Of a stretch of DNA of 64,000 nucleotides, positions 1 through 64,000 are shown piece after piece. The DNA is from Candidatus Bathyarchaeia archaeon (GTDB taxonomy: Archaea; Thermoproteota; Bathyarchaeia; 40CM-2-53-6; DTGE01). The notes below the pieces were generated by a model. That model had not been told where the DNA came from and did not search any database. It saw only the letters and a list, made by a program, of their open reading frames with translations. How positions within the stretch are numbered: position 1 is the first letter of the stretch; each line of letters opens with the position of its first letter. The DNA lies in assembly GCA_038852285.1 (NCBI GenBank), contig JAWCKG010000001.1:73050-137049 (forward strand), read 5' to 3'. The translations under genes and the position numbers were made by a program.

Positions 1-1164
1 GGCTACATCCTTGTCCCCCCGGCCTGAGAGGGTGACCACGATTGTTTCGTCTTTTCCCATCTTTTTGGCCAGTTTCTTAGCGTATGCTAGAGCGTGGCAT
101 GGCTCTAGGGCTGGAACGATGCCTTCAACCCTAGACAGCTCGACGAAGCATGATAAGGCCTCCTCATCGGTCACGGCGTCGTATTCGACTCTTCCAACGC
201 TTTTTAGAAAGCTGTGTTCAGGACCCACACCTGGATAGTCTAAGCCCGCTGAAACGCTATGCGTGTTCTTGATCTGCCCGTGTTCGTCTTGAAGAACGTA
301 GGTTAACATGCCGTGAAAAACGCCTTCTGATCCGGCTGCGAGGGAGGCGGCGTGTTTACCGGTGTTTAACCCAGCGCCACCCGCCTCCACGCCGTACATT
401 TTAACGTCTAAATCCTCCAAGAATGGGTAGAATGTTCCCATGGCGTTGCTTCCCCCTCCCACGCAGGCCACTAGGGCGTCTGGAAGCTTTCCCTCCTTTT
501 CAGCCATCTGCGCCCTGATCTCCCATCCGATGACGCTTTGGAAGTCTCTCACCATCATTGGATATGGATGTGGGCCAACCGTGGAGCCGATTAAATAGTA
601 GGTGGTTTGAGGGTTGGTAACCCAGTCCCTGAGGGCTTCGTTGATCGCGTCTTTTAGGGTTTTAGAACCTGAGCTCACCGGGTGAACCTCGGCGCCGAGA
701 AGCTTCATCCTAAACACGTTAAGCCTCTGCCTCCGCATGTCATCGACACCCATGTAAACCTCGGCTTTTAAGCCCAGCGCGGCGCAAGCCATGGCCGTGG
801 CCACCCCATGCTGGCCCGCACCTGTTTCGGCGATCACCCTTCTTTTACCCATTTTTTTCGCCAGCAACGCTTGACCGATCGTGTTGTTAATTTTATGGGC
901 TCCACCATGAGCCAGGTCTTCGCGTTTAAGGTATATCTTCGCTCCCCCAACCCTTCTAGTGAGGTTTTCGGCGAAGTAGAGGGGGGTAGGTCTTCCAGCG
1001 AACTCCTTGAGGTAGTACTCCAACTCCGACCGGAACCCTAAGTCCTCTTTAAATTTCAAGTAGGATTCCTCCAGCTCCATCAACACGGGCATGAGGGTTT
1101 CAGGTATGAATCTCCCCCCATATTTCCCGAATTTACCCTTTACCGGGTACGTGGTTAACCTCAC
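1..1164 (-). CDS. trpB: Tryptophan synthase beta chain. Partial: the C-terminal end lies beyond the window start.
   Basis: Reverse-strand translation from GTG at 1164 (overlapping the trpF stop as GTGA) gives [22 protein letters not shown]...HGGAHKINN...[10 protein letters not shown]. These are PLP-dependent TrpB signatures. No stop appears before position 1. Confidence 0.85.
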
Positions 1165-1811
1165 GGCCTAGCCTCCTTCGCCTCAGCGATGAACCTACGC
1201 ATCTTCATCCTGTCTTTGACTCCCGGTTTTTCCTCGACGCCGCTTGAAACGTCAACCCCGTAGGGTTTAACCATTCTTATGGCTTTAGCCACGTTCTCCG
1301 GAGTTAGCCCTCCAGCCAGTATTAAGGGGATGGGGGTTATTGCGTCCCTGATCTTCCTGCTCAGGGCCCAGTCGTGAGACACGCCGGTTCCGCCGAGCCC
1401 GTCTAACCCCCCGGTGTCGAGGAGCACGGATCCGAACCTTTGAGAGCACTCTAACGATAGCTTTAATGCGTGGGGTGAGCGCCCATTCACAGCCAAAACG
1501 CAGTTCAAGTTTATTGAGCGGATTTCAGGCGTATAGTAGAGGATTCGTTCAACGTCTCCGTGAAGCTGGAGTTGGTCAACCCTCAAGCTGTAGGCGATCT
1601 CACGGATTTCCTCGATGGAGTTGAAGACGGAGACGGCTACTTTGTCGACGTGTTCGGGAACGAAGCTCAACAACTCTTGGGCTCTACTCATAGACAGGTT
1701 TCTCGGCGAGGATGGGGTTTTCACCACGAATCCGAGGGAGTCAACCCCGGCCTCGACAGCGGCTTTAACGTCCCTTTCACTCGTCACCCCACAGATTTTA
1801 ACTTTAACCAA
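1161..1811 (-). CDS. trpF: Phosphoribosylanthranilate isomerase
   Basis: ORF starts [30 protein letters not shown], typical of PRAI. It sits inside the trp gene string. Confidence 0.85.
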
Positions 1812-1816
1812 TTCGA

Positions 1817-2623
1817 TTAAGCCTCCACTAGGCTCCTAACTTTTTCCTCCACGCTTCGAGCCGACATAACCGCTGAGCCGACGAGGAAGGCTTTAGCTCC
1901 GAAGGCTTTAAGACGCCTCACATGGCTTGGGGATGAGATGCCGCTTTCAGCGACGGTCAACCGGTTTGGCGTAGGGTATTTTCTCAAAAGACGCTCCGCG
2001 ACGTGTAGGTCGACGTTGAGGGTTCTCAGGTCTCTGTTGTTTATTCCTATCAGGTCCGCCTTCGAGCTCACCGCGTTTCTGAACTCGTCTTCGGTATGAG
2101 CCTCCAGCAAGACCTCTAAGCCTAGTGAATGAGCATAGTCGATCATTTCCCTTAATCCAGCGTCACTATAACCGTTATCGAATATGGCTTCTATGAGGAG
2201 AACCGCGTCGGCTCCCGCTCGATAAGCCGCGTCGACCTGAACCCTACTTACAATAAAGTCCTTCATCAAAAGGGGTATGGAAATGCGTCTTTGAAGTATT
2301 TGGAGAGTGTTTAAGGAGCCTTTAAACCATTTCGGCTCTGTTATAACGGAGACCCCTGCTGCTCCGCCGTTCTTCATGGCCGAGGCCACACTTAACGCAT
2401 CCACGTTCTCCCTTAAAGGCCTCCCAGAGGGTGACGCGACCTTGATCTCCGCGATGATGGGATTCTTACCGCATTTGAGCGTGTGAATAACCCCTTCCTT
2501 GAGGCTGATGGCCCTGCGCGGCCTAAACCGCTTCGCCGAAACAGCTCCGACTTCACATTCATAGTATCCGCTTTCAACGGTTTTCCAAGCCCCTAGGGAA
2601 AAGGCGGCTAAATAATCACTCAT
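1817..2623 (-). CDS. trpC: Indole-3-glycerol-phosphate synthase. The ORF track extends to 2662; the Met at 2623 gives a 4-nt gap to the trpD stop and is the likelier start.
   Basis: IAEIKVASPSG and LLIEA motifs of IGPS. Operon context. Confidence 0.85.
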   Translation of the reverse strand: MSDYLAAFSLGAWKTVESGYYECEVGAVSAKRFRPRRAISLKEGVIHTLKCGKNPIIAEIKVASPSGRPLRENVDALSVASAMKNGGAAGVSVITEPKWFKGSLNTLQILQRRISIPLLMKDFIVSRVQVDAAYRAGADAVLLIEAIFDNGYSDAGLREMIDYAHSLGLEVLLEAHTEDEFRNAVSSKADLIGINNRDLRTLNVDLHVAERLLRKYPTPNRLTVAESGISSPSHVRRLKAFGAKAFLVGSAVMSARSVEEKVRSLVEA

Positions 2624-3686
2624 GCTCCTCCAATTCCTCCAGTTTTTCCACGCTCCCTCCACTAAGCTTGATCAAGGATTTCAATTTCTGGTAGGCCAAA
2701 CCGGTGCGGATGGATTCCAAAGCGGCCTCCAACCCCTCCTCAACCGACACCACACCGCCTCCCAAGTAGATGGCGGCCGCCGCGTTCAACAGCACGATGT
2801 TAAGCCTAGACACATCCCTAGGTGACCGTTGGACTCCACTCCCTCGAAGAACCCTGAACGCTATCGAGGCGTTTTCTTCAGGCGTGCGACCCTCAAGATG
2901 GGTTTTGTCAGCGGTTTCTAACCCCAAATCCGCTGGACGGGTTATCGAAGTGGTGATTTCCCCATGATTCAGCTCGGTTATTTTAGTTTCTCCGATTGTG
3001 GATATCTCATCCAGACCGTCGAGGCCGTAAACTACAAGGGCCCTCTTCACGCCTAAGCGGTTTAACACCTTGGCCAGGAGCTCTGTGAGCTGTCCATCGT
3101 ATACGCCGAGGAGTTGAGCTTGAGCGTTGGCCGGGTTTGTTATTGGACCTAGCAGGTTGAAGACGGTTCTGATGCCGATTTCTCGACGGGGCTTAAGGAC
3201 ATGTTCCATGGCTGGGTGGAAAAGTGGAGCGTACATGAATCCAACTCCGATTTCCTCGATAGATTTTTCCACTGATTGAGGGGGCGTTGAAAGGTTGAAT
3301 CCTAGGGCTTCGAGAAGGTCAGCGCTCCCGCATCGACTAGTAATCGAGCGGTTTCCATGCTTCGCTATCGGGACGCCAGCCCCAGCAGCTACGAAGGCCG
3401 CAATGGTGCTGACGTTAAAGGTTTTAAACTTATCACCACCCGTCCCACATGTGTCGACCAATATACCCGAGACGTGAGGATGTATTTGCCGGCTGAACTT
3501 ACGCATCACGGCGGCTAAGCTCGCGATTTCATCCACAGTCTCCCCTTTCATCCTGAGGGCCGTGAGAAAGGAGGCTATTTGAGAATCGGTTGCTTCGCCT
3601 CGCATGATCTCCATCATTATTTTTTCCGCTTCTAAGCTGGTGAGGTCCTGTCCCTCAGTAAGCCTCAATATGCCTTCCCTAATCAT
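2616..3686 (-). CDS. trpD: Anthranilate phosphoribosyltransferase
   Basis: VDTCGTGGDKFKTFNVST PRPP-binding signature. 356 aa. Confidence 0.9.
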   Translation of the reverse strand: MIREGILRLTEGQDLTSLEAEKIMMEIMRGEATDSQIASFLTALRMKGETVDEIASLAAVMRKFSRQIHPHVSGILVDTCGTGGDKFKTFNVSTIAAFVAAGAGVPIAKHGNRSITSRCGSADLLEALGFNLSTPPQSVEKSIEEIGVGFMYAPLFHPAMEHVLKPRREIGIRTVFNLLGPITNPANAQAQLLGVYDGQLTELLAKVLNRLGVKRALVVYGLDGLDEISTIGETKITELNHGEITTSITRPADLGLETADKTHLEGRTPEENASIAFRVLRGSGVQRSPRDVSRLNIVLLNAAAAIYLGGGVVSVEEGLEAALESIRTGLAYQKLKSLIKLSGGSVEKLEELEEHE

Positions 3687-3690
3687 GCGT

Positions 3691-4272
3691 TTAAACCTCG
3701 TCGAGAAAGTTTTTCAACATTCTCTTTCCCTCCTGGGTGAGAATCGACTCCGGGTGGAATTGAACTCCCTCAACCGGGTACTCAATGTGGCGTACACCCA
3801 TAACCTCCTGATCGTCCATGGATTTAGCGGAGACTTTGAGGCATGGAGGGATGGTAAAAATGTCGGCCACAAGGGAATGATACCGCGTGGCTTCAAAGGG
3901 GTTTGGAAGACCCTTGAACACGCCCCCACCGTCGTGGCTTATCATGCTCGTTTTCCCATGCATAAGCCTACGCGCGTGTGTGATTTGGCCACCATAGGCG
4001 TAGACGATTCCCTGATGTCCCAAACATACACCTAGGATAGGTGTTTTGAAGCCCATTTCTTTAATGATCGCGAGGCAGTTTCCGAAGTATCGCCTGTCGT
4101 CGGGTGATCCTGGCCCCGGCGACAAAACTATCCTGTCGGGCTTAAGGGCCTTAATCCTTCTTACCGATATTTTATCGCTCCTGTAAATAGTTGGAGAAGC
4201 CCCTAGCTCGCCGAGATATTGAAGAATGTTGTAGACGAATGAATCATAATTGTCGACTAACAGGACGTTCAA
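3691..4272 (-). CDS. trpG: Anthranilate synthase component II (class I glutamine amidotransferase)
   Basis: GVCLGHQ catalytic Cys motif plus H/E triad region. 193 aa. Overlaps trpE by 4 nt. Confidence 0.9.
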   Translation of the reverse strand: MNVLLVDNYDSFVYNILQYLGELGASPTIYRSDKISVRRIKALKPDRIVLSPGPGSPDDRRYFGNCLAIIKEMGFKTPILGVCLGHQGIVYAYGGQITHARRLMHGKTSMISHDGGGVFKGLPNPFEATRYHSLVADIFTIPPCLKVSAKSMDDQEVMGVRHIEYPVEGVQFHPESILTQEGKRMLKNFLDEV

Positions 4273-5621
4273 GACCTCTCCTCCGCCAGCTTTAAGGCCT
4301 TTATCAAAGCCATCGCTTTAAGCTCCGTTTCAATCCATTCTCGGGTAGGATTTGAGTCCGCGACGATGCCCGCGCCAACCTGAATGTGAGCCTTATCGCC
4401 GTCGGCGGTCAGCGTTCGTATGGTTATGGCGAAGTCTGCGTCGCCGTTGTAGGAGAAGTATCCAACAGCGCCTGCGTATGGGCCTCTCCTAGTTGGCTCA
4501 AGCTCATCTATGATTTCCATAGCCCTGACTTTAGGGGCGCCTGACACCGTGCCAGCTGGAAAAACGGCTTTAAACACGTCGAATGAGTCGCGTTGAGGCG
4601 ATAGGCGGCCAGTCACCTTGGATACGATGTGCTGTACATGGCTGTATTGGTGTACGACCATGAACTCGGGGACCTGGATTGACCCGTAATCGCACACCTT
4701 CCCTAAGTCGTTTCTAGCTAAGTCGACTAACATGATGTGCTCAGCTCTTTCTTTCTCGTCTGAGAGAAGCTCCTCAGCGAGGGCTTGGTTAAGATACGGG
4801 TTGTCAAGTTTAGGCCTCGTTCCAGCAATCGGATAAGTTTCAACAACTCCATTCTCAACCCTCGCTAGCATTTCAGGGCTGGATCCCACGACCTGCCTTG
4901 CGCCATGCTTTAAGAAATACATGTAAGGTGAGGGGTTAATTCTCCTCAGTTGCCTGTAGAATCCTATAAGGTCACCTTGAAAGTTAAATTCAAACCGTTT
5001 GGAGATGACAACTTGAAATATGTCTCCGTTAAAAATGTAATGTTTCGCCTTCTTAACGTTCTCTTCAAACATCTCTTGATCTACGTTTACCTTCGGCTCG
5101 GTGAACGTTAATCCGTTTTCAACATTCCCCAGAGGCTTTTGAAGGTGCTTTTCAACTTCGCGAAATCGACATTCCCCGCGATAATAGTAGTAGGCCCTTC
5201 CTTCAAGGTGGTTAAAGACCAAGCCGTCATCGTATACTCCCATTTCAACGTCGGGGAAGTTCAGGTCATCGACGGGTTTCCCTGTTAAGTGTTCCCAGCG
5301 TCTAACGGTGTCGTAAGACACGTATCCCACCGCGCCTCCGACAAGACGATCTCCCACGTGAACTCTATTTTCCATCACCGTGTTTCTTATCGGTTTTAAT
5401 GGGTTGTCGCATTTATCGGCTCTTCGCTCATCTCCGTTTTGAACCTCAACTGTCCCGTTTTTCACCGCGATCAGTTTATTGGGGTTGAAACCTATAAAAG
5501 AGAATTCGGCGAGTTTTCTCGGGCCTTCACCCGACTCTAGAAGGTACAGGTTTTGACACTCGTCGAATAGGTTTATAAAATACTCTAAGGGGTCTCGGTA
5601 TGGGATTTCCCTGTAACCCAT
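4269..5621 (-). CDS. trpE: Anthranilate synthase component I
   Basis: 450 aa chorismate-binding enzyme with GTRPK and GAGIVADS motifs. First gene of the operon. Confidence 0.9.
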
Positions 5622-5745
5622 CGTATGGCGTTCTTGAGGCTTGAAGTGTATGGTTGCGGCGTGTCCAAACTCGATCCCTCATGGTTGTGATCCTCCGAGG
5701 CAGATGCGTTTATTTATATGCGAGAAGGGATTATATAAATCTTAT

Positions 5746-5761
5746 CTGTACATAAATGTAC
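5746..5761 (-). promoter_or_regulatory. Inverted TGTACA boxes (TGTACAT-AA-ATGTACA) upstream of trpE, next to two TATA-like AT boxes at about 5698-5713 and 5728-5743. Candidate trp operator/promoter.
   Basis: Perfect 7-bp inverted arms are visible in the sequence. TGTACA is the published TRP-box consensus bound by the archaeal trp regulator TrpY in Methanothermobacter. Confidence 0.35.
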
Positions 5762-5826
5762 ATACACCAGCGAGGAGGAAACAGAAACACCTTAAGGAGT
5801 CAAATCCACAAAAAGGAGCTGGCCAG

Positions 5827-6285
5827 CTAAAGAGTCCTCTCGTTCAAAACCATTTCAACGATGTAGCCAGCCTTCCGCGCTTCCCGATCCACCAGCCCTC
5901 TTACCTTCGACCAATCAAATTCATACTTGTAGTCTTTCCCAAACAACTTCGAAAGCTCCTCAACGCTTCCAACCCTCTCCTTGCCCATCACCTTATATTT
6001 CTCAGCTTTAAATCCGAAGCCTGGAGAAATGTCTTCGCCTCCGGACACCCCTACACCTGTTTCTTTCAATGTTTCGAAGAATTTCACCTTTCTCGAGTCA
6101 TCATCCACACGTAATTTCGCCCTGTACATCAACGCCTTCTTAGAAAGAAAGACCTTCCTTTCCGCGACCTTCATTTCAAGCGAAAGTACACCCTCCTTCT
6201 CCTCTTTAAAGCTCGCAGGCAGGTCCTTACAGGCCTTAATAATTCTCTCCTTTAACGACATATGAACCATACACCTAACTTCCAC
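5827..6285 (-). CDS. Hypothetical protein (152 aa, Lys/Glu-rich; real start may be the internal MSLKERI)
   Basis: Intact ORF between the trp promoter region and a divergent promoter region. I recognise no motifs. Confidence 0.35.
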   Translation of the reverse strand: MEVRCMVHMSLKERIIKACKDLPASFKEEKEGVLSLEMKVAERKVFLSKKALMYRAKLRVDDDSRKVKFFETLKETGVGVSGGEDISPGFGFKAEKYKVMGKERVGSVEELSKLFGKDYKYEFDWSKVRGLVDREARKAGYIVEMVLNERTL

Positions 6286-6378
6286 GCCTACGCATACATG
6301 TAACAGTATTTAAACATTTAATGGTAGAGCTGTGATAAGAATCGATTACCCTTCATGTGTTGTTGAGCGATTTCGACT

Positions 6379-7761
6379 TTGACGTTCGCGACAACCGTTA
6401 ATAACTCCGGAAAATTAATATTTTCTATGCTTTTCGGCCCAGCGGTGGAGTTCGCCGCCACTATGTTGAAAGGGGTTGAACGAAAAGGAGTCAGCGAGAG
6501 AACTGAATTTTACGAGGAGTTGAAGAAGCGTCCTAAGCTTGCTCCTCAAACCGCTCGCTTCGCGTATCTTTTAGGCTGTGAAACGATTAGAAGATTGAAC
6601 TTCATAGATAAAGCGTTACTTAAAGCCATAGGAGGATGTGTCGGTGAGCTCAGCCTTGAAGCATTAAACATTCTAAGGATTTACGTTTACTGGTTTATGT
6701 TCAAGGAAACAACCACTGAAGATCGTGTGAGCTTTCTGAAAGATGCGGCGTCCCTGTTGAGGGGTGAAGATCGCCGTCACCTCATGGAGGCCGCTTTAAA
6801 GCTTTATGAGTTCAAACGGGGAAGGCTTCTAAACAAGCTTAGCGATGTTGAGAGGATTTCTCTTGAAAAATTTCATCCTGAATGGTTTGTTGAATACTGT
6901 TTTAGAAGGTTTGGTAAGAAGTTTTCTCTCCACCTGATGGACTCAAACAACCAGGTTAAACCCACGTATCTTCGAGTCAACACGTTAAAAGCAGACGAGG
7001 AGGAGGTGTTAGAGAGTTTAAGGCGTGAGGGTGTCCGTTTAAAACCTGTTCCAGGAGTGAAGTATGTTTACCGATTAGTGGGAACTAGAGTCCGTCTTCA
7101 TAGGGGTAAACACTACCATGCGGGGCTTTTCACAATTCAGGATAAAGCCAGCTGCATGGCCGTGTACTCGTTGGGCCCAACACCTGGAGAAGAGGTAATG
7201 GATGTATGCGCTGCGCCTGGGGGAAAAACATCCTTAATCGCTCAGTTGATGGAGAACGATGGAAGGATCTTTTCCTTGGACAGCTCTAAGAGCCGCATGG
7301 AAATTTGGAGGAGGGAAATGGCGAGGATGGGAGTTCAAATCGCCCATCCCATCCTAGGCGACGCGGCTAATCCTCCGGTAAAAATGTTAGTGGACCGATT
7401 GTTAATCGACCCTCCCTGCTCAGGAACAGGCTCCTTCAACGTGTTTCCAGGCATGAAGTGGCGTCTCGACATGAAAGCTCTTGACTCATATTCTAGGCTT
7501 CAGCGCATGATATTGAATCGTTCCTCCCAGTTTCTTAGAGTTGGGGGAGTTATGGTATACTCCGTTTGCAGTGTGATGGTTGAGGAGGGTGAAAAGGTCG
7601 TCGAAGCGTTCCTTAATCAAAACCCAAACTTCGAGCTGCTCCCAGCATACCCTGGGTTAGGGTCTCCACCGTTGATGGGTCATCCAGGGCCTGTTAGGGT
7701 TTACCCACATCTCGACGGGTGTTTCGGGTTTTTCATCGCCAAGTTGAGGAGGGTTGATTAA
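6379..7761 (+). CDS. NOL1/NOP2/Sun-family RNA cytosine-C5 methyltransferase with N-terminal NusB-like domain
   Basis: SAM-binding motif DVCAAPGGKT. Catalytic motif IV IDPPCSGTG and motif VI YSVCS. Confidence 0.8.
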   Translation: MTFATTVNNSGKLIFSMLFGPAVEFAATMLKGVERKGVSERTEFYEELKKRPKLAPQTARFAYLLGCETIRRLNFIDKALLKAIGGCVGELSLEALNILRIYVYWFMFKETTTEDRVSFLKDAASLLRGEDRRHLMEAALKLYEFKRGRLLNKLSDVERISLEKFHPEWFVEYCFRRFGKKFSLHLMDSNNQVKPTYLRVNTLKADEEEVLESLRREGVRLKPVPGVKYVYRLVGTRVRLHRGKHYHAGLFTIQDKASCMAVYSLGPTPGEEVMDVCAAPGGKTSLIAQLMENDGRIFSLDSSKSRMEIWRREMARMGVQIAHPILGDAANPPVKMLVDRLLIDPPCSGTGSFNVFPGMKWRLDMKALDSYSRLQRMILNRSSQFLRVGGVMVYSVCSVMVEEGEKVVEAFLNQNPNFELLPAYPGLGSPPLMGHPGPVRVYPHLDGCFGFFIAKLRRVD

Positions 7762-8684
7762 GAGGATTTCTGCGAGGCGGATACGAGTTCGAATATGGTT
7801 TTGGCCGCGAGAATTGAGGTAACTCCGCAATCAGGCAGCAGGGGGGTTCCCTCCGTGACGTCGAAGCCTAAAACACGTCTTCCCTCCAAGCGGTTTAATA
7901 CTCCAAACATCGTGGTGGGGGAGAGGCCCTCAGGCTCAGGGTTTCCAACGCCTGGAGCGTAGGATGGGTCGAAGACATCCATGTCGAGGGAAACGTATAC
8001 TTTGTCTAGGCGGGTTAGCTCGCGTTCAACCTCCTTGAATACGGCTTGACCCTTTTCCATAAACGCCCTCGAACCAAGGTACTTCAACCCACATTTCCTG
8101 ACAAACGCGATCTCCTCTTCACACGCTGCCCTTACCCCTAGGTGAACGATCTTATCAGCGCCCCTTTCTTCGATAATTCTCCTAAGAACCGAGGCGTGTC
8201 CGATGGTGCTGCCCATGTATTCCGGCCTAACGTCGAAGTGGGCGTCTAGGATCAGTAAACCCACATCCATGCTCAAAGCCCTAGAGGCCCCAAGCGTCAC
8301 CGTATGCTCCCCACCAACCATGATAATTTTCTTCTTATCCTTCAGAATGTTGAAGCAAGCCTTCCTAACGGACTCAACAACTTCCCCCGCGTTGTTGGAC
8401 ACGAAGAGGTCGCCGGCATCGTGGATTTTAGCCTTCTCAACATCGTAGTTATGCCTAAAGCTGTAGCCTTCGATGTTGACCGAGGCCTCCCTAACTGATG
8501 AAGGGAAAAACCTTGACCCAGGCCTGTAGGTGGAGGTTCCGTCGAACGGCGCGCCGAAGAAAACGTATTCAGCCTCCTCATAGCCTGTAGAGGAGTTTAG
8601 AAACCTCCCTACGGTTGAAAAGTAAAATTCCGACATGTTTCGGCCATCCTTACCTTCCACCTTCAACCTCAACACCATTAGCAC
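7758..8684 (-). CDS. speB: Agmatinase/arginase-family ureohydrolase
   Basis: Mn-binding signatures GGEHTVTLG, DAHFD and SLDMDVFDP. Confidence 0.8.
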   Translation of the reverse strand: MLMVLRLKVEGKDGRNMSEFYFSTVGRFLNSSTGYEEAEYVFFGAPFDGTSTYRPGSRFFPSSVREASVNIEGYSFRHNYDVEKAKIHDAGDLFVSNNAGEVVESVRKACFNILKDKKKIIMVGGEHTVTLGASRALSMDVGLLILDAHFDVRPEYMGSTIGHASVLRRIIEERGADKIVHLGVRAACEEEIAFVRKCGLKYLGSRAFMEKGQAVFKEVERELTRLDKVYVSLDMDVFDPSYAPGVGNPEPEGLSPTTMFGVLNRLEGRRVLGFDVTEGTPLLPDCGVTSILAAKTIFELVSASQKSS

Positions 8685-8874
8685 CTCTGTGCGGTATTGG
8701 ATTTAAAATTACGCGACAGATAATTTGAAGGAGGTTTCTACCACATTTATCCAGACGTCTTGCAAACTCGAGCTCCTAGGACGCTGAAGAGTTTTAGAAT
8801 CGTTTAAAACACCATCTTTAAGTATTTTAACCGTTTTAAAGGATTGAGAATAGAGAAACTAGTATAAACAGAGG

Positions 8875-9282
8875 ATGTGTAGTGGGTTGAAAACTTTTCG
8901 GTTAAATACTGGTTTATTGGTTTCAGGCTTATACTTTATTTTGCAGTCGCTCCTATCTTCTTTAATCCTTATCATTCAAGGCGCGTTCAGTCCCGTCCTA
9001 ATCCTTAACATCCTTTTAGGAATCATAGCAGGTTTGGGGGTTTTGATGAAAAGGAGGATAGGATTCTACATCGCCCTTCTCTCCGCCCCCATCGTGTTTA
9101 CCGCATTCTTTTTCCCCGCACTATACTCTCTCAATATGTTTAGGGGAGTCGAGGGCGCGTCCTTCTTCGCATACCAGGTCGGCTTAATCCTAGTAGGATT
9201 GACTTGGCCCATAATGTGCTTCGTACTCATAGACAAACGCGAGGAGTTCAAGAAAGGACAAGTCCTTGAAACGGCGAGCTAA
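8875..9282 (+). CDS. Small polytopic membrane protein, hypothetical
   Basis: 135 aa with 4 hydrophobic helices. Divergent from speB. Confidence 0.4.
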   Translation: MCSGLKTFRLNTGLLVSGLYFILQSLLSSLILIIQGAFSPVLILNILLGIIAGLGVLMKRRIGFYIALLSAPIVFTAFFFPALYSLNMFRGVEGASFFAYQVGLILVGLTWPIMCFVLIDKREEFKKGQVLETAS

Positions 9283-9356
9283 TCGCGTACCTAAAAAATA
9301 TACGTCGGAAATCATTGACTTAGGGGTTCGTGTTTCGATCATGAAGCAGCAAATAG

Positions 9357-10169
9357 GTGGTCGCATTGAAGCGCGATTCAAGACCTGAAATTCGCGAGTC
9401 CATTAAATCTAAAGTACGTGGAAAGCCTCGATTAAGGGCGGCGGCTAGACCGAGGGCCTCTCAAATGAATGGAGGGTTGGTTTCTTTCGTGATTCCAACG
9501 AGAAACGAGCCTAAAATCGGGACTTTAATCGAGGAGGTTAAACGCGTTATGAACTCCTTGCGGCGGAGGTTTGAGGTCATAGTGATCGATCGATCTGACG
9601 ACGATACGATGGAGAGAGCCGCCAAGGCTGGCGCTAAGGTCTATACTCAGAGTAGTGTAGGGTTGGGTGGGGCTTTGATGGAGGGTTTGCTGAAGGCGAA
9701 GGGCGATTTGGTGTTCACGATGGATGGCGATTTGAGCCATAACCCTCAGTATATTCCACGATTCTTACAAGGGGTGGAGTTGGGTTTCGACGTGGTGGTG
9801 GGTTCAAGGAAACTGCCCGGTGGGGGGATTAAGGGATGGGGTTTGAGTCGGAAGTTGATTTCAGCGGTGGCCAACGCGGTTGGAAGGTGGCTCGCGGGGG
9901 TAAACGTGTCAGACCTCACCTCAGGGTATCGAGTCTATACGGCGAAGGCTGTGAGAAGCCTAGATCCAAACCTCATCACGGCCAGGGGGTTTTCGTTCCA
10001 GCTTGAGATCCTGTTCCATTTGCTAAGGAATGGGTTTAAGGCGACCTCAGTACCCATCGTATTTGTGGACAGGAAAGTTGGAAGGTCCAAGTTGACGAAG
10101 AGGGAGGTTTTCGAGTTTCTCCGCACTGCCTTCAGGCTGCTTCGACTTCGAGTCAGGAATGTATGGTAA
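9357..10169 (+). CDS. GT2 glycosyltransferase, dolichyl-phosphate mannose/glucose synthase (DPM1)-like. The Met at 9465 is the likelier start.
   Basis: FVIPTRNE, IDRSDDDT, DGDLSHNP and SGYRVY motifs of DPM1/AglJ-type GT-A enzymes. The N-terminal 36 aa are Arg-rich and atypical. Confidence 0.8.
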   Translation: MVALKRDSRPEIRESIKSKVRGKPRLRAAARPRASQMNGGLVSFVIPTRNEPKIGTLIEEVKRVMNSLRRRFEVIVIDRSDDDTMERAAKAGAKVYTQSSVGLGGALMEGLLKAKGDLVFTMDGDLSHNPQYIPRFLQGVELGFDVVVGSRKLPGGGIKGWGLSRKLISAVANAVGRWLAGVNVSDLTSGYRVYTAKAVRSLDPNLITARGFSFQLEILFHLLRNGFKATSVPIVFVDRKVGRSKLTKREVFEFLRTAFRLLRLRVRNVW

Positions 10170-11469
10170 GCTGGCCCTTACCTGTTTTTGGCGTTCGGTG
10201 GAAATGTCCTCTACTCTTGAAAAGCCCATCGATCACGGCTTTAGAATAGTTCAACAGCATCGTGTAAAAGAAGATGGATAAGTAGATTAGTTTGACGAAC
10301 CCTCGAGCCCGATCCTTCAACGTGTTTTTCGACTTAAAAATCGTGGTGGTAGCGGCCGCCAGTGGAGCTGTGTAGATTACTGAGGATAAAATGACGTTGA
10401 AAATTAACAGAAGGTAGTTTTTGAGGTTTTCAAAGTAAAAGTTCTTGGGAAACATGAGGGCGTAAGCCGCTCCAACCCCCATTCCAACCAGCGAAATCGG
10501 GCATAGCGTGTATGTGGCCAAGTATATTATCGACTCAAAACGCTGAAGGAAGGTTAGGTTTTTCTCCGCGATCAAGGCTTTCCAATGCTTTTTCAAACAC
10601 TCCGTGAACCCTCGAGCCCATCGATACTGCTGGTTTTTAAGGGCCTTAAACGTAGGGGGAATCTCACCTGGAACCTCTAAGTTCGGAAGGTATATGTGTT
10701 TCCATCCGTTTATCTTCAATCGAATGGAGAGGTCGAGGTCTTCGGCTAAGGTGTCGGCTTTCCATCCACCAACCTCCACAATCGCCTCCTTCCTGAACAC
10801 GGCGCAGGTTCCGTTAAAATGGGGGATAAGGTTTGCAAGATACCGAGCGACTTGATCCACTTTATTGTATATGTCTATGGCCAAGGATATAGCCTTGGCG
10901 TACCACGAAAACTCGCCGTCAATATACGTCCATCGAGCCTGAACGAAGGCAACCCGATCATCCATATACAGGTATGGAATAACCTGCTTCAAGAAGTCTC
11001 TTGGAGGAATGAAGTCGGCGTCGAAGATCGCTATTACGTCTCCGCTGGAGGCTTCAAGGGCCCTTTGCAATGCGCCGGCCTTAAACCCCTCTCGGCTATT
11101 CCTATGGATCAGCTTTACCGAGGCATTTGTTTCCCTCATAAAGCTCTCCACGATCGCCGTGGTTCCGTCGTTAGAATCATCTATCACGATGACCTCCAAC
11201 AGTTTCTTTGGGTAGTCAAGCCGCGCACAGGCTTCCAGTATCCTTCTAGCCACTCTTCGCTCATTGTAGAATGGAAGGTGTATGCTCACATTGGGCCAAC
11301 GTCTCGGAGGAGGCGGCGTCTCATCATTCTTCTTCTTCAAAATCGATGAGGCTGTTAAGTACCATAGGTCTAGGGAGTATATGCCAGCCGCGGTGATTAA
11401 TATGGACGTTAATATTAAGATGAGTTGTTGGAGGGGACTCAGCCCCGATGGGAGAATCTTCACTTTCAC
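10153..11469 (-). CDS. Processive family-2 glycosyltransferase (cellulose/chitin/hyaluronan-synthase-like), membrane-embedded
   Basis: N-terminal TM, GT-A core with DXD (IFDADFIPP) and the processive-synthase QxxRW motif (QQYRWARG). Four C-terminal TM helices follow. Confidence 0.75.
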   Translation of the reverse strand: MKVKILPSGLSPLQQLILILTSILITAAGIYSLDLWYLTASSILKKKNDETPPPPRRWPNVSIHLPFYNERRVARRILEACARLDYPKKLLEVIVIDDSNDGTTAIVESFMRETNASVKLIHRNSREGFKAGALQRALEASSGDVIAIFDADFIPPRDFLKQVIPYLYMDDRVAFVQARWTYIDGEFSWYAKAISLAIDIYNKVDQVARYLANLIPHFNGTCAVFRKEAIVEVGGWKADTLAEDLDLSIRLKINGWKHIYLPNLEVPGEIPPTFKALKNQQYRWARGFTECLKKHWKALIAEKNLTFLQRFESIIYLATYTLCPISLVGMGVGAAYALMFPKNFYFENLKNYLLLIFNVILSSVIYTAPLAAATTTIFKSKNTLKDRARGFVKLIYLSIFFYTMLLNYSKAVIDGLFKSRGHFHRTPKTGKGQLTIHS

Positions 11470-11552
11470 TCCACTCTTCTATGAGCATTCATTTGGTCTA
11501 CGTGATTGATTTATAACTTTTATTAAATGGCCGCGAGGGTTAAATTCTATTC

Positions 11553-13769
11553 ATGAAACCTTTGAGCCTGCGCCGAGTCATCGTTTTCAGCCTGCTGTCT
11601 AGGCTGGTCTTATCACCCCTCACCGGACATCCATGGGACTTAAAGGTCTGGCTTGATGTGGGTAAACGGGTTACGGAGGGAGATATGAACCTCTACAGTC
11701 TAAACGGAAGACCTGAATGGATGTGGGGGTATTACGCTTATCCTCCAGGTTGGATGGGTTGGTGCGGGCTAGCCTACCTATTTAACTTCAACATCCACTT
11801 ATACGCAATCGTCCTGAAGCTTCCAATAATCCTCTCAGATCTAGCGACGGGCTATCTGATCTATCTTACCTTAAGGAGACTTGGTCAGTCGGAGGCTGAG
11901 TCCACATGTGGAGCGGCTCTATATTTTCTAAACCCTGTTTCGATCCTCATCTCGTCAGTTTGGGGCATGTTTGACGCCATACCAGCCATGCTCACCATCA
12001 TGGCCTTAAACCTGTTCATGGAGAAAAGCGAGCTGAGAGCTGGGATTCTGCTGGGTCTTGGCATTCTTTTTAAACTATACCCCGTCTTCCTAATATTGGC
12101 TTTTCTGGGCCAGGCTCGCCAAAGCGGAACTACGCCTCGCAAGTTGCTGGGGTTTTTATCAACAACCGCGGCGATTCCATTAGTGGCTTCCATACCCTTC
12201 ATCTTACGAGACTTCAAGGGATACGTGAACGCCCTGTTAAGCCATGCAGCTCCGTCAGGTTATATGAGCCTCTGGTTCACCATATCCCATTTATTCCACC
12301 CGTTAAAGGAGAAGAGCGGTGTATTGTTTTTAACCATGTTTATCACGTTGAATGTGTTTGTTTTTCGACGCCTCAGCCTTAGCAGGGGGTTGAACAACGA
12401 ATCAATTTACCTGACTTCATTGCTAATAATGCTTTGTTTCTTCATCGCGTCCCCTAAGGTGAATCCTCAATATGTGGTGTGGCTTTTACCTTTAGCCATC
12501 ATCGATTTCACCACCCGTCGAAGCGTTTTTACATATGGGTCGCTCAGCGGGATGACGGCTTTAACGTCCCTCATCATTACAGGAGCCATGGCTGTGAATA
12601 ACTCGTTTCTATTAGTTGACGTCGGTTTCCCAGACCCGGCCGTTGTTCAAAGCTTCATGGCTGCTATTGCGATTTCCTCGATCCTTTTTCCAATCCTATG
12701 CCTCGCCTATTTTCGCCGTACCTTAACGTTAGGAGTTTATAGGCCCCGTTGGCCAGGAAGGCTTGGCGTGACTTTAATCCTCATCATATTGGCCCTCAGC
12801 TACTTCACAGCTCCCATCCCCAAGAAGGTGGATGTGAAAACTCCTTTCATTCTATCCATGCCTGAGAGCCCGGCTACTGGGTTTACACCCATGCTTGCCG
12901 AATATGGGGTGAGGGAATTTCAGTCAAAGTATCGGAGCGATGGAGTTGTTTTACTCTTCGGCCCTGACTTCATCAACACCTACAGTGGATATGATCCGGA
13001 CAGAGATGTGAGGATGTTCTTCAAAGCGTATTACTATGATGAGTGGACGCAGAGGAGCGTTCGTGAGCTGGTTCGAAACCTGCACGAAGAGGGTGTGAAG
13101 GCGTATCTTGGAATCTTCACATTGAAGGATTATTTGGTCGATGGAAGGGGTTATGTTTCGCCATGGCTGAATAATCACAGCGAGGTCGTGGATGATAATC
13201 TCTTAAGGTTCGATAAAACCCTCCTCGAAAACGGGTCATCTCAAGCCTATTACGTTTATTTTAGCGAAAAAACTTTGAGGGTCGTGGTTGACTTCAACTT
13301 TGACGGGGTGGCCATTTTAAACCTCGTTTTAGAAGTGCCCCCCGCAGGATATTTCGAAGGTTTGTTAAAGTTGGCTGACCATTTGAATCGAACCATGGAG
13401 AAGGAGGTAATCCTCTGCGACACAATCGGAAGAAAGGCGTTCAACGACTATGAGGCGTTGCTGACTTACTCAGACCACCTCATCGTGCAGGCTTTACCTT
13501 GGTCTCGCGGCGTATACTACATGAAGGGAGAATATTGGTTTAGTAGTTTGATGCCTCAGGTAGCCGAAGCGGTGATGGGGGTAGGGCCTACCGGTAGGGC
13601 GAGGATTCTGTTAACGGTGGAGGTGATGGATGAACAGGAAGGATGGGTTAACTCACTTTATCTTATTAAAAGGGAGTTAAACGAGTTTGAAAAACTGGGG
13701 GTAGGTGGGCTCGTACTGGTTTACGCTAACCGGTTTTCTCCGTACTCGCTGAGCCGCCTTGACCTCTAA
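11553..13769 (+). CDS. Large polytopic membrane protein (738 aa), putative GT-C-fold glycosyltransferase (PMT/DUF2029-like) with a C-terminal soluble domain of about 300 aa
   Basis: At least 10 predicted TM helices in the first 430 aa. An Asp- and aromatic-rich first loop (WDLKVWLDVG..PEWMWGYYAYPPGWMGW) resembles GT-C donor-binding loops. Sits next to DPM1-like and QxxRW GTs. The functional call is inference. Confidence 0.45.
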   Translation: MKPLSLRRVIVFSLLSRLVLSPLTGHPWDLKVWLDVGKRVTEGDMNLYSLNGRPEWMWGYYAYPPGWMGWCGLAYLFNFNIHLYAIVLKLPIILSDLATGYLIYLTLRRLGQSEAESTCGAALYFLNPVSILISSVWGMFDAIPAMLTIMALNLFMEKSELRAGILLGLGILFKLYPVFLILAFLGQARQSGTTPRKLLGFLSTTAAIPLVASIPFILRDFKGYVNALLSHAAPSGYMSLWFTISHLFHPLKEKSGVLFLTMFITLNVFVFRRLSLSRGLNNESIYLTSLLIMLCFFIASPKVNPQYVVWLLPLAIIDFTTRRSVFTYGSLSGMTALTSLIITGAMAVNNSFLLVDVGFPDPAVVQSFMAAIAISSILFPILCLAYFRRTLTLGVYRPRWPGRLGVTLILIILALSYFTAPIPKKVDVKTPFILSMPESPATGFTPMLAEYGVREFQSKYRSDGVVLLFGPDFINTYSGYDPDRDVRMFFKAYYYDEWTQRSVRELVRNLHEEGVKAYLGIFTLKDYLVDGRGYVSPWLNNHSEVVDDNLLRFDKTLLENGSSQAYYVYFSEKTLRVVVDFNFDGVAILNLVLEVPPAGYFEGLLKLADHLNRTMEKEVILCDTIGRKAFNDYEALLTYSDHLIVQALPWSRGVYYMKGEYWFSSLMPQVAEAVMGVGPTGRARILLTVEVMDEQEGWVNSLYLIKRELNEFEKLGVGGLVLVYANRFSPYSLSRLDL

Positions 13770-15795
13770 ACCTTTTCACATAGCAGTTGGGGCACGTTAA
13801 CAAAGGCCTTCGACGCGTAGTCTTGACCTGAACCATTTGAAACCCACATTCCGAGCATTTCTTATCCGTAAGCGTTAATTTACCGGTCTGGGGAAGCGGG
13901 AGTGTGAAGCCGCATCTATTCGAACAACCAATAAACCTCTTCCCTGTGCTGCGGCTTTTAACCACCTTCATAGGGGCCCCGCAGCTTGGACACGGCGTAT
14001 TTAAGGCTTTGTTCTCAGTTTTCATTCGTTTTAAAGCCTCAGACAGCTGGCTTCCCACGTTATTCTCCTCAAGCTTCAATTTTAGTAGGGCGTTCCTGAG
14101 GTTTACGGATGACTGGTAGACGACTTCTTCCCTAGTTTTCAACCCTAACTCGATTTTCTGCATTTGCTCTTCAAGGCTTCTTGTTAAATCCACATCTATG
14201 ATCTCGGGGCAGTAATGCGACAGAAGGTCTATGACCTTTTGAGCTAGGATTGTGGCCTTCATCTGCTCGCCTTCTACATATCCTCGGCTGTAGAGCGTGT
14301 CGATAATGTCGGCTCTGGTGGCTTTCGTGCCGATTTCCTCTCTCTCCATCCTTTTCAGCAAGCTTCCAGGGTTAAACCGAGGTGGTGGCTGAGTATACTT
14401 TAACTGAACGACGGACTTTAGAACCTTCACCTTCATGCCTTCCTCGATGAACGGTATGGGCTGACCTTCCGCTTCCAAGTGAGGGTAGATCTCTGTCCAT
14501 CCTGGCTCCAAAACTCTTAAACCCTTCAAGTAAAACGAATAGCCTTCCACGTCGATTTCAGCCCTGAGAAACTCCTTCAGCGAGGGCCTCGCGAAAGTCG
14601 AGAGAAAACGCCTCACTATCAGGTCATATATCTTTTCTCCATAGCTGGGCAGGGGTTGGATTGGACGCTGACCCGTAGGATAGATGGCGGGGTGCGCTGG
14701 ATCCGATTTAGGCCCTTCTATAGGCTTTAAAGGCGACTCCAACTTCGCTATGTATTCTCGATATTTGGTCTCCTTCAACTTCTCCACAATTTCACGGTAG
14801 CCTATAGAGGGGGGGAGCTTCTGGCTCCCAGTTCTCGGATAGGAGATTAACGCGTCTAAGTATAGTCGTTCAGCCACGTTTAAAGTAAGTTTAGGAGGAT
14901 ATCGAAATCGTCTGTACGCTTCGGATTGTAAGGAGGCGATGTCAAACGGAGGTGGGGGAGGAGTTTTAACAAACGTTTTTCGAACCTCTCTCACCACTCC
15001 ATCCGCTTTTTCGCATCGCCTACGCACCTCATCGGCTGCTTGGGCGCTCTCAATTTTGACCGAATACTCGGCTTTCAGCCTCACTCCGTCTACTTCAACA
15101 TTTAGATAGGCTTCCCAGTATGGGTTTGGAACGTATGTTAAAATTTCCTTCTCTCTTTCAACGATGAATTTTAATGTGGGGCCTTGAACCCTACCCGTGC
15201 TTAGGGTTGAGTATCGGCCACTGACGTTTCTCGCCGACTCGGTTAAGGCCCTTGAAAGATTTATTCCGTAAAGCCAGTCCACTTCATGCCTACACATGCC
15301 GGCATGGATGAGCGGGTAGTCTAACGTCGGTGACCGGTTCTTGTAAGCTTCCCTCAACTCTTGATCCGTTAACGTGCTGAACTTCATTCGACCGGCCTGA
15401 ACCGATCCGCAAGCGTATTTTACTATCGTATATCCGATTACAGAGCCCTCTACGTCGTAGTCGCAAGCGTTGACGATCTGGTCTACGTTCCGGGAAAGGC
15501 TAGCGATAACTTCGATGTAGGCTTTACACTTCACGGATTTTCTGTCGGATTCATGTTTGGGTTTCCAAGCGTAGTCCCACACTGGATACTCCCTCCGGCT
15601 TGAATCGTCTTTCTGCGCTACCTCGTAGAGGTGGCCTAGGGCGCTGCAAATCAATATATCCTCCTCAGGTGTTGCTAACTTGAAATATGTGACGCCGCGA
15701 TCTATTTCCTTCACCGGTTTTTCACAGGCCAACGCGCAGGCGATCCTTTCAGCGGCCGCGGGTTTTTCGCATACGATGAGTATCTTACGCTTCAA
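13726..15795 (-). CDS. topA: DNA topoisomerase, type IA (Topo I/III-like) with C-terminal Zn ribbons
   Basis: N-terminal Toprim MKRKILIVCEKPAAAERIA. Central topo-IA core. C-terminal CPSCGAPM..CSNRC and CSECG..CPNC zinc ribbons. At 689 aa with no helicase domain it is not reverse gyrase. Confidence 0.9.
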   Translation of the reverse strand: MKRKILIVCEKPAAAERIACALACEKPVKEIDRGVTYFKLATPEEDILICSALGHLYEVAQKDDSSRREYPVWDYAWKPKHESDRKSVKCKAYIEVIASLSRNVDQIVNACDYDVEGSVIGYTIVKYACGSVQAGRMKFSTLTDQELREAYKNRSPTLDYPLIHAGMCRHEVDWLYGINLSRALTESARNVSGRYSTLSTGRVQGPTLKFIVEREKEILTYVPNPYWEAYLNVEVDGVRLKAEYSVKIESAQAADEVRRRCEKADGVVREVRKTFVKTPPPPPFDIASLQSEAYRRFRYPPKLTLNVAERLYLDALISYPRTGSQKLPPSIGYREIVEKLKETKYREYIAKLESPLKPIEGPKSDPAHPAIYPTGQRPIQPLPSYGEKIYDLIVRRFLSTFARPSLKEFLRAEIDVEGYSFYLKGLRVLEPGWTEIYPHLEAEGQPIPFIEEGMKVKVLKSVVQLKYTQPPPRFNPGSLLKRMEREEIGTKATRADIIDTLYSRGYVEGEQMKATILAQKVIDLLSHYCPEIIDVDLTRSLEEQMQKIELGLKTREEVVYQSSVNLRNALLKLKLEENNVGSQLSEALKRMKTENKALNTPCPSCGAPMKVVKSRSTGKRFIGCSNRCGFTLPLPQTGKLTLTDKKCSECGFQMVQVKTTRRRPLLTCPNCYVKRFRGQGGSASTEKTG

Positions 15796-16042
15796 TCTCC
15801 GATCTAACCCTTAAATGCTCGATGACGGCTTTAACGGCCAGGCCTGTTTCCTTCAATCCATAAACCTTTTCCAAATAGTCTTTAAACTCCAGTTTCCCGT
15901 CGAAGGCTTTGAGCCAAACGTCGTAGCCTAGCCTCAGTTTTTCATAGGCTTCTTCGTGAATTGCACAGTACTCGCTTTGAGGTGACCGTGCCCCACATAT
16001 AGGGCACCGCTGATCAGAAAGCTTCATCCCCAAAGTTCTCAT
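15785..16042 (-). CDS. Small Zn-ribbon protein (85 aa), hypothetical
   Basis: CPICG...CAIH Cys/His cluster. Overlaps the topA start by 11 nt and the upstream ORF by 4 nt, which suggests translational coupling. Confidence 0.4.
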   Translation of the reverse strand: MRTLGMKLSDQRCPICGARSPQSEYCAIHEEAYEKLRLGYDVWLKAFDGKLEFKDYLEKVYGLKETGLAVKAVIEHLRVRSEIEA

Positions 16043-16557
16043 CCCCTTTTGCCCGGTCTAGGCGCGAGAGAGCCGATGAGAAGCATTGTTGATGCTGCGA
16101 ACTGGGCAACGGCGTATTTCACAATTACAGGCCACTGGATGAAAGGTTGAATAAGTTGAACGATGTTTTCAGCTGAGGCTTTAAAAGACGGCTCAATGGA
16201 CGCCAGGTAAGCCGCCACCCTAACTGGTAACGGTGATGAAAGTATGAACAACCCGAACAGGGATCCCGCGTATAAGAACAATAGGAGCGAAGAAAACGCC
16301 GCTGCCTTATACGATGGCCGCGTGGCAGTCCTCCACTTTCCCATCAATGACCCGCGTATTGAATAACTCCAGGAGGCCGCTGCTTGTAGGATGGTGGCAC
16401 CCGACACCAACCAGATTAAGGGAATGGAGTGTTTGAAATAGGGCGTTGTGAACGTAGTTTGTAATGGTGAGGCCTCGACGTATCTTGTAAAGTAGAGTTG
16501 GATGGCTGTGAAGGCTAGCATGTATAGTATGAGGTTGGCGGCGGATTTTCGACTCAT
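16039..16557 (-). CDS. Membrane protein, hypothetical (172 aa, 4-5 TM)
   Basis: Hydrophobic ORF in the guaB-topA string. Confidence 0.4.
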   Translation of the reverse strand: MSRKSAANLILYMLAFTAIQLYFTRYVEASPLQTTFTTPYFKHSIPLIWLVSGATILQAAASWSYSIRGSLMGKWRTATRPSYKAAAFSSLLLFLYAGSLFGLFILSSPLPVRVAAYLASIEPSFKASAENIVQLIQPFIQWPVIVKYAVAQFAASTMLLIGSLAPRPGKRG

Positions 16558-16598
16558 TCCAGAATCCTCCTCGAGCTGATCGGTTTTCCAGAGCGCCT

Positions 16599-18068
16599 TT
16601 AGGATTCCACATACTGTCTTCTATAGTTTCTCGGCTCCTTTGAGATTCGAACCGTGGGATGGGCTTCCCTTTGTCCTCCAACGCTTACCTCGATGAGCTC
16701 CACTCTCCTACGAAACTCAGCTATGTTTCTGGATCCTGTATATCCCATGGCGTGCTTTAACCCACCAACCATGTCGCTTAGGATTTCAGAGGCTGAGCCC
16801 ACATAGTCGACGATTGCTTCAACCCCTTCAGGGACGATCTTCCCTCTGGCGTCCATGAAGTATCTTCCAAGCCCGAATCTTTTCTCCAAGGCCCCTTCAG
16901 ACCCCATACCTCTATACTCCTTGTAAAGCCTGCCCTCCAAGACTATTTTCCGTCCTGGAGCCTCCTCGGTTCCCGCCAGCAGGTTTCCAATCATCACGGC
17001 GCTGGCTCCCGCCGCTATCGCCTTAGCTATATCCCCGTATTGCTTTATCCCCCCGTCCGATATGATTGGTATCCCATGAGCTTCGGCTGATTCAACGCAT
17101 CGTTCAATCGCCGTGATTTGTGGCACCCCAACCCCGGTCACAACCCTAGTCGTGCATATCGACCCTGAGCCAACTCCAACTTTCACGGCGTCGGCGCCAG
17201 CTGAAGCCAGATCCTCCACCCCCTCACCGGTTACCACGTTTCCAGCTATCACCTCAACATCGTACATTCGCTTAACGTCTTTCACCGTTTTGATGACGTT
17301 CTTTGAATGGCCGTGAGCTGAATCCACCACTATTACGTCCACACCGGCTTCGTAGAGGGCATCAACCCTTGTAAGGTCGTTTACCCCCACCGCCGCCCCC
17401 ACCAGCAGTCTTCCATACTTATCTCTTGTAGCGTTTGGAAACTGCTCCTTTTTCAAAATATCCTTCACAGTTATCAAGCCTTCTAAATCGCCTTTCTCAT
17501 CGACGACCAGAAGCTTTTCAATCTTGTTTTTCTGCAGTATCCTCTTCGCCTCCTCCCTGGTGATCCCTTTATTAACTGTGATGAGTCTGGTTGTCATGAG
17601 ATCCCTTACCTTTAAAGACTCATCCTCCACGAACCTGATATCCCTTTTTGTAATGATGCCTGTTAACTTGTTTCCCTCGATGACGGGTATGCCTGATATG
17701 TTGTGATTCCGCATTAAATCTTTAATGTGGCCTACAGACTCTTCGGGACTTGTGGTTATGGGCTTTTCAATGATCCAGCTTTCATACCTCTTAACCCTTT
17801 GAACCTCCTCAACCTGTTTTTCAGTTGGGAGGTATTGGTGGATTACCCCTAACCCACCATTCTGGGCCATGGTAATGGCCATCTGGCTTTCAGTCACCGT
17901 GTCCATGGCCGCGCTGACAATTGGAATGTTTAGCTTGATGTTCCGAGTTAAAGGCGAGGACACATCAATTTCAGAGGGCAAAATCTCGGAGTATCTTGGG
18001 ACTATCGTAACGTCATCGAAGGTCAAACCATAAGCCTTTGAAGACGCTTTTCCTCTCCGCGTCACCAT
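16599..18068 (-). CDS. guaB: Inosine-5'-monophosphate dehydrogenase with CBS pair
   Basis: GGLGVIH, the CBS domain pair, catalytic loop [16 protein letters not shown] and [12 protein letters not shown]. Confidence 0.9.
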
Positions 18069-18777
18069 ACAATATTGGAATGAGAACTAGGATTTATACA
18101 TTATCGAGGTTCATCGGCAATCCCCCTAGGTTGTAGATAGGAATATTTCTCATGTTTCTGATTAAACGGCAAGAAGTTCCCGCTGCAATCTTAACTAACT
18201 TGGGGAATAGATAGTGATCGGTTGATTTCTTCATTCGCCGCGCTTCTGGCCCTTCTTGAATTCTCCCCTCTTCTTTTTAACCATTCGGGGCTTGCCCAAC
18301 TTTCGGTCGCCTCAGCGAAATAAACGTCAGTCTCATTTAAAAACTCTACGAGAAGGCGAAAAAAGAGCGCACAGGTATGTGGATGAAGGCGAATCTGTAA
18401 GGGGAATAGTATGAGGAGGCCTTTCATTAACTGTTTGCGCATGTGCGGCCTTAAAAACGCGATATCGTTATTACTGAAGCTGGTTATGATGAAGCTTTAA
18501 AGCGGAGCAACTTTGGGATTGCTGTTTACTGTCGATAGCCAATCCTAGTAGATCACGCTGAGCGGTGGAGAAAAGCTGTGAGAGTTGACGGTTATATAAA
18601 AAGGACTGACTTTCGTAAATTGTAGGCACCCTCCGAAGAGATTTCAAAGGTCTTAAAATAGAAAGGAGGCTCGTCTGCCATCGAGCCCACCCCTGTTTAT
18701 AGAAGCCTAAACTATAAAACGGTGGAAGGTGAAATCCCGAATATGCGTTAATGGTTCGCTGAAGTGGAGGGTAGCCT

Positions 18778-19614
18778 GTGAACCGATGGAAAGATAAGTA
18801 TCGTTGGCTCGAGCGTTTCATCTTGGAGAAGGGCGTGGGCGGTGTGGTTATAGCCTTTTCCGGCGGCGTGGACAGCTCTACCCTCACAGCTGTGACCTAT
18901 AGGCTATTGGGAGACAGGGTGGTAGCGGTAACAGCCTCCTCCCCTACATATCCCCCTGAGGAGTTGGAGGAGGCCAAACAGGTTGCGAGTGAGATAGGCG
19001 TAAAACACATGGTTTTGGAGTCGGATGAGTTGAGTATTGAAGAGTTTTGTAGAAACCCTGAGAATCGTTGCTATTACTGTAAAGGACATCTGCTGAATCG
19101 ATTGCTGGGTGTAGCGGAGGAGTTGGGTTTCAAGGTCGTGTTTGAGGGAACCAACTTATCGGATCTAAATGGGCATCGGCCTGGTTTCCAAGCGGTGGTG
19201 GAGCGGGCCAACGTTTTCAGCCCATGGGTTGAGGCTCGGTTCACTAAGGAGGAGGTTCGAGCCCTAGCGAAAAAGCTGGGCCTTTCAGTTGCGGACAAAC
19301 CCTCCTACGCGTGTTTAAGCTCAAGGATACCGTTCGGGGAGAGGATAACAGAGGATAAGCTTAGAAGGGCTTGGATGGCGGAGCGAGCGGTGAAGAGTTT
19401 GACGGGTGCTAGGCAAGTGAGGGTAAGAGACCACGATAGCCTCGCCCGCATAGAGGTAGATGAAAAGGAGAGGAGGCTTTTCTTCAGCGAAGATGTCATG
19501 GATAAGGTCGCTTCGGAGCTGAAAAGGTTGGGGTTTAAATACGTAACGGTGGATTTAGAAGGGTACCGGTCTGGGAGTATGCTTCACGCTTTAAAGTGGG
19601 AGAAGGTTAATTAA
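18778..19614 (+). CDS. PP-loop ATP pyrophosphatase, LarE-like (TIGR00268/COG1606 family) sulfur-transferase-type protein
   Basis: PP-loop SGGVDSS, CYYCK, and the LarE-type conserved Cys in SYACLSSRIPFG. Confidence 0.7.
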   Translation: MNRWKDKYRWLERFILEKGVGGVVIAFSGGVDSSTLTAVTYRLLGDRVVAVTASSPTYPPEELEEAKQVASEIGVKHMVLESDELSIEEFCRNPENRCYYCKGHLLNRLLGVAEELGFKVVFEGTNLSDLNGHRPGFQAVVERANVFSPWVEARFTKEEVRALAKKLGLSVADKPSYACLSSRIPFGERITEDKLRRAWMAERAVKSLTGARQVRVRDHDSLARIEVDEKERRLFFSEDVMDKVASELKRLGFKYVTVDLEGYRSGSMLHALKWEKVN

Positions 19615-19894
19615 CGATAATTTTAGACTCACATCTTTTGCCATTTTGGCTATGTAGACCATTCGGGTTATGATCAGTCAGAGTGGTGATATGAGCCTTC
19701 AAGAATTAATTAATTTTAAGCCGTGGAGGAGGGCTTTAACTGCGAACTCAGCTGACTGTGAGCCTTACACGTCCATTTGAATTCACGTCTCTCCACGTCC
19801 CCCATCGCAGATTTTAACGTCCCCATAGATTGTCCAAGTTGTTGGACATTCCTCTACCATTTTTGCTTTCTCATCGACTTGCAAGTTTTCTTCA

Positions 19895-20341
19895 TTAAAT
19901 GTCCTTCCACAGCTTGAGGGCAGGCTCAGCGGACGTGACGACCGTCCCAGCGGCCCAGTCGCCTAACCTCTGCTTTTTACTCGACCTCCAAATCAATATC
20001 GCCCCGATGATGTATAGGAAGGGAAGGAAGTCGATGAGGCGAAATCCATTTCGAATGAAAGCGGCTTTAAACTCGCATTTCGACCCATCCTCCATGACGA
20101 CCTTAATGCCGACTAGCTTCTTCCCACCAGTAGCGCCTAAGAAGCCTTCAAGCAGGAAAAAGTATAGGAACGAGGCAGTCGTCCATATCATAGCCGCTGT
20201 CAGAAATTTGGGTTCTGTAATTTCCCATGTTAGGGATCTGTAAAATCCATATCCGATGGCTACATAAATTATGGAAAGGATGACCCAGTCGACGATCTGG
20301 GCCGCAAGCCTTACACCTATCCCTTCATGGGTGATTTCCAC
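19895..20341 (-). CDS. RDD-family membrane protein
   Basis: 148 aa with 3 TM helices and a C-terminal RLGDWAAGTVV motif typical of RDD proteins. Confidence 0.55.
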   Translation of the reverse strand: MEITHEGIGVRLAAQIVDWVILSIIYVAIGYGFYRSLTWEITEPKFLTAAMIWTTASFLYFFLLEGFLGATGGKKLVGIKVVMEDGSKCEFKAAFIRNGFRLIDFLPFLYIIGAILIWRSSKKQRLGDWAAGTVVTSAEPALKLWKDI

Positions 20342-20413
20342 GCTGAATCGAACCTGTTACGATCGGCTTTTCTTTAAAAATCCGTTGAAGATCCGATAAA
20401 AGGTTGGGGCATG

Positions 20414-21424
20414 TTAGGGGGTTAAGGGTAACGTTACCGGTATGCCTTTCCTCGCTGATTCATACGCGGCTAGCGTGATTTCGACGCCCTGTCTTCCATC
20501 AAACCCAGTGGCCTTCGGTTTTTTATCTCTCAGGATACATTCAACAAACCCTTTCACCATCTCCTTATCGGCGTCGCATCCCCAGTAATGCCATTCCAGT
20601 CGATCGTTGGGCGGATTGGCTTCGATGACGTTCACGTTTTGTCTGAACGCGTCGATTTGAATCAAACCTTCTGTTCCAAGGATTTCCATCGCCATGTGTC
20701 CCCATGTGTAGAACCCCTTCGGCCTTGACCAACTTCCATCGATTGTTCCGAAGGATCCATTTTTGAAGGTGACGAACGTTAAAGCATTATCCTCAACCTT
20801 AACGTCTCCATGGATGTTTTTCCCGATTTCCGTGTATACAGTCTTGGCTTCGCTTCGAGTATACCATCGCATCAAGTCGGCTAAGTGAACGGTATGGTCC
20901 ATGACGCTTCCGCCTCCGGAAAGGGCGGGTTCGATGAACCATCCGTAGACAAGCCACTTCAACTGGTTTGTGCCAGTCATAGCGACGATCCTCCCAATCT
21001 CACCTTTAGCGATCAAGTCTTTCACTAGGCTTGTGACGGCATGATACCTCATCACATAGGCTGTCTGCAACTTCACCCCCGCCTTCTCCGCGGCTTTAAG
21101 CATCGCGTCAGCGTCCTTTAAAGTGGTGGCTAGGGGTTTTTCGCAGAGCACGTGTTTTCCAGCTTCAGCGGCGTCGATCACCATCGCCGCATGTCTAACG
21201 TTTTCAGCCGTCACGATCACCGCGTCCACATCATCCCTGCTTAAAAGCTTCCGGTAATCTAGATAGAAGTCGACGGAGTACTGCTCAGCCACCTTTCTTC
21301 CGCGGGCTTCATCATCGTCGGCCACGGCGACTAGCTTGGCGTTCGGAAGTTCGACGACGCATCTCGCGTAGCTATATCCGTGGAAGTGCGCGAAGCTGAT
21401 AACCCCTATTCTAACTTCCTTCAC
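20414..21424 (-). CDS. Gfo/Idh/MocA-family NAD(P)-dependent oxidoreductase
   Basis: N-terminal Rossmann IGVISFAHFHG and EKP motif. C-terminal alpha/beta domain. Confidence 0.8.
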   Translation of the reverse strand: MKEVRIGVISFAHFHGYSYARCVVELPNAKLVAVADDDEARGRKVAEQYSVDFYLDYRKLLSRDDVDAVIVTAENVRHAAMVIDAAEAGKHVLCEKPLATTLKDADAMLKAAEKAGVKLQTAYVMRYHAVTSLVKDLIAKGEIGRIVAMTGTNQLKWLVYGWFIEPALSGGGSVMDHTVHLADLMRWYTRSEAKTVYTEIGKNIHGDVKVEDNALTFVTFKNGSFGTIDGSWSRPKGFYTWGHMAMEILGTEGLIQIDAFRQNVNVIEANPPNDRLEWHYWGCDADKEMVKGFVECILRDKKPKATGFDGRQGVEITLAAYESARKGIPVTLPLTP

Positions 21425-21430
21425 GGCTCA

Positions 21431-22465
21431 TCAACCCTCCAAGGGAATTTTCACCGGCTCACCCCTTTTCGAGGAAGCTTTGGCGGCCAACGCGATTTCC
21501 AGCGCCTTCCTCGCCTCCTCCCCACCGGTGAGAGGAGTCCTCCCCTTCAACACGCAGTCAGCGAAATGCCTTATCTCCCGGTAATATGGATCTATGGGAA
21601 AAGGCATCCCCTCCACCCATCTTTCCGTGTCAACCCCGTAGTGGGCAATTTTCCCCTTAGACATGACGGTTAACGGTACAGTGTCATGGTTGTTGAAGGA
21701 GACGAACCCCTTGGTGCCTGAAAGCTCTAAAGCGTACGTGAACGGGTATTCCTGTGGAACCGCCCAAGACGCTTCGATATGAGCGACACCCCCTCCTTGA
21801 AACCTCAATATCATGAGGGCATGGTCATCCATGTTAGCGTCTTTTCTCACAAACCTACCAACCTTCGCGTATACTCTGGCCACATCCTGGTTAAAACACC
21901 ACCTCACGAAGTCAATGTCGTGGATCGCCAAGTCGACGGATACGCCCCCACTCCGCTTCTGCTCCTTAAACCAGCTCTTCACACCCCAACCGGGCAACGG
22001 ACCGGCCCTCAAGGCTCTAGCGATCACAGGCTCACCAAGCACACCCTTATCCAGAAGCTCTTTCACCTTCATGTACTCGGAGAAAAACCTGATGCAATGG
22101 GCTACCATGAAGGTTACACCCGCCTTCTTAACCGCTCCAATGATCCTATCCGCGTCCCTTAAAGTCAAGGCGATGGGCTTCTCCAATAAAACGTTCTTCC
22201 CAGCCTTCGCCGACTCCACGGCGACCTGAGCATGGGTGTCCGTTGGGGTGCAGATGTCAACCACGTCGACATCCTTTCTCTCCAAAACATCCCGATAATC
22301 CCCGTATACCTTCATCTTAAATTTCTTAGCCTCCTTAGCGATCTGTTTCCCCCTAACGTCGGAAACAGCCACCAGCCTCGCCTCTGGCACCATGGACCAC
22401 CCAGTGGCATGCGTGTGTCCCATGAAGCCGAAGCCGATGACCGCCACTCCGATCGAATTCTTCAA
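21431..22465 (-). CDS. Gfo/Idh/MocA-family NAD(P)-dependent oxidoreductase (tandem paralog)
   Basis: VAVIGFGFMGHTHA and EKP motifs. 7 nt downstream of its paralog. Confidence 0.8.
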   Translation of the reverse strand: MKNSIGVAVIGFGFMGHTHATGWSMVPEARLVAVSDVRGKQIAKEAKKFKMKVYGDYRDVLERKDVDVVDICTPTDTHAQVAVESAKAGKNVLLEKPIALTLRDADRIIGAVKKAGVTFMVAHCIRFFSEYMKVKELLDKGVLGEPVIARALRAGPLPGWGVKSWFKEQKRSGGVSVDLAIHDIDFVRWCFNQDVARVYAKVGRFVRKDANMDDHALMILRFQGGGVAHIEASWAVPQEYPFTYALELSGTKGFVSFNNHDTVPLTVMSKGKIAHYGVDTERWVEGMPFPIDPYYREIRHFADCVLKGRTPLTGGEEARKALEIALAAKASSKRGEPVKIPLEG

Positions 22466-22764
22466 ACTTCACCCTCACCTTCCATAGGGCTTTGTGAAAT
22501 ATGTTACACGATTTTATAGAAAAGGCTTTGGGTCTACCGGAGGGAAGAAGTTGTATCACTCCAATCAAGGTTCCAGAGCTGTAAATCCTCACGTTTTTCA
22601 ACATGATTTTTGAACTAAGTAGTGAAAAATAGCGTTTCGGAGGTCAGGCTTACCGTATAGGCCTCTATCGAGCGTAAGCTAAATTTCGCTGCGTAGCGAG
22701 TTCAGATTTTTTCACATCGGTTTGGAGATGTAGCTGAACTGTAGCTTTGCGCTACACGTTCACT

Positions 22765-22775
22765 CTTATAAAAGG
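22765..22775 (+). promoter_or_regulatory. TATA box (CTTATAAAAGG) about 38-48 nt upstream of the tbp start codon
   Basis: Archaeal TATA-like octamer with an A-rich tract. The spacing suits a short leader. Confidence 0.4.
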
Positions 22776-22812
22776 TTTAGACCTATTTTGCGTCTAGTGG
22801 AGTTGAAAAAGG

Positions 22813-23367
22813 ATGCTGCGTTCAGGTGTGGAAATTCAAAATGTGGTGGCTTCCGTCTCCTTTGACCAGCAACTAGATTTGGAGACTATTTCCAAGACGT
22901 TGCCCACCGCCAAGTATAACCCTGAGGAGTTTCCAGGGGTGATTTATCACGCTCGAAAACCGAAGGCGTCGATGCTCATCTTCAGCTCGGGAAAAATCGT
23001 CTGCTCTGGAATGAAGTCTGAAAGGCAAGCGAAGAGGGCTGCGTCAAAAATCGTGTACGAGCTTAAAAACAACGGCATCGTACTTATCCGTGAACCATTC
23101 GTCGAGATTGAAAACATCGTAGCCTCAGCTGACCTCGGCGTTACACTCAGCTTAGAGGACCTGGCGTACGCGCTGGAGGGAACTTTTTACGACCCCGAGC
23201 AGTTCCCTGGGCTCATATACAGGTTACGAGAGCCGAAAGCAACCTTCATAATTTTTACAACAGGAAAGGTTGTCTGCACCGGGGTAAGGAGGAAGAAGGA
23301 CGCTTTAAAAGCCTTGGAAATGTTGAAAGCTTCTTTAAAGTCAAAGAATCTGCTCTTCGAGCCTTGA
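22813..23367 (+). CDS. tbp: TATA-box-binding protein
   Basis: Two direct repeats (IQNVVASVSFDQQLDLETI / IENIVASADLGVTLSLEDL) and FPGLIYR, characteristic of archaeal TBP. 184 aa. Confidence 0.9.
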   Translation: MLRSGVEIQNVVASVSFDQQLDLETISKTLPTAKYNPEEFPGVIYHARKPKASMLIFSSGKIVCSGMKSERQAKRAASKIVYELKNNGIVLIREPFVEIENIVASADLGVTLSLEDLAYALEGTFYDPEQFPGLIYRLREPKATFIIFTTGKVVCTGVRRKKDALKALEMLKASLKSKNLLFEP

Positions 23368-23553
23368 AGCGAAAAGTGAAAACCAAAACCAGATCCCATC
23401 ATCCGGGTAGTAGAAGCCCAAAATAAACACATTTATTGGCGTTGGAGGCCTCCGACCGAGCATGAGCTCTACACCATTTTTTGAAGCTTTTTAAGTTAGA
23501 ACGGTTGAAGAAAGCATTTAAGGCCAACAACCGTAAAATACTGCTTTCACCCA

Positions 23554-24162
23554 ATGTTAGCTAGATTTAGCGACGGTGTTAGGATGATGCTTAGAATAGG
23601 CGAAGCAACGAGGCTGACCAGGGAGGTTGATATAAAGGTGAGAGTTAGGTTGAATGGCCAAGGAGACTTCAAGGGAGGAACTAAGGTGGAATTCCTAAAC
23701 CACGCGTTGAAGACCCTCGCGATGCACTCGGGAATGGACCTCGAGGTTTCAGGTAAAGGAGATCTAACGCATCATCTGGTTGAGGATTTGGCGATGTGCC
23801 TGGGGGACGCTTTGTCCAAGGCGTTGGGCGACAGGGTGGGGTTGAAAAGGTTCGGCTGCGCTTATGTTCCAATGGACGACGCGTTGGCTAGGGCTGTAGT
23901 GGATCTAGGCGGACGACCATACTATGTCGCGGAGCTGGCCTTAACTCGATCATATGTTGAGGATTTAAAGCGCGAGGACCTAGAGCACTTTCTCAGAAGT
24001 CTCGCGGAGCGTTTAAAGGCGAGCCTACACCTTCATGTCCTATACGGTTTAAATGACCACCATAAGGCTGAGGCTTCCATCAAAGCGCTCGCCCTGGCAT
24101 TGAAGGACGCTTGGAGCATCGCAGGAACCAAATCCCCCAGCGTGAAGGGAACTCTCACATGA
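23554..24162 (+). CDS. hisB: Imidazoleglycerol-phosphate dehydratase (start may be the downstream MM at about 23584)
   Basis: TRETDIKV-like N-terminus and histidine-rich metal sites DLTHHLVEDLAM and NDHHKAEA. Confidence 0.85.
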   Translation: MLARFSDGVRMMLRIGEATRLTREVDIKVRVRLNGQGDFKGGTKVEFLNHALKTLAMHSGMDLEVSGKGDLTHHLVEDLAMCLGDALSKALGDRVGLKRFGCAYVPMDDALARAVVDLGGRPYYVAELALTRSYVEDLKREDLEHFLRSLAERLKASLHLHVLYGLNDHHKAEASIKALALALKDAWSIAGTKSPSVKGTLT

Positions 24163-24773
24163 CCGTTTTCGCCATCTTAAACTACGGCGTAGGCAACCTA
24201 AGAAGCATAGCCAACGCCCTGGAAAAGGTGAGAGCAAAGCCAAGAATCACTTCGAATCCTGAAGATGTTATGCACAGCGACGCCCTTGTCCTTCCCGGCG
24301 TCGGCGCATTTAAAGGCGCCTTAAGAAAAGTGAGGGAGATGGAAACATGCTTAAGGGCCTTCATAGAATCTGAAAGGCCTGTTCTAGGAATCTGCTTAGG
24401 GCTACAACTACTACTAAAGCGAAGCTTTGAAGGGGGCCTCAACAGAGGATTGGAATTCATCTCCGGCGACGTAGTAAAGCTTCCCAACACTGTGAAGATC
24501 CCCCACATCGGATGGAACACGGTAAAAATACGAAGAACCGATGGAGTGCTAGAAGGGTTACGAGACGAATGCTACATGTACTTCGCACACTCCTATGTCG
24601 CGCAGTTGGAGGGTGAAGAAGCCGATGTGCTGCTCGCTACCACTGAGTATGGGGTTCGATTCCCATCTGTGGTTAAGAAACGTAACATTTACGCAACCCA
24701 GTTTCATCCCGAGAAAAGTGGGAGAAACGGGTTAAAGCTTCTGGAGAACGTTGTACGTTTGACGAGGACGTGA
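24159..24773 (+). CDS. hisH: Imidazole glycerol phosphate synthase, glutamine amidotransferase subunit
   Basis: Start MTVFAILNYGVGNL overlaps the hisB stop (ATGA). GICLGLQLL catalytic Cys and HSY motif. The track ORF begins upstream at 24111. Confidence 0.85.
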   Translation: MTVFAILNYGVGNLRSIANALEKVRAKPRITSNPEDVMHSDALVLPGVGAFKGALRKVREMETCLRAFIESERPVLGICLGLQLLLKRSFEGGLNRGLEFISGDVVKLPNTVKIPHIGWNTVKIRRTDGVLEGLRDECYMYFAHSYVAQLEGEEADVLLATTEYGVRFPSVVKKRNIYATQFHPEKSGRNGLKLLENVVRLTRT

Positions 24774-24780
24774 AACAAGT

Positions 24781-25500
24781 ATGGAAATATATCCTGCCGT
24801 CGACCTGATGAACGGCCGTTGCGTCCGACTCGTGAAGGGGAGAAGAACCGCTAGAAAAACATATTATCGAAACCCGGTGGAAGCGGCTTCGAAGTTCGCG
24901 GAGTTAGGAGCTAGCAGACTTCACGTCGTAGACTTGGACGCGGCTATGGGCGTAGGTGAAAATGTGAGGGAAATGACGGAAATTATAAGGCAGGTTAACG
25001 TTAAAGTGCAGGTGGCTGGGGGGATCCGAAGCGTAGAGAAAGCCCAATCCCTTCTACAAATGGGTGCGTTCAGGGTAGTGTTTTCCACCGCGGCGGTTGA
25101 GAACCCAGGCCTATTGGAGGAAGCGGTCGCCATCCTTGGACCTGAGAAAATAGCCTTAGCCCTCGACCTCAAGAAAGGAGATGTAATGGTTCATGGATGG
25201 AGAAAACGAGCACTCCGAGGCCCCAAACAGTTAATCGACCAAGCCAACCGACTTTCATTGGGAGCGGTGATATTCACCTCCATATCGGTTGATGGAACAT
25301 TACAAGGAGTTGATCTTCAAACAGCCCAGCGTGTAAGGAGTGTGGTGAAGAGACCCCTAATCGTTGCTGGGGGGATAAGTAGTGTGGCGGAGTTAAAGCG
25401 CCTCGAAGATTTAGGCGTGGATGGAGCCATCGTTGGGAAAGCCTTGTATGAAGGCGCCATAGACCTACGTAAGGCGATTTCAAAACTGCGGGATTGCTGA
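24781..25500 (+). CDS. hisA: ProFAR isomerase
   Basis: MEIYPAVDLMNGRCVRLVKG N-terminus. (beta/alpha)8 with a C-terminal phosphate-binding GG.S motif. Confidence 0.85.
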   Translation: MEIYPAVDLMNGRCVRLVKGRRTARKTYYRNPVEAASKFAELGASRLHVVDLDAAMGVGENVREMTEIIRQVNVKVQVAGGIRSVEKAQSLLQMGAFRVVFSTAAVENPGLLEEAVAILGPEKIALALDLKKGDVMVHGWRKRALRGPKQLIDQANRLSLGAVIFTSISVDGTLQGVDLQTAQRVRSVVKRPLIVAGGISSVAELKRLEDLGVDGAIVGKALYEGAIDLRKAISKLRDC

Positions 25501-25552
25501 AAACCTTATAGGTGTGAAACGAATACTCGGTTAACCTTAGGGTAGTGAAGAC

Positions 25553-26365
25553 TTGTTGACGAAGAGAATTATCCCATGCTTAGATGTAGACAAGGGTAAA
25601 GTGGTTAAAGGAGTTAGATTTAAGAACCTAAGGGTGGAAGGTGAACCAGCTCAGCTCGCAGCCGAGTATGACAGGCAGCAAGCTGACGAGCTAGTGTTTT
25701 TAGACATCACAGCATCCTACGAAGACCGAGCGATCCTCATAGACGCCGTCAAAAAAACGGCTGAAGCAATCTTCATACCCTTCACGGTTGGAGGAGGGGT
25801 TAGGGGTGTGCAAGACATGCTCAACATCCTCACCGCTGGAGCCGACAAGGTTTCAATCAACACGGCGGCCGTCAGATCCCCGAAAGTCGTCAGGGAGGCC
25901 TCCCAGCGATTTGGAAGTCAATGCGTCGTCGTAGCCGTCGACGCCAAAAGGAATTATGGCGCTTTAAAGGGTAGGGAGGTTGTGGAAACCCCTCAAGGCC
26001 CATGCTGGTGGGAGGTCTACATCGAAGGTGGAAGGACTCCTACAGGCCTCGACGCGTTGTCTTGGATGATGAAGGTCGAAAAGCTAGGCGCGGGGGAAAT
26101 CCTGCTCACAAGCATGGACTGCGATGGAACAAGGTCTGGATATGACATAGAATTAACTAAAGCGGCGGTGGAGCGGTTAAACATCCCTGTCATAGCCAGC
26201 GGAGGCGCCGGCTCACCAGACCATATTTACAAGGTTTTAACGGAAGGAGGCGCGGACGCCGCCTTAGCAGCTTCAATATTCCACGAAGGAGAGTACACGG
26301 TCTTGGAGGTAAAACGGTTTCTAAGGGGTAGAGGGGTTCCGGTGAGGATTGAAGAGCCCGTTTAA
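25553..26365 (+). CDS. hisF: Imidazole glycerol phosphate synthase, cyclase subunit
   Basis: [25 protein letters not shown] and IASGGAG motifs. Confidence 0.9.
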
Positions 26366-26711
26366 GCTGGACAAGGCGGAGATCGAAAAGATTCTTAAGG
26401 AAATCGACTTCGAAAAGATGGGCGGTCTCCTCCCCGTGGTAACTCAGGAATACTCAACTCAACAGGTTTTGATGCAAGCATTCATGAACAGGGAAGCGTT
26501 AAAACTCACCTTGAAAACAGGCAAAGTCCATTATTGGAGCAGGAGCAGGGGGAAGCTTTGGCGGAAGGGCGAAACCTCTGGACACGAGCAGATCCTCATA
26601 GACGCAATTCTGGACTGTGACCAAGACGCGTTGCTCCTCAAGGTTAAACAGGTTGGGATATGTTGCCACACCGGGGCTGAAACCTGCTTCCATAACCCGA
26701 TTAAAAGTTAA
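26349..26711 (+). CDS. hisI: Phosphoribosyl-AMP cyclohydrolase
   Basis: [20 protein letters not shown] and DCDQDALL motifs. Overlaps the hisF end. Confidence 0.8.
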
Positions 26712-26829
26712 AACATTAACCATCAGATCATAGATGTGGATGAGAAGGGACTGGAAGACTTCAACTTGGCTGTAAGATTGTGATTTCCATTAGGGTTTAT
26801 GTTGAGGCTGTGGGAGCTGGATTAGTTGT

Positions 26830-28728
26830 CTATTCTTGGCGCTTAAGATAGTCCTCCACTTTGGCTTCGATTATGGGTAAAAGTTGTTGCGGACTTACTC
26901 GCCCTCTGAGGTTTCTCATCACGAGCCCTAGGATCTTACCGGCTGAGGCCTTTCCCAGATTCTTGATGAGGTCGACGTTTTCCTTTAAAACCTGGTCAAC
27001 CTGTTTCTCCAGCTCATCGGGTTCGATCATCTTTAGGTTAAGCGCGTTGATCGCGTCTGTAGGGTTTGAAGTGGGATGCGTGGCGAGCCATTCCAATATA
27101 GGTTCAACGGATTCCTTCGCAGTCACTCCTTTGTCGACCAGCTGGAACACTTCTAGGATGTATTCGTCGGGGAGTTGATTTACCGGAACGCCTTGCCTCT
27201 CCAAACTTTTCAAGATTTCAGTAAGGATAGTGGCCACATAGCTGGGCGCTACATGGGTTTTTGAAGCCACCTCCTCGAAAAGCGGCATGTAATCTGAGTC
27301 GAGTAACTGCTCCGACAGTTTCCTGTTCAAACCATACTTCTCCATCAACCTGGCGGTGACCATCTCAGGTTTTTCAGGCAAGGTGGCTTTTAAACTCTGA
27401 ATCATCTCCTCTTCAATCACGATGGGAGGTATGTCTGTTTCAGGGTACATTCTTGCCGACCCCGGCCTCGGCCGCATGTACCGGGTTGCTCCATCTTCCT
27501 GAGCAGCCCTTGTTTCCTCAGGTACTCCGTTTAAGGCTTCCCTAGCCCTATCGACGACGGCGTGTATTGCGTCCACCGCCTTATGGGGCTGATCCGCCAC
27601 CAAAACGGCAGCGTCCAATTCGTTTAAGGAAAGGTGCTGTTTTAGTAGCCGGGTTTCATCTTCTGAGATTCCGTATCCTGGTAATTCGTCGGTGTGGAAT
27701 AACCCCCCTACGCCTCCGTAGAACATCGCCCTCCAGCTCATCTCGGTTCCTAACCTCACTCCAGGTATGAGCTCTCGGCCCAACAGTCCATGGAAACCAG
27801 GCAGCTTTACTGCTAAGACGACTCCGCCTTCCTGGAGGGCCTTGCTGAATACTTTGCACCTGGTTTCCTTAAATACCTCCGTCACGTTCACTGGTTCCCC
27901 CAGATCATCGGCTTTTATCCCCCTCTTCTTTAACTCCTCGGCGATGGCCAATAATGCCTGTTGTCTTTGGAATTCGAGGGACACCACCTTAGAGATCAAG
28001 TCGAGTCTTTGAACGCCTTTAATTTCAATCAAGGCGCCGCCTTTCACCGAGACGTTTAGGTCCTGTCGAATGGTGCCTAGCCCTCTCTGAACCCTTCCAG
28101 TGGCCTTCAGGACCCTGCCGACTCCATACGCGACTTTTTCAGCCTCTTCAGGGGTGTAGATCACAGGTCCTGTTGCCACCTCAATCAGGGGGATTCCCAG
28201 CCTATCGATCCGATAGTTTACCGTTAACCCCGATTCCCCTGTTTTTCTAGCCGCGTCCTCTTCGAGGCTGACGTGGAGTATTGGTATTTCCTTTTCAGCC
28301 AAGTTCAGCTTGCCGTTTAGGGCGATGGCGGCTGTTCGCTGGAAGCCGGTTGTATTTGACCCGTCGATCACTACCTTTCTCATGACGTGAACCTCTTCGA
28401 CGGGCTTGGCTTCAAGCATTAGGGATATTATTAGGGCGGTTTCTAAGGCTTCTCTGTTCAACTGGTGAGGGGGCTCTTCATCGGCTTCGACAAGGCATGT
28501 GGACTCTTGTTCGGCTTCGTAGCAGATGACCCTGCCCCTTTGAAACTCGAAGAGGGCGGCTGGGTCTACCTCTCCCAACTCGCTTTGAGTCGGCCTCAAA
28601 CGTCTCAGCAACCTCTTTTCAGGCTCCTTTAACGATAGCTTGGCTGGACAGTTGCAGAAGAGTTTATGGGATGTTTTCAACTGGCAGTGAAGCTCTAAAC
28701 CCACCTTCAAACCCGTGTAGGAGCTCAA
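26830..28728 (-). CDS. gatE: Glutamyl-tRNA(Gln) amidotransferase subunit E (archaeal)
   Basis: N-terminus LKVGLELHCQL and a GatB/E-like core. 632 aa. Adjacent to gatD. Confidence 0.85.
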   Translation of the reverse strand: MSSYTGLKVGLELHCQLKTSHKLFCNCPAKLSLKEPEKRLLRRLRPTQSELGEVDPAALFEFQRGRVICYEAEQESTCLVEADEEPPHQLNREALETALIISLMLEAKPVEEVHVMRKVVIDGSNTTGFQRTAAIALNGKLNLAEKEIPILHVSLEEDAARKTGESGLTVNYRIDRLGIPLIEVATGPVIYTPEEAEKVAYGVGRVLKATGRVQRGLGTIRQDLNVSVKGGALIEIKGVQRLDLISKVVSLEFQRQQALLAIAEELKKRGIKADDLGEPVNVTEVFKETRCKVFSKALQEGGVVLAVKLPGFHGLLGRELIPGVRLGTEMSWRAMFYGGVGGLFHTDELPGYGISEDETRLLKQHLSLNELDAAVLVADQPHKAVDAIHAVVDRAREALNGVPEETRAAQEDGATRYMRPRPGSARMYPETDIPPIVIEEEMIQSLKATLPEKPEMVTARLMEKYGLNRKLSEQLLDSDYMPLFEEVASKTHVAPSYVATILTEILKSLERQGVPVNQLPDEYILEVFQLVDKGVTAKESVEPILEWLATHPTSNPTDAINALNLKMIEPDELEKQVDQVLKENVDLIKNLGKASAGKILGLVMRNLRGRVSPQQLLPIIEAKVEDYLKRQE

Positions 28729-28743
28729 CTTGAAAGCCTCCGG

Positions 28744-30078
28744 TTAAGGTTTACAGCCTTGAAACCACCGTGTCTCAGAGATCTCTCCGACGAGGTTTTT
28801 CGTCATAAGGTCTTTAGCCTCCTCTAGGCTGCGGGCTCGACCTAGAACCCACATCAACTTTACCAACGCAGTCTCAGGCAACATGTCTTCCAGCGGAATG
28901 ACACCGATCTTAAGGAGGTCTCTGCCCGTGTAGTAGACGTTGAGGTTTACCCTACCCCATAGGCATTGAGAGGTCATGCCGACGAACACTCCCCGCTCCA
29001 CGGCTTTTCGGATGGGTTCGTAGAGGGCTTTGCTTACATGGCCTAGGCCGCTTCCCTCCAATATGACGCCCCTCACCCCGGACTCGAGGATCGACTCTAA
29101 GATCTTCGGCTTCATGCCAGGGTAGAATTTTACTAAGCAAACGTTGTCATCCATATTCTCCTCCAGTTTAACGTCGCCACCGTTCCTTCGCTGGGGTAGA
29201 TGCTTATCCAATATTTGGATCTCTCCTGTCAAGGTGTGGTATCGGGCAGCTAGGGAGGCGTTTATGGATTTAAAAGCATCCCTGGAGCTGGTGTGGCATT
29301 TCCGAACCTTTACCCCTTTATGGACTGCGATGTACTCGTCGGATGGGCTTTCATGCATGGCGACGTAGACTCCGGCGATGGGGGCTGAGAGCGAAATTTT
29401 CAAAGCGGCTATGAGGTTCGAGGGGGCGTCTGAGCTGGGCCTATCGGAGGATCGTTGTGAACCAACCAAGATGATGGGAATCGGTGGGTTTTGCAGAATG
29501 AAGCTCAGGGCAGCGGCCGTATACCCCATGGTGTCTGTGCCATGGCATATTACTACTCCTTGAGCACCTGAGTTAAGGGCCTCGGCGGTCGCCCTCGCCA
29601 TTCCAGCCCAATGCTCCTTTGTGAGGTTTTCGCTGAACTCGCTGTAAAGGACCATCGTGTTAATGTTAGCCAGCTCTGAAAGCTCGGGATATATGCTGTA
29701 GAGGTCTTCCGCGTTTAAGGCGGGCTCCACCCCACCCGTTCGATAGTCGACTCGGCTGGCGATGGTTCCACCCGTGCTGATCACATAGGCATCTGGGAGG
29801 CCGGGCCTTGAAGGCGGCCTTGGAGGCCTCTTGAACGCGGGTTTAACGCCTTTCTCCAAAACCTTTACCGCCGCGCCTCGACTCACCCTTAAACCCACAT
29901 TATAGCCGCTGCTCAGCTTCAAGACTATGTGATCTTCGTCGTCGTACTCGGATCTAGGCATTAGAAAACCTTTCATCGATTCACCATCCCTCGTCACCTC
30001 TATTAAGTCGCCGATTTGGGCTCCGGCTTCTTGAAGCAGCCTTAAAGCCGTCCCCCTATATCCCTCAAGAGCATTCAA
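28744..30078 (-). CDS. gatD: Glutamyl-tRNA(Gln) amidotransferase subunit D (asparaginase-like)
   Basis: N-terminal GDLIEV..DGE..KGFLMP and an asparaginase domain with STGGTIAS and HGTDTMGYTAAALS. Confidence 0.85.
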   Translation of the reverse strand: MNALEGYRGTALRLLQEAGAQIGDLIEVTRDGESMKGFLMPRSEYDDEDHIVLKLSSGYNVGLRVSRGAAVKVLEKGVKPAFKRPPRPPSRPGLPDAYVISTGGTIASRVDYRTGGVEPALNAEDLYSIYPELSELANINTMVLYSEFSENLTKEHWAGMARATAEALNSGAQGVVICHGTDTMGYTAAALSFILQNPPIPIILVGSQRSSDRPSSDAPSNLIAALKISLSAPIAGVYVAMHESPSDEYIAVHKGVKVRKCHTSSRDAFKSINASLAARYHTLTGEIQILDKHLPQRRNGGDVKLEENMDDNVCLVKFYPGMKPKILESILESGVRGVILEGSGLGHVSKALYEPIRKAVERGVFVGMTSQCLWGRVNLNVYYTGRDLLKIGVIPLEDMLPETALVKLMWVLGRARSLEEAKDLMTKNLVGEISETRWFQGCKP

Positions 30079-30116
30079 CAGTGATCCCTTACCATTAAGT
30101 AGAGTAGGCTTTTAAT

Positions 30117-31766
30117 TTAATATTGGTTTTCGGTTAGCTTTTTCCCCATGTATGGGCCTGTTAACCTGTAGCCTAGCCTCCTGTAGTATGGTCTTACACC
30201 AACCCCACTGGTGACGAGGATCGTGCGGGCGTCGTAATCCATGTAGGCGATCTCCTCCGCCTTCCTCACCAAGGCGTTGCCGTAGCCTCTATGTTGACAG
30301 CTATCCTCAGACCTCTCCCCCAATGGTAAAGCGGTTCCCAGCACGTGGAGCTCCCGTATGAAGGCGGTTTCGCCGCATCTTACCTCAGGCCTCCAAGCCT
30401 CGGTTGAAGGCTTCCTCAACCTAAGGTAGGCCATCAACGTATCTGTGGATTGGTGGACAAGGGAGATGAAGGCCTCCTCCCCTCCGGAAGCCTCATATCT
30501 GACGGTGTCAAACTTAACATCGTTAAAGTCAATTCTCAAACCGTCTTTATGTATTCTATGCCCCATCTCCCGGCATCTGATGCATCGACAGGCGTAGCCT
30601 TTAGACTTCAATCTCTCTAACGCCAGCTCGCGAAGGTTACCTTTCTTCACGCCATCCACGATCATCCAAGCCGGAATGTCTCTCTGAACCCTCATCACCC
30701 GAATCCATGGAGGAATGAGCTTCTTCACCTCAACGATTAAGTTAATTGTCGTCTCAAGATCGTAGGGCTTGTATTCCCCCCTCCTCCACTGTTGGTATAG
30801 TTGGCTGTGCCTTAACACTAGGCATGGATATATTTTCAGCATGTCCGGGCGGAAGTCAGCGTTGAAAAGCAGTCGCTTAAAGGAGTCTAGATCCCTTTCA
30901 GGAGTCATTTGGGGTAGCCCGATCATCATGTGGGCTACAACCTTTAACCCCGCGTCTTTACATGTTTGAAACGCCTTCCTTACGTCGTCGACGGTGTGGC
31001 CTCGGGCCACAGCCTTGTACACGTCGTTGTAAAGGGCTTGAACGCCCAGCTCAACCCTTGTGACCCCAAGCTTCAGCATGAAGTCAACTTCTCTTCTGCC
31101 GCATCGATCAGGCCTCGTCTCAACGGTGATGCCTACATTCCTCACAGTTGAGTTTTCAGCAGTCTTCTTCGCCTCCTCTAAACTGGAGGAAGGCTTTCCT
31201 GTTAATGCGTCTAGGCATCTTCTGATAAACCATTCCTGATATTTATGTGAGAGCGCGGGGAAGGTACCGCCTTGAACGATGATCTCAACCTTGCTGGGCC
31301 TATGCCCGGCGTCTTTCAGCTGGCTCAACCGGCTGGAAACCTGGGTGTAAGGGTCGAATCGATGTTGAATACCCCTCATGGAGGATGGTTCATAACCCGT
31401 GTAGCTTTGAGGCACCCCTGGAAACGATGGACAGTATAGGCATCGCCCATGAGGACAGCTGTGAGGCTTAGACATGACCGCTATGACTTGAACACCGGAT
31501 AGGCTTCTAACCTTCTTAAGAGCAAGTTTGGGGGCTAACTTCTTCCTGAGTGTTTCGGGCGCTTGGCTTAACAACTCGGGGTTGGAGGGGATATGGTGAA
31601 GAGAATATTTCCTCGCCACTTCAAGCTTGATCTTATTTAGGGCTTCGTCAGAAGTCTCAGGCTCGGCGGCGAGTCTCCTCAAAGCCTCCGTTAACGCGTC
31701 GTCGAAAACTCGAAACGGCTGCGCTAACTCTTTTAATCTCGCTTCGGCCGCCGGCACCTGAAACAC
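30117..31766 (-). CDS. elp3: Elp3-family radical SAM / GNAT acetyltransferase (tRNA U34 cm5U synthase)
   Basis: Radical SAM cluster SCPHGRCLYCP and a C-terminal GNAT (HRGYGNALVRKAEEIA). 549 aa. Confidence 0.85.
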   Translation of the reverse strand: MFQVPAAEARLKELAQPFRVFDDALTEALRRLAAEPETSDEALNKIKLEVARKYSLHHIPSNPELLSQAPETLRKKLAPKLALKKVRSLSGVQVIAVMSKPHSCPHGRCLYCPSFPGVPQSYTGYEPSSMRGIQHRFDPYTQVSSRLSQLKDAGHRPSKVEIIVQGGTFPALSHKYQEWFIRRCLDALTGKPSSSLEEAKKTAENSTVRNVGITVETRPDRCGRREVDFMLKLGVTRVELGVQALYNDVYKAVARGHTVDDVRKAFQTCKDAGLKVVAHMMIGLPQMTPERDLDSFKRLLFNADFRPDMLKIYPCLVLRHSQLYQQWRRGEYKPYDLETTINLIVEVKKLIPPWIRVMRVQRDIPAWMIVDGVKKGNLRELALERLKSKGYACRCIRCREMGHRIHKDGLRIDFNDVKFDTVRYEASGGEEAFISLVHQSTDTLMAYLRLRKPSTEAWRPEVRCGETAFIRELHVLGTALPLGERSEDSCQHRGYGNALVRKAEEIAYMDYDARTILVTSGVGVRPYYRRLGYRLTGPYMGKKLTENQY

Positions 31767-32115
31767 CGCTTAAGTTAACCATCAAATTTACTGTTAAAAA
31801 AGATAACGTAAACGGTAAGAGTGAGCCAACAATCTCTATCGTCGTTCTTTAAGCTTTAAGCATATGGGGGGTGGACAGATTTAAACAAGACGCGAAATGT
31901 GGTTTTGTAGCTGTTTGCTTCTTCTAATTTAATCGTCCATTTATCGAATATATCGAACCCCGACATATACCCTTATAAATAAATTGACTGGATAAGAACT
32001 CAGAGGTTATCTTCTAAAAGAGATCCTCGCGCAAGGAAGAAGTGAGTTAAGTGAGAGAGAGAGAGAAAGAATAGGGGAAGGCGGCTTTAAGCCCACCCGC
32101 GCGCTCATTTCCATA

Positions 32116-32775
32116 ATGCTCATAACGCTCTTTGCCATAACCCTAAGCGCCCCAGCGTTCAGCCAAGACAACCTAGTCACCCCCCACTTCACCTTAGAGA
32201 GGAATGGAGTAGAAGTTGATGCTATAACCGTGAACGTTTGCACGCAGTTCACCATCGAGGTTTGGGTCCGCGGCATTCCCAATGGGTGGTTCCTGACTGA
32301 GGTGTATTTTTTGGGGACAGCTAACCCAGATCAAGTTGACTTGATAAACGTCGACAGGAGCGACGCGGAAGGACGCGGATGGAACGTGCAAATTGAAACA
32401 CCCACCGGCTACATAAAGTATGTGGCAACTTGCCCTCAAGCGCAGATAGGGTATACAGCGGATGCGGTGTGGTTAAAAGTTACTCTACATTGCAAAGCGA
32501 CAGGGACCTCTGAGATTAAACTGACGGAGGGAAGCCTTACTTTTCAAATCATAGGGAATGGAGAGAAAAAAATTATATTTCCACCTGAGGCCCTACCTGT
32601 GGTGACGTTAACTCAACGTGTTCCTCCTCCGCCCCCGTTCACAACACCAGTCGGCGGCGTCATTATCCCAGTGAGCAAGCTCGTAGTCCTATCGCCCTAC
32701 CTAGCCTTAGTCGGGTTGGCTTTAGCCTCTTCCACACTCTACGCCCGTAGAAAGAGACGTAAAAGTAAAGCTTAA
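32116..32775 (+). CDS. Secreted/cell-surface protein. It has a signal peptide, a beta-rich domain, a Pro/Thr linker and a C-terminal TM helix with a basic tail, i.e. an archaeosortase-type tripartite sorting signal.
   Basis: N-terminal MLITLFAITLSAPAFSQ. C-terminal PPPPPFTTPVGGVIIPVSKLVVLSPYLALVGLALASSTLYARRKRRKSKA. Confidence 0.55.
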   Translation: MLITLFAITLSAPAFSQDNLVTPHFTLERNGVEVDAITVNVCTQFTIEVWVRGIPNGWFLTEVYFLGTANPDQVDLINVDRSDAEGRGWNVQIETPTGYIKYVATCPQAQIGYTADAVWLKVTLHCKATGTSEIKLTEGSLTFQIIGNGEKKIIFPPEALPVVTLTQRVPPPPPFTTPVGGVIIPVSKLVVLSPYLALVGLALASSTLYARRKRRKSKA

Positions 32776-32789
32776 CCAAAACCCAACCA

Positions 32790-32815
32790 TTTTTTTATCT
32801 TTTATTTTTTAATTC
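32790..32815 (+). terminator. Oligo-T archaeal terminator candidate after the surface-protein gene
   Basis: TTTTTTT and TTTTATTTTTT runs sit 15-40 nt past the stop. Confidence 0.35.
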
Positions 32816-33112
32816 CCTACGTATATAGCCCGTGCTTTTGGCTCCGATCAAATCGGCTCAAAATTTGGGGGAAAGTCGCTCGGAAGGAGGAGGGCAACTT
32901 GGATGTGGAATTCCTCCAACTCGATGGATACTCAACCTAAAACGTCATTCATAAGCATCATTAACATCTGATTCGCTCTAATGTCTTCACGGGCCCACGC
33001 ATGGAAAACCCACACGATGTAAGGGGACGATCTCTCATTCTCAGGCCTTACTTACACTGGGAGGTGAATGAAAGGGAAAGCTATTTATTAACGCCTTACG
33101 ATTTTCAATTCG

Positions 33113-34177
33113 ATGCGTAGAACTGGGGTTGTAAGCCTTCCTCTACATGAGGGTAGGTGTCCAAGCTGGGTTTTTCCTAGGATGGTTCAGCTTTGCAGGG
33201 AAATCTCTAAAATCGTTTTACTCGAGTACCCAGTAGAGCAGTTTCTTAAAAGGCTGTCCAACCCATTCTTCTTTCAAGCTCTGGGCTGCGTGTTAGGCTT
33301 CGACTGGCATTCCTCAGGCTTGACAACCACGACCTGCGCCGCTTTGAAGGAGGCTTTAAACAGCGAAAACCTCGGGGTGAAGGTGGCTGGAGGCAAGGGC
33401 TCAGCCTCCAAGAAAACCCCTGAGGAGATTATGTCTCTGGCCACCTGCGACGTGGAACGGTTGGTGTACGCTTCCAGGCTTTCAGCTAAGGTGGATAACG
33501 CTCTGGTTCAAGACGGATATCAACTATACCATCACACCATCGTGTTTTCGGAGGATGGGTCCTGGACGGTTATTCAGCAGGGGTTGAATCCTGAAAACGG
33601 CTACGCCCGCCGATATCACTGGTTGTCAACCAGAGAAGTGAAGCTGGAAAGCTTTGTAGAGGAGCCGCATCAAGCGATATGCTGCGACAGGAGAGGTGAA
33701 ACGCTGGATTTAACGTCCAAGCGCTCCAGGGAAGCCCGTGAAGTCAGCCTCGACTTGGTGAAAGACGACCCTAAACACCTTGAAAAATATCTGACGGGCC
33801 AAACGAGCCTAGTTGACTTTCATCTTCCACGCAGCCACCTTATACCTCGAATGGGTGAAAGATGCTTAAAGACGCTGCGTAGGGTGTACGAGGCGCAGCC
33901 GAGAACCTACGAAGAATTGGTCAGCTTCAAAGGGGTTGGTCCTAAAACGGTTAGAGCCCTCGCCTTAATTTCAAAATTGATCTACGGAGCTGAGCTCTCA
34001 TGGGTGGATCCTGCTGAATACTCCTTCGCCCACGGGGGGAAGGATGGAGTACCATATCCCGTGAGCGTAGCGTTAATGGAAGAGTCAGCTCAAATGTTGA
34101 AGCAGGCCGTTGAAGAAGCCAGAATAGGGGTTAAAGACAAGTTGCACGCTTTAAGAAGGCTAAAAACACTAGTATGA
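33113..34177 (+). CDS. Conserved hypothetical protein with a C-terminal helix-hairpin-helix (FKGVGPKTVRALAL). Possibly DUF763-like.
   Basis: 354 aa intact ORF. The HhH GVGPKT motif is clear. The family assignment is from memory and weak. Confidence 0.45.
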   Translation: MRRTGVVSLPLHEGRCPSWVFPRMVQLCREISKIVLLEYPVEQFLKRLSNPFFFQALGCVLGFDWHSSGLTTTTCAALKEALNSENLGVKVAGGKGSASKKTPEEIMSLATCDVERLVYASRLSAKVDNALVQDGYQLYHHTIVFSEDGSWTVIQQGLNPENGYARRYHWLSTREVKLESFVEEPHQAICCDRRGETLDLTSKRSREAREVSLDLVKDDPKHLEKYLTGQTSLVDFHLPRSHLIPRMGERCLKTLRRVYEAQPRTYEELVSFKGVGPKTVRALALISKLIYGAELSWVDPAEYSFAHGGKDGVPYPVSVALMEESAQMLKQAVEEARIGVKDKLHALRRLKTLV

Positions 34178-34696
34178 ACTCTCCGTTTTCTTTCACTCGT
34201 CTTTATGTGGAGAAGGTTTTATTGAGCTTAGCTGATAATCCTCAAGCCTTTGACTCACTTTAAAGCAAAAGATAAAGCAACAAAGTTTCTGCTTCCTAGT
34301 CTGAAGACTATTTCTGAGTCAAGGTGTAGGTAATGTTTGAGTCGACTAGGAGATTTTTTAAGTATTCTTCAGCTTATCTGCCTGTTATCCAGTTTTGCCC
34401 AGGTTTCCGGTTGAGAAGGAATCTCTTTTTCGCGTTAAGCCTTCCCCTTACCTTTGGGATGGGTGAATGCCTCTCTCTAGCGTCTATCTTTGGCGTTTGA
34501 GACCTTACTTTACCGGCCTTCGTAATTGATCCATGCGTTGGCATTATGCTCACCTACTTAAGGGTGAAATATATTGGGTTAATAAGGGTTTTGAATTATC
34601 TAAGCTAGTTTAACGTATATGGATCGGTTAGATGCTTCGCCTAGAATGAGTTGGGAACGATTGTTAATCGTTTTAGTGATGAGGTAATTTGGTTGG

Positions 34697-35518
34697 TTAA
34701 TATTCAACTTTTATTCTTCTCCCTGAGGGACTGCGTTTAAACCTTCCTAACGTGTCGGCCATCCGCTTTAAATCCTCTAGGTTGAAGACTGGCCCGTCTT
34801 TGCACACCCTGTATCCCGCTAGCTCGCAGCTACCGCAGATTCCGACTCCACATTTCATCACTCTTTCTAAGCTGGCTTGGACTTTAATCCCCCGACTAGA
34901 GGCGAGCGCGATGGCCGAGGCGATCATAAGCTCTGGTCCACAGCACATCATCAACCCATATTCCTCCAACGGGATTTTTCTTAACACATTTTGAACGGTT
35001 CCCCGATCCCCTAAACTGCCGTCCTCGGTTACAGGGTAGACGACGCAACCAGCCTCCCTTAACTCCTCCACGAACAGAAGCTCCCCTTCCTCCTTAGCTC
35101 CCATCACCAGATGACATTCATAGCCTATACGCTTAGAGTCCAACGCTACCTTCAAGAGAGGAGCAATCCCGGTTCCACCGGCCACCAACAAGACCCTACG
35201 TTGACCGTTCAGCTTGAAAAAGGTTCCGTAGGGACCTCTAACCCCGATGAGGTCCCCTTCCTTTAAACGGTGTAAAGCGGCGGTGGCTTCACCCACCCTT
35301 TTCACCATGATCATCGGATCCGAGCTCTCAGGGTCCACCGACACGCTCATCGGAATTTCATCAAACCCAGGAACCCAGATCATGGAGAACTGGCCAGGCC
35401 GAGCAGCCGCGCATAGCTTATCTTTAAAAATAAGGGATTTAACGGTAGGCGACTCCTCCCTAACCTTCCTTATTTCCACCACCCTATGCCGATGCGCCTT
35501 ACAGCTCTTCATCAACAT
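34697..35518 (-). CDS. PyrK-like FAD/NAD-binding oxidoreductase with C-terminal [2Fe-2S] cluster (dihydroorotate dehydrogenase electron-transfer subunit / sulfide dehydrogenase family)
   Basis: RPGQFSMIWVPGFDEIP, GGTGIAPLL and CGVGICGSC...C. No pyrD is adjacent. Confidence 0.7.
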   Translation of the reverse strand: MLMKSCKAHRHRVVEIRKVREESPTVKSLIFKDKLCAAARPGQFSMIWVPGFDEIPMSVSVDPESSDPMIMVKRVGEATAALHRLKEGDLIGVRGPYGTFFKLNGQRRVLLVAGGTGIAPLLKVALDSKRIGYECHLVMGAKEEGELLFVEELREAGCVVYPVTEDGSLGDRGTVQNVLRKIPLEEYGLMMCCGPELMIASAIALASSRGIKVQASLERVMKCGVGICGSCELAGYRVCKDGPVFNLEDLKRMADTLGRFKRSPSGRRIKVEY

Positions 35519-36634
35519 AGCCTCAAGGCTTAAAGTTAGCAGGTTATATTTATCGTCTCACGTCGAGAGCGTCGGAAGATTAACCAACTCATCCCGAGGC
35601 CTTCAAGTAGGAGGTTAACCGAGGCTAAAGTCCATGCTTCCAGCCCTCTGTATGGCCTCCCCCAATACTGAATGTAGATGCTAAAGTAGCGACTAAGCCG
35701 TTTCTTGAATGACCGGCACCTGCGAAAACCATTATTGTTATGATAAGAGATACTAAAAGCGAGGACTGTAGAATATAGCCCATCTATTGTAATTTCTTTC
35801 GATTCTGATATATTTTCCCTACATCGAAGCGAGATTTCATAGGGATTTCGTAGAGGGGCAGGGTATAATGTTTTAGAAGTGTTTGTAGAGGAGTTTATTG
35901 GTTCGAGTGAAAGTGACAAAATTGCCTGAGTTTTATTCTCAACCTCACTTTCTTGCTCGTAGGACATGGAAAGGGCAGATATAAACGCGTAAAAACGCTA
36001 TTTATTGTTAATCAGTTCTCTGAGTCCCCAAACCTGAACCGAAAAGCCCTACTGCTCCAGAAGATCTCTTAACAATGTCTTCACCAAAACTTTTAGATGT
36101 TAAACCCTACCGTGTTGAGGACACGTTAGCGGCTTAGCTTATGAGGATGAGGACCTCTGCGCAGGTGTAGGATGCCTTAATGATGTGGGAAAATATACTT
36201 ACTACATTCTAGTTTGATTGATGCGGGACGTAAAACTGCTCAGCGAAATGGAGCCCCAGCCGCTCAAACTACATGTATTATAATGTCGAAGCTTACACAC
36301 AGCACAAATGGTCGTGACCAATTCTCTATTTTACTCATCTTACTTGAAACTTGAGAGGTAAGTGATTGGCTGATGGTGGTTGAGAGACCTTAGCGTTGGA
36401 ACAGTTGACCTATTGATCACCAACGCGTATAATGTTATGACTGACCATGGTGGCATGCCAAGTAGGAGCGGAGGATAAGGGTTGTGACCCGCGTAACTTG
36501 CTTAACATGAACGGGGGAAGCGTGGATCAATATTCATTAAGCGTCAAGAGATTTAAGGTGACATCTCAGCAAGGAAATTAGACGAACAGGCATCTGTTTC
36601 CTTTTTGAAAGCGGTAGGAAACCCCCAATTATTA

Positions 36635-36664
36635 TCACAATGTGTCACATTGTGTCACAATGTG
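36635..36664. repeat. Three tandem 10-bp units alternating in orientation (TCACAATGTG / TCACATTGTG / TCACAATGTG), forming overlapping 9-bp inverted repeats. Operator-like element.
   Basis: Read directly from the sequence. It lies in an ORF-free stretch of about 900 bp. Confidence 0.5.
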
Positions 36665-36885
36665 TTAAAGCCAGGGTGTTTTCGCCTGCGAGTCAAAAGG
36701 ATAAATCCCACCAAGGGAATTAAAGTTCTCTAAGAAGCCTTTACTTTTAAGGATCTGTTAAACATCCAATTCTCGCTATCCATACCTTTAGGTGTTTCTA
36801 ATTTTCTCTTTTATAGTGCAAGAACGTTATAGTTGATGGGGTTAAAAGAGCCGGCCTTGGAAGCGTTAGCGAAAGTTTTCTAACG

Positions 36886-37269
36886 CTAGTGCTCATAGGA
36901 GTAGTAGTATTCTCTTAGGCTTTGAATTAAACCGTTCCTCGTTTCCATCAAGGTGACACCGTCTAAACTAACCTTTTCGCCGGTGGCTTTGATCTTAACC
37001 TCGATCCTCCACTCTACAGCGGCCTTCTCGCCTTGAACACAGGTGAACAGCTTCTCCACTCGATACTCCTCAATCTTCCCATACTCTGAGGTTAAGAAGC
37101 TTTTTATGCTCTCCTTCCCGATGAAAGGCTTGAATCTAGGATCTTTGAAGACAGCGTCCTCGCTGAACAGCTTCATCGCCTCGTCCACATCCTTATGAGC
37201 ATATCCGGCTGCGTACTTGTCGAATAACTCGATCGGGTCTTTCAAATCGATCACCATACTTACATACAT
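36886..37269 (-). CDS. SnoaL/NTF2-like small protein (127 aa), hypothetical
   Basis: Length, the DAVF.DP motif and a secondary-structure pattern typical of the NTF2-like fold. Confidence 0.4.
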   Translation of the reverse strand: MYVSMVIDLKDPIELFDKYAAGYAHKDVDEAMKLFSEDAVFKDPRFKPFIGKESIKSFLTSEYGKIEEYRVEKLFTCVQGEKAAVEWRIEVKIKATGEKVSLDGVTLMETRNGLIQSLREYYYSYEH

Positions 37270-37364
37270 GTCAAGAAATATGGTATAAAGCGTTTTCAGA
37301 TGGATATAGACATGTTGGTTTTAACTTTGTGAGCTAAGTTTATGGGTTCAACGATTTTTGTAGG

Positions 37365-39125
37365 CTAAGATACTTGTTTGAGCTGTGTTTTGTAGATTTC
37401 AACCATTTCCTCCGTTGTGGTGGAGTCTTCCGGCGACTTGTCGAAACGGTAGTTTCCTGTGAACCTTGGAAACCTTAGGGCGAGGCCTGTGTCTTTTTTC
37501 ACGAGGCCCCAGGCGCATGTGTGGAGGGGTGACAAAGTGATTTCGTCGGCGGCCACCTCCATGACGAGGGTAGGTGAAAACCATACGTCAGGCTCCATGA
37601 GGGAGTTTACCCTTGGATGCCGCTCAGGCCTGACGTATTCTTTAAATCTTTCAGGCAAAGATTCGAGGTCTGCGTCGGTGAAGCCGCTTCCAAGCTTGCA
37701 CACGGTTTCGAACACATCCTTCTCCTTATCATAGGCGGCCATAAGCAGCGCTCCGTAGGAGCCGGCTCGTCTCCCCCTTCCCTTGAAGGCTCCCACTGGG
37801 ACTAAGTCGAAGGTATCAGCGATCTCCGCTTTATAGGATCGCTTATACTTGATCCATACCCATCCTCTGGCCCCGGCTTGGTAGACTGAGTCTGAGCCCA
37901 GCGACTTCGCCACTAAGCCCTCGCATCCCTCGGAAACCGCTTGATCCATGTATCGATCCAACTCCTCAGGGGTTTTGGCGATGATTTGATGCGAAACGTC
38001 GAGTTTATCGGACCTTTCGACCAGCGACTCTAAAGCGGCTCTCCTCTCCGGGTAAACCTTCAACGTGTAGTCTTCTCCTCCCTCGTAGAGAAGGTCGAAT
38101 AGGAATATTTTCACGGGAACCTCCTTCTCCATCACGTCTATCTCGTACTTTCGGCCTCTTCGCTGGGAAATCGCTTGGAATGGGAGCATTTCCCCCGTGT
38201 TGGGGTTGTAGGCCACGCACTCCCCTTCCAGGACGCATTCTTTCCGCTTCACGTGCTCGCTTAATATTTTAACCACGTCGGGGAACTGGCTGGTGATGTT
38301 TTCCAACCGTCTAGAGAATAGAAGGACCCTGTCTCCTGAGAGATGGGCTTGAATCCTCAACCCATCGTACTTGTACTCAGCGGCGCACTTCCCCCCAAGT
38401 TTCTCCAAGATTTCCTCGGCGCTCGACAATCTTTCAGCGAGCATCGGCCTGATGGGGTTTCCAACCCTGATCTTAAACCGGCTAACCCCATCCAACCCTT
38501 CTTCCAGGACTGTTCTGGCCACGAGTCCCAGGTCCGACGAGAGGTTGTACGCCCGCTCAATGAGAGGCCTCGCCTCCTTTCCTCCTCCGAACGCAACAGC
38601 CAAGGCGTCGAGAATGGTCATGTCGGCTATTCCCAGCCTCAGCTTCCCGAGGACCGTCCTCACAATGTACTTGGCTTCCTTGGGGCTGGCGTCGTTTAAC
38701 AGGCTGCATAAATGGCGGATTTTAACCTCCACAGCCCCACTGCCCGTCGCCTTAGCCATCTTCTCCAGGGCGTCGTAGACGATGTCGATGGTGAGGGGTC
38801 TCTGAAAAAGGGTTTGCTGAGTCTTCCTCTGCAAGATGCTCTCAGCGGCCTTTCCCAAGTCTCCCAACTCCTTATAAGTTTGCTCCACCTCCTCCTCAGG
38901 TTTACCGGAAACCGCGGATATGGCCTTGATGACCAGCTTCTCAGCCACCCCCACCTCAACGCCCATGAAATCAGGGTAAAGCTTCCCCTGAGTCAGGTAG
39001 ACGAGCTTGTCTATGGAGTCCGCGGACGCGCCCTTTAACAATTGAACAAGGTAATCCGTCATCTCCAGCCTCTTCGTCGTAGCCTCAATCGACTCATAGA
39101 CGTTAACCAAGTTAGAATAATTCAA
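37365..39125 (-). CDS. lig: ATP-dependent DNA ligase
   Basis: Adenylation motif EYKYDGLR, OB domain and N-terminal DNA-binding domain. 586 aa. Confidence 0.9.
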   Translation of the reverse strand: MNYSNLVNVYESIEATTKRLEMTDYLVQLLKGASADSIDKLVYLTQGKLYPDFMGVEVGVAEKLVIKAISAVSGKPEEEVEQTYKELGDLGKAAESILQRKTQQTLFQRPLTIDIVYDALEKMAKATGSGAVEVKIRHLCSLLNDASPKEAKYIVRTVLGKLRLGIADMTILDALAVAFGGGKEARPLIERAYNLSSDLGLVARTVLEEGLDGVSRFKIRVGNPIRPMLAERLSSAEEILEKLGGKCAAEYKYDGLRIQAHLSGDRVLLFSRRLENITSQFPDVVKILSEHVKRKECVLEGECVAYNPNTGEMLPFQAISQRRGRKYEIDVMEKEVPVKIFLFDLLYEGGEDYTLKVYPERRAALESLVERSDKLDVSHQIIAKTPEELDRYMDQAVSEGCEGLVAKSLGSDSVYQAGARGWVWIKYKRSYKAEIADTFDLVPVGAFKGRGRRAGSYGALLMAAYDKEKDVFETVCKLGSGFTDADLESLPERFKEYVRPERHPRVNSLMEPDVWFSPTLVMEVAADEITLSPLHTCAWGLVKKDTGLALRFPRFTGNYRFDKSPEDSTTTEEMVEIYKTQLKQVS

Positions 39126-39307
39126 ATGGCTGACCCCTCTCCTCTCAGCCCTGCTTAGCTTTAACCGTCAAAACACTGTTCTAAGGATCCAGTAGTTAAA
39201 TGTTGTTTCAACCACTCGGGATATAATTCTACGCCACCTAATTCATTTTCATCTCAGGGACCTCAACAGCAGGCGGCGCATGGGGTTGACGGGGCTTAAC
39301 CCCCCGT

Positions 39308-40543
39308 TTAGAAGCCAAACTTCTGGCTGAAACCCATATAGTTCATCAATTCACGGATTAAATCAGGGCCCCTTAACCTCCCCGCGTTCCCCTTCCTCGC
39401 GGTTCTTTCGCAGAATCGCCCCACCCCGCTGCGGAAAACTCCAGGACCCCAGAGGAGGAAGGGTACCGGGTCTCCCATATGATCCCTCACGGCTATTGGG
39501 GTTGTATGATCGGCGGTGACGGCGACGAACACGTTTGAACTCCTCACTTCTCTACGTATTACTCCTATCATTTCATCGATTTTCTCTATGGCGCGCCTCT
39601 TCTCCTCGAAGTCTCCGTCGTGGCTGGCTACGTCCGTCGCCTTCACGTGAAGGATTGTTAGGTCGTTTTCCTTTATAGACTTGAGGGCCGCCTCAGCCTT
39701 GGCCGAGTAGTTTGTGTCCAAGCCTCCGGTGGCGCCTGGAACGTTGATTAACTCCATGCCCACAACCTTGCAAATCCCTCTGACCAATGCGACGGCTGCG
39801 ATGGCTGAGGCCTTAACCCCATATTTTTGAGGAATTGTTTGAAGCGTGGGTAATGTGCCCGCCCCCCTTGAGAGAATGATGTTAGCTGGCGGTTTTCCCT
39901 CCTGGATTCGCTTCAAATTGACTGGATGATCCTTTAACGCCTCGAAGGATTTTAACGTAAACTGGTTTAGGGCTTCAGCGGTTCTCTCAGCCGCCTCCTC
40001 AGGCTCGAGAGGGGTGGATTTTAAAATCCTTTCTCCAACTTTATGTGGATCTGTGTCGGAAACATGTCTGCTTAGGTTTTTTCCCCTGAAGACCAAGACG
40101 CCTCTATGCTCCACTGTGTGATGAAACTCATAGGTTAAACCTTCAACGTCTAACCTGAATCCCCTGATAGCGGGCATCAATTTATCAGCGTCCTCCTTAA
40201 TCCTACCTGCCCTGCGGTCCATAACCGTCAGATCGTCGTCAACGGTGGCGAAGTTGCATCGGAAAGCCACATCCCCAGGAGAAAGACTTAACCCAGCCCC
40301 TACGGCCTCAAAACCCCCTCTACCCGTATAATATTCGTGTGGGTCGTATCCGAACAAGGAGAGGTGAGCCACATCGCTTCCCGGAGGAACGCCTGGTGCG
40401 ACCACGTCCATGAAACCGACTAAACCTTCATCCGCCATCGCGTCCATGTTCGGGGTCTCCGCGGCCTCCAGCGGAGTCATCCCACCATGCTCGGAGTGGG
40501 GTCGATCCCCCATGCCGTCGCAGATCACCATTATACCCTTCAT
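39308..40543 (-). CDS. apgM: 2,3-bisphosphoglycerate-independent phosphoglycerate mutase, archaeal type
   Basis: MKGIMVICDGMGDRP N-terminus at the Met at 40543. The 76-codon upstream extension in the ORF track (to 40771) is unlikely to be real. VTADHTTP metal site. Confidence 0.85.
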   Translation of the reverse strand: MKGIMVICDGMGDRPHSEHGGMTPLEAAETPNMDAMADEGLVGFMDVVAPGVPPGSDVAHLSLFGYDPHEYYTGRGGFEAVGAGLSLSPGDVAFRCNFATVDDDLTVMDRRAGRIKEDADKLMPAIRGFRLDVEGLTYEFHHTVEHRGVLVFRGKNLSRHVSDTDPHKVGERILKSTPLEPEEAAERTAEALNQFTLKSFEALKDHPVNLKRIQEGKPPANIILSRGAGTLPTLQTIPQKYGVKASAIAAVALVRGICKVVGMELINVPGATGGLDTNYSAKAEAALKSIKENDLTILHVKATDVASHDGDFEEKRRAIEKIDEMIGVIRREVRSSNVFVAVTADHTTPIAVRDHMGDPVPFLLWGPGVFRSGVGRFCERTARKGNAGRLRGPDLIRELMNYMGFSQKFGF

Positions 40544-40586
40544 CTTCAACCTTAAACCACCCGGCGATTGAATTAGCTTCATTAGG

Positions 40587-41201
40587 TTGAGTCTAGGATA
40601 TTTAAAGATGAACAGCTTGATAACCCATAGGAGTCGAGGATACGGTGAGAAGCCGAAGGTAACCATAAGCCTCATAGCCCTCAACCTAACCGTATACGCG
40701 GCGTTAGCCCTCGCCTGCAGGAGCCCATTTAAACTTACCTTCCAAGCATTGTCATTGCTCGGGCAAAGCAACGCATCCGTTTTAAGGGGAGCCTACTGGC
40801 AACTCCTAACCTCACTGTTCGTACACTCAAACATACTTCACTTGCTGGGAAACATGTTCTTCCTCCTGATTTTCGGGCTGAGGGCCGAAGACCTGTTCCC
40901 CGCCTCAAAGTATCTCTTCATTTACCTAGCCTCAGGCCTATGCGGCAACCTCCTAACTCTACTCATGGGACCGTACATCCTGTCGGTTGGAGCCTCAGGT
41001 GCCATCTTCGGCCTATACGGAGCCTCAGTCATATATCTGAGGAGAAGCATGCGACGATCAATCCTCGGAGCCTTAATCTACTCCATTTACCTCCTCCTAT
41101 TCAACCTCGGCGAAAACGTGAACCTCCTCTCCCATGTAGGAGGATTGACCGCAGGCCTAACCATAGGATACCTTCTATCGACTTTTAAATACCGCCGGTA
41201 A
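40587..41201 (+). CDS. Rhomboid-family intramembrane serine protease
   Basis: 6 TM helices. GASGAIFGL (GxSG) active-site Ser and the downstream His in LSHVGGL. Confidence 0.75.
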   Translation: MSLGYLKMNSLITHRSRGYGEKPKVTISLIALNLTVYAALALACRSPFKLTFQALSLLGQSNASVLRGAYWQLLTSLFVHSNILHLLGNMFFLLIFGLRAEDLFPASKYLFIYLASGLCGNLLTLLMGPYILSVGASGAIFGLYGASVIYLRRSMRRSILGALIYSIYLLLFNLGENVNLLSHVGGLTAGLTIGYLLSTFKYRR

Positions 41202-41432
41202 CCCTGCTCTATTCAGGAGAAAGTTCACTAACACCTCAAAATCTCCGCATCGATTCTAACGGAGTCAAAGCTTTTTCATGAAATCGAAAACGCATTCCAG
41301 TGCTTCGGCTTATAAGTCGACTGAGCCTTGCTTTCTCTAAAACAAACATGCTTATCATAATCGGAGTCTGTGGCTGCTATACTCGCTAGAAACTTAGACG
41401 TTCTGTTTTTAGATTTCAGCTGTCAGGGTTTA

Positions 41433-41981
41433 CTAGAGGTAGGCGATGTAGTATTTAAAACCTGAGCTGGGAGGATCTGGGAATCGGTAAAGAAAGTCCT
41501 TCAACTTTAGAACGGATACCACAGGAATCCCTTCGGCATCCCTAATCTCTGAATCGCCAAGGGTTAACATAACGGGGATGAGGTAAAGCTTTTTCAAACC
41601 TCTCAAGGGCAGTTTAGCTTTTAAATGCTTCACATGCCCTGCGAGGGCTTCAGTTCTCCTTAGATGCGCCTTGGAGGCGGCGTGTATTCTAGAGGACCAG
41701 TATGGAAACATCCATTGCTTACAGTCTACGCTCATCAAAACATTCAACTTTAAAGCGAGGATATCGATTTGGAACCTTTTTTTAGAGAAGGTGGTAAACG
41801 TGAATCCTTTGAGGACTTCAAAACCGTTCAGCCTAAAGGCCTCGAAGATCAGCCACTCAAACTCCCACCAGTCTAAAGACCCACAGACCTTAGAGGGACT
41901 GCCCCCCTGGTTTAACGCTTCAACCACGCGATCGATCCTAGGTTCCGCTAACTTCCTCGATGTCGACGCTTTTCCGTCCAT
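41433..41981 (-). CDS. PD-(D/E)xK nuclease, Hjc (Holliday junction resolvase)-like / Mrr_cat-like, with N- and C-terminal extensions
   Basis: EFEWLIFEAFRLNGFEVLKG..SKKRFQIDILALK..LMSVDCK lines up with the Hjc pattern E..GF.V.R..SGSKRK..DIIALK..IEMK (E / D / (E/D)xK catalytic residues). Confidence 0.5.
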   Translation of the reverse strand: MDGKASTSRKLAEPRIDRVVEALNQGGSPSKVCGSLDWWEFEWLIFEAFRLNGFEVLKGFTFTTFSKKRFQIDILALKLNVLMSVDCKQWMFPYWSSRIHAASKAHLRRTEALAGHVKHLKAKLPLRGLKKLYLIPVMLTLGDSEIRDAEGIPVVSVLKLKDFLYRFPDPPSSGFKYYIAYL

Positions 41982-42234
41982 GAAAACTTTTCATCTCCCC
42001 TTAAGGACATTAAAGATGAATAATTGAAGATTCCCGTTATAATGTAACTATTATAATTTATGGACATTTAAATTTGTTTCGAAAAGCCTTTAAACATTAT
42101 AGGGATGCCTTAACCAACTCGAAAATCGGGCAAGATACTTTTTACCATCCATTGTGATCGAGATGGAAGGCGGCTCGATGCGTTAGTAACCGTTATAATC
42201 AGCCACGTTTCAATTCAGCTTTAGGTGGAAGCTG

Positions 42235-43050
42235 TTGAAAGATCTGCTATATAACATCCGCACCCAAGCTACAGCCAGGTGCGCTAAAGTGGCTGTTGGA
42301 TTGCAGAAGCGGTCAGAGGATGTATTCAACTCTGTGTTAAATGCTCACCGACGCGGCCACGCTAAAGTCATCATCGTTTGCCCTGAAGGTGAGGGTTGGC
42401 CTCAAGGCGTTGAATGTGTTTCGGCCCGAGATCCAGCGGAAACGATGATCTCCATGCTGCGAAGGGGTGAGGTGGATGCGGCCGTGAGGGGAACACTTTC
42501 GGCGAGCGGGGTGATCGCCGAGGTTAAGATACAGTTCAAGGTGGATAGGATGCTTCGAATCGCCCTTCTTACCACAGCGCGGGGGTCCCCATTCTTCCTG
42601 GCACCTATAGGCGTTGACGAGGGAGAAACCTTGAACGAAAAGGCTGAGCTTATTGAAGCGGGAGTTGAGCTGCATAGGAGGCTGGGAGTTAACCCTAAGG
42701 TTTCAATCCTGTCGGGTGGAAGGTTGGAGGATTTGGGACGTAGCAGGCTTGTAGACGAGTCCTTAAAAAACGGGGAAAAACTAGTCCGCATGATGGAGGA
42801 GAGGGGCAAGTTTGAGGTAAAACACCACGGAATACTCGTTGAAGAGGCTTTGAGGGAGGGTTACACATTTATCATCGCGCCATCAGGCATATCGGGCAAC
42901 CTCATCTTTAGGGCTTTGGTCTTCTTGGGAGGTGGGATGGCCATCGGCGCCCCCTACATGGGCGTTCCTAAACCCTTGGTCGACGTTTCAAGGGCTATGG
43001 GTGATGTATCCGACGCCATCGCCCTAGCCAGCGCCTTAACGAAACCTTAA
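42235..43050 (+). CDS. Phosphate acetyl/butyryl-transferase (PTA_PTB/PlsX) family protein
   Basis: C-terminal [45 protein letters not shown] parallels the Pta C-terminal catalytic region. Confidence 0.5.
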
Positions 43051-43108
43051 ACTTTAAATTTTCCCTTAAACCGTGTAGAGTCACCACCGTTTTTCCAGGG
43101 ATTTTGAA

Positions 43109-44059
43109 ATGGAGGTTTTAGACGCCTCAGAGTTGAAGGAGAAGTACGGAAACGTAGAGTGGATTTCCCCTTATCAAAGAATAGTGGCGATGACAGGCGA
43201 CGATGGGCTCATCGAAATCCACGAGTTTCACGCGAGGGGTAAATGCATAGGGGGCTCAGCGTGGGAAATATACCATTACCCAAGGGTGAGCAAGCTGGTC
43301 TTATCAGCGAGAAGGGAGGGGGCTAGGAACATATTCGTCCTGAAAGCAGGTAGATGCGATCTCAATTTAATCCCTGGCTTGGCTGGGGCTGGCATCGAAA
43401 GAGCTGAAGTCAAAGGGGATGAAGCCCACATCACCTACGCGGGTCTGGCTGGCGGGGGCATAGCCGCCACCGTTTGCAGGGGACTAGCGGAGGGTGTGAA
43501 GCGCATCGAAATCCATGAGAGGGGGGGTGGAGGCAAGCTAGGCCGGTCCACGCTCATCCTCCCATTGAGGAGGAAGATAATCCTCGGGGTCGACGACACC
43601 GATGAGCCTCGTAGGGGAGCCACTTGGAGCCTTATCAACGAGATCTCCAACACGCTGGACAGGGAGGGTGTGGCCGAATACCTAGGGCATACCATTACTC
43701 AATTATACACGAAGAACCCGGTTAAAACCACGAATTGCGTGAGCATAGCCGCCACCTTCGCCGTCGAGCCAAACTCAGTCAACCGACTACAAGACCTCTT
43801 TATAAGCCGTGTAAAAGCCGCCACGTTCTCTCCGCACACGGGCTTGGCGATTTACGGAAACATCCAAGCAAATGATGGCTTAAAAGCGTATACAATGGAG
43901 GCGAAGTCCCGGCTTGTCGAACTATCTGAGGCGGAGGAGGTGGCGGAAAGGGAGGGTGTAAAACTAATACCCATCACAGGTGAAAGAGGTTTGATCGGAG
44001 CCCTAGCCGCCATCGGCTACGCAGATAACCCCGATGAAGCCGTTAAGCCTTTTAGGTAA
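43109..44059 (+). CDS. Two-domain protein. The N-terminal part is Gly-rich with an unknown fold. The C-terminal part resembles the TiaS Thr18-Cyt kinase domain (TCKD).
   Basis: LGVDDTDEPRRGATWSL...QLYTKNPVKTTNCVSIAATFAVE resembles the TiaS N-terminal GIDDTDSPRGMCTTY...LNPNIPFKTRGNGAVSF. The TiaS OB-fold and Zn-ribbon C-terminus is absent. Confidence 0.4.
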   Translation: MEVLDASELKEKYGNVEWISPYQRIVAMTGDDGLIEIHEFHARGKCIGGSAWEIYHYPRVSKLVLSARREGARNIFVLKAGRCDLNLIPGLAGAGIERAEVKGDEAHITYAGLAGGGIAATVCRGLAEGVKRIEIHERGGGGKLGRSTLILPLRRKIILGVDDTDEPRRGATWSLINEISNTLDREGVAEYLGHTITQLYTKNPVKTTNCVSIAATFAVEPNSVNRLQDLFISRVKAATFSPHTGLAIYGNIQANDGLKAYTMEAKSRLVELSEAEEVAEREGVKLIPITGERGLIGALAAIGYADNPDEAVKPFR

Positions 44060-45185
44060 ATCTTTCATAGGTTTTTTAAGGCCAGTACCCTTGTTGAGCA
44101 TCGACCCCGCTACGTTAAAAATACACCTACACTCCTACGGTGTAAGGCTCAGCCCAACCATAGGAGGCTATAGGAAAGGCGGAGCCGGTCCTGTTGGGAA
44201 ATCTCTCATACTGCCCGGCGGCTTGGTCGCGTCGGTTCCAACCCTCGGGGGATTCGTAGAGCGATCACCCTACAGAATTCTAAGCGAGGATGGGAGGCTC
44301 AGGCTTTACCGCGACGATGATTACCTCGGTGAGGTGGTGGAGGTTCCTATCCCAAGTTTCTACGCGGAGAGAACCTCAGATGGAACCTTAATGGAGAAGG
44401 TCGCGGTTCTCCATGGGGTTGATTGCCTTGCCTCAACGGTCTACCAGAAATGCGTTTACTGGGAGATGGGTATAAGGTGTAAATTTTGCTCCATCGAATA
44501 TTCCCTAAATGATGGATGGACCACATTGTGGAAGTCGCCTAGCCAGCTGGCTGAAACTGCGGCGAAGGCTGAGGAGGAAGGTGTCGTCAAGCACGTAACC
44601 CTAACCACTGGAACACCCAACTTAACCGATCGGGGCGCCCGTATGCTCTGCGAATCGGTGAAGGCGATCAAGGACTCGACGCGTCTACCGGTTCACGTTC
44701 AACTCGAGCCCCCGAATGATTTAAACGACATCGCAAAACTGAAAGACGCGGGAGCCGACACCATAGGCATTCACATTGAATCCTTCGACGACAAGGTTTT
44801 GAGGGAGACCTGTCCAGCTAAGAGGGGTAAAGAACGATTCTTTAGGTGCTGGGAGGTCGCGGTGGAGCTTTTTGGAGAGAGCCAGGTAAGCTCTTTTCTC
44901 ATCATTGGACTAGGCGAAAGCGATAAAAGCCTATACGCCGGAGCTGAGCAAATGGCGAGGCTAGGCGTCATACCCTACCCTGTCCCCCTTCGACCCCATC
45001 CTAAGACTGAACTTGGGGACAAGGCTCCACCTCCACCGGAAAGGACTTTAAAAATCTACAGAGCATTTTTAAGGATCATGGAAAGCTACGGAGTTCACCC
45101 GGAGAAATGTCTCGCCGGCTGCGTGCGATGCGGGGGATGCTCAGCGATCAACGACTTACGAAGCATCAAAACCGCCTATTCATGA
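44034..45185 (+). CDS. Radical-SAM-like TIM-barrel protein with a non-canonical Cx8Cx2C motif and a C-terminal Cx3Cx2Cx2C cluster
   Basis: QKCVYWEMGIRCKFCSI (aromatic before the last Cys), Gly-rich LTTGTPNL, and GADTIGIHIESFDDKVL. C-terminal CLAGCVRCGGC. Overlaps the upstream gene by 26 nt. Confidence 0.4.
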   Translation: MKPLSLLGKSFIGFLRPVPLLSIDPATLKIHLHSYGVRLSPTIGGYRKGGAGPVGKSLILPGGLVASVPTLGGFVERSPYRILSEDGRLRLYRDDDYLGEVVEVPIPSFYAERTSDGTLMEKVAVLHGVDCLASTVYQKCVYWEMGIRCKFCSIEYSLNDGWTTLWKSPSQLAETAAKAEEEGVVKHVTLTTGTPNLTDRGARMLCESVKAIKDSTRLPVHVQLEPPNDLNDIAKLKDAGADTIGIHIESFDDKVLRETCPAKRGKERFFRCWEVAVELFGESQVSSFLIIGLGESDKSLYAGAEQMARLGVIPYPVPLRPHPKTELGDKAPPPPERTLKIYRAFLRIMESYGVHPEKCLAGCVRCGGCSAINDLRSIKTAYS

Positions 45186-45280
45186 ACCATTTGGGCTAGA
45201 TATGCCTTTTCGTGTAGGTTAGTCGGCGTGGCTTGAAGCCGCCGTCAAAACTAGTGGCCTGATTACTCATCCAATTGAAC

Positions 45281-46021
45281 TTAATCGATAAATAGCTTCA
45301 TGAGTCCCATAAATCCTAGGCCCACCAAGAACAGCGTGAAGGATGATATTGACTTTTTGAAGTCAGGTTGTTTGTGAAGCTCAGGAATGAGGTCCGAGGC
45401 CGCTATGTAGAGAAAGCCTCCAGCCGCAAATGGTATTAAGGGAGAGGTCACGTCTTCCACGTAGGTGTTTAGAAAGTAGCCCATTAGGGCCCCGGCGATG
45501 GCGGTTAACGCCGAGGAGAAGTTATATAATAAGGCTTTAAGCTTCGTGAATCCGCCGTAGACGAGGACGCCGAAGTCTCCTAGCTCTTGGGGGATTTCAT
45601 GAGCTGCCACCGCGAAGGTGGAGGCTAAGCCGAGGGGGAGGCTAGTTAGAAAGCTTACCGAGATGATTAAACCATCCAAAAAGTTATGAACGCCGTCGCC
45701 GATCAGATTTAAGTAGGTAAACATGTGTATGGGGCATTTCCCATCATGGCAATGACGCCAGTAGAGGATCTTCTCTAGAAGGAAGAATATTGTAAACCCG
45801 ACAATGAGGTAAAGGAAGGTTGGAACGCTGTCGGAGTTGGTTAAAGCCTCCGGAAGCAAATGTAGAAACGCCCCTCCAATCAACGCGCCCGCGGAAAAGC
45901 CGACCAAGCTGAATAGGACACTTTTTAAAAGCTTATCCTTAATCCCTAGGCTGAAAACGCCTACAAAAGACAGTAGGCTGATGAATAGCGTGCATCCTAG
46001 GATCCAAAGTAAAACGGTCAT
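45281..46021 (-). CDS. zupT: ZIP-family divalent metal (zinc) transporter
   Basis: AAHEIPQELGDFGVL signature and HxxxD. 8 TM helices. Confidence 0.8.
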   Translation of the reverse strand: MTVLLWILGCTLFISLLSFVGVFSLGIKDKLLKSVLFSLVGFSAGALIGGAFLHLLPEALTNSDSVPTFLYLIVGFTIFFLLEKILYWRHCHDGKCPIHMFTYLNLIGDGVHNFLDGLIISVSFLTSLPLGLASTFAVAAHEIPQELGDFGVLVYGGFTKLKALLYNFSSALTAIAGALMGYFLNTYVEDVTSPLIPFAAGGFLYIAASDLIPELHKQPDFKKSISSFTLFLVGLGFMGLMKLFID

Positions 46022-46418
46022 CTTAAACCTCCTAGAGCGAAAGCGTTCTTGCTAGGTATGGATGTAACCTCATATTTATGAAGTCTGCGGTGACGCTAAG
46101 CTTTACGATTCTAGGAGATAAGGCCCACTCCTGTTTTGATAACCCCCAGTTTAGCCTGCAAATTTGTTAATCGATTCTCGGCGGTTTACATCACTCAACT
46201 GGCCTTTGGCCACGTATAGGTCAGACACCTATTCAAGTCATTGTCTGCTTTTCACATTTGGCTTTTGTGAAACAGTCTTCACCCTCTGTGAGGAAAGTTT
46301 AATTAGGTTCAGGTCGATTAGGTGGATAAAGGCTGGGTTAACCTTTCACGTTGAAGCGATGCCTCTAGCTGGGAAGCAATAAACATTTAATCTGGTTAAT
46401 CGAATTTGTTAATGGAGA

Positions 46419-46757
46419 GTGGAGGTGGGGTGTTTGTACGCGTATTGGATACAGACTGTCGCACCATCGATCTACAACGTGAAAGTTAGGAAGGGCGCCA
46501 CCAACTTTACCTTGGAATGCGAATGGGAAGGCATGGGAACGGTTGGGTTTCAGATTAAGACCCCGGAGAAAACGTATTTGGAGGATGAGCTGGAGGTTTC
46601 TGAGAAAACAGTCATCTGCATGGATGGGGTGGCTAGGTATCGGTGCGTGAAGCGGGCCTCTTTGAAGATGAAGCCTCTTCCAAGGGAGGAGAGCTGGACG
46701 GTTCAGCTGAATCTCTTTCAGGTTTCAAGATATAAACTTACGATAGAGGCTTTCTAG
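46419..46757 (+). CDS. Small hypothetical protein (112 aa)
   Basis: Intact ORF. Shares a YN.K..(8)L.W..(E)G..G motif with the next ORF. Confidence 0.35.
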   Translation: MEVGCLYAYWIQTVAPSIYNVKVRKGATNFTLECEWEGMGTVGFQIKTPEKTYLEDELEVSEKTVICMDGVARYRCVKRASLKMKPLPREESWTVQLNLFQVSRYKLTIEAF

Positions 46758-46782
46758 GATAGGCTATAGGTTAAGGGTCGTC

Positions 46783-47160
46783 TTGAAGATAGATGTTCAC
46801 TGCTCCCTGTTCAACATGAGGAAGTTTCTCATAGATAGTACATGCCGGGATATCATGCCCCTAGCCCTGTACAGGGATGAGGAAGTGTTTCCGGAGAGGT
46901 CTACGACAGCTGGTAGAATGTACATTGAGGCGAAGGATAAGCAGACCTTGGTGACCGCTGGGGAAATTCGTTTTGTCAAGGTTTCAAACGTGGATCTCAT
47001 CGTATACAATTCTAAAAGCGGGCGGACGAGGCTGAAGTGGACGAGGCTCGAAGGGGAAAACGGTAAGCTTTCAGGGGAGGCCAGCCTAAATACCCTCGTT
47101 AACCTGGCGGCCGCTAAGATCATAAGCTTGCAAGACGGTGAGAAGGCTTACACCGCATAA
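46783..47160 (+). CDS. Small hypothetical protein (125 aa), probable paralog of the preceding ORF
   Basis: YNSKSGRTRLKWTRLEGENGKLSG versus YNVKVRKGATNFTLECEWEGMGTVG. Confidence 0.35.
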   Translation: MKIDVHCSLFNMRKFLIDSTCRDIMPLALYRDEEVFPERSTTAGRMYIEAKDKQTLVTAGEIRFVKVSNVDLIVYNSKSGRTRLKWTRLEGENGKLSGEASLNTLVNLAAAKIISLQDGEKAYTA

Positions 47161-47194
47161 TGTTCGATCAAACCACCAACGAGATATGGGCTCT

Positions 47195-47746
47195 TCATTT
47201 AACGAAGTTGAGTATTTTCTTAAACTCCTCGGTACCTGACTTCTCAAGCATCTCATAGATCACCATTTCCACGGAGGTGGGCACAACCCCTTCGTTGACC
47301 ATTCGATCAAACGCTATCCTTCTGTTCTCTGGGGTTCGAGAAGAAGTCGCGTCCTCCAGCAGGTATACTTGGTAATTTCTTTTCAGCGCCCCCAGAGCTG
47401 TCTGGGTTACGCATATATGCGCTTCTACCCCCATCGTCAACAGGCTTCGCCGTTTGTGTTTCTCCAGTTCGTTAACGAACTCCCCTGACTTAAAGCAGTT
47501 AAAGTAAACTTTTTCGATCGGTTTATACCAGTTCCCCAAAGCCTCTACCAACCGTTTATCAGTCTTCCCAAGCCCCTTAGGATATTGCTCAGTCACTATG
47601 ATGGGTACGTTCAAGGTTTTCGCCGAGTTTACCATCACAGCGGCGTTTTTCACGATCTCCTCGGCCATGTGAATTTTTTGTAAAAGCCTCTCCTGGAAAT
47701 CAATACACAGTAAGACACAGTCCTCGCGCTTCAAACATGCTGGCAT
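47195..47746 (-). CDS. Isochorismatase-family cysteine hydrolase
   Basis: VLLCIDFQ (Asp) and GVEAHICVTQTAL (catalytic Cys). 183 aa. Confidence 0.75.
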   Translation of the reverse strand: MPACLKREDCVLLCIDFQERLLQKIHMAEEIVKNAAVMVNSAKTLNVPIIVTEQYPKGLGKTDKRLVEALGNWYKPIEKVYFNCFKSGEFVNELEKHKRRSLLTMGVEAHICVTQTALGALKRNYQVYLLEDATSSRTPENRRIAFDRMVNEGVVPTSVEMVIYEMLEKSGTEEFKKILNFVK

Positions 47747-47872
47747 AGACTCGGAGAAACATGAGCTTTTAAAAAACTTTTACTCCTAGGTTTTAAACGA
47801 AGGTACAGCCCAACCGAAACTTAATTTAACTTAAGTTGGCCTCAAGACATTTAAGGGACGGGTCTAAGAGCG

Positions 47873-48451
47873 TTGGTTTGGCCATTAACTAGGTTTGCTA
47901 AGGTTTTATCGCATGCGCTATCACCGTTCGCCTCCTCAGCGTGGGCTATAGTGGTTATAGCGTTAAACCGATACCCGGATGTCAGAGGGGTGTTATACTT
48001 TTTAGCTGGGGTCACTCTCACCTCTATTATCCCCTTCCTCTTCATCTTCAGCTACGCCCGAAGGGAGAACGTTGAGGTTGAAATCCCTGATAGAGGAGCT
48101 CGACCATCTCTTTTTACACCTGTCTTCGCGGGTTACGCGGCCTCAGGAATCCTATTCTACACGTTGAATTTTAGGGACATGCTCCTCCTATCTTTATCCT
48201 ACGTGGAGGTCAGCTTCCTCATACTGTTGGTGACGTTTAAATGGAAGATCAGCGTACATACAGCCGGGCTCACCGTCCCTGTTACCGCTTTAACATACAT
48301 TTTCGGATGGAAAACGGCTTGGATCTATCCATTAGTGGGCCTGCTCATATGGGCCAGGGTGAAGCTTAAGGCGCACAGCCTCCCCCAAGCGGTTTCAGGC
48401 GCGGCTATAGGCGTTGCCCTTACCTCAGCGACCTTCATCCTCGCGCGTTAA
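47873..48451 (+). CDS. PAP2-like (type 2 phosphatidic acid phosphatase superfamily) membrane protein
   Basis: 6 TM helices. Motif-2-like SVHTAG and motif-3-like ARVKLKAHSLPQAVSGAAIG. The match is degenerate. Confidence 0.4.
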   Translation: MVWPLTRFAKVLSHALSPFASSAWAIVVIALNRYPDVRGVLYFLAGVTLTSIIPFLFIFSYARRENVEVEIPDRGARPSLFTPVFAGYAASGILFYTLNFRDMLLLSLSYVEVSFLILLVTFKWKISVHTAGLTVPVTALTYIFGWKTAWIYPLVGLLIWARVKLKAHSLPQAVSGAAIGVALTSATFILAR

Positions 48452-48473
48452 AGCTTCGTCGACAAGCCTCAAC

Positions 48474-49400
48474 CTATGTGGAAAGAATTTTCGCACCACC
48501 TGTAGGTTTTGCCACGTATCCCTCGCAGCGAACTCCCATAGCTTGGAAGGTTTCAGCCATCACGTTGGAAACCAATTCACCTTCCTTCCGGTTTCTCACA
48601 ACGGCGATGGCAGTTGGTCCGGCGCCGCTGAGGGTAACCCCACATGCTCCAGCTTTTAAAGCTGCCCTCTTGGCTTCTACGTATCCCTTGTAAAGGTGGG
48701 CTCGTTTAGGCTCCACTACTCTGTCTCTCATCATCGCTTTTCCCAAGGATTCAGGATCGCCTTTCAACATGGCGGCTACCGCTAAACATGCTCCACCTAG
48801 ATTGTGAACGAAATCCTTCAAATCCACCCTCCTCGGCAAAATGGCCCTAGAGGCCTCTGTGGTCTTTTCAATCGAGGGAACCGCTAGGGCGAAGGTCATG
48901 TCAACGGGAGGATAGGCTTGAACCAAGATGGGCTTATAGGAGTAGATGATGGTAAAACCACCGTAGATGGAGGGGGCCACGTTGTCGGCGTGAACAGCGC
49001 CGGCTGAGACTCTCTCCCCTTCAGCCGCTACTCTTACCAACTCCAGTTTCGACAATCCTAAATCCAGCAAGGTGTTGAGGGCGATAGCTGTCCCAGCGGC
49101 GCTGGCCCCGCTGCTCCCTAGCCCTGAACCAGCGGGGATGCCTTTGCTAAGCTTAATTTTCACACCCTCCTCCAAGTTGAAGCGTTGCAGAATTAGGGAC
49201 GCTGTTAACCCCGCGGTGTTGAACGCTGGGTCCGAGCTAACCCTATCTTTGGAAACACCTTCCACTTCAACCTTTACCTTTTCCGGTCCAAAGCTCACTT
49301 CGACGATGTCGGCGAAGACATCTAGGGCGAGTCCGAGGACGTCGAAGCCAGCCCCAAGGTTGCTGGTGGATGAAGGCGCCTTGACGACCACCCTTTCCAT
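48474..49400 (-). CDS. thrB: Homoserine kinase (GHMP kinase)
   Basis: N-terminus MERVVVKAPSSTSNLGAGFDVLGLAL and the ATP-binding motif PAGSGLGSSGASA. Confidence 0.85.
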   Translation of the reverse strand: MERVVVKAPSSTSNLGAGFDVLGLALDVFADIVEVSFGPEKVKVEVEGVSKDRVSSDPAFNTAGLTASLILQRFNLEEGVKIKLSKGIPAGSGLGSSGASAAGTAIALNTLLDLGLSKLELVRVAAEGERVSAGAVHADNVAPSIYGGFTIIYSYKPILVQAYPPVDMTFALAVPSIEKTTEASRAILPRRVDLKDFVHNLGGACLAVAAMLKGDPESLGKAMMRDRVVEPKRAHLYKGYVEAKRAALKAGACGVTLSGAGPTAIAVVRNRKEGELVSNVMAETFQAMGVRCEGYVAKPTGGAKILST

Positions 49401-49475
49401 TAAACGCTACCCAGCATTTAAATTCAAGTTAATGATATTTTTATTTTGGTCGCTTAAATTGGTTAGGTTCATCTT

Positions 49476-50127
49476 CATGCTTACCCATCGGGATGTAACG
49501 GTCCCAAACGCCCTAGAGCTCCTCACAGAGGTTAGGGAGACTGGTTTACGGTGCATTGGATTTAAGGATGTGGGAGTTGGCGTTGACATTATGAAGCGTC
49601 TAGTTTCGGAGGCTCATCGCTCAGGCATGGAGACGTTTCTTGAGGTGGTGACGGATGCGAGGGATGAATGCGTGAAGTCGGCTGAAACCGCTTTAGAATT
49701 AGGCGTGGACTACTTGATTGGAGGAACCTATGTGGACGACACGTTGAAGGCCATAAAGGGCTCAGAAGTTAAATACTTCCCCTACATCGGGACCGTGGAA
49801 GGGCATCCATGCGTCTTGAAAGGCTCAACGGATATGATCGTCGCTGACGCCCTACGAGTGGCTGAGCTTGGGGTCGACGGGGTAAACCTTTTAGCATACC
49901 GGTATGTTGGAGATCCGGAGCAGTTAATCCGGTCCGTTAAGGAAGCCATAAACCTCCCGATAATCATCGCCGGCTCCATTGACGATGAAAAGAAAATAAT
50001 GAGGGTTAAAGGGTTTGAGGTGTGGGGGTTTACCATCGGCGGAGCCATCGTTGAGAAAAGGCTCCTACCTAGCGGCTCGGTAAGGGACCAAGTAACATAC
50101 GTGTTAAGCCTCATCGGAGAAAGATAA
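49476..50127 (+). CDS. TIM-barrel phosphate-binding protein of unknown function (NanE/Eda-like C-terminal GG motif)
   Basis: Start at MLTHRD. The ORF track's upstream extension overlaps thrB on the opposite strand. Alternating beta/alpha pattern with C-terminal IIIAGSI...IGGAIV. Confidence 0.4.
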
Positions 50128-50323
50128 CCCCACTCATCTGTAAAGCCCTTACTTCTACCCACTCAACCGGCGACAACCCAAAAAATCCTTACATAAACAA
50201 CTTTTTGGATACGGTGCTGAACGCTGAATGAGAACTGTTGAGGAAAACGTAGATCGGTTGAAAAATAATCTAACTTGGTCGGATTTATATAGGTGGAGGA
50301 AGGTATTCAATTTTTACGGTGGT

Positions 50324-51586
50324 TTTATGCCTGAGAAGTTAGGCGTTGGATTTGTGGGCACGGGTTTTGTAAACACGTTTCACGCCAAGTCGTTCGTTAA
50401 CATTAGGGATGCTGAAATCACCGCTGTATATTCTAGAAGCGAGAAGAAAGGGAAGGCTTTCGCCTCCTTCTGCAGGGACCTAGGGATAGGCGCTCCAAAA
50501 CCATACGTGGACCTGGGTGAGATGGTTAGGGATCCGAAGGTTGACGCCGTGTGGATTGGAAACCCGAACTTCCTCCGTTTGGAGACTGTTCGAACGGTCG
50601 TTGAGGAGGTTATTCAAGGGAAGGCTGAGTTGAAAGGAATCTCCTGCGAGAAGCCCCTAGCCAGAAACGTGAAGGAGGCTGAAGAGATGGTGAGGCTTGT
50701 TGAGAAGGCTGGCATACCCCACGGATACCTTGAAACCAACGTCTTCATGCCTGCTGTGGTGAGGGGGAAGGAGATCGCTTGGAGAAGGGGCGCAGCCATC
50801 TCCGGTCGCCCATATCTGGCGAGGTCCGCTGAAGAGCATTCAGGCCCGCATTCAGCGTGGTTCTGGGTCGGCAGAAACACTGGTGGAGGCGTGTTAATGG
50901 ACATGATGTGCCACAGCCTTGAAGGCGCCCGTTACCTGCTCACCGGCCCAGATGAGGAAAAAGACTCACTGAGCTTAAAGACCGTCAGCGCGGAGATCGC
51001 CACCCTCAAATGGAGCCAACCAAAATACGCCAAGGCTTTGAAGAAGCGCTTCGGAGGGGAAGTCGACTATTTGAAGGAGCCGGCTGAAGACTACGCGAAG
51101 GCTGTGGTCACCTACGAGACGAAGGAGGGGGATGTTTTGATGGCTGAGTCAACAAACTCTTGGTGCTTTACGGGACCTGGCATGCGCCTCATATTCGAGT
51201 TGATTGGACCTGAATACTTCATGGAAATCAACGACCTTAAACCCCATTTACACGTGTTCTTCAGCCGGGAGGTGAAGGGAAGAGCCGGAGAAGACTTCGT
51301 TGAGAAACAGCTGGCCGAGCAGGGCCTCATGCCCGTGTTGGACGATGAGTCCTTCATATATGGGTATCAATCCGAGAACAGGCATATGGTTCAATCGTTT
51401 CTAAAAGGCGAAATGCCGAGGGAAAACTGGCATGACGGACTTTTCGTCGTCAAAATGATGATGACATGCTACATGTCAGCCGAGGAGAGACGGAAACTCA
51501 AATTCCCACCAGCTGGGCTGGAGGATTTTATCCCGAAAGTCGCGACTGGAACCTACAACCCAAGATCCGCGCTGGAGGGATTATAA
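50324..51586 (+). CDS. Gfo/Idh/MocA-family oxidoreductase with long C-terminal domain (alternative start 50228)
   Basis: MPEKLGVGFVGTGFVNTFHAKSF Rossmann region and EKP motif. Confidence 0.7.
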   Translation, partial: FMPEKLGVGFVGTGFVNTFHAKSFVNIRDAEITAVYSRSEKKGKAFASFCRDLGIGAPKPYVDLGEMVRDPKVDAVWIGNPNFLRLETVRTVVEEVIQGKAELKGISCEKPLARNVKEAEEMVRLVEKAGIPHGYLETNVFMPAVVRGKEIAWRRGAAISGRPYLARSAEEHSGPHSAWFWVGRNTGGGVLMDMMCHSLEGARYLLTGPDEEKDSLSLKTVSAEIATLKWSQPKYAKALKKRFGGEVDYLKEPAEDYAKAVVTYETKEGDVLMAESTNSWCFTGPGMRLIFELIGPEYFMEINDLKPHLHVFFSREVKGRAGEDFVEKQLAEQGLMPVLDDESFIYGYQSENRHMVQSFLKGEMPRENWHDGLFVVKMMMTCYMSAEERRKLKFPPAGLEDFIPKVATGTYNPRSALEGL

Positions 51587-51704
51587 CCACCATAGCTTCA
51601 ACCTAAACTCATCCTGTGAACCTGGCTGCTGAGATTCTAATTAATTCATGCTTCAACCAAAACCGCATGAACACAACAACAAGACTTGTAAGGAAATTAA
51701 TTAT

Positions 51705-52418
51705 TTAATGCCTTTTTCCTACGAGAATCTGTTTGAAGGAACGAACCGTCCTCGCCATGTCCTCGCTATGGAACAGCGCGGATCCAACTACAAGGACGTT
51801 GGCACCGGATTTACAGATTTCTTCAGCGTTTTCCAACGTTACCCCACCATCCACCCTCAAATCCACCTGTATGTTTCGACTATCGATCATCCGACGAATC
51901 TTCTCAATTTTCTTCACCTGGCTTGGCATGAACCGCCATTCACCAGGGTAGAAAAGATCTATCCCCACCACCGTAACGGCGTCCAACTCTTCTAACACAT
52001 ACTCTAACGACTCAGGTGGGGTTTCAGGAAGCAAAGCCACACCTACTCCAACCTTTCTCCTCTTCAGGTAGTCAATCGCATGACATATGTTCGGCGTCAT
52101 TTCAAGATGGATGGACAGCGAGTTGGCTCCCGCCTTGATAAGATTTTCAACGCACTTCATAGGATTCATAATGTAACAGTGAACGTCGAATGGAAGATCC
52201 GTCAAGCCTCGAAGGGATTCTATGAGCATTGAGCCGAAAGAAATATAGTTGGCGAAAGATGTGTCAATAACGTCAAAGTGAATGAAGTCTACCCCCGCTT
52301 CCTCAACCCTTTTCACCTCCTCAAGTAAACGGGAAAAATCAGCCGATAGGAGAGAGGCCCCAACGCTGTATTTTAAACCCACCATGGAAATCAACCTCCA
52401 AGCTAAGTCCTCTGACAT
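51705..52418 (-). CDS. rpe: Ribulose-phosphate 3-epimerase family protein (divergent)
   Basis: SLLSADF, HFDVID, DVHCYIM, VDGG and VVGSALF match the Rpe metal and phosphate sites. The central loop is atypical. Confidence 0.6.
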   Translation of the reverse strand: MSEDLAWRLISMVGLKYSVGASLLSADFSRLLEEVKRVEEAGVDFIHFDVIDTSFANYISFGSMLIESLRGLTDLPFDVHCYIMNPMKCVENLIKAGANSLSIHLEMTPNICHAIDYLKRRKVGVGVALLPETPPESLEYVLEELDAVTVVGIDLFYPGEWRFMPSQVKKIEKIRRMIDSRNIQVDLRVDGGVTLENAEEICKSGANVLVVGSALFHSEDMARTVRSFKQILVGKRH

Positions 52419-52565
52419 CCTTCTTAATCTTCACGTTGAACATAAAAGTAGTTTCACTCCGCTCCTTATGGGCCGGTAAAATAGGTGATTTTCACCATGA
52501 TTATATTTATTTTTTAAGCGAACCGTTTTTGCTCCTTAATACCGATAGTTTAATAGTAAAATTGT

Positions 52566-52590
52566 TATAGAAAGTTTATAGAAAGTTTTA
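52566..52590 (+). promoter_or_regulatory. Tandem 11-bp direct repeat ATAGAAAGTTT x2 followed by TAAAAAGG (TATA-like), about 45 nt upstream of the ABC-transporter SBP gene
   Basis: Read directly from the sequence. Lies in the divergent intergenic region between rpe and the transporter. Confidence 0.3.
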
Positions 52591-52631
52591 AAAAGGAAAG
52601 AATTCATAAATGTCATTCGCAGGCGGTTAAG

Positions 52632-54278
52632 TTGCCTGAGGAAAAAATTTCTAGAAGGAAATACGCAAAGTATGCAGGGGCAGGTGTAGTAATCGTCGCG
52701 GCGGCGGCTGCAGGCGCATACTATGTGACAAGACCTAAACCAACACCGACGCCAACACCGACACCCACCGTTAAGCCAACCCCAACGCCCACACCAACAC
52801 CGACACCTACAAAACCAAAATATGATTATAAGACGACTTTTCCAACGCCTCCAGGTGCGACCCCCAAGGAAAGAGCCATCAATGGGGCCCTTATGTATCT
52901 TGAGGCAGTCCCAGGGGCGAAGGGCATAACATTAGTGATGACTGGAACCCCGGGTTCAGAGGGACATTTTAAACCCGAATACTTCAAAGAGTTCACGGAT
53001 GCTACAGGGCTTAAAGTGAAGGAGGTTACCATCGACTGGGGAGACATAGTTCCAAAGATGACAGCGGAGTCTGTGGAAAAATCAGGAGCCTACGACACAT
53101 TCCTCCTATGCCCACAACACTATCTAGGCTACTTCGTCGAGAAAGGCTTGGTTTTAGACCCAGAGGCCTCACCCGCCAATTATTATCAGAGGTATCAGCC
53201 TCAATGGAAGGATGAATCTCCATGTCCACCTCCCCCAGCATTCTACAAGGGCATTAACTGCTATGGGGGTAAGCTGTACGGCATAGTTTATGACTACGAC
53301 TTATGGACTCTCCACTATAGAGCAGACCTGTTCGACGATCCTAAGGAGAAGAAGAAGTTTTACGACAAATATGGATATGAGTTAAGGCCTCCTAGAACGT
53401 GGAAAGAGTATGATGATATATCGGAGTTCTTCACCCGTCCACCCAACCTCTACGGCACATGGGTATACGTGCCACTATACTGGAACAGGAGGAATTACAA
53501 GCAAATACTAGCCTCAAGAGGAGTCGACTACTTCGATGAGAACATGGTCCCCTTAATAGATTCACCAGCTGGCATAGAAGCCATGGAAGAGTTAAAAATG
53601 CGGCTTGACAAATTCTGTCCACCTGAAGCCATGACGGGCATATGGGATTCCGCGTACGACTTCTTCGCAAAGGGTAAGCTTGCGATGCAAATGGCTTGGG
53701 CCTCGTTGAAGAAATACTGTGAAGCAATGGGACTTGGAGAAAAGGTCAAGAACGTTCTCACGCCTGGATTTCCAACTAAAGATGGAAGGGTGAGACATGC
53801 GTCTATGATCGGTGAAAGCCACATAGAATTCGTTAACAAGTATTCTAAGCATCCGGAGCTATCCTTCGCCTTGCTCACCTACTATGCCGATCCAGAAGTC
53901 AGCGCGAAAGTGGTCTGCGATCCGGCGGGATTCCTTGAACCCTTCAGGGTATGCCATTTCGACGACCCATACGTCCAAAAGTCTTATGGAGGAAAATACT
54001 ATACGGATGTTCTGAAGGAAGCATTTGACTACGTGGTGCCCGACATAAACTTGCCCACCGCACCTGAATACGACGATGTGTTAACAAAACACATAAACGC
54101 GGTCCTAACAGGCGCTGAGTCCCCAAAGGAAGGAATGAAAGCGGTTCACGACGCTTGGGAAGAAACAACGGAGCGCTACGGAAGAGAAAAGCTGATTGAA
54201 GCGCTCAAGACCTTCGGCCCACCCGACCATAAAGGATACGGTCCGAAGCTTGCCCCGTTAATGAATCCAGACCTATAA
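52632..54278 (+). CDS. ABC transporter substrate-binding protein (CUT1/sugar family) with N-terminal TM anchor and (TP)n linker
   Basis: N-terminal TM helix, PKPTPTPTPTPTVKPTPTPTPTPTPTKPKYDYK linker and a family-1 SBP fold. 548 aa. Confidence 0.8.
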   Translation: MPEEKISRRKYAKYAGAGVVIVAAAAAGAYYVTRPKPTPTPTPTPTVKPTPTPTPTPTPTKPKYDYKTTFPTPPGATPKERAINGALMYLEAVPGAKGITLVMTGTPGSEGHFKPEYFKEFTDATGLKVKEVTIDWGDIVPKMTAESVEKSGAYDTFLLCPQHYLGYFVEKGLVLDPEASPANYYQRYQPQWKDESPCPPPPAFYKGINCYGGKLYGIVYDYDLWTLHYRADLFDDPKEKKKFYDKYGYELRPPRTWKEYDDISEFFTRPPNLYGTWVYVPLYWNRRNYKQILASRGVDYFDENMVPLIDSPAGIEAMEELKMRLDKFCPPEAMTGIWDSAYDFFAKGKLAMQMAWASLKKYCEAMGLGEKVKNVLTPGFPTKDGRVRHASMIGESHIEFVNKYSKHPELSFALLTYYADPEVSAKVVCDPAGFLEPFRVCHFDDPYVQKSYGGKYYTDVLKEAFDYVVPDINLPTAPEYDDVLTKHINAVLTGAESPKEGMKAVHDAWEETTERYGREKLIEALKTFGPPDHKGYGPKLAPLMNPDL

Positions 54279-54310
54279 ACCCATAAGCTTCACATACACC
54301 TAAACCCCCT

Positions 54311-54322
54311 TAATTTTTTAAA
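54311..54322 (+). terminator. T-rich stretch (TTAATTTTTTAAAAC) after the SBP gene. Possible partial terminator.
   Basis: An oligo-T run sits 33 nt past the stop. Confidence 0.25.
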
Positions 54323-54373
54323 ACTTAAAATACGACGCTCATTGGCAATTACTTAGCATGGAAAGATGGGAGG

Positions 54374-55297
54374 ATGTGTTTGAGCCGACCCAAAACCTGG
54401 CGTGAAAGAGTTTTAGAATTCTCGGAAACATCCTCTGGAAGGTTTCTCACACTCCACGGCCCAATCTACGTGATTCTATACCTTATTTTGCTGTTTCCTT
54501 TCCTTCTAGAAATCTACTTAAGCTTCTCAGATTGGGAACCTGGTCGAGGAGAGTGGTGGCTGGCCCACTTCAACTTCGGTTTAGGTTTTCCAAGCATAAT
54601 TAGCGATATAAGGCTATGGTACTCAGTTGGGAGAACGTTTTTAATGGCGGGGGCGGCTGTGGGGTTAGAGTTCCTACTAGGCTTGACCGGCGCAGTCCTC
54701 TTCTCAAGAGAGTTTAAAGGTAGAAGGGAGTTAACGGCTGTGTTTCTCATCCCCATGTTCTTCATGCCCGTCGTTGTGGCCTACAATTTTTGGATGATGT
54801 TCCAACCAACAGGGCCGGTGAACTTCATAGTTGGAAAGCTTGTTGGAAAAGACATAGTATTCCCCTGGCTCTCTAGAGCCGGACCCGCTTTGATCGCGCT
54901 GATAATAACCGATGTGTGGCAGTGGACGCCGTTCATGTTCCTAATCCTAACCGCCGGCATGTTCTCGCTGCCTCAAAGCCCAATAGAGGCGGCTAAAGTT
55001 ATAGGGGCCTCAGAATGGCAGATTTTTAGGTATATAAAGCTTCCAATGTTGAGAAACATCATACTCATAGCCCTGGTGATTAGGTTTATGGAAGCTTTAA
55101 AGCTGTTTGATTACCCGTTCATTTTGACTGGAGGGGGAGGGCCTGGATTCGCCACTGAGACATTGTCGATTTACACTTACATTGTGGGGATACAAACTGG
55201 GAGGTTAGGGTACGCTTCATCGATATCCATGGTCTTACTAATAATAATTTTAATACTGATTTCGCCGGTGGCTCGACGTATGTTAAGGAGGAGATAG
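54374..55297 (+). CDS. ABC transporter permease (MalF-like)
   Basis: 6 TM helices and an EAA-like loop (KVIGASEWQIFRYIKLPML). Confidence 0.8.
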   Translation: MCLSRPKTWRERVLEFSETSSGRFLTLHGPIYVILYLILLFPFLLEIYLSFSDWEPGRGEWWLAHFNFGLGFPSIISDIRLWYSVGRTFLMAGAAVGLEFLLGLTGAVLFSREFKGRRELTAVFLIPMFFMPVVVAYNFWMMFQPTGPVNFIVGKLVGKDIVFPWLSRAGPALIALIITDVWQWTPFMFLILTAGMFSLPQSPIEAAKVIGASEWQIFRYIKLPMLRNIILIALVIRFMEALKLFDYPFILTGGGGPGFATETLSIYTYIVGIQTGRLGYASSISMVLLIIILILISPVARRMLRRR

Positions 55298-55300
55298 TTT

Positions 55301-56170
55301 ATGAGCGTTGAAGAAGTCTCGGTGGAGAAGCAAACTCCCCTAGGTTGGTTGCTGATCTTCCTCGGGCTAGGCTTGGTTTTATTTCCACTTTTCTGGATCC
55401 TGTCGACTTCGTTAAAGTCTATTGGAGAGTGGCTTACGTACCCTCCAATTTTTATTCCAGAGAAGCCGGCTGTAGAGAATTATTTGAGCATCTTCACCGG
55501 TGGGGCGTTGGGAGGAGGATTCGTCGCCAGGGTTCCGAACGTTACAAACTCCATAGTCAGTAGCGCGATATGTAGCGTCGGCGGAACCGTATTATCGATA
55601 CTCATAGGGTTATTAGCCGCCTTCGGGATCTCACGTCACAGAATGGGGGGAGAATTCTTCCCCATATTTCTCCTCGCCGCTCGAATGGCCCCTCCTATAG
55701 TGGCGGCGATTCCGCTACTCATATTATACTCGATGATAGGGTTGGTGGACACTTACTTAGGGTTGATCCTAGCCTACGCATGCTTCACATCCCCCTACTC
55801 CACTTGGATGATCGCCAGCTTTATAGAGGAGGTACCCCGGGATCTCGAGGAGGCTGCGCAAGTGGATGGCATGTCAACATTGGAAACCCATTTTAAAGTT
55901 ACGCTTCCTTTGATTAAGGGCGGTATAGCGGCAACCGCCCTATTCGTATTCATATTAAACTGGAGCGAGTTCCTTCTCGCCTTAACGTTAACCCATGAGA
56001 AAATTCTCACCATACCTGTCCAAGTGAAAGCGTTCTTCACATATTCCGGGCAGCTCTATGGTCCTCAATCAGCCTTCGGTGTAGTCGCGATCGTGCCTCT
56101 TATCATATTTTCTCTTCTAATCCAGAAGCATTTAGTGAGGGGGTTGACCTTCGGGGCGATTAGAGGTTAA
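55301..56170 (+). CDS. ABC transporter permease (MalG-like)
   Basis: 6 TM helices and EAAQVDGMSTLETHFKVTLPL. Confidence 0.8.
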   Translation: MSVEEVSVEKQTPLGWLLIFLGLGLVLFPLFWILSTSLKSIGEWLTYPPIFIPEKPAVENYLSIFTGGALGGGFVARVPNVTNSIVSSAICSVGGTVLSILIGLLAAFGISRHRMGGEFFPIFLLAARMAPPIVAAIPLLILYSMIGLVDTYLGLILAYACFTSPYSTWMIASFIEEVPRDLEEAAQVDGMSTLETHFKVTLPLIKGGIAATALFVFILNWSEFLLALTLTHEKILTIPVQVKAFFTYSGQLYGPQSAFGVVAIVPLIIFSLLIQKHLVRGLTFGAIRG

Positions 56171-56191
56171 AAGGAGGCTAAAACCGGAGAA

Positions 56192-57280
56192 ATGACCGAG
56201 GTTAAACTGATAAAGCTTCGGAAGGAGTTTAAGTCGCTGGTAGCTGTTAACGACCTCACACTTACAGTGGAAGATGGATCCCTTGTTTCGCTGCTCGGCC
56301 CATCCGGATGCGGAAAGACGACTACGCTTAGAATGATAGCGGGGCTGACGACACCTACCAGCGGGGAGATATACTTCGACGATAAGTTGGTTAATGATCT
56401 TAAGCCGCAAGAGAGAAATATAGGCCTAGTATTTCAGGATTACGCCGTGTTCCATAACATGAACGCGTTCGACAATATAGCTTTCGGCCTCAAGATAAGG
56501 GGAGTTCCAAAGGCGGAAATAAAGAAGAAAGTGATAGAAGTCTCGGAGCTTTTAAACATTAAGGATATACTGGATTCCATGCCCAATCGTATGAGCCAAA
56601 GCGAGCTGCAAAGCGTAGCCCTAGCGAGGACGATCGTAACAAACCCCACCGTGCTGCTCCTCGACGAGCCGTTAAGCAACTTGGACGCCGCTTTAAGGGC
56701 TAAAATGCGAGCGGAGTTAAAAAGGCTCCAGAGGGAGATCGGTCAAACCGTGGTTTATGTAACCCACGACCAACTGGAGGCGATGGCGATTTCCGATAAA
56801 ATAGCGGTAATGAACCTGGGGATACTTCATCAATACGGAACCCCGGAGGAAGTTTATAATAACCCAAACACCAAGTTTGTCGCAGGCTTCATCGGCAGCC
56901 CACCAATGAACTTCATCGAATGCACATTCGTAGAGGAGGGAGAGGGATGCTTGGATCTTGGAATAGCGAAATTAGACGTTTCAAAATATCGTGAGGTTAT
57001 TAAAAGGGAGTGCTCCAGCTTCGAGGTAACCCTAGGGATAAGACCTGAAGACATCAAGATAAGCCCTAATAGGGCTTCCAAGACACCGATAAAGGTTTCT
57101 GTCGAGGCCTACGAGCCATTAGGCAGCGAGGCGGTCATAGACACTGATCTTGGAGGATCCCTTGTAAGGATAATCGCGCCCACAACCTTCACGGCTAAAC
57201 CTGGCGATGAAGCGTACATAGGGTTCGATGATCGGAAGCTCCATATAATAGATAGGAAAACTGAAAAGGTCATAGTGTAG
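56192..57280 (+). CDS. ABC transporter ATP-binding protein (MalK/UgpC-like) with C-terminal TOBE domain
   Basis: Walker A LLGPSGCGKTT, signature LSNLD... and Walker B LLLDEPLSNLD. Confidence 0.85.
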   Translation: MTEVKLIKLRKEFKSLVAVNDLTLTVEDGSLVSLLGPSGCGKTTTLRMIAGLTTPTSGEIYFDDKLVNDLKPQERNIGLVFQDYAVFHNMNAFDNIAFGLKIRGVPKAEIKKKVIEVSELLNIKDILDSMPNRMSQSELQSVALARTIVTNPTVLLLDEPLSNLDAALRAKMRAELKRLQREIGQTVVYVTHDQLEAMAISDKIAVMNLGILHQYGTPEEVYNNPNTKFVAGFIGSPPMNFIECTFVEEGEGCLDLGIAKLDVSKYREVIKRECSSFEVTLGIRPEDIKISPNRASKTPIKVSVEAYEPLGSEAVIDTDLGGSLVRIIAPTTFTAKPGDEAYIGFDDRKLHIIDRKTEKVIV

Positions 57281-57286
57281 AGGTGG

Positions 57287-58384
57287 ATGACAGGATTCAT
57301 GGCCTCTGTTAAGCTTAGGAATGTGCGTAAAAGCTTCGGGGAAAAAAAGGTTCTCCAAAACATAAACCTTGAAGTCCACGACAAGGAGTTTTTCTGCATT
57401 CTAGGCCCCCCAGGCGCCGGAAAAACCACCACGCTTAAGCTCATAGCTGGATTGGAGAAGGCTGACGAGGGTGAAATATACATCGGCGATGAGCTCGTGA
57501 ACGACCTGCCACCACGTTACAGGGATGTTTCAATGCAGTTTGAAAGCCTTACACTATTCCCAAACAAAACAGGCTTCGAGAACATCGCCTTCCCATTGCG
57601 GGTGAAGAAGACACCTGAAGATGAGGTAAGGGAAAATGTAATGAGGGTGGCAAAGCTGTTGAGGATAGAGCATATACTTGACCGGGAGCCTAGAACCTTC
57701 AGCGGAGGGGAGAGACAGAGAGTGGCATTGGCAAGAGCCATCATCCGGAGGCCGAAGGTAATCCTGCTTGACGAGCCGTTAAGCAATATAGACGCACTGC
57801 TCAGGTTGAACATGAGGGTTGAGCTGAAAAGACTGGCCAGAGAGATAGGGCAAACTATCATATTCACAACCCACGACCAAGCGGAGGCCATGGCCATGGC
57901 TCAGAAAATCTGCATTCTACATCAAGGCCAGGTTCATCAAATTGGAAGACCTGAGGAACTTTACAAAACCCCAGCCGACATCGTCGTAGGCAAGATGGTT
58001 GGAAGCCCTTCGATGAACTTGATAAAATGCCTGTACGAAGAGAGGGGTGGGAAAGCGTATTTGTCAGGTATGTTCAAAATAGAGGTTACAAAATTTAAGG
58101 ATACCTTAGCCAAGGCGTCCTCAAGGGAGATGGTGATGGGAGTAAGACCTGAGGACTTGAAGCTTTCAAATAAACCTATAAGTAGGCACGCGGCGCCGGT
58201 GAAGGTTTTCAGCTACGAGCCATTAGGGGCTAAAACTCTGGTGAAGGCCTTGGCGGAAGATGGTGAATTGCTGGACATCATAGGAGAACCCTGGGAGAAA
58301 TACGAATTAAATAGGGAGATGTGGTTAAATTTAAACGTAGAGAAAATTTACATATTCGACAAGACCGGATTCACATTGGTGTAA
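57287..58384 (+). CDS. Second ABC transporter ATP-binding protein (MalK-like paralog)
   Basis: Walker A ILGPPGAGKTT, FSGGERQRVALARA and ILLDEPLSNID. Confidence 0.85.
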   Translation: MTGFMASVKLRNVRKSFGEKKVLQNINLEVHDKEFFCILGPPGAGKTTTLKLIAGLEKADEGEIYIGDELVNDLPPRYRDVSMQFESLTLFPNKTGFENIAFPLRVKKTPEDEVRENVMRVAKLLRIEHILDREPRTFSGGERQRVALARAIIRRPKVILLDEPLSNIDALLRLNMRVELKRLAREIGQTIIFTTHDQAEAMAMAQKICILHQGQVHQIGRPEELYKTPADIVVGKMVGSPSMNLIKCLYEERGGKAYLSGMFKIEVTKFKDTLAKASSREMVMGVRPEDLKLSNKPISRHAAPVKVFSYEPLGAKTLVKALAEDGELLDIIGEPWEKYELNREMWLNLNVEKIYIFDKTGFTLV

Positions 58385-58399
58385 CGGTGGTGTAACACA

Positions 58400-58645
58400 A
58401 TGAGTTTAACACCTGAAACCCTCGGAGTCATGGGCAGCATCGCCTTCGGATTAATATTGATAGCGAGGATATACGTAACTAAGAAGGTTCCAAGGGTTAT
58501 CAAGGGGATTTTACTGTTTCTCGCCCTGTTTGGCTTGGTCGACGGCTTATATCTCTTAGCGACATGGAAGTACCCGGCTTTATTCCACCTGTGGTGCACT
58601 GGCATACTTTTCACATTCATACTCCTCATAATAGCCGGGGCTTAG
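58400..58645 (+). CDS. Small membrane protein (81 aa, 2-3 TM), hypothetical
   Basis: Hydrophobic ORF 15 nt after the ATPase gene. Confidence 0.3.
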   Translation: MSLTPETLGVMGSIAFGLILIARIYVTKKVPRVIKGILLFLALFGLVDGLYLLATWKYPALFHLWCTGILFTFILLIIAGA

Positions 58646-58888
58646 TCTTCTAATCATTCACAAGGGATTTGAACCTTAAATTAAGCTTATTAAATATTCC
58701 GCTCAGCATAACCTAAGGAATTCTAAGATAATTTCCAGAGACCAACAAATCCTTAAAATTCTTTAAACAGGTTACGACTCATGTTTGGAAGACTTGTCGT
58801 TTGAATACGCTCTCTTAAGCTGTGTAGCAGGGAAACTATTTTATAGTAAAAAAATAGAATTCTGAACAGAGCAGAGGTAAAAACCGTT

Positions 58889-59791
58889 ATGATGCTAGGA
58901 TTCGTTGGGTTAGGAAGAATGGGAAAACCCATGGTTCTGAACCTGCTAAGGAAAGGCCATAGGGTGGTGGCCTACACGCCGAGGAACGTCCAAGCCCTTC
59001 GAGATGTGGAATCAAAGGGAGCCATCGCCGTTAGATCCCTCGCAGAGATTCCCCTCAAGCTTTCCAGGCCTAGGATCATTTACTTGGAGATTCCAGCGGG
59101 CGATCCTGTAGAAAACGCCATAAACGAGCTAACGCCCCTCCTAGAGTCTGGTGACATCCTTATTGACGGAGGAAACTCATTTTTCAAGGACTCGATGAGG
59201 AGGGCCCAAACCCTCAAGGAGAAGGGAGTATACTACTTGGATGTGGGCACTAGCGGGGGCCAGGAAGGAGCGGAGAAGGGTTTATGCCTGATGGTGGGAG
59301 GCGATGAAACAGCCTACAATCTGTGCGAACCCATCTTCGAAGCCTTAGCCGCGCCTGGAGCGTACACACATGTCGGCGAAAGCGGCGCCGGACACTTTGT
59401 GAAAATGTGTCACAACGGAGTGCTCTACGCCATGCTGGAAGCGTATGGTGAAGGGTTCGCCATGCTTCACTCAGCACCCTTCAAGCTGAAGCTGGATCAA
59501 ATCGCCGACATATGGAGGAAGGGAAGCGTAGTTCGTTCATGGCTACTAGACCTCGCCTACGAGGCTTTAAAAAAGGACCCTGAGCTCAAGGAGTACGGCC
59601 ACTCAGTAGGAGGCGGAGAAACAGGCACTTGGGCGGTGGAAACAGCGCATGAGCTCAATGTTCCAACCCCATGCATGGCCATGGCTTTGCAGATGAGGTA
59701 CATTTCCCGGTTAAAGGAGCTGTTCTCCGGCAAGGTCATAGCCGCCTTAAGATACGAATTCGGAGGACATGAATATAAAAGGCCAGAGTAG
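58889..59791 (+). CDS. gnd: 6-phosphogluconate dehydrogenase (decarboxylating), short-form YqeC/Gnd-like
   Basis: N-terminal LGFVGLGRMGKPMVLNL Rossmann and the 6PGDH signature GAGHFVKMCHNGVLYAMLEAYGEGF. 300 aa. Confidence 0.75.
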   Translation: MMLGFVGLGRMGKPMVLNLLRKGHRVVAYTPRNVQALRDVESKGAIAVRSLAEIPLKLSRPRIIYLEIPAGDPVENAINELTPLLESGDILIDGGNSFFKDSMRRAQTLKEKGVYYLDVGTSGGQEGAEKGLCLMVGGDETAYNLCEPIFEALAAPGAYTHVGESGAGHFVKMCHNGVLYAMLEAYGEGFAMLHSAPFKLKLDQIADIWRKGSVVRSWLLDLAYEALKKDPELKEYGHSVGGGETGTWAVETAHELNVPTPCMAMALQMRYISRLKELFSGKVIAALRYEFGGHEYKRPE

Positions 59792-59861
59792 ACGTAGAAG
59801 CCTAGGCAAGCAAATAACCTCAACCCAAACTCCTTTTTAAGGATCCTACTGTTCAAAGGAG

Positions 59862-61694
59862 TTGCGTCGCGTGGAGTTGGTTGGAGGGTATAATGGGAGA
59901 ATTCTGAGGATAAACCTTACCACGGAGAATTCGAAGACTGAGGCCGTTCCCAGGAAATGGGTTCAAAGATACATGGGTGGCAGGGGAATCGCAGCCCGTA
60001 TCTACTATGAGGAGCTCTCGCCTAAAGTTGACCCTTTATCACCTGAGAACAAACTGATCTTTTTCACAGGACCCCTCACCGGGACAGTGGTTCCATCCAC
60101 AGGGAAATATGAATGCGTCACCAAAAGCCCCCTCACAGGCCGATACCTATGCTCTAACGCCTCAGGATTTTTCGCCCCCGAGCTGAAAAAGGCTGGCTAT
60201 GACGGCCTTATCGTCGAAGGAAAAGCGAAAAAACCAGTCTATATCTGGATAAATGATGAGGATGTTGAGTTTAGGTCGGCAAAGCATCTATCATTCAAGA
60301 CCACTTCGGAAACCCAAACCACGGTCAAGGAGGAAACCAATCCCGGCTCAAGGGTGATGTGCATCGGCCCAGCTGGGGAGAGGTTGGTCAGGTTCGCGTG
60401 CATTCAATCAGACCATCGATCCTTCGGCCGAGGAGGAGCGGGGGCGGTCATGGGCTCGAAGGGGTTGAAGGCCATTGCCGTCAAAGGAGCTGGAACGGTC
60501 AACGTCTACGACCCCGAAGGGTTGAGGAAGAAGGTTAGAGAGCTGTTACCCAACATCGCGGCCGCGGCTCGAGAATATAGGAAACATGGCACCCTATACA
60601 TCATAGACCTAGGCGACGAGAAGGGGGTTATGCCCACAAGAAACTTTCAAGGCACAGTTTACAACTACGCCTCCGAGAAGATCGGCGTAAAGGTGATGGA
60701 AAAATACCTCGTATCCCATACCGCCTGCTACAACTGCCCCATCGCCTGCGGAAAACTCTTGGAGGCAAAGGATCCACCCTACAGAGGTTTGAGGGCTGAC
60801 GTAGACTATGAAATCGCCTGGGCTCTCGGGCCATTATGCGGCGTGTTCGACTACTCACCCATCATAGCAGCCATTCACTCCGTTGACGAATATGGGCTCG
60901 ATGGAATATCCACCGGGTACGCTGTTAGCTACGCCATGGAACTATATGAACGAGGAATCATCTGCAAAAAGCATCTTAACGGCCTAGAACTCCGATACGG
61001 AAACCATGAGGCATTAATGAAGATGATCGTGATGATCGCGGAGAGGAAGGGTTTTGGAGACATCCTCGCCGAGGGGGCGTTAAGGGCCTCCCGTAAGCTC
61101 GGTGAAAACGCTGAGAAATATGTGATGCACGTGAAGGGGTTGTCCTTAACGGGATGGGAGCCTAGGGCCATGACGGGCATGGCCTTAGCCTTCGCCACCT
61201 CCAGCCGGGGAGCATGCCACAACGTGGGAGGCTGGACTGGAAGGGATGAGCTGATCGCTGAGGCTGTGGACCGGTTCGCGGTAAAGGGAAAGGGGAAGCT
61301 GGTGAAGACCCTGCAGGATACGAGAGCTTACATCGATTCCCTCGGTCTATGCACGTACATGCGCTCCCCCCTCGGGTTTAAAGGCGACGTCCCAGACATG
61401 AGCCTTCTCAACTTAGTCACAGGAATCCGCTTCGAAGGAACGTTGATGGAGATTGGTGAGAGAATATACAACCTGGAAAGGCTAATACTAAACCGGGAAG
61501 GTGTTGGAAGAGGGGAAGACGATCTCCCCTCACGAATAAAGTCCGAGGCCGTGGTTGTAGACGAAACCGGGAAGCCTCGCTTCCTGAAAGAAGAGGACTT
61601 TCAAGGAATGCTAGACGAATACTATGAGGAAAGGGGATGGACCTCCGACGGTCAACCTACTCTCGAAAAGTTGAAGTCTCTGAAAATCCCCTAA
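59862..61694 (+). CDS. aor: Aldehyde:ferredoxin oxidoreductase (tungstopterin AOR family)
   Basis: N-terminus MRRVELVGGYNGRILRINLTTENSKTEAVP and the AOR domain organisation. 610 aa. Confidence 0.85.
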   Translation: MRRVELVGGYNGRILRINLTTENSKTEAVPRKWVQRYMGGRGIAARIYYEELSPKVDPLSPENKLIFFTGPLTGTVVPSTGKYECVTKSPLTGRYLCSNASGFFAPELKKAGYDGLIVEGKAKKPVYIWINDEDVEFRSAKHLSFKTTSETQTTVKEETNPGSRVMCIGPAGERLVRFACIQSDHRSFGRGGAGAVMGSKGLKAIAVKGAGTVNVYDPEGLRKKVRELLPNIAAAAREYRKHGTLYIIDLGDEKGVMPTRNFQGTVYNYASEKIGVKVMEKYLVSHTACYNCPIACGKLLEAKDPPYRGLRADVDYEIAWALGPLCGVFDYSPIIAAIHSVDEYGLDGISTGYAVSYAMELYERGIICKKHLNGLELRYGNHEALMKMIVMIAERKGFGDILAEGALRASRKLGENAEKYVMHVKGLSLTGWEPRAMTGMALAFATSSRGACHNVGGWTGRDELIAEAVDRFAVKGKGKLVKTLQDTRAYIDSLGLCTYMRSPLGFKGDVPDMSLLNLVTGIRFEGTLMEIGERIYNLERLILNREGVGRGEDDLPSRIKSEAVVVDETGKPRFLKEEDFQGMLDEYYEERGWTSDGQPTLEKLKSLKIP

Positions 61695-61770
61695 ACCCTT
61701 CTGGCCTGATCCATCCCTGTCCAATGGGAAGCGCGAGTTTAAACCCCCAGCATCTGATGTTGAGTCCCTG

Positions 61771-62559
61771 TCACCGTGCGTCTGGAAACGCCATCTCCTC
61801 TAATACTCTTCTTCTAAGCCTCTGGAACTTAAGGCTGGTTCTGTCCCTAGGTCTTTTCAAGCCTACCGAGTAAACATTCTTCACGGACGCCGGCCTGGGC
61901 GTGAGCACGACGATCCTGTCAGCCAGGTATACGGCTTCATCAATGTTATGGGTGACGAACAGTATGGTCTTACCGGTGGCTTTCCAAATGTACACGAGCT
62001 CGCTTTGCATGAGGTTCCTAGTTTGAGCGTCCAGAGCCGTGAATGGTTCATCCATCAGCAACACCTCCGGTCCAGGGGCTAAGGCCCTAGCGATGGCGAC
62101 CCTCTGCTTCATGCCTCCCGAGAGCTCATGAGGATACTTATCTTCCCAGCCCTCTAAGCCGACCAGCTGTAAGTAATGGCTTGAAACCCTCCTCATCTCC
62201 TCTATCGATAAACCCTTGAACTCCAAGCCGAATTCGACGTTTCCCCTCACCGTTCTCCAGGGGAATAGGGCGAGGTCTTGGAAAACCATCCCCTTAGCGG
62301 GGCTGGGCCCCTCCGACCTCGCTCCATCCACCGTCACGTAGCCTCCATCAGGCGCCTCTAACCCTGCGACAACCCTGAGCAAGGTTGTTTTCCCACATCC
62401 TGAAGGGCCTACAACGCAGAGAAACTCCCCATCCCAAACCCTCAAAGAAACATCGACCAAAACCTTAAGAGGCGCTGCGCCGGGCTGTGGAAAAGACTTT
62501 GAGACTCCAACCACCTCCACCTTAACCTTACCCCCACCCAGCTTGCTGGGCTTGTTCAA
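61771..62559 (-). CDS. ABC transporter ATP-binding protein (NitT/TauT nitrate/sulfonate/bicarbonate family)
   Basis: Walker A VVGPSGCGKTT, LSGGMKQRVAIARAL and LLMDEPFTALD. Confidence 0.8.
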   Translation of the reverse strand: MNKPSKLGGGKVKVEVVGVSKSFPQPGAAPLKVLVDVSLRVWDGEFLCVVGPSGCGKTTLLRVVAGLEAPDGGYVTVDGARSEGPSPAKGMVFQDLALFPWRTVRGNVEFGLEFKGLSIEEMRRVSSHYLQLVGLEGWEDKYPHELSGGMKQRVAIARALAPGPEVLLMDEPFTALDAQTRNLMQSELVYIWKATGKTILFVTHNIDEAVYLADRIVVLTPRPASVKNVYSVGLKRPRDRTSLKFQRLRRRVLEEMAFPDAR

Positions 62560-62582
62560 CGTTCAGTATCCTCCGCTTAAAT

Positions 62583-63365
62583 TCAAGGTATGAAAGCGCC
62601 GACTCGCCATCGAAGCCACATCCTCTCCGTGAGGGCTCTGAAACCCCAATCCATCAGCAAAGCCAGTAGGCCTAGCAGAATCATGTAGGCGATCAAATTA
62701 TCTGTTTGATGAAGGTAGTAGAATCTTTGAAAGATTCGGAATCCCAAGCCGCTCTCACTGACCCCGAAGATTTCAGCCGCCACCACGCACATCCAACCTA
62801 CCCCCATGCCAATTCTAACGCCCGCGAGAATGGACGGTGAAGCGTATGGGAACGCCACAGCCCTAACCAAGTCCCAGTCGCGTAGACAACCTAAAACCTG
62901 AGCGGCCTCCACAAACCGTTTCTCCACGCCTCTGAAACCTGTGTAGGCGTTTATGAGTATGGGGAAAACCGCGCCGATGAACACGATAAAACCGGCTGAG
63001 AAATGGGTGAGGTGGAACCAAACGATGGCGAGTGGAACCCAAGCTATGGGAGGTATTGGCCTGAGGATTTCGATCAAAGGGTCTAGGATTTGGTCCATTA
63101 TCCTGCTCCAACCCATCAACGACCCCACAGGCACGCCGACCATCAAACCCATGGCCAAGCCGAGGGCGAAGTGCATCAGGCTGACAGCCAGGTCCTGGAG
63201 GAGAACGGTTTCAGCCAGCCGAGTGTACGCTTTCGCCACGTCGAGGAAGCTGGGAAGTATGAAGCTGTTCCTGACCAAGAAGTCCGCCAACACCTGCCAA
63301 AGCGCCGCCGCGGCCGCTAGGGAAACCAATCCCCTAGCCTTCACCCGTAGACTCATCCAACTCAC
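62583..63365 (-). CDS. ABC transporter permease (NitT/TauT family)
   Basis: 6 TM helices and a binding-protein-dependent transport signature region. Confidence 0.75.
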   Translation of the reverse strand: MSWMSLRVKARGLVSLAAAAALWQVLADFLVRNSFILPSFLDVAKAYTRLAETVLLQDLAVSLMHFALGLAMGLMVGVPVGSLMGWSRIMDQILDPLIEILRPIPPIAWVPLAIVWFHLTHFSAGFIVFIGAVFPILINAYTGFRGVEKRFVEAAQVLGCLRDWDLVRAVAFPYASPSILAGVRIGMGVGWMCVVAAEIFGVSESGLGFRIFQRFYYLHQTDNLIAYMILLGLLALLMDWGFRALTERMWLRWRVGAFIP

Positions 63366-63412
63366 TTCCAGTCCCCAACTGATTTGGAAAAGCCCACCTT
63401 TAGGTTTCGAGG

Positions 63413-64000
63413 CTAAAGCCTAGAGGCGACTTCGTCGTAGATGGTGGTGTCAAAAAGGTCCCTGGCCACGAGGCTGTGCTCAACTTCCCCCAACTCCTTC
63501 AACACCTCAGCGTATTTTAAGGTAATCTCCATTCCAATATGGGGGTCGTGAACCCACCTACCGTCCCACGTTTTAAAGGAATGTTGAACAGCCTTTAAAT
63601 CCCACCCCGTCTTCTCGCTGAATATTTCCGCCGCCTCTCCTTCGTGTTGAATGTTGTACTCCGTAGCCTTTATATGGGTTCTCACGATTTCCTCCGCCAA
63701 GTCTCTCCGATCCCTCAATAACTCCCCTGATAAAACCAAGCAGCAACAGGTGTGGTTTGGCCACATCTCCCCTGAGCCAACAACCATCCTGCCACTTCCC
63801 TCCAACTCTATAGTGGCAGGGTAGGGGTGTGGTAGGAAGCATCCATCAACCGCCCCCGCGGCTATTGCTGTAACAGCGTCTCCAGGGCCCATGGAAACCA
63901 GCGTGAGGTCTTGGTCGGGGTTGATGGAATGCTCCAACAACCATTTCCTCAAGACGGTGTTTTGAATAGAGCCCGGCGGGAAGGTAGCGATCTTCAAGCC
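63413..64000 (-). CDS. NMT1/SsuA-like periplasmic substrate-binding protein. Partial: the N-terminus lies beyond the window end.
   Basis: The ORF continues open to the window edge. The C-terminal half matches an SBP fold (VDGCFLPHPYP). Forms an operon with the downstream permease and ATPase. Confidence 0.5.
   Translation of the reverse strand, partial: GLKIATFPPGSIQNTVLRKWLLEHSINPDQDLTLVSMGPGDAVTAIAAGAVDGCFLPHPYPATIELEGSGRMVVGSGEMWPNHTCCCLVLSGELLRDRRDLAEEIVRTHIKATEYNIQHEGEAAEIFSEKTGWDLKAVQHSFKTWDGRWVHDPHIGMEITLKYAEVLKELGEVEHSLVARDLFDTTIYDEVASRL

Follow-up and report, generated by a model that had tools for sequence, protein, structure and literature searches.

Three adjacent genes in a genome segment of a Candidatus Bathyarchaeia archaeon, within a stretch of 64,000 nucleotides analysed here (the window), raise the question of whether they build a secreted polysaccharide or serve some other form of surface glycosylation. 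A preliminary description had called them an exopolysaccharide cluster, in which a DPM1-like GT2, a processive beta-glycan synthase and a GT-C-like membrane protein would act together. From the present analysis we consider the chances about even that the locus is a dolichol-dependent, membrane-bound surface glycosylation module and not a classical secreted-polysaccharide island.

Results

Three glycosyltransferase genes in a housekeeping neighbourhood

The three ORFs were verified in sequence, lying on alternating strands (+, −, +) and encoding proteins of 270 aa in the longest reading (GT2a), 438 aa (GT2b) and 738 aa (the GT-C protein; whole ORF 11553–13769, forward strand). Homologues of high significance were found for all three, which excludes chance ORFs. 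The features discussed below are:

8875–9282, forward: small membrane protein with four TM helices, 135 aa, of no known family (ORF, hydropathy)
9357–10169, forward: GT2a, a DPM1/AglJ-type GT2 (PF00535, PDB 5mlz match, no TM)
10153–11469, reverse: GT2b, a BcsA-fold membrane GT2, 438 aa (Pfam, profile, AF2, Foldseek)
11470–11552, unstranded: divergent, AT-rich intergenic region of 83 bp between GT2b and GT-C genes (sequence read directly)
11553–12821, forward: GT-C membrane domain of the 738-aa protein (PF09594, profile against PDB, Foldseek, topology)
12822–13769, forward: extracytoplasmic (beta/alpha)8 barrel of the same protein, aa 424–738, 315 aa (AF2, Foldseek, profile)

The flanks in the window are of housekeeping character (trp genes, RsmB, agmatinase, TopA and IMPDH) and hold no genes for export, for sugar activation or nucleotide sugars, or for c-di-GMP, which argues against the term exopolysaccharide cluster; genes of BcsB, PilZ, export, hydrolase or deacetylase type were likewise not found anywhere within the window. 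Direct reading of the 83-bp spacer revealed the boxes TTTATAA and TTTTATTAAA, and it is presumed to be a shared bidirectional promoter.

GT2a proved DPM1-like as proposed, matching PF00535 (E 9e-21). In the PDB search its best solved relative was the Dol-P-Man synthase of Pyrococcus furiosus (5mlz, E 2e-29), with ArnC-type polyprenyl-P sugar transferases next. Its top NCBIfam matches were AglJ and Dol-P-hexose transferase, both under cutoff, with all equivalog cutoffs missed by a wide margin. GT2a, a putative dolichyl-phosphate hexose synthase, has a DGD motif (aa 123–125, nt 9723–9731) and no TM segment found by hydropathy. Because its homologues are 231–238 aa long, and the extra 36 N-terminal residues from the GTG start at 9357 form a K/R-rich tail without counterpart among them, the true start is probably the ATG at 9465 (234 aa).

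The 738-aa protein is, judged by profile and predicted structure, a GT-C enzyme. It scored 35.2 bits against Pfam GT87 (PF09594; cutoff 25), and its profile found GPI mannosyltransferase I (PIG-M/Gpi14) as closest solved relative in the PDB (E 6e-16), with the motifs K..D, LNP, FKIYP, H and KVN.QY aligned between them. The top Foldseek match was 9wno_A, Gpi14 with bound Dol-P-Man (TMt 0.70), followed by PIG-U and ALG6. The at least ten TM helices, Asp- and aromatic-rich first loop and soluble C-terminus of some 300 aa previously noted were also confirmed, as about 13 predicted TM helices (a 12-TM core and a 13th at aa 400–424, preceded by an Arg-rich cytoplasmic loop), a first loop EL1 reading GHPWD...WGYYAYPPGW (GHPWD at nt 11625–11639), and the 315-aa barrel. 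Asp29 of GHPWD, located just past TM1, is invariant or near-invariant and is the putative catalytic base.

GT2b keeps the motifs of processive synthases on a shortened membrane domain

GT2b matched PF00535/PF13641/PF13632 over its full length, and is built from an N-terminal TM helix, a complete GT-A domain, an interface helix with QQYRW, two TM helices, an amphipathic helix and a gating-loop-like C-terminal motif. Its motifs, all on the reverse strand, are:

11173–11181, reverse: DDS, aa 97–99 (alignment)
11014–11025, reverse: FDAD (DxD), aa 149–152 (invariant columns)
10726–10746, reverse: AEDLDLS, catalytic-base motif, with AED at aa 242–244 (alignment)
10618–10632, reverse: QQYRW, aa 280–284 (alignment of 22 homologues)
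10180–10203, reverse: FHRTPKTG, gating-loop-like, aa 423–430 (alignment)

Across the 22 homologues DDS, FDAD, AED and QQYRW all fell in invariant or near-invariant columns, with Q280, Q281, R283 and W284 invariant, as were R425 and T426 of the gating-loop-like motif, where F423 and K428 were at least 90% conserved. This motif corresponds to FxVTxK, with its role in the gating loop of BcsA/CesA (PMC10592267), but in GT2b (FxRTxK) an invariant Arg replaces the Val. All motifs of processive synthases are kept, gating loop included. Among solved structures BcsA stands nearest to GT2b, both in sequence (profile E 4e-40) and, for an AF2 model of pLDDT 91.5 and pTM 0.90, in fold (Foldseek TMq 0.72; PcManGT gave TMt 0.80). 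PgaC/IcaA aligned along the whole protein (residues 23–402).

Such likeness favours an alternative that we hold to be possible though tentative, namely that GT2b is a processive, polymer-translocating beta-glycan synthase of cellulose, chitin or PNAG type, with its channel completed by homo-oligomers or by the small 4-TM protein in the manner of PgaD/IcaD, while the GT-C protein would decorate the emerging polymer with GT2a-derived Dol-P-hexose and the barrel, which resembles chitin- or GlcNAc-binding GH18 proteins, would grip a GlcNAc-type chain. The slot of the small protein, between GT2a/GT2b and agmatinase, is indeed positionally conserved in Bathyarchaeia, with homologous small TM ORFs in at least ten loci (L008, L010, L012, L016, L019, L021, L022, L025, L026 and L027), and the protein may be an accessory subunit inferred to belong to the system. 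However, it had no match in Pfam, GtrA and PgaD included, and no similarity to the C-terminal TM pair that GT2b lacks compared with its longer relatives (hhalign probability 0.2%).

The membrane domain itself also speaks against polymer translocation. BcsA has six channel-forming helices, whereas GT2b has only three hydrophobic TM segments and ends 8 residues past FHRTPKTG. In 13 Bathyarchaeial loci the GT2b-type protein ended at most 30 residues from the start of the RTPK motif, while all of the 59 non-Bathyarchaeial homologues examined continued for over 60 residues past it, with two more TM helices in every one of the subset inspected. These extra helices are consistent with an ancestral channel, a point for the processive alternative. 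By these comparisons the C-terminal truncation is specific to Bathyarchaeia. QxxRW moreover occurs in non-polymerising enzymes, with ceramide glucosyltransferase and HpnI also matching GT2b, and the housekeeping context offers none of the usual partners. The processivity earlier ascribed to GT2b is therefore doubtful for this short, PcManGT-like protein, although a partner or oligomers could complete its channel. Nor is the enzyme uncommon in archaea, as had been assumed: the family gave more than 3,500 matches, extends to Nitrososphaeria and Caldarchaeales, and is syntenic beside TopA across Bathyarchaeia, where GT2b is a core gene.

Conservation of the locus and pairing of GT2b with GT-C

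The partnership of a QxxRW synthase with a GT-C enzyme held up in part. The three-gene arrangement did not extend below about 49% GT-C identity and was confined to a single subclade, and the divergent GT2b/GT-C pair was seen in the window, L012 and L013. These were the only loci with GT-C in the slot between TopA and GT2b, which was empty in most loci, filled by a GT4 in L008, L009 and L018 and by other membrane proteins in L017, L019 and L021; the GT4 genes suggest a variable 'second transferase' at this position in other Bathyarchaeia. GT2a was missing from several otherwise syntenic loci. Remoter homologues having both GT-C and barrel (at most 38% identity), including those of Caldarchaeales, had PolB, ribosomal genes or Thy1 as neighbours and lacked a GT2 close by; the GT-C protein therefore needs no neighbouring GT2a or GT2b gene. 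Both observations weigh against a common module.

The variable slot and the GT-C homologues without a GT2 neighbour would agree with the three genes not forming one pathway, a rather unlikely explanation in our judgement. GT2b would then be a housekeeping enzyme fixed beside TopA, acting for example in N-glycan lipid-linked oligosaccharide assembly or membrane glycolipid head-group synthesis, and the TopA/GT2b junction a landing hot spot for unrelated glycosyltransferase genes (GT4, GT-C and others), with GT2a and GT-C forming their own AglD/AglS-like module or having partners encoded elsewhere. As the trio was seen in one subclade only, plain vertical inheritance can explain it. Against this stand the divergent transcription of GT2b and GT-C from the 83-bp spacer within the subclade, and the independent adjacency of GT2b-type and GT87-type genes in Chloroflexi (L033, L039, L042 and L073) and another archaeon (L032). 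The two domain types were furthermore fused in P0013, the single such fusion seen, whose GT2 domain aligned with the profile of GT2b (hhalign 97%, E 7e-11) but failed to match that of GT2a. Joint action of GT2b and GT-C would accordingly seem to have some independent support from gene arrangement.

A GH18-like barrel on the GT-C protein

The C-terminal barrel was modelled by AF2 as alternating beta and alpha elements at high pLDDT, and in this model the Arg-rich loop and TM13 set it outside the cell. Foldseek matched it to SI-CLP, GH18 chitinases, SleL and endo-beta-GlcNAcases, and its profile matched GH18 chains only, at E 0.005–1 and aligned at the FDG strand; it had no match in Pfam. It carries three N-x-S/T sequons and conserved E438, W498, D584, D641, D693 and G697-W698. 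The combination of GT-C and barrel was found in only 37 relatives among 1.84 billion (1.84e9) representative proteins. Since the GH18 motifs DxxDxDxE and MxYD are missing throughout the family, the barrel is probably an acceptor-binding lid. That it would instead act as a glycoside hydrolase or transglycosylase whose catalytic residues are arranged otherwise than in GH18, making the protein bifunctional in transfer and in glycan trimming or remodelling, is very unlikely, for although the conserved acidic residues and G697-W698, spread along the domain, could form a different catalytic site, most members of the fold class are hydrolases and the distant relative P0168 weakly matched Pfam GHL6, the best structural match is a non-catalytic lectin (SI-CLP) and no GH family profile was significant.

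Discussion

For the dolichol-dependent module that we favour, the following steps can be proposed. GT2a, as a peripheral protein at the cytoplasmic face, would by homology use a nucleotide sugar to charge dolichyl phosphate with a hexose, and some factor would then flip the Dol-P-hexose across the membrane; no gene for a flippase was recognised, and the small 4-TM protein matched neither GtrA nor any other Pfam family. Outside the cell the GT-C protein, as its fold and motifs suggest, would use Dol-P-hexose as donor with Asp29 as base, TM13 placing the barrel above the active site, and its likely acceptor would be a GlcNAc-containing glycan anchored to lipid or protein. Least certain is the contribution of GT2b. 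Using a laterally open half-channel, it would most likely build or lengthen, on the cytoplasmic side, an acceptor that stays anchored in the membrane and that would either be linked to Dol-P(P) or be a beta-glycan linked to a membrane lipid; alone it probably extrudes no free polymer.

Compared with known systems, GT2b presents half of a BcsA channel, as does the non-polymerising archaeal PcManGT, which binds GDP-Man and also has three TM helices; a laterally open half-channel has been proposed for that enzyme as well. The membrane core of the GT-C protein is PIG-M/PimE-like, with 12 TM helices. The channel of Gpi14, a protein of 12 TM helices with both termini cytoplasmic, is complete only together with Pbn1, its partner on the lumenal side (PMC12653191); the proposed barrel lid of the GT-C protein would be comparable to Pbn1 in completing the substrate channel of Gpi14.

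Gene organization at the locus

The three genes that the preliminary description had placed on alternating strands were all found as open reading frames (ORFs), and a further small gene lies beside them, with the following exact coordinates in the window:

8875–9282, + strand: small protein with four transmembrane (TM) segments, 135 aa, no Pfam match
9357–10169, + strand: GT2a, DPM1-like glycosyltransferase, ORF of 270 aa
10153–11469, − strand: GT2b, QxxRW glycosyltransferase with a BcsA fold, ORF of 438 aa
11553–13769, + strand: GT-C, polytopic glycosyltransferase with a C-terminal barrel, ORF of 738 aa

GT2a and GT2b are convergent, with 17 nt of overlap; GT2b and GT-C are divergent with an 83-bp AT-rich spacer between them, and GT-C overlaps the 3′ end of the topoisomerase gene (TopA) by 44 nt. 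As GT2a, GT2b and GT-C all have strong homologues, none of them is a chance ORF, and the closest database relative of GT-C, at 98% identity, is labeled Candidatus Bathyarchaeia. All related loci were in MAGs of Bathyarchaeia, which places the window in this class. An Rfam scan of the whole window gave no RNA families.

The surroundings of the trio spoke against the exopolysaccharide cluster that had initially been proposed, as they consist of trpFCDGE, RsmB, agmatinase, TopA and IMPDH, with no genes for export or co-polymerase functions, polymer modification, hydrolases, nucleotide sugars or c-di-GMP (including its receptors) found in the window flanks. Also seen in the window was a complete trpF-trpC-trpD-trpG-trpE run upstream (1161–5621, − strand). 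An ORF of 152 aa that matched no Pfam family (5827–6285, − strand) is situated between the trp genes and RsmB and overlaps two probably spurious antisense ORFs. Downstream of TopA (15785–16557, − strand) there are a Cys-rich ORF of 85 aa with CPICG...C and a membrane protein of 172 aa, again with no Pfam match; L012, one of the loci used for comparison, has two comparably sized ORFs (75 and 162 aa) at that position. Two tandem GFO/IDH/MocA oxidoreductases that might be sugar-modifying were located ~7 kb downstream (20414–22465, − strand), not adjacent to the glycosyltransferase genes.

The assignment of GT2a as DPM1-like was upheld. The protein matched PF00535 (E 9e-21) over profile positions 1–164 of 168, corresponding to a complete GT-A domain, with DGD at aa 123–125 as its DxD motif and with no TM segments. 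The nearest solved structure was the dolichol-monophosphate-mannose synthase of Pyrococcus furiosus (5mlz, E 2e-29), followed by ArnC (undecaprenyl-phosphate Ara4FN transferases), and the top NCBIfam matches were AglJ and, from haloarchaea, the Dol-P-hexose transferase, with scores far below their equivalog cutoffs (84 vs 325 and 76 vs 375 bits, respectively). Homologues of GT2a at the syntenic loci are 231–238 aa long and an in-frame ATG at 9465 stands ahead of the conserved MNGGLVSFVIPTRNE, which together suggest that the real gene probably spans 9465–10169, encoding 234 aa. The initial 36 codons of the longer ORF (9357–9464) encode a K/R-rich tail having no counterpart in the homologues.

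A truncated BcsA-fold glycosyltransferase

GT2b had first been described as a processive beta-glycan synthase, and with regard to motifs and fold this was well founded. Matches to PF00535, PF13641 and PF13632 span the complete GT-A domain, and BcsA was the closest solved protein both by sequence (E 1e-25 using the single sequence, 4e-40 using the profile) and by fold (Foldseek match to 9b8v_E, E 7e-21, TMq 0.72, with an AF2 model having pLDDT 91.5 and pTM 0.90). Across 22 aligned homologues, the motifs DDS97–99, FDAD149–152, HFxGT217–221, AEDLDLS242–248 and QQxRW280–284 were invariant or at least 90% conserved, as were the individual residues of the processive set (D97/D98, D150/D152, E243/D244 and Q280/Q281/R283/W284).

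The membrane part, however, did not agree with that description. The channel of BcsA is formed by six helices, TM3–8. In GT2b only three hydrophobic membrane-spanning segments were found (9–36, 314–341 and 352–377) and the protein ends after its putative gating loop, so that a closed polysaccharide channel within one protomer is absent. The helix at 384–417 is amphipathic with K/R-rich sequence on both sides and is hence probably an interface helix; it is followed by F423-x-R425-T426-x-K428-x-G, eight residues past which the protein terminates. By sequence, this segment resembles the FxVTxK gating-loop motif of BcsA and CesA, which follows IF3 and touches the nucleotide (PMC10592267), with an invariant Arg at the position of Val. 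All NCBIfam scores were under the equivalog cutoffs (142 vs 699 bits for CelA, 120 vs 422 for PgaC/IcaA and 47 vs 550 for NodC), and we caution that a QxxRW motif alone is insufficient ground for inferring processivity.

At the 13 Bathyarchaeial loci scored, GT2b ends no more than 30 residues from the start of its RTPK motif, whereas in 59 out of 59 other, more distant homologues, which come from Caldarchaeales, Nitrososphaeria, Chloroflexi, Bacteroidota and further groups, the sequence runs on for more than 60 residues beyond it; every tail inspected had an additional pair of TM helices. This difference argues that the Bathyarchaeial GT2b is a truncated derivative of a family that is probably channel-forming. 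The split in tail length is clean between L008–L025 (Bathyarchaeial) and L029–L094 (other homologues). Four of the latter, from Calditenuaceae, Caldarchaeales and Cenarchaeum (L029, L030, L031 and L038), have an extra C-terminal extension of ~200 aa after the added TM helices, with a conserved EGNPVWIFPTPRTDF motif and a terminal TM helix.

Such synthases had been thought uncommon in archaea, which proved untrue for the GT2b family, having more than 3,500 significant matches, ~50% identity across Bathyarchaeia and a conserved synteny with housekeeping genes in that class. A genome-contig search with the single GT2b protein gave nothing, but a profile search succeeded and located a relative in at least 592 species-representative genomes. 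Literature searches yielded nothing usable on a characterized archaeal GT2 for glycolipids, or on a cellulose-synthase-like enzyme of Nitrosopumilus.

With a half channel open to the bilayer, GT2b would most plausibly glycosylate a lipid-linked acceptor with no extrusion of free polymer, in analogy with the proposal made for PcManGT, an archaeal enzyme of similar fold; we put this role forward only tentatively. We consider it rather unlikely that GT2b would instead act as the processive polymerase first suggested, for which its motifs and fold would be suited, in which case oligomers or the small four-TM protein would close the channel. The family of this small protein occupies the slot between GT2b/GT2a and agmatinase at 10 or more Bathyarchaeial loci, with the motifs GVGL..LKRW..WL and LLID.R..FK in common, but it bears no similarity to the partners that such a model would call for. 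The identities GtrA, PgaD and IcaD were rejected, since a Pfam search with 11 positional homologues gave nothing even at E ≤ 5, and the GtrA-family flippase model PF04138 in particular gave no match at that threshold with the small protein and 10 positional homologues. That it is the C-terminal TM pair of the longer GT2b relatives, split off as a separate protein, was likewise rejected on sequence (hhalign probability 0.2%), though it might still act as a functional analogue of that pair. A 151-aa neighbor of the Caldarchaeum GT-C is positioned alike but was discarded as a counterpart, being soluble and unrelated.

Genomic neighborhoods and possible coupling of the glycosyltransferases

Neighborhood statistics were derived from 94 loci, using tblastn with the window proteins. 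The conserved order in Bathyarchaeia is TopA, a variable slot, GT2b, GT2a (at some loci), the small four-TM protein, agmatinase and RsmB, with GT2a coming after GT2b at nine loci. Elsewhere in Bathyarchaeia, either no gene separates TopA from GT2b or the slot is taken by a GT4 gene (L008, L009 and L018) or by other membrane proteins; at L019 a 338-aa polytopic membrane protein was seen, and L017, L019 and L021 share a TM protein of 175–195 aa. At L012, where GT-C is 49% identical, the order GT2a (+), GT2b (−), GT-C (+) and TopA (−) is the same as in the window, and at L013 (75% identical) at least GT2b (−), GT-C (+) and TopA (−) are found. At L014 (38% identical) GT-C still adjoins TopA with the GT2 genes missing, and at 26–29% identity, in Caldarchaeum and others, it adjoins PolB, agmatinase and RsmB, or the S5-L30-SecY cluster, with no GT2 gene near.

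By itself, this local synteny could be explained as plain vertical inheritance in one subclade, in which case the trio might form no functional unit, with GT2b being a housekeeping gene that borders a hot spot for glycosyltransferases. We find this unlikely in view of the pairings seen in other lineages. At four Chloroflexi loci (L033, L039, L042 and L073) and in one archaeon (L032) a GT2b-type gene is immediately followed by a GT87/PIG-U-like GT-C gene without the barrel, and in several Nitrososphaerales and Calditenuis loci such GT-C genes lie within 4–7 kb of GT2b-type genes. Moreover, the protein P0013 joins a GT87-like membrane domain and a GT2 domain; the latter matched the profile of GT2b (hhalign 97%, E 7e-11) but not GT2a, and a DPM1-like identity was therefore rejected for it. 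The adjacencies and the fusion together give moderate evidence that BcsA-fold GT2 enzymes and GT87-like GT-C enzymes cooperate.

P0013 is encoded at L007 (5755–8058), with a GT4 gene coming after it, and its GT2b-type domain is cytoplasmic with QRSRV in place of QxxRW. The Chloroflexi loci (7995–13037 in L033, 7788–12910 in L042, and also L039 and L073) have an operon-like run of four genes, encoding a GT2b-like GT2, a PIG-U/GT87-like GT-C, a ~280-aa protein and a B12-binding radical SAM enzyme, which may constitute a cluster for lipid or glycolipid modification.

Membrane domain and C-terminal barrel of the GT-C protein

The analyses confirmed that the 738-aa protein is a GT-C enzyme, as had been presumed from its topology. 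It matched Pfam GT87 (PF09594) with 35.2 bits against a gathering score of 25, in residues 84–301 only, and its homologues were already annotated with PF09594, PF06728, PF05007 and PF26314; PF05007 gave weak matches in some homologues and no match with the window protein at E ≤ 0.01. A profile of 11 homologues matched GPI mannosyltransferase 1 in the PDB (Gpi14/PIG-M; 23gx_B and 9wno_A) with an E-value of 6e-16, aligning the motifs K89..D96, LNP..I.IS, FK(I/L)YP, H231 and KVN.QY. Using an AF2 model of moderate confidence (pLDDT 79.5, pTM 0.68, with poor loops at 51–62, 349–359 and 394–423), the top Foldseek match was Gpi14 of C. glabrata with Dol-P-Man (TMt 0.70, 20% identity), with PIG-U and ALG6 next. 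The model has ~13 TM helices. Residue D29, found in GHPWD right after TM1, is invariant or near-invariant, and the first extracytoplasmic loop (EL1) of the family reads HPWD-x-x-VW, thereby having one conserved Asp and no DxD. After the 12-helix core, an Arg-rich loop, RRTLTLGVYRPRWPGR, leads to TM13 (aa 400–424) and a 315-aa domain carrying three N-x-S/T sequons, which by the positive-inside rule is extracytoplasmic.

This C-terminal domain was modeled as a (beta/alpha)8 barrel of alternating beta and alpha elements. Its Foldseek matches were GH18 proteins with E-values of 5e-6 to 1e-4 (the SI-CLP lectin, chitinases, SleL and the Endo-beta-N-acetylglucosaminidases H, F1 and BT1285), and a barrel-only profile found GH18 chains alone, weakly (E 0.005–1) and aligned at the FDG strand. 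The catalytic DxxDxDxE motif of GH18 strand 4 is absent from the barrel, the window protein having FDGVAILNL with positions that vary across 11 homologues, and an active GH18 enzyme is thus ruled out. That the GH18-like fold should serve as an unconventional hydrolase or transglycosylase, a reading of the barrel only and compatible with any other reading of the locus, is very improbable. No Pfam family matched the barrel, GH18 included, and it could not be assigned to a known Pfam or GHL family, with the sole weak GHL6 match being in one distant relative.

An exhaustive HMMER search among 1.84 billion representatives found 37 relatives of the barrel, nearly all of them proteins of 740–770 aa with the domain likewise at the C-terminus. 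Considering this shared architecture, the small number and the lack of a Pfam match, the combination of GT-C and barrel is a rare, unannotated fusion of Bathyarchaeia, Caldarchaeales and a few other lineages. One homologue of the fused protein, P0004, has the NCBI label [Eubacterium] cellulosolvens and is probably from a mis-binned or contaminating archaeal contig, presumably the same contig as that of the GT2b homologue P0119, as 23,058 bp is given for both as the longest contig.

Proposed mechanism

Judged from homology, GT2a would form Dol-P-hexose at the cytoplasmic face of the membrane, which would then be flipped, whereupon GT-C, with Asp29 as putative base, would transfer the hexose to its acceptor on the extracytoplasmic side. 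The non-catalytic barrel on TM13 would probably function as an acceptor-binding lid, by analogy to Pbn1 on Gpi14. As every fold relative of the barrel binds glycans that contain GlcNAc, the acceptor would probably be such a glycan, either a GlcNAc-type lipid-linked chain or a chitobiose-core N-glycan, the latter being a possibility because Bathyarchaeota carry Agl24/Alg13-14 homologues. We consider the donor and GT-C half of this model rather likely to be correct, and the mechanism as a whole, with GT2b acting on a lipid-linked acceptor, to have an even chance.

A bolder reading, which we regard as a long shot, is that the GT-C family is the archaeal counterpart of the GPI-mannosyltransferase-I holoenzyme, having a PIG-M-like core and a cis-fused domain in the role of Pbn1/PIG-X, mannosylating a membrane-lipid-anchored glycan (a GPI-like anchor or one of inositol-phospholipid type, or else a lipoglycan with its first sugars from GT2b). 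If that were true, the envelopes of Bathyarchaeia and Caldarchaeales would have a GPI-like or lipoglycan anchor pathway as a conserved feature. Should GT-C, as in the donor and GT-C model, use Dol-P-hexose on lipid- or protein-linked GlcNAc glycans, it would represent an archaeal parallel to eukaryotic lumenal N-glycan and GPI assembly, and a tractable fused model for accessory lumenal domains that complete GT-C active sites. Three proteins of the locus are candidates for testing, namely a truncated GT2 of cellulose-synthase fold, which is core and located by TopA throughout the class, a DPM1-type donor synthase, and a rare GT-C with eukaryotic GPI mannosyltransferase I as its nearest solved relative and a chitinase-like putative acceptor domain of its own.

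Comparison with known systems

Gpi14 is a 12-TM protein having its two termini on the cytoplasmic side and a catalytic DxD in EL1, of which both Asp are required, and it needs the lumenal Pbn1, having a single TM anchor, for a continuous substrate channel (PMC12653191). GT-C resembles this enzyme of family GT50 in its 12-TM core, in the K..D, LNP..I.IS, FKIYP, H and KV.xQY motifs, and in the acidic EL1 residue right after TM1, with a putative Dol-P-sugar donor site. As in Gpi14 with Pbn1/PIG-X, a large extracytoplasmic or lumenal domain is held on a single TM helix above the catalytic center; in GT-C, however, that domain is fused in cis after TM13 and is a GH18-like TIM barrel, not the beta-sheet fold of Pbn1. 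Further unlike Gpi14 are the single conserved Asp of HPWD in place of DxD, the lack of a PF05007 match and the absence of GPI pathway genes nearby. With PimE and other GT87/DUF2029 mannosyltransferases, GT-C shares a score above the GT87 gathering threshold, its polytopic nature and the conserved EL1 Asp, but it is archaeal, has the 315-aa barrel and matches the model over part of its length only. Among prokaryotes, distant relatives of the lumenal GT-C enzymes of eukaryotes have PMT or DUF2029 domains (Lombard 2016). The barrel is like GH18 chitinases, SI-CLP and Endo-beta-N-acetylglucosaminidases in fold and, weakly, in sequence around the FDG strand, and differs from them as a family in lacking DxxDxDxE and a Pfam GH18 match and in being tethered to a GT-C.

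GT2b is similar in build to PcManGT of Pyrobaculum calidifontis (Pcal_0472, 6YV7), which has three TM helices, binds GDP-Man and has a 'minimal cellulose-synthase-like fold' according to the title of the paper cited for it. Both are archaeal with a BcsA-like GT-A domain and three TM segments (TMt 0.80, profile E 3e-28); unlike PcManGT, GT2b has QQYRW, an extra amphipathic helix and FxRTxK, with the sequence alignments stopping at 271–272, before these elements. With BcsA and PgaC/IcaA it shares the D, DxD, ED and QxxRW motifs and the interface helices, along with a putative gating-loop motif that has Arg for Val, PgaC being aligned over its full length, whereas it differs in having three TM segments and not a closed channel, in lacking a PilZ domain, and in the absence of a BcsB, PgaD or PgaB homologue.

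A gene for a DPM1/GtrB-type synthase near a GT-C gene is also found in the Gtr systems (GtrA, GtrB and GT-C) and in the haloarchaeal AglD/AglJ–AglS systems, with AglS being an archaeal Dol-P-Man-dependent example. Unlike in the Gtr systems, no GtrA-family flippase was detected here, the synthase and GT-C genes are separated by that of a BcsA-fold GT2, and the GT-C has a GH18-like domain. Each component is thus from a known superfamily (DPM1-type GT2, BcsA-fold GT2 and GT87/GT50-like GT-C), and the pairing of a Dol-P-sugar synthase with a GT-C is already known from the systems just mentioned. What is new, by way of variants, is the combination of a GT-C with a GH18-like barrel that has no Pfam model and few representatives, the Bathyarchaeia-specific cut of a BcsA-like synthase to a three-TM form with the putative gating loop retained, and the recurrent pairing or fusion of a BcsA-fold GT2 with a GT87-like GT-C.

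What the first reader, a model, noticed from the sequence alone, without database searches (positions are those of the whole stretch)
43109..45185. Overlapping two-gene cassette: TiaS-kinase-domain (TCKD)-like protein plus non-canonical radical-SAM-like protein
The first ORF has an N-terminal Gly-rich domain of about 150 aa with no match I recognise. It is fused to a segment that lines up with the N-terminal Thr18-Cyt kinase domain of tRNA(Ile2) agmatidine synthetase TiaS: GVDDTDEPRRGATW and NPVKTTNCVSIAATFAVE versus TiaS GIDDTDSPRGMCTTY and NPNIPFKTRGNGAVSF. It lacks the OB-fold and Zn-ribbon that TiaS uses to bind tRNA. It overlaps by 26 nt with a TIM-barrel protein carrying a radical-SAM-like but non-canonical Cx8Cx2C cluster (CVYWEMGIRCKFC) and an extra C-terminal Cx3Cx2Cx2C cluster. 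TCKD is an unusual ATP-dependent nucleobase-activating kinase fold. I am not aware of a TCKD paired with a radical SAM enzyme as a described system. It could be an unexplored RNA, nucleotide or cofactor modification pathway.
Basis: partly seen in the sequence, partly recalled or inferred. Interest (0 to 1): 0.75.

Follow-up and report, generated by a model that had tools for sequence, protein, structure and literature searches.

The report
Methanogenesis marker 11 plus radical-SAM partner
Two neighbouring genes in an uncultured Bathyarchaeia genome belong to catalogued families of unknown function (a TiaS-like ATP-using enzyme called methanogenesis marker protein 11, and a variant radical-SAM enzyme), and they stay side by side in many archaea and some bacteria, which suggests they work together in an unknown pathway.

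Summary

ORF2 is a radical-SAM enzyme of the MSMEG_0568/NitD family. Its Cx8Cx2C motif and a C-terminal CxxCxxC are invariant among relatives. Its real start is probably TTG 44091 or 44094, so the 26-nt overlap is an artefact.

The upstream gene is MtxX (Mmp4), so the unit is mtxX-mmp11-rSAM.

The TCKD resemblance of Mmp11 is already recorded in Pfam and in Adam et al. 2022. I found no description of the pairing with the radical-SAM gene. The rSAM lies next to mmp11 in 41 of 80 loci across seven lineages, including bacterial Actinomycetota. It is absent next to mmp11 in Methanomethylicia and Methanocaldococcus. In most other Bathyarchaeia loci the same rSAM instead sits next to an Mmp2-like AIR-synthase-like gene.

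Function is unknown. My best guess is an ATP-plus-radical modification of a non-tRNA substrate.

The parts
42235..43050 (+). mtxX / methanogenesis marker protein 4 (PTA-like fold). First gene of the three-gene unit.
   Evidence: NCBIfam TIGR03270 212 bits (cut-off 190) and Pfam PTA_PTB 24 bits. It is 58 nt upstream of ORF1 on the same strand. The same order mtxX-mmp11-rSAM occurs in L003 with different flanks. MtxX lies in the same locus as mmp11 in 19 of 80 loci.
43109..44059 (+). mmp11: methanogenesis marker protein 11, 316 aa, two domains.
   Evidence: TIGR03280 341 bits (cut-off 256). 784 homologues, and an identical protein in a Ca. Bathyarchaeia MAG. AF2 pLDDT 95.
43109..43579 (+). Mmp11-specific N-terminal domain (residues 1-157). 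It is Gly-rich, with invariant H41, R43, W52, E53, H56, R69, N74, Y110, R124 and the GLAGGG and GGG loops.
43580..44056 (+). TiaS-type Thr18-Cyt34 kinase domain (TCKD), residues 158-316. The GVDDTD motif is at 43586-43603.
44094..45185 (+). Radical-SAM enzyme of the MSMEG_0568/NitD family, 363-364 aa. The start is probably TTG 44091 or 44094, not ATG 44034.
   Evidence: TIGR04043 308.5 bits (cut-off 303.7), NF045502 variant_rSAM 192 bits, Pfam Radical_SAM 67 bits. Start inferred. Nearest solved relatives are lipoyl synthase (E 1e-7), ThiH and BioB.
44451..44489 (+). Variant radical-SAM cluster motif C-x8-C-x2-C (CVYWEMGIRCKFC).
   Evidence: All three Cys are invariant in 40 Mmp11-linked homologues. 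Spacing to the first Cys is 5-8 residues. The last two Cys align with the CxxC of lipoyl synthase CX3CX2C.
45108..45140 (+). C-terminal Cys cluster C-x3-C-x2-C-x2-C, probably the site of an auxiliary Fe-S cluster.
   Evidence: The last three Cys (GCxxCxxC) are invariant in 40 of 40. The first Cys is present in 13 of 40.

Best explanation
The locus is a three-gene unit, mtxX (Mmp4), mmp11, and an MSMEG_0568/NitD-family radical-SAM gene, in a Bathyarchaeia genome.

Shown:
- Mmp11 is a two-domain enzyme. A family-specific N-terminal domain replaces the FLD, OB-fold and Zn-ribbon that TiaS uses to hold tRNA. It is fused to a structurally intact TiaS kinase domain that keeps the DDTD metal/ATP motif.
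- The rSAM is a LipA/BioB/ThiH-like TIM-barrel enzyme with an expanded Cx5-8Cx2C motif and a conserved C-terminal CxxCxxC.
- mmp11 and this rSAM have stayed adjacent, and have diverged in parallel, across at least seven lineages.

Inferred:
- The two enzymes act on one non-tRNA substrate, most likely a small molecule or cofactor-like metabolite.
- Mmp11 uses ATP to phosphorylate a carbonyl or amide oxygen, as TiaS does at C2 of cytidine. That oxygen can then be displaced by, or eliminated in favour of, a nitrogen or sulfur function.
- The rSAM carries out a hydrogen-abstraction step, possibly sulfur insertion or bond cleavage using its second cluster.
- MtxX probably handles a phospho- or acyl-bearing intermediate.
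- In many Bathyarchaeia the same rSAM sits next to an Mmp2-like AIR-synthase-like (PurM-fold) protein. That fold also activates carbonyl oxygens with ATP, and it may play the same or a neighbouring role.
For: Identity: family scores; 784 homologues; TiaS sequence and fold match.

N-domain: the domain is unique to this architecture; invariant polar residues in it, consistent with a binding or catalytic site.

rSAM.

Linkage:
- The rSAM is next to mmp11 in 41 of 80 loci. Counts: Bathyarchaeia 5 of 5 with room, Archaeoglobi 16, Methylarchaceae 2, Korarchaeia 1, Methanofastidiosa 4 of 4, Methanocellales 1, Actinomycetota 12 of 12.
- Orientation: 37 downstream on the same strand, 3 upstream, 1 convergent. 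Flanking genes differ between lineages.
- Two mmp11 copies lie in each of two Methanofastidiosa loci; in L028 they flank the rSAM directly.
- Mmp11 and rSAM distance matrices correlate: r 0.87, Mantel 0 of 2000.
- The bacterial loci carry a sigma-70 gene next door, so they are truly bacterial.

Network:
- rSAM with an AIR-synthase-like gene in 42 of 80 metagenome loci. Its best families are methan_mark_2 and sll0787.
- L043 has mmp11, the rSAM and the AIR-like gene together.
- rSAM with mtxX in L092, L094 and L134.
- mtxX is adjacent to mmp2 in Methanomicrobiales and Methanotrichales (PMC12978539).
- AIR-synthase-like, the TiaS-type arCOG01116 and MtxX share a phyletic pattern (PMC4153887, Table 5). 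Equating arCOG01116 with Mmp11 is my inference from source names.

Small-molecule leaning:
- There are no RNA-binding domains.
- The rSAM family often sits beside a sulfonate/NitT-type ABC transporter.
- The rSAM is the NitD component of the bacterial Nit1C metabolic cluster (PMC11049912).
Against: - No substrate, product or activity is known for Mmp11, MtxX, Mmp2 or the MSMEG_0568/NitD rSAM, so the chemistry rests on analogy only.
- The pairing is facultative. There is no adjacent rSAM in 17 Methanomethylicia, 3 Thermoplasmata, 2 Methanonatronarchaeia and 1 Methanocaldococcus loci.
- No homologue named from a cultured classical methanogen appears among the 120 best rSAM hits of two searches. 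Mmp11 evidently works without this rSAM in many organisms.
- Conversely, 79 of the 80 closest rSAM loci lack mmp11 next door.
- The distance correlation is partly explained by shared species history.
- A novel N-domain could equally bind RNA or protein.
- Whether Mmp11 binds ATP was not tested.
Confidence: 0.45

Rival explanations
1. RNA modification. Mmp11 is a TiaS paralogue whose new N-terminal domain recognises a different RNA site. It phosphorylates a base carbonyl and attaches an amine. The rSAM then trims or rearranges the adduct, as the radical-SAM enzyme RaSEA does with ArcS in archaeosine synthesis (my own knowledge of that system).
For: The only characterised TCKD acts on tRNA C34. 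The catalytic motif and fold are fully kept. There is a precedent for a tRNA-modifying enzyme that works with a radical-SAM partner. The two-gene module moved into bacteria as a self-contained unit, which is easy to picture for an RNA-modification cassette.
Against: No FLD, OB-fold, Zn-ribbon or any known RNA-binding domain is present. The rSAM is closest to small-molecule or lipoyl-type enzymes (LipA, ThiH, BioB). It is also the NitD member of a metabolic cluster and often lies next to an ABC importer. MtxX has a PTA-like metabolite-binding cleft (PMC12978539).
Confidence: 0.2
2. Protein or metallocofactor maturation. Mmp11, the rSAM, MtxX and the Mmp2-like protein mature an enzyme or metal cluster shared by methanogens and their relatives. 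This would resemble HypE (PurM fold) and the radical-SAM enzymes that build hydrogenase ligands, or the post-translational modifications of methyl-coenzyme M reductase.
For: Mmp2, Mmp4 and Mmp11 track methanogens closely. mmp2 usually clusters with mmp3, 5, 6, 15 and 17. The AIR-synthase-like partner belongs to the same superfamily as HypE and SelD. The MtxX cleft bound an acidic peptide C-terminus in the crystal.
Against: The window shows no mcr or mtr genes, and the lineages with the pair include bacterial Actinomycetota. The Actinomycetota loci have no obvious target gene nearby. No candidate precursor or target is conserved beside the pair.
Confidence: 0.15
3. The adjacency has no functional meaning. 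ORF1 is a decaying remnant of methanogenesis or a tiaS fragment, and ORF2 is an unrelated enzyme that happens to lie next to it.
For: Adam et al. 2022 treat such markers in non-methanogens as remnants of unknown role. The rSAM mostly occurs without mmp11 next door, and mmp11 often occurs without the rSAM.
Against: ORF1 is full length, with 48 invariant columns across 87 homologues and a confident two-domain model. Adjacency recurs in seven lineages with different flanks and with rearranged order. Duplicated mmp11 copies lie in the same loci as the rSAM and flank it directly in L028. The distance matrices correlate.
Confidence: 0.05

Closest known systems
TiaS, tRNA(Ile2) 2-agmatinylcytidine synthetase (PDB 3AMT, 3AMU, 3U02)
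   Different: It scores 41.8 bits against the TiaS equivalog model, whose cut-off is 600. It has no FLD, OB-fold or Zn-ribbon. It carries a family-specific 157-residue N-terminal domain that TiaS lacks. Its substrate is therefore almost certainly not tRNA(Ile2) C34. It also has a conserved radical-SAM neighbour.
Methanogenesis marker protein 11 (TIGR03280; DUF1743-type; marker m17 of Adam et al. 2022)
   Same: ORF1 is a member: 341 bits against a cut-off of 256, full-length match, same two-domain architecture.
   Different: The host is a Bathyarchaeia MAG, and the window shows no methanogenesis genes. JGI calls the family an 'imperfect' marker. Here it lies between mtxX and a radical-SAM gene. 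I found no description of that arrangement in the literature searches I ran.
Nit1C cluster (nitBCDEFGH; MSMEG_0565-0572, sll0783-0787), core NitD radical-SAM plus NitF AIR-synthase-like
   Same: ORF2 passes the TIGR04043 cut-off for the NitD/MSMEG_0568 family. In other Bathyarchaeia loci, its closest homologues are followed by an AIR-synthase-like gene related to sll0787/NitF and to Mmp2.
   Different: ORF2 passes only marginally (308.5 against 303.7), and the Archaeoglobi partners fall below the cut-off (221 bits). No nitrilase, GNAT, flavoprotein or AIR-synthase-like gene was found next to it in the window. The ATP-using partner is a TCKD protein rather than a PurM-fold protein. The role of NitD is itself unknown.
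Lipoyl synthase, biotin synthase and ThiH group of radical-SAM enzymes
   Same: These are the nearest solved relatives by sequence profile (E 1e-7 to 3e-5). They share a TIM-barrel radical-SAM core, and ORF2 has a second Cys cluster, as the sulfur-inserting members do.
   Different: Scores are far below the family cut-offs (LipS2 40 against 270; BioB 33 against 225). The cluster motif is Cx8Cx2C rather than CX3CX2C. The auxiliary Cys motif is C-terminal CxxCxxC, unlike LipA or BioB.

Membership tests
Methanogenesis marker protein 11 (TIGR03280) | Whole-protein score above the curated cut-off, with a full-length match. | tested here: met
   340.9 bits against 255.8; residues 21-313 match profile positions 1-291 of 292.
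Methanogenesis marker protein 11 (TIGR03280) | Two-domain architecture: family-specific N-domain plus TCKD, about 300-350 aa. | tested here: met
Methanogenesis marker protein 11 (TIGR03280) | Occurs in a methanogen or methane-metabolising archaeon. | tested here: inconclusive
   The host is a Ca. Bathyarchaeia MAG. No mcr or mtr genes lie in the 64-kb window. The rest of the genome was not available.
TiaS, tRNA(Ile2) agmatidine synthetase (NF040849) | Whole-protein score above the equivalog cut-off. | tested here: not met
   41.8 bits against 600, and only residues 157-305 match.
TiaS, tRNA(Ile2) agmatidine synthetase (NF040849) | TCKD kinase domain with the DDTD motif. | tested here: met
TiaS, tRNA(Ile2) agmatidine synthetase (NF040849) | Ferredoxin-like domain, OB-fold and Zn-ribbon that bind tRNA. 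| tested here: not met
   TiaS_FLD scores 17.2 bits, below the cut-off of 21, and overlaps the TCKD. The protein ends at residue 316 right after the TCKD.
TiaS, tRNA(Ile2) agmatidine synthetase (NF040849) | Agmatine conjugation to C34 of tRNA(Ile2). | not testable with these tools
   This needs biochemistry.
Radical SAM superfamily (PF04055) | Pfam score above the gathering cut-off. | tested here: met
   67 bits against 29.5; residues 148-300.
Radical SAM superfamily (PF04055) | Canonical CX3CX2C cluster motif. | tested here: not met
   The motif is Cx8Cx2C here and Cx5-8Cx2C in homologues. All three Cys are invariant. It also matches NCBIfam 'variant_rSAM' NF045502 at 192 bits.
Radical SAM superfamily (PF04055) | Reductive cleavage of SAM on a [4Fe-4S] cluster. 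| not testable with these tools
   This needs biochemistry.
MSMEG_0568 / NitD radical-SAM family (TIGR04043) | Whole-protein score above the curated cut-off. | tested here: met
   308.5 bits against 303.7, a marginal pass. Relatives range from 221 to 337 bits.
MSMEG_0568 / NitD radical-SAM family (TIGR04043) | Nit1C-type neighbourhood: nitrilase, GNAT, AIR-synthase-like protein, flavoprotein. | tested here: not met
   The neighbours are mmp11 upstream and a ZIP transporter downstream. There is no AIR-synthase-like gene in the window.
MtxX / methanogenesis marker protein 4 (TIGR03270), for the upstream gene | Whole-protein score above the curated cut-off. | tested here: met
   212.4 bits against 190.
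Lipoyl synthase / biotin synthase | Score above the family cut-off, with the family's auxiliary-cluster motif. | tested here: not met
   LipS2 39.9 against 270; LipA 26 against 310; BioB 33 against 225. The auxiliary Cys motif is also different.

The most novel reading that the evidence does not exclude
Mmp11 would be the first non-tRNA use of the TiaS kinase fold. Together with the MSMEG_0568/NitD-type radical-SAM enzyme, and with MtxX and an Mmp2-like PurM-fold enzyme as further or alternative partners, it would form one undescribed ATP- and radical-dependent pathway. That pathway would make or salvage a metabolite or cofactor needed by methanogens, their non-methanogenic relatives and some anaerobic Actinomycetota. 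It would give a function to three orphan 'methanogenesis markers' and to the orphan core of the bacterial Nit1C cluster at once.
Probability: 0.3. Interest if true: 0.8.

Novelty: new variant of a known kind. Interest (0 to 1): 0.55.

Why it matters
Methanogenesis markers 2, 4 and 11 have been listed for well over a decade as proteins found in all or nearly all methanogens, yet none has a known function. The MSMEG_0568/NitD radical-SAM enzyme of the Nit1C cluster is equally unassigned.

This locus and its relatives link these orphans through gene neighbourhood:
- mmp11 with the rSAM in 41 loci from seven lineages.
- The rSAM with an Mmp2-like gene in 42 loci.
- mtxX with each of them.

That gives a concrete starting point for experiments: co-express Mmp11 with its rSAM, and look for ATP- and SAM-dependent chemistry. 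It also suggests that the unusual TiaS kinase fold has a second role outside tRNA modification. The transfer of the two-gene module into anaerobic Actinomycetota suggests that the module can work outside a methanogen.

Tried and rejected
- **Broken tiaS:** rejected. ORF1 is a full-length member of a conserved family with its own N-domain.
- **Second TCKD or tiaS in the window:** none found by a six-frame G[IVLA]DD[TS]D scan. The rest of the genome could not be searched.
- **Nit1C context:** no nitrilase, GNAT or AIR-like gene was found near the locus.
- **Methanomethylicia context of mmp11:** mtxX, aconitase-family large and small subunits, an acetolactate-synthase-like TPP enzyme and an FAD/Fer4 oxidoreductase. 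I considered this as a hint to coenzyme B synthesis, but it fits ordinary leu/ilv genes equally well. Not used.
- **Thiamine idea:** it rested on an NMT1/THI5-type binding protein, ThiL-like hits of the AIR-like protein, and Thi4 and ThiI near the Methanohalarchaeum rSAM. This is suggestive only. The binding protein passes the sulfonate-family model instead.
- **Literature searches:** searches for 'methanogenesis marker protein 11', Mmp11, DUF1743 and TiaS plus marker returned nothing on function.
- **Remaining window genes:** housekeeping, with no mcr, mtr or Wood-Ljungdahl genes.
Full report
**What is at the coordinates.**
Three same-strand ORFs lie close together:
- 42235-43050 (271 aa).
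- 43109-44059 (316 aa, ORF1 of the finding).
- 44034-45185 (383 aa as the longest ORF, ORF2).

They are flanked by a NERD/Mrr-like gene on the opposite strand upstream and a ZIP metal transporter on the opposite strand downstream. An identical ORF1 protein is recorded from a Candidatus Bathyarchaeia MAG (QXO32_00575, GCA_038870315.1). The rest of the window is housekeeping: tryptophan synthesis, GatDE, Elp3, topoisomerase, IMPDH, DNA ligase, a sugar ABC transporter and AFOR. It contains no mcr, mtr or Wood-Ljungdahl genes.

**ORF1.**
- NCBIfam places it in methanogenesis marker protein 11 (TIGR03280, 341 bits, cut-off 256).
- Pfam finds a TiaS TCKD domain at residues 159-284 (55 bits, cut-off 27).
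- The TiaS equivalog model scores only 42 bits against a cut-off of 600, and the FLD hit is below cut-off.
- A profile of 87 homologues hits TiaS chains in the PDB over residues 156-306 (3u02 E 5e-13; 3amt, 3au7 and 4rvz about 1e-8).
- D162, D163, T164, D165 and G170-A171-T172-W173 are invariant.

So the TCKD similarity is real, and the protein stops right after that domain.

**ORF2.**
- It matches Pfam Radical_SAM (67 bits), NCBIfam variant_rSAM (192 bits) and, marginally, the MSMEG_0568 family TIGR04043 (308.5 against 303.7). This family is NitD of the bacterial Nit1C cluster, whose role is unassigned (PMC11049912).
- In 40 homologues that lie next to mmp11, the three Cys of the Cx8Cx2C motif are invariant. 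The first spacing shrinks to 5-6 residues in the actinobacterial versions.
- A C-terminal GCxxCxxC is invariant. The extra Cys four residues upstream is kept in 13 of 40.
- The nearest solved relatives are lipoyl synthase, ThiH and biotin synthase.
- Homologues are about 357 aa and cover 92-94% of the 383-aa ORF. NCBI called 363 aa. The 89%-identical P0121 starts MLSIEP. TTG codons lie at 44091 and 44094.

The gene therefore most likely starts 31-34 nt after the ORF1 stop, and the 26-nt overlap is an artefact.

**The upstream gene.**
The upstream gene is MtxX, methanogenesis marker 4 (TIGR03270, 212 bits). A 62%-identical Mmp11 in another Bathyarchaeia contig sits in the same mtxX-mmp11-rSAM order with entirely different flanks.

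**Is the pair conserved?**
A scan of one genome per species returned 79 mmp11 loci. The counts below add one copy of the window's own locus, giving 80. tblastn with the window's proteins finds the rSAM directly beside mmp11 in 41 of these 80.

| Lineage | rSAM beside mmp11 |
|---|---|
| Bathyarchaeia-like | 5 of 5 loci with room |
| Archaeoglobi (Geoglobus, Archaeoglobaceae) | 16 |
| Ca. Methylarchaceae | 2 of 2 |
| Korarchaeia (Methanodesulfokora) | 1 |
| Methanofastidiosa | 4 of 4 |
| Methanocellales MAG | 1 |
| Actinomycetota (Geothermincolia, Anoxymicrobiaceae and others) | 12 of 12 |
| Methanomethylicia | 0 of 17 |
| Thermoplasmata | 0 of 3 |
| Methanonatronarchaeia | 0 of 2 |
| Methanocaldococcus | 0 of 1 |

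- The order is rSAM downstream on the same strand in 37 loci, upstream in 3 and convergent in 1.
- Flanking genes differ between lineages. The actinobacterial loci carry a sigma-70 gene next door, so they are truly bacterial.
- Two Methanofastidiosa loci carry two Mmp11 paralogues. In L028 they flank the rSAM directly.
- Pairwise distances of Mmp11 and of its neighbouring rSAM correlate (r 0.87, Mantel 0 of 2000). Korarchaeia group with Archaeoglobi in both. Shared species history explains part of this.

**The view from the rSAM is different.**
- Of the 80 closest rSAM loci in metagenomes (41-52% identity), only one has mmp11 beside it, and three have mtxX.
- In 42 of them the rSAM is followed by an AIR-synthase-like gene. 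Its best families are methanogenesis marker 2 (286 bits, below the cut-off of 365) and sll0787/NitF (206 bits). A sulfonate/NitT-type ABC transporter often lies upstream.
- In a neighbour-joining tree, mmp11-linked and AIR-linked rSAMs interleave within the Bathyarchaeia clade.
- One actinobacterial locus, L043, has mmp11, the rSAM and the AIR-like gene together.
- No homologue named from a cultured classical methanogen appears among the best 120 hits of two rSAM searches. Methanohalarchaeum has one that is far from its mmp11.

The pairing is therefore strong but facultative.

**What the literature says.**
- Adam et al. 2022 already describe marker m17 as DUF1743 with a TiaS domain, 'predicted to function as an ATPase', with function indeterminate (PMC9635834 supplement).
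- Borrel et al. 2014 list an AIR-synthase-like protein, the TiaS-type arCOG01116 and MtxX with near-identical phyletic patterns (PMC4153887). Equating arCOG01116 with Mmp11 is my inference from source names.
- The 2026 MtxX crystal-structure paper reports that mtxX lies next to mmp2 in Methanomicrobiales and Methanotrichales. It also reports a PTA-like fold with a basic cleft (PMC12978539).
- No paper I could find mentions the radical-SAM neighbour.

**Interpretation.**
The shown facts are the family assignments, the domain anatomy, the Cys motifs, the corrected start and the neighbourhood statistics.

The inference is that Mmp11 and the rSAM act on one substrate. TiaS uses its TCKD to phosphorylate the C2 oxygen of cytidine with ATP so that agmatine can displace it. 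That statement rests on established knowledge of TiaS (Ikeuchi 2010; Terasaka 2011; Osawa 2011), cited from memory. PurM-fold enzymes such as PurM, PurL and HypE likewise activate carbonyl oxygens with ATP. An rSAM that pairs with either a TCKD protein or a PurM-fold protein therefore suggests a shared logic: ATP-driven activation of a carbonyl plus one radical step.

Three things make a small-molecule or cofactor substrate somewhat more likely than RNA or protein: the absence of RNA-binding domains, the LipA/ThiH/BioB affinity of the rSAM, and its ABC-importer and Nit1C contexts. None of these is decisive.

**Verdict.**
This is a real, well-conserved gene unit made of catalogued orphan families. 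The novelty of the proteins themselves was overstated, and the overlap is wrong. The conserved mmp11-rSAM pairing, its spread into bacteria and its link to Mmp2-like and MtxX genes appear to be undescribed. They give a testable entry into long-standing orphan 'methanogenesis markers'.

Noticed in passing
L028:6004-6951 and L028:8065-9060; L029:4190-5116 and L029:6001-6873: Methanofastidiosa loci carry two Mmp11 paralogues. In L028 both pass TIGR03280 (the second at 312 bits) and each is about 48% identical to the window protein. In L028 the order is mtxX-mmp11-rSAM-mmp11.
   Followed up: partly
L100:1318-2286 and 41 other metagenome loci (L083-L162); L043:8223-9251: The closest relatives of the window's radical-SAM gene are usually followed by an AIR-synthase-like gene that is intermediate between methanogenesis marker 2 and sll0787/NitF. 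They are often preceded by a sulfonate/NitT-type ABC transporter (binding protein, permease, ATPase). This links the bacterial Nit1C core to methanogenesis-marker families.
   Followed up: partly
L019, L021, L034, L036, L038, L039, L043, L045, L046, L052, L055 (mmp11 at about 6001-6945): The mmp11-rSAM pair occurs in anaerobic Actinomycetota MAGs (Geothermincolia, Anoxymicrobiaceae and others) beside a sigma-70 factor gene. This suggests transfer of the two-gene module from archaea to bacteria.
   Followed up: partly
L163:6001-7071 with neighbours at 7458-8237 and 11573-12724: In Ca. Methanohalarchaeum thermophilum the rSAM homologue is not near mmp11. It sits next to a Thi4-family gene and a few kb from ThiI. 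This may be chance or may hint at sulfur or thiamine chemistry.
   Followed up: no
L022:25-729 (minus strand): The Methanodesulfokora (Korarchaeia) locus has a second, distant TCKD-like match (27% identity to Mmp11) about 5 kb from mmp11. It could be the genuine tiaS or another paralogue.
   Followed up: no
L059-L075 (Methanomethylicia), for example L079:4341-5927 and L066:1889-3076: In Methanomethylicia, mmp11 lies in a different conserved block: mtxX, aconitase-family large and small subunits, an acetolactate-synthase-like TPP enzyme, mmp11, then an FAD/GMC-type oxidoreductase with a 4Fe-4S motif.
   Followed up: partly
window 46419-46757 and 46783-47160 (+); window 49072-50127 (+); window 47873-48451 (+): Several ORFs just downstream of the locus have no Pfam match at E 0.001. 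Two are small adjacent ORFs of 112 and 125 aa. Whether they are real genes was not examined.
   Followed up: no
window 30117-31766 (-) and 33113-34177 (+): An Elp3-type radical-SAM protein (ELP3_N, Radical_SAM and Radical_SAM_C domains; no acetyltransferase-domain hit was reported) and a DUF763 protein lie about 10 kb upstream. They are unrelated to the finding.
   Followed up: no
window 41433-41981 (-): A 182-aa ORF divergent from mtxX has weak NERD and Mrr-type nuclease-domain hits (20 bits, just below cut-off).
   Followed up: no
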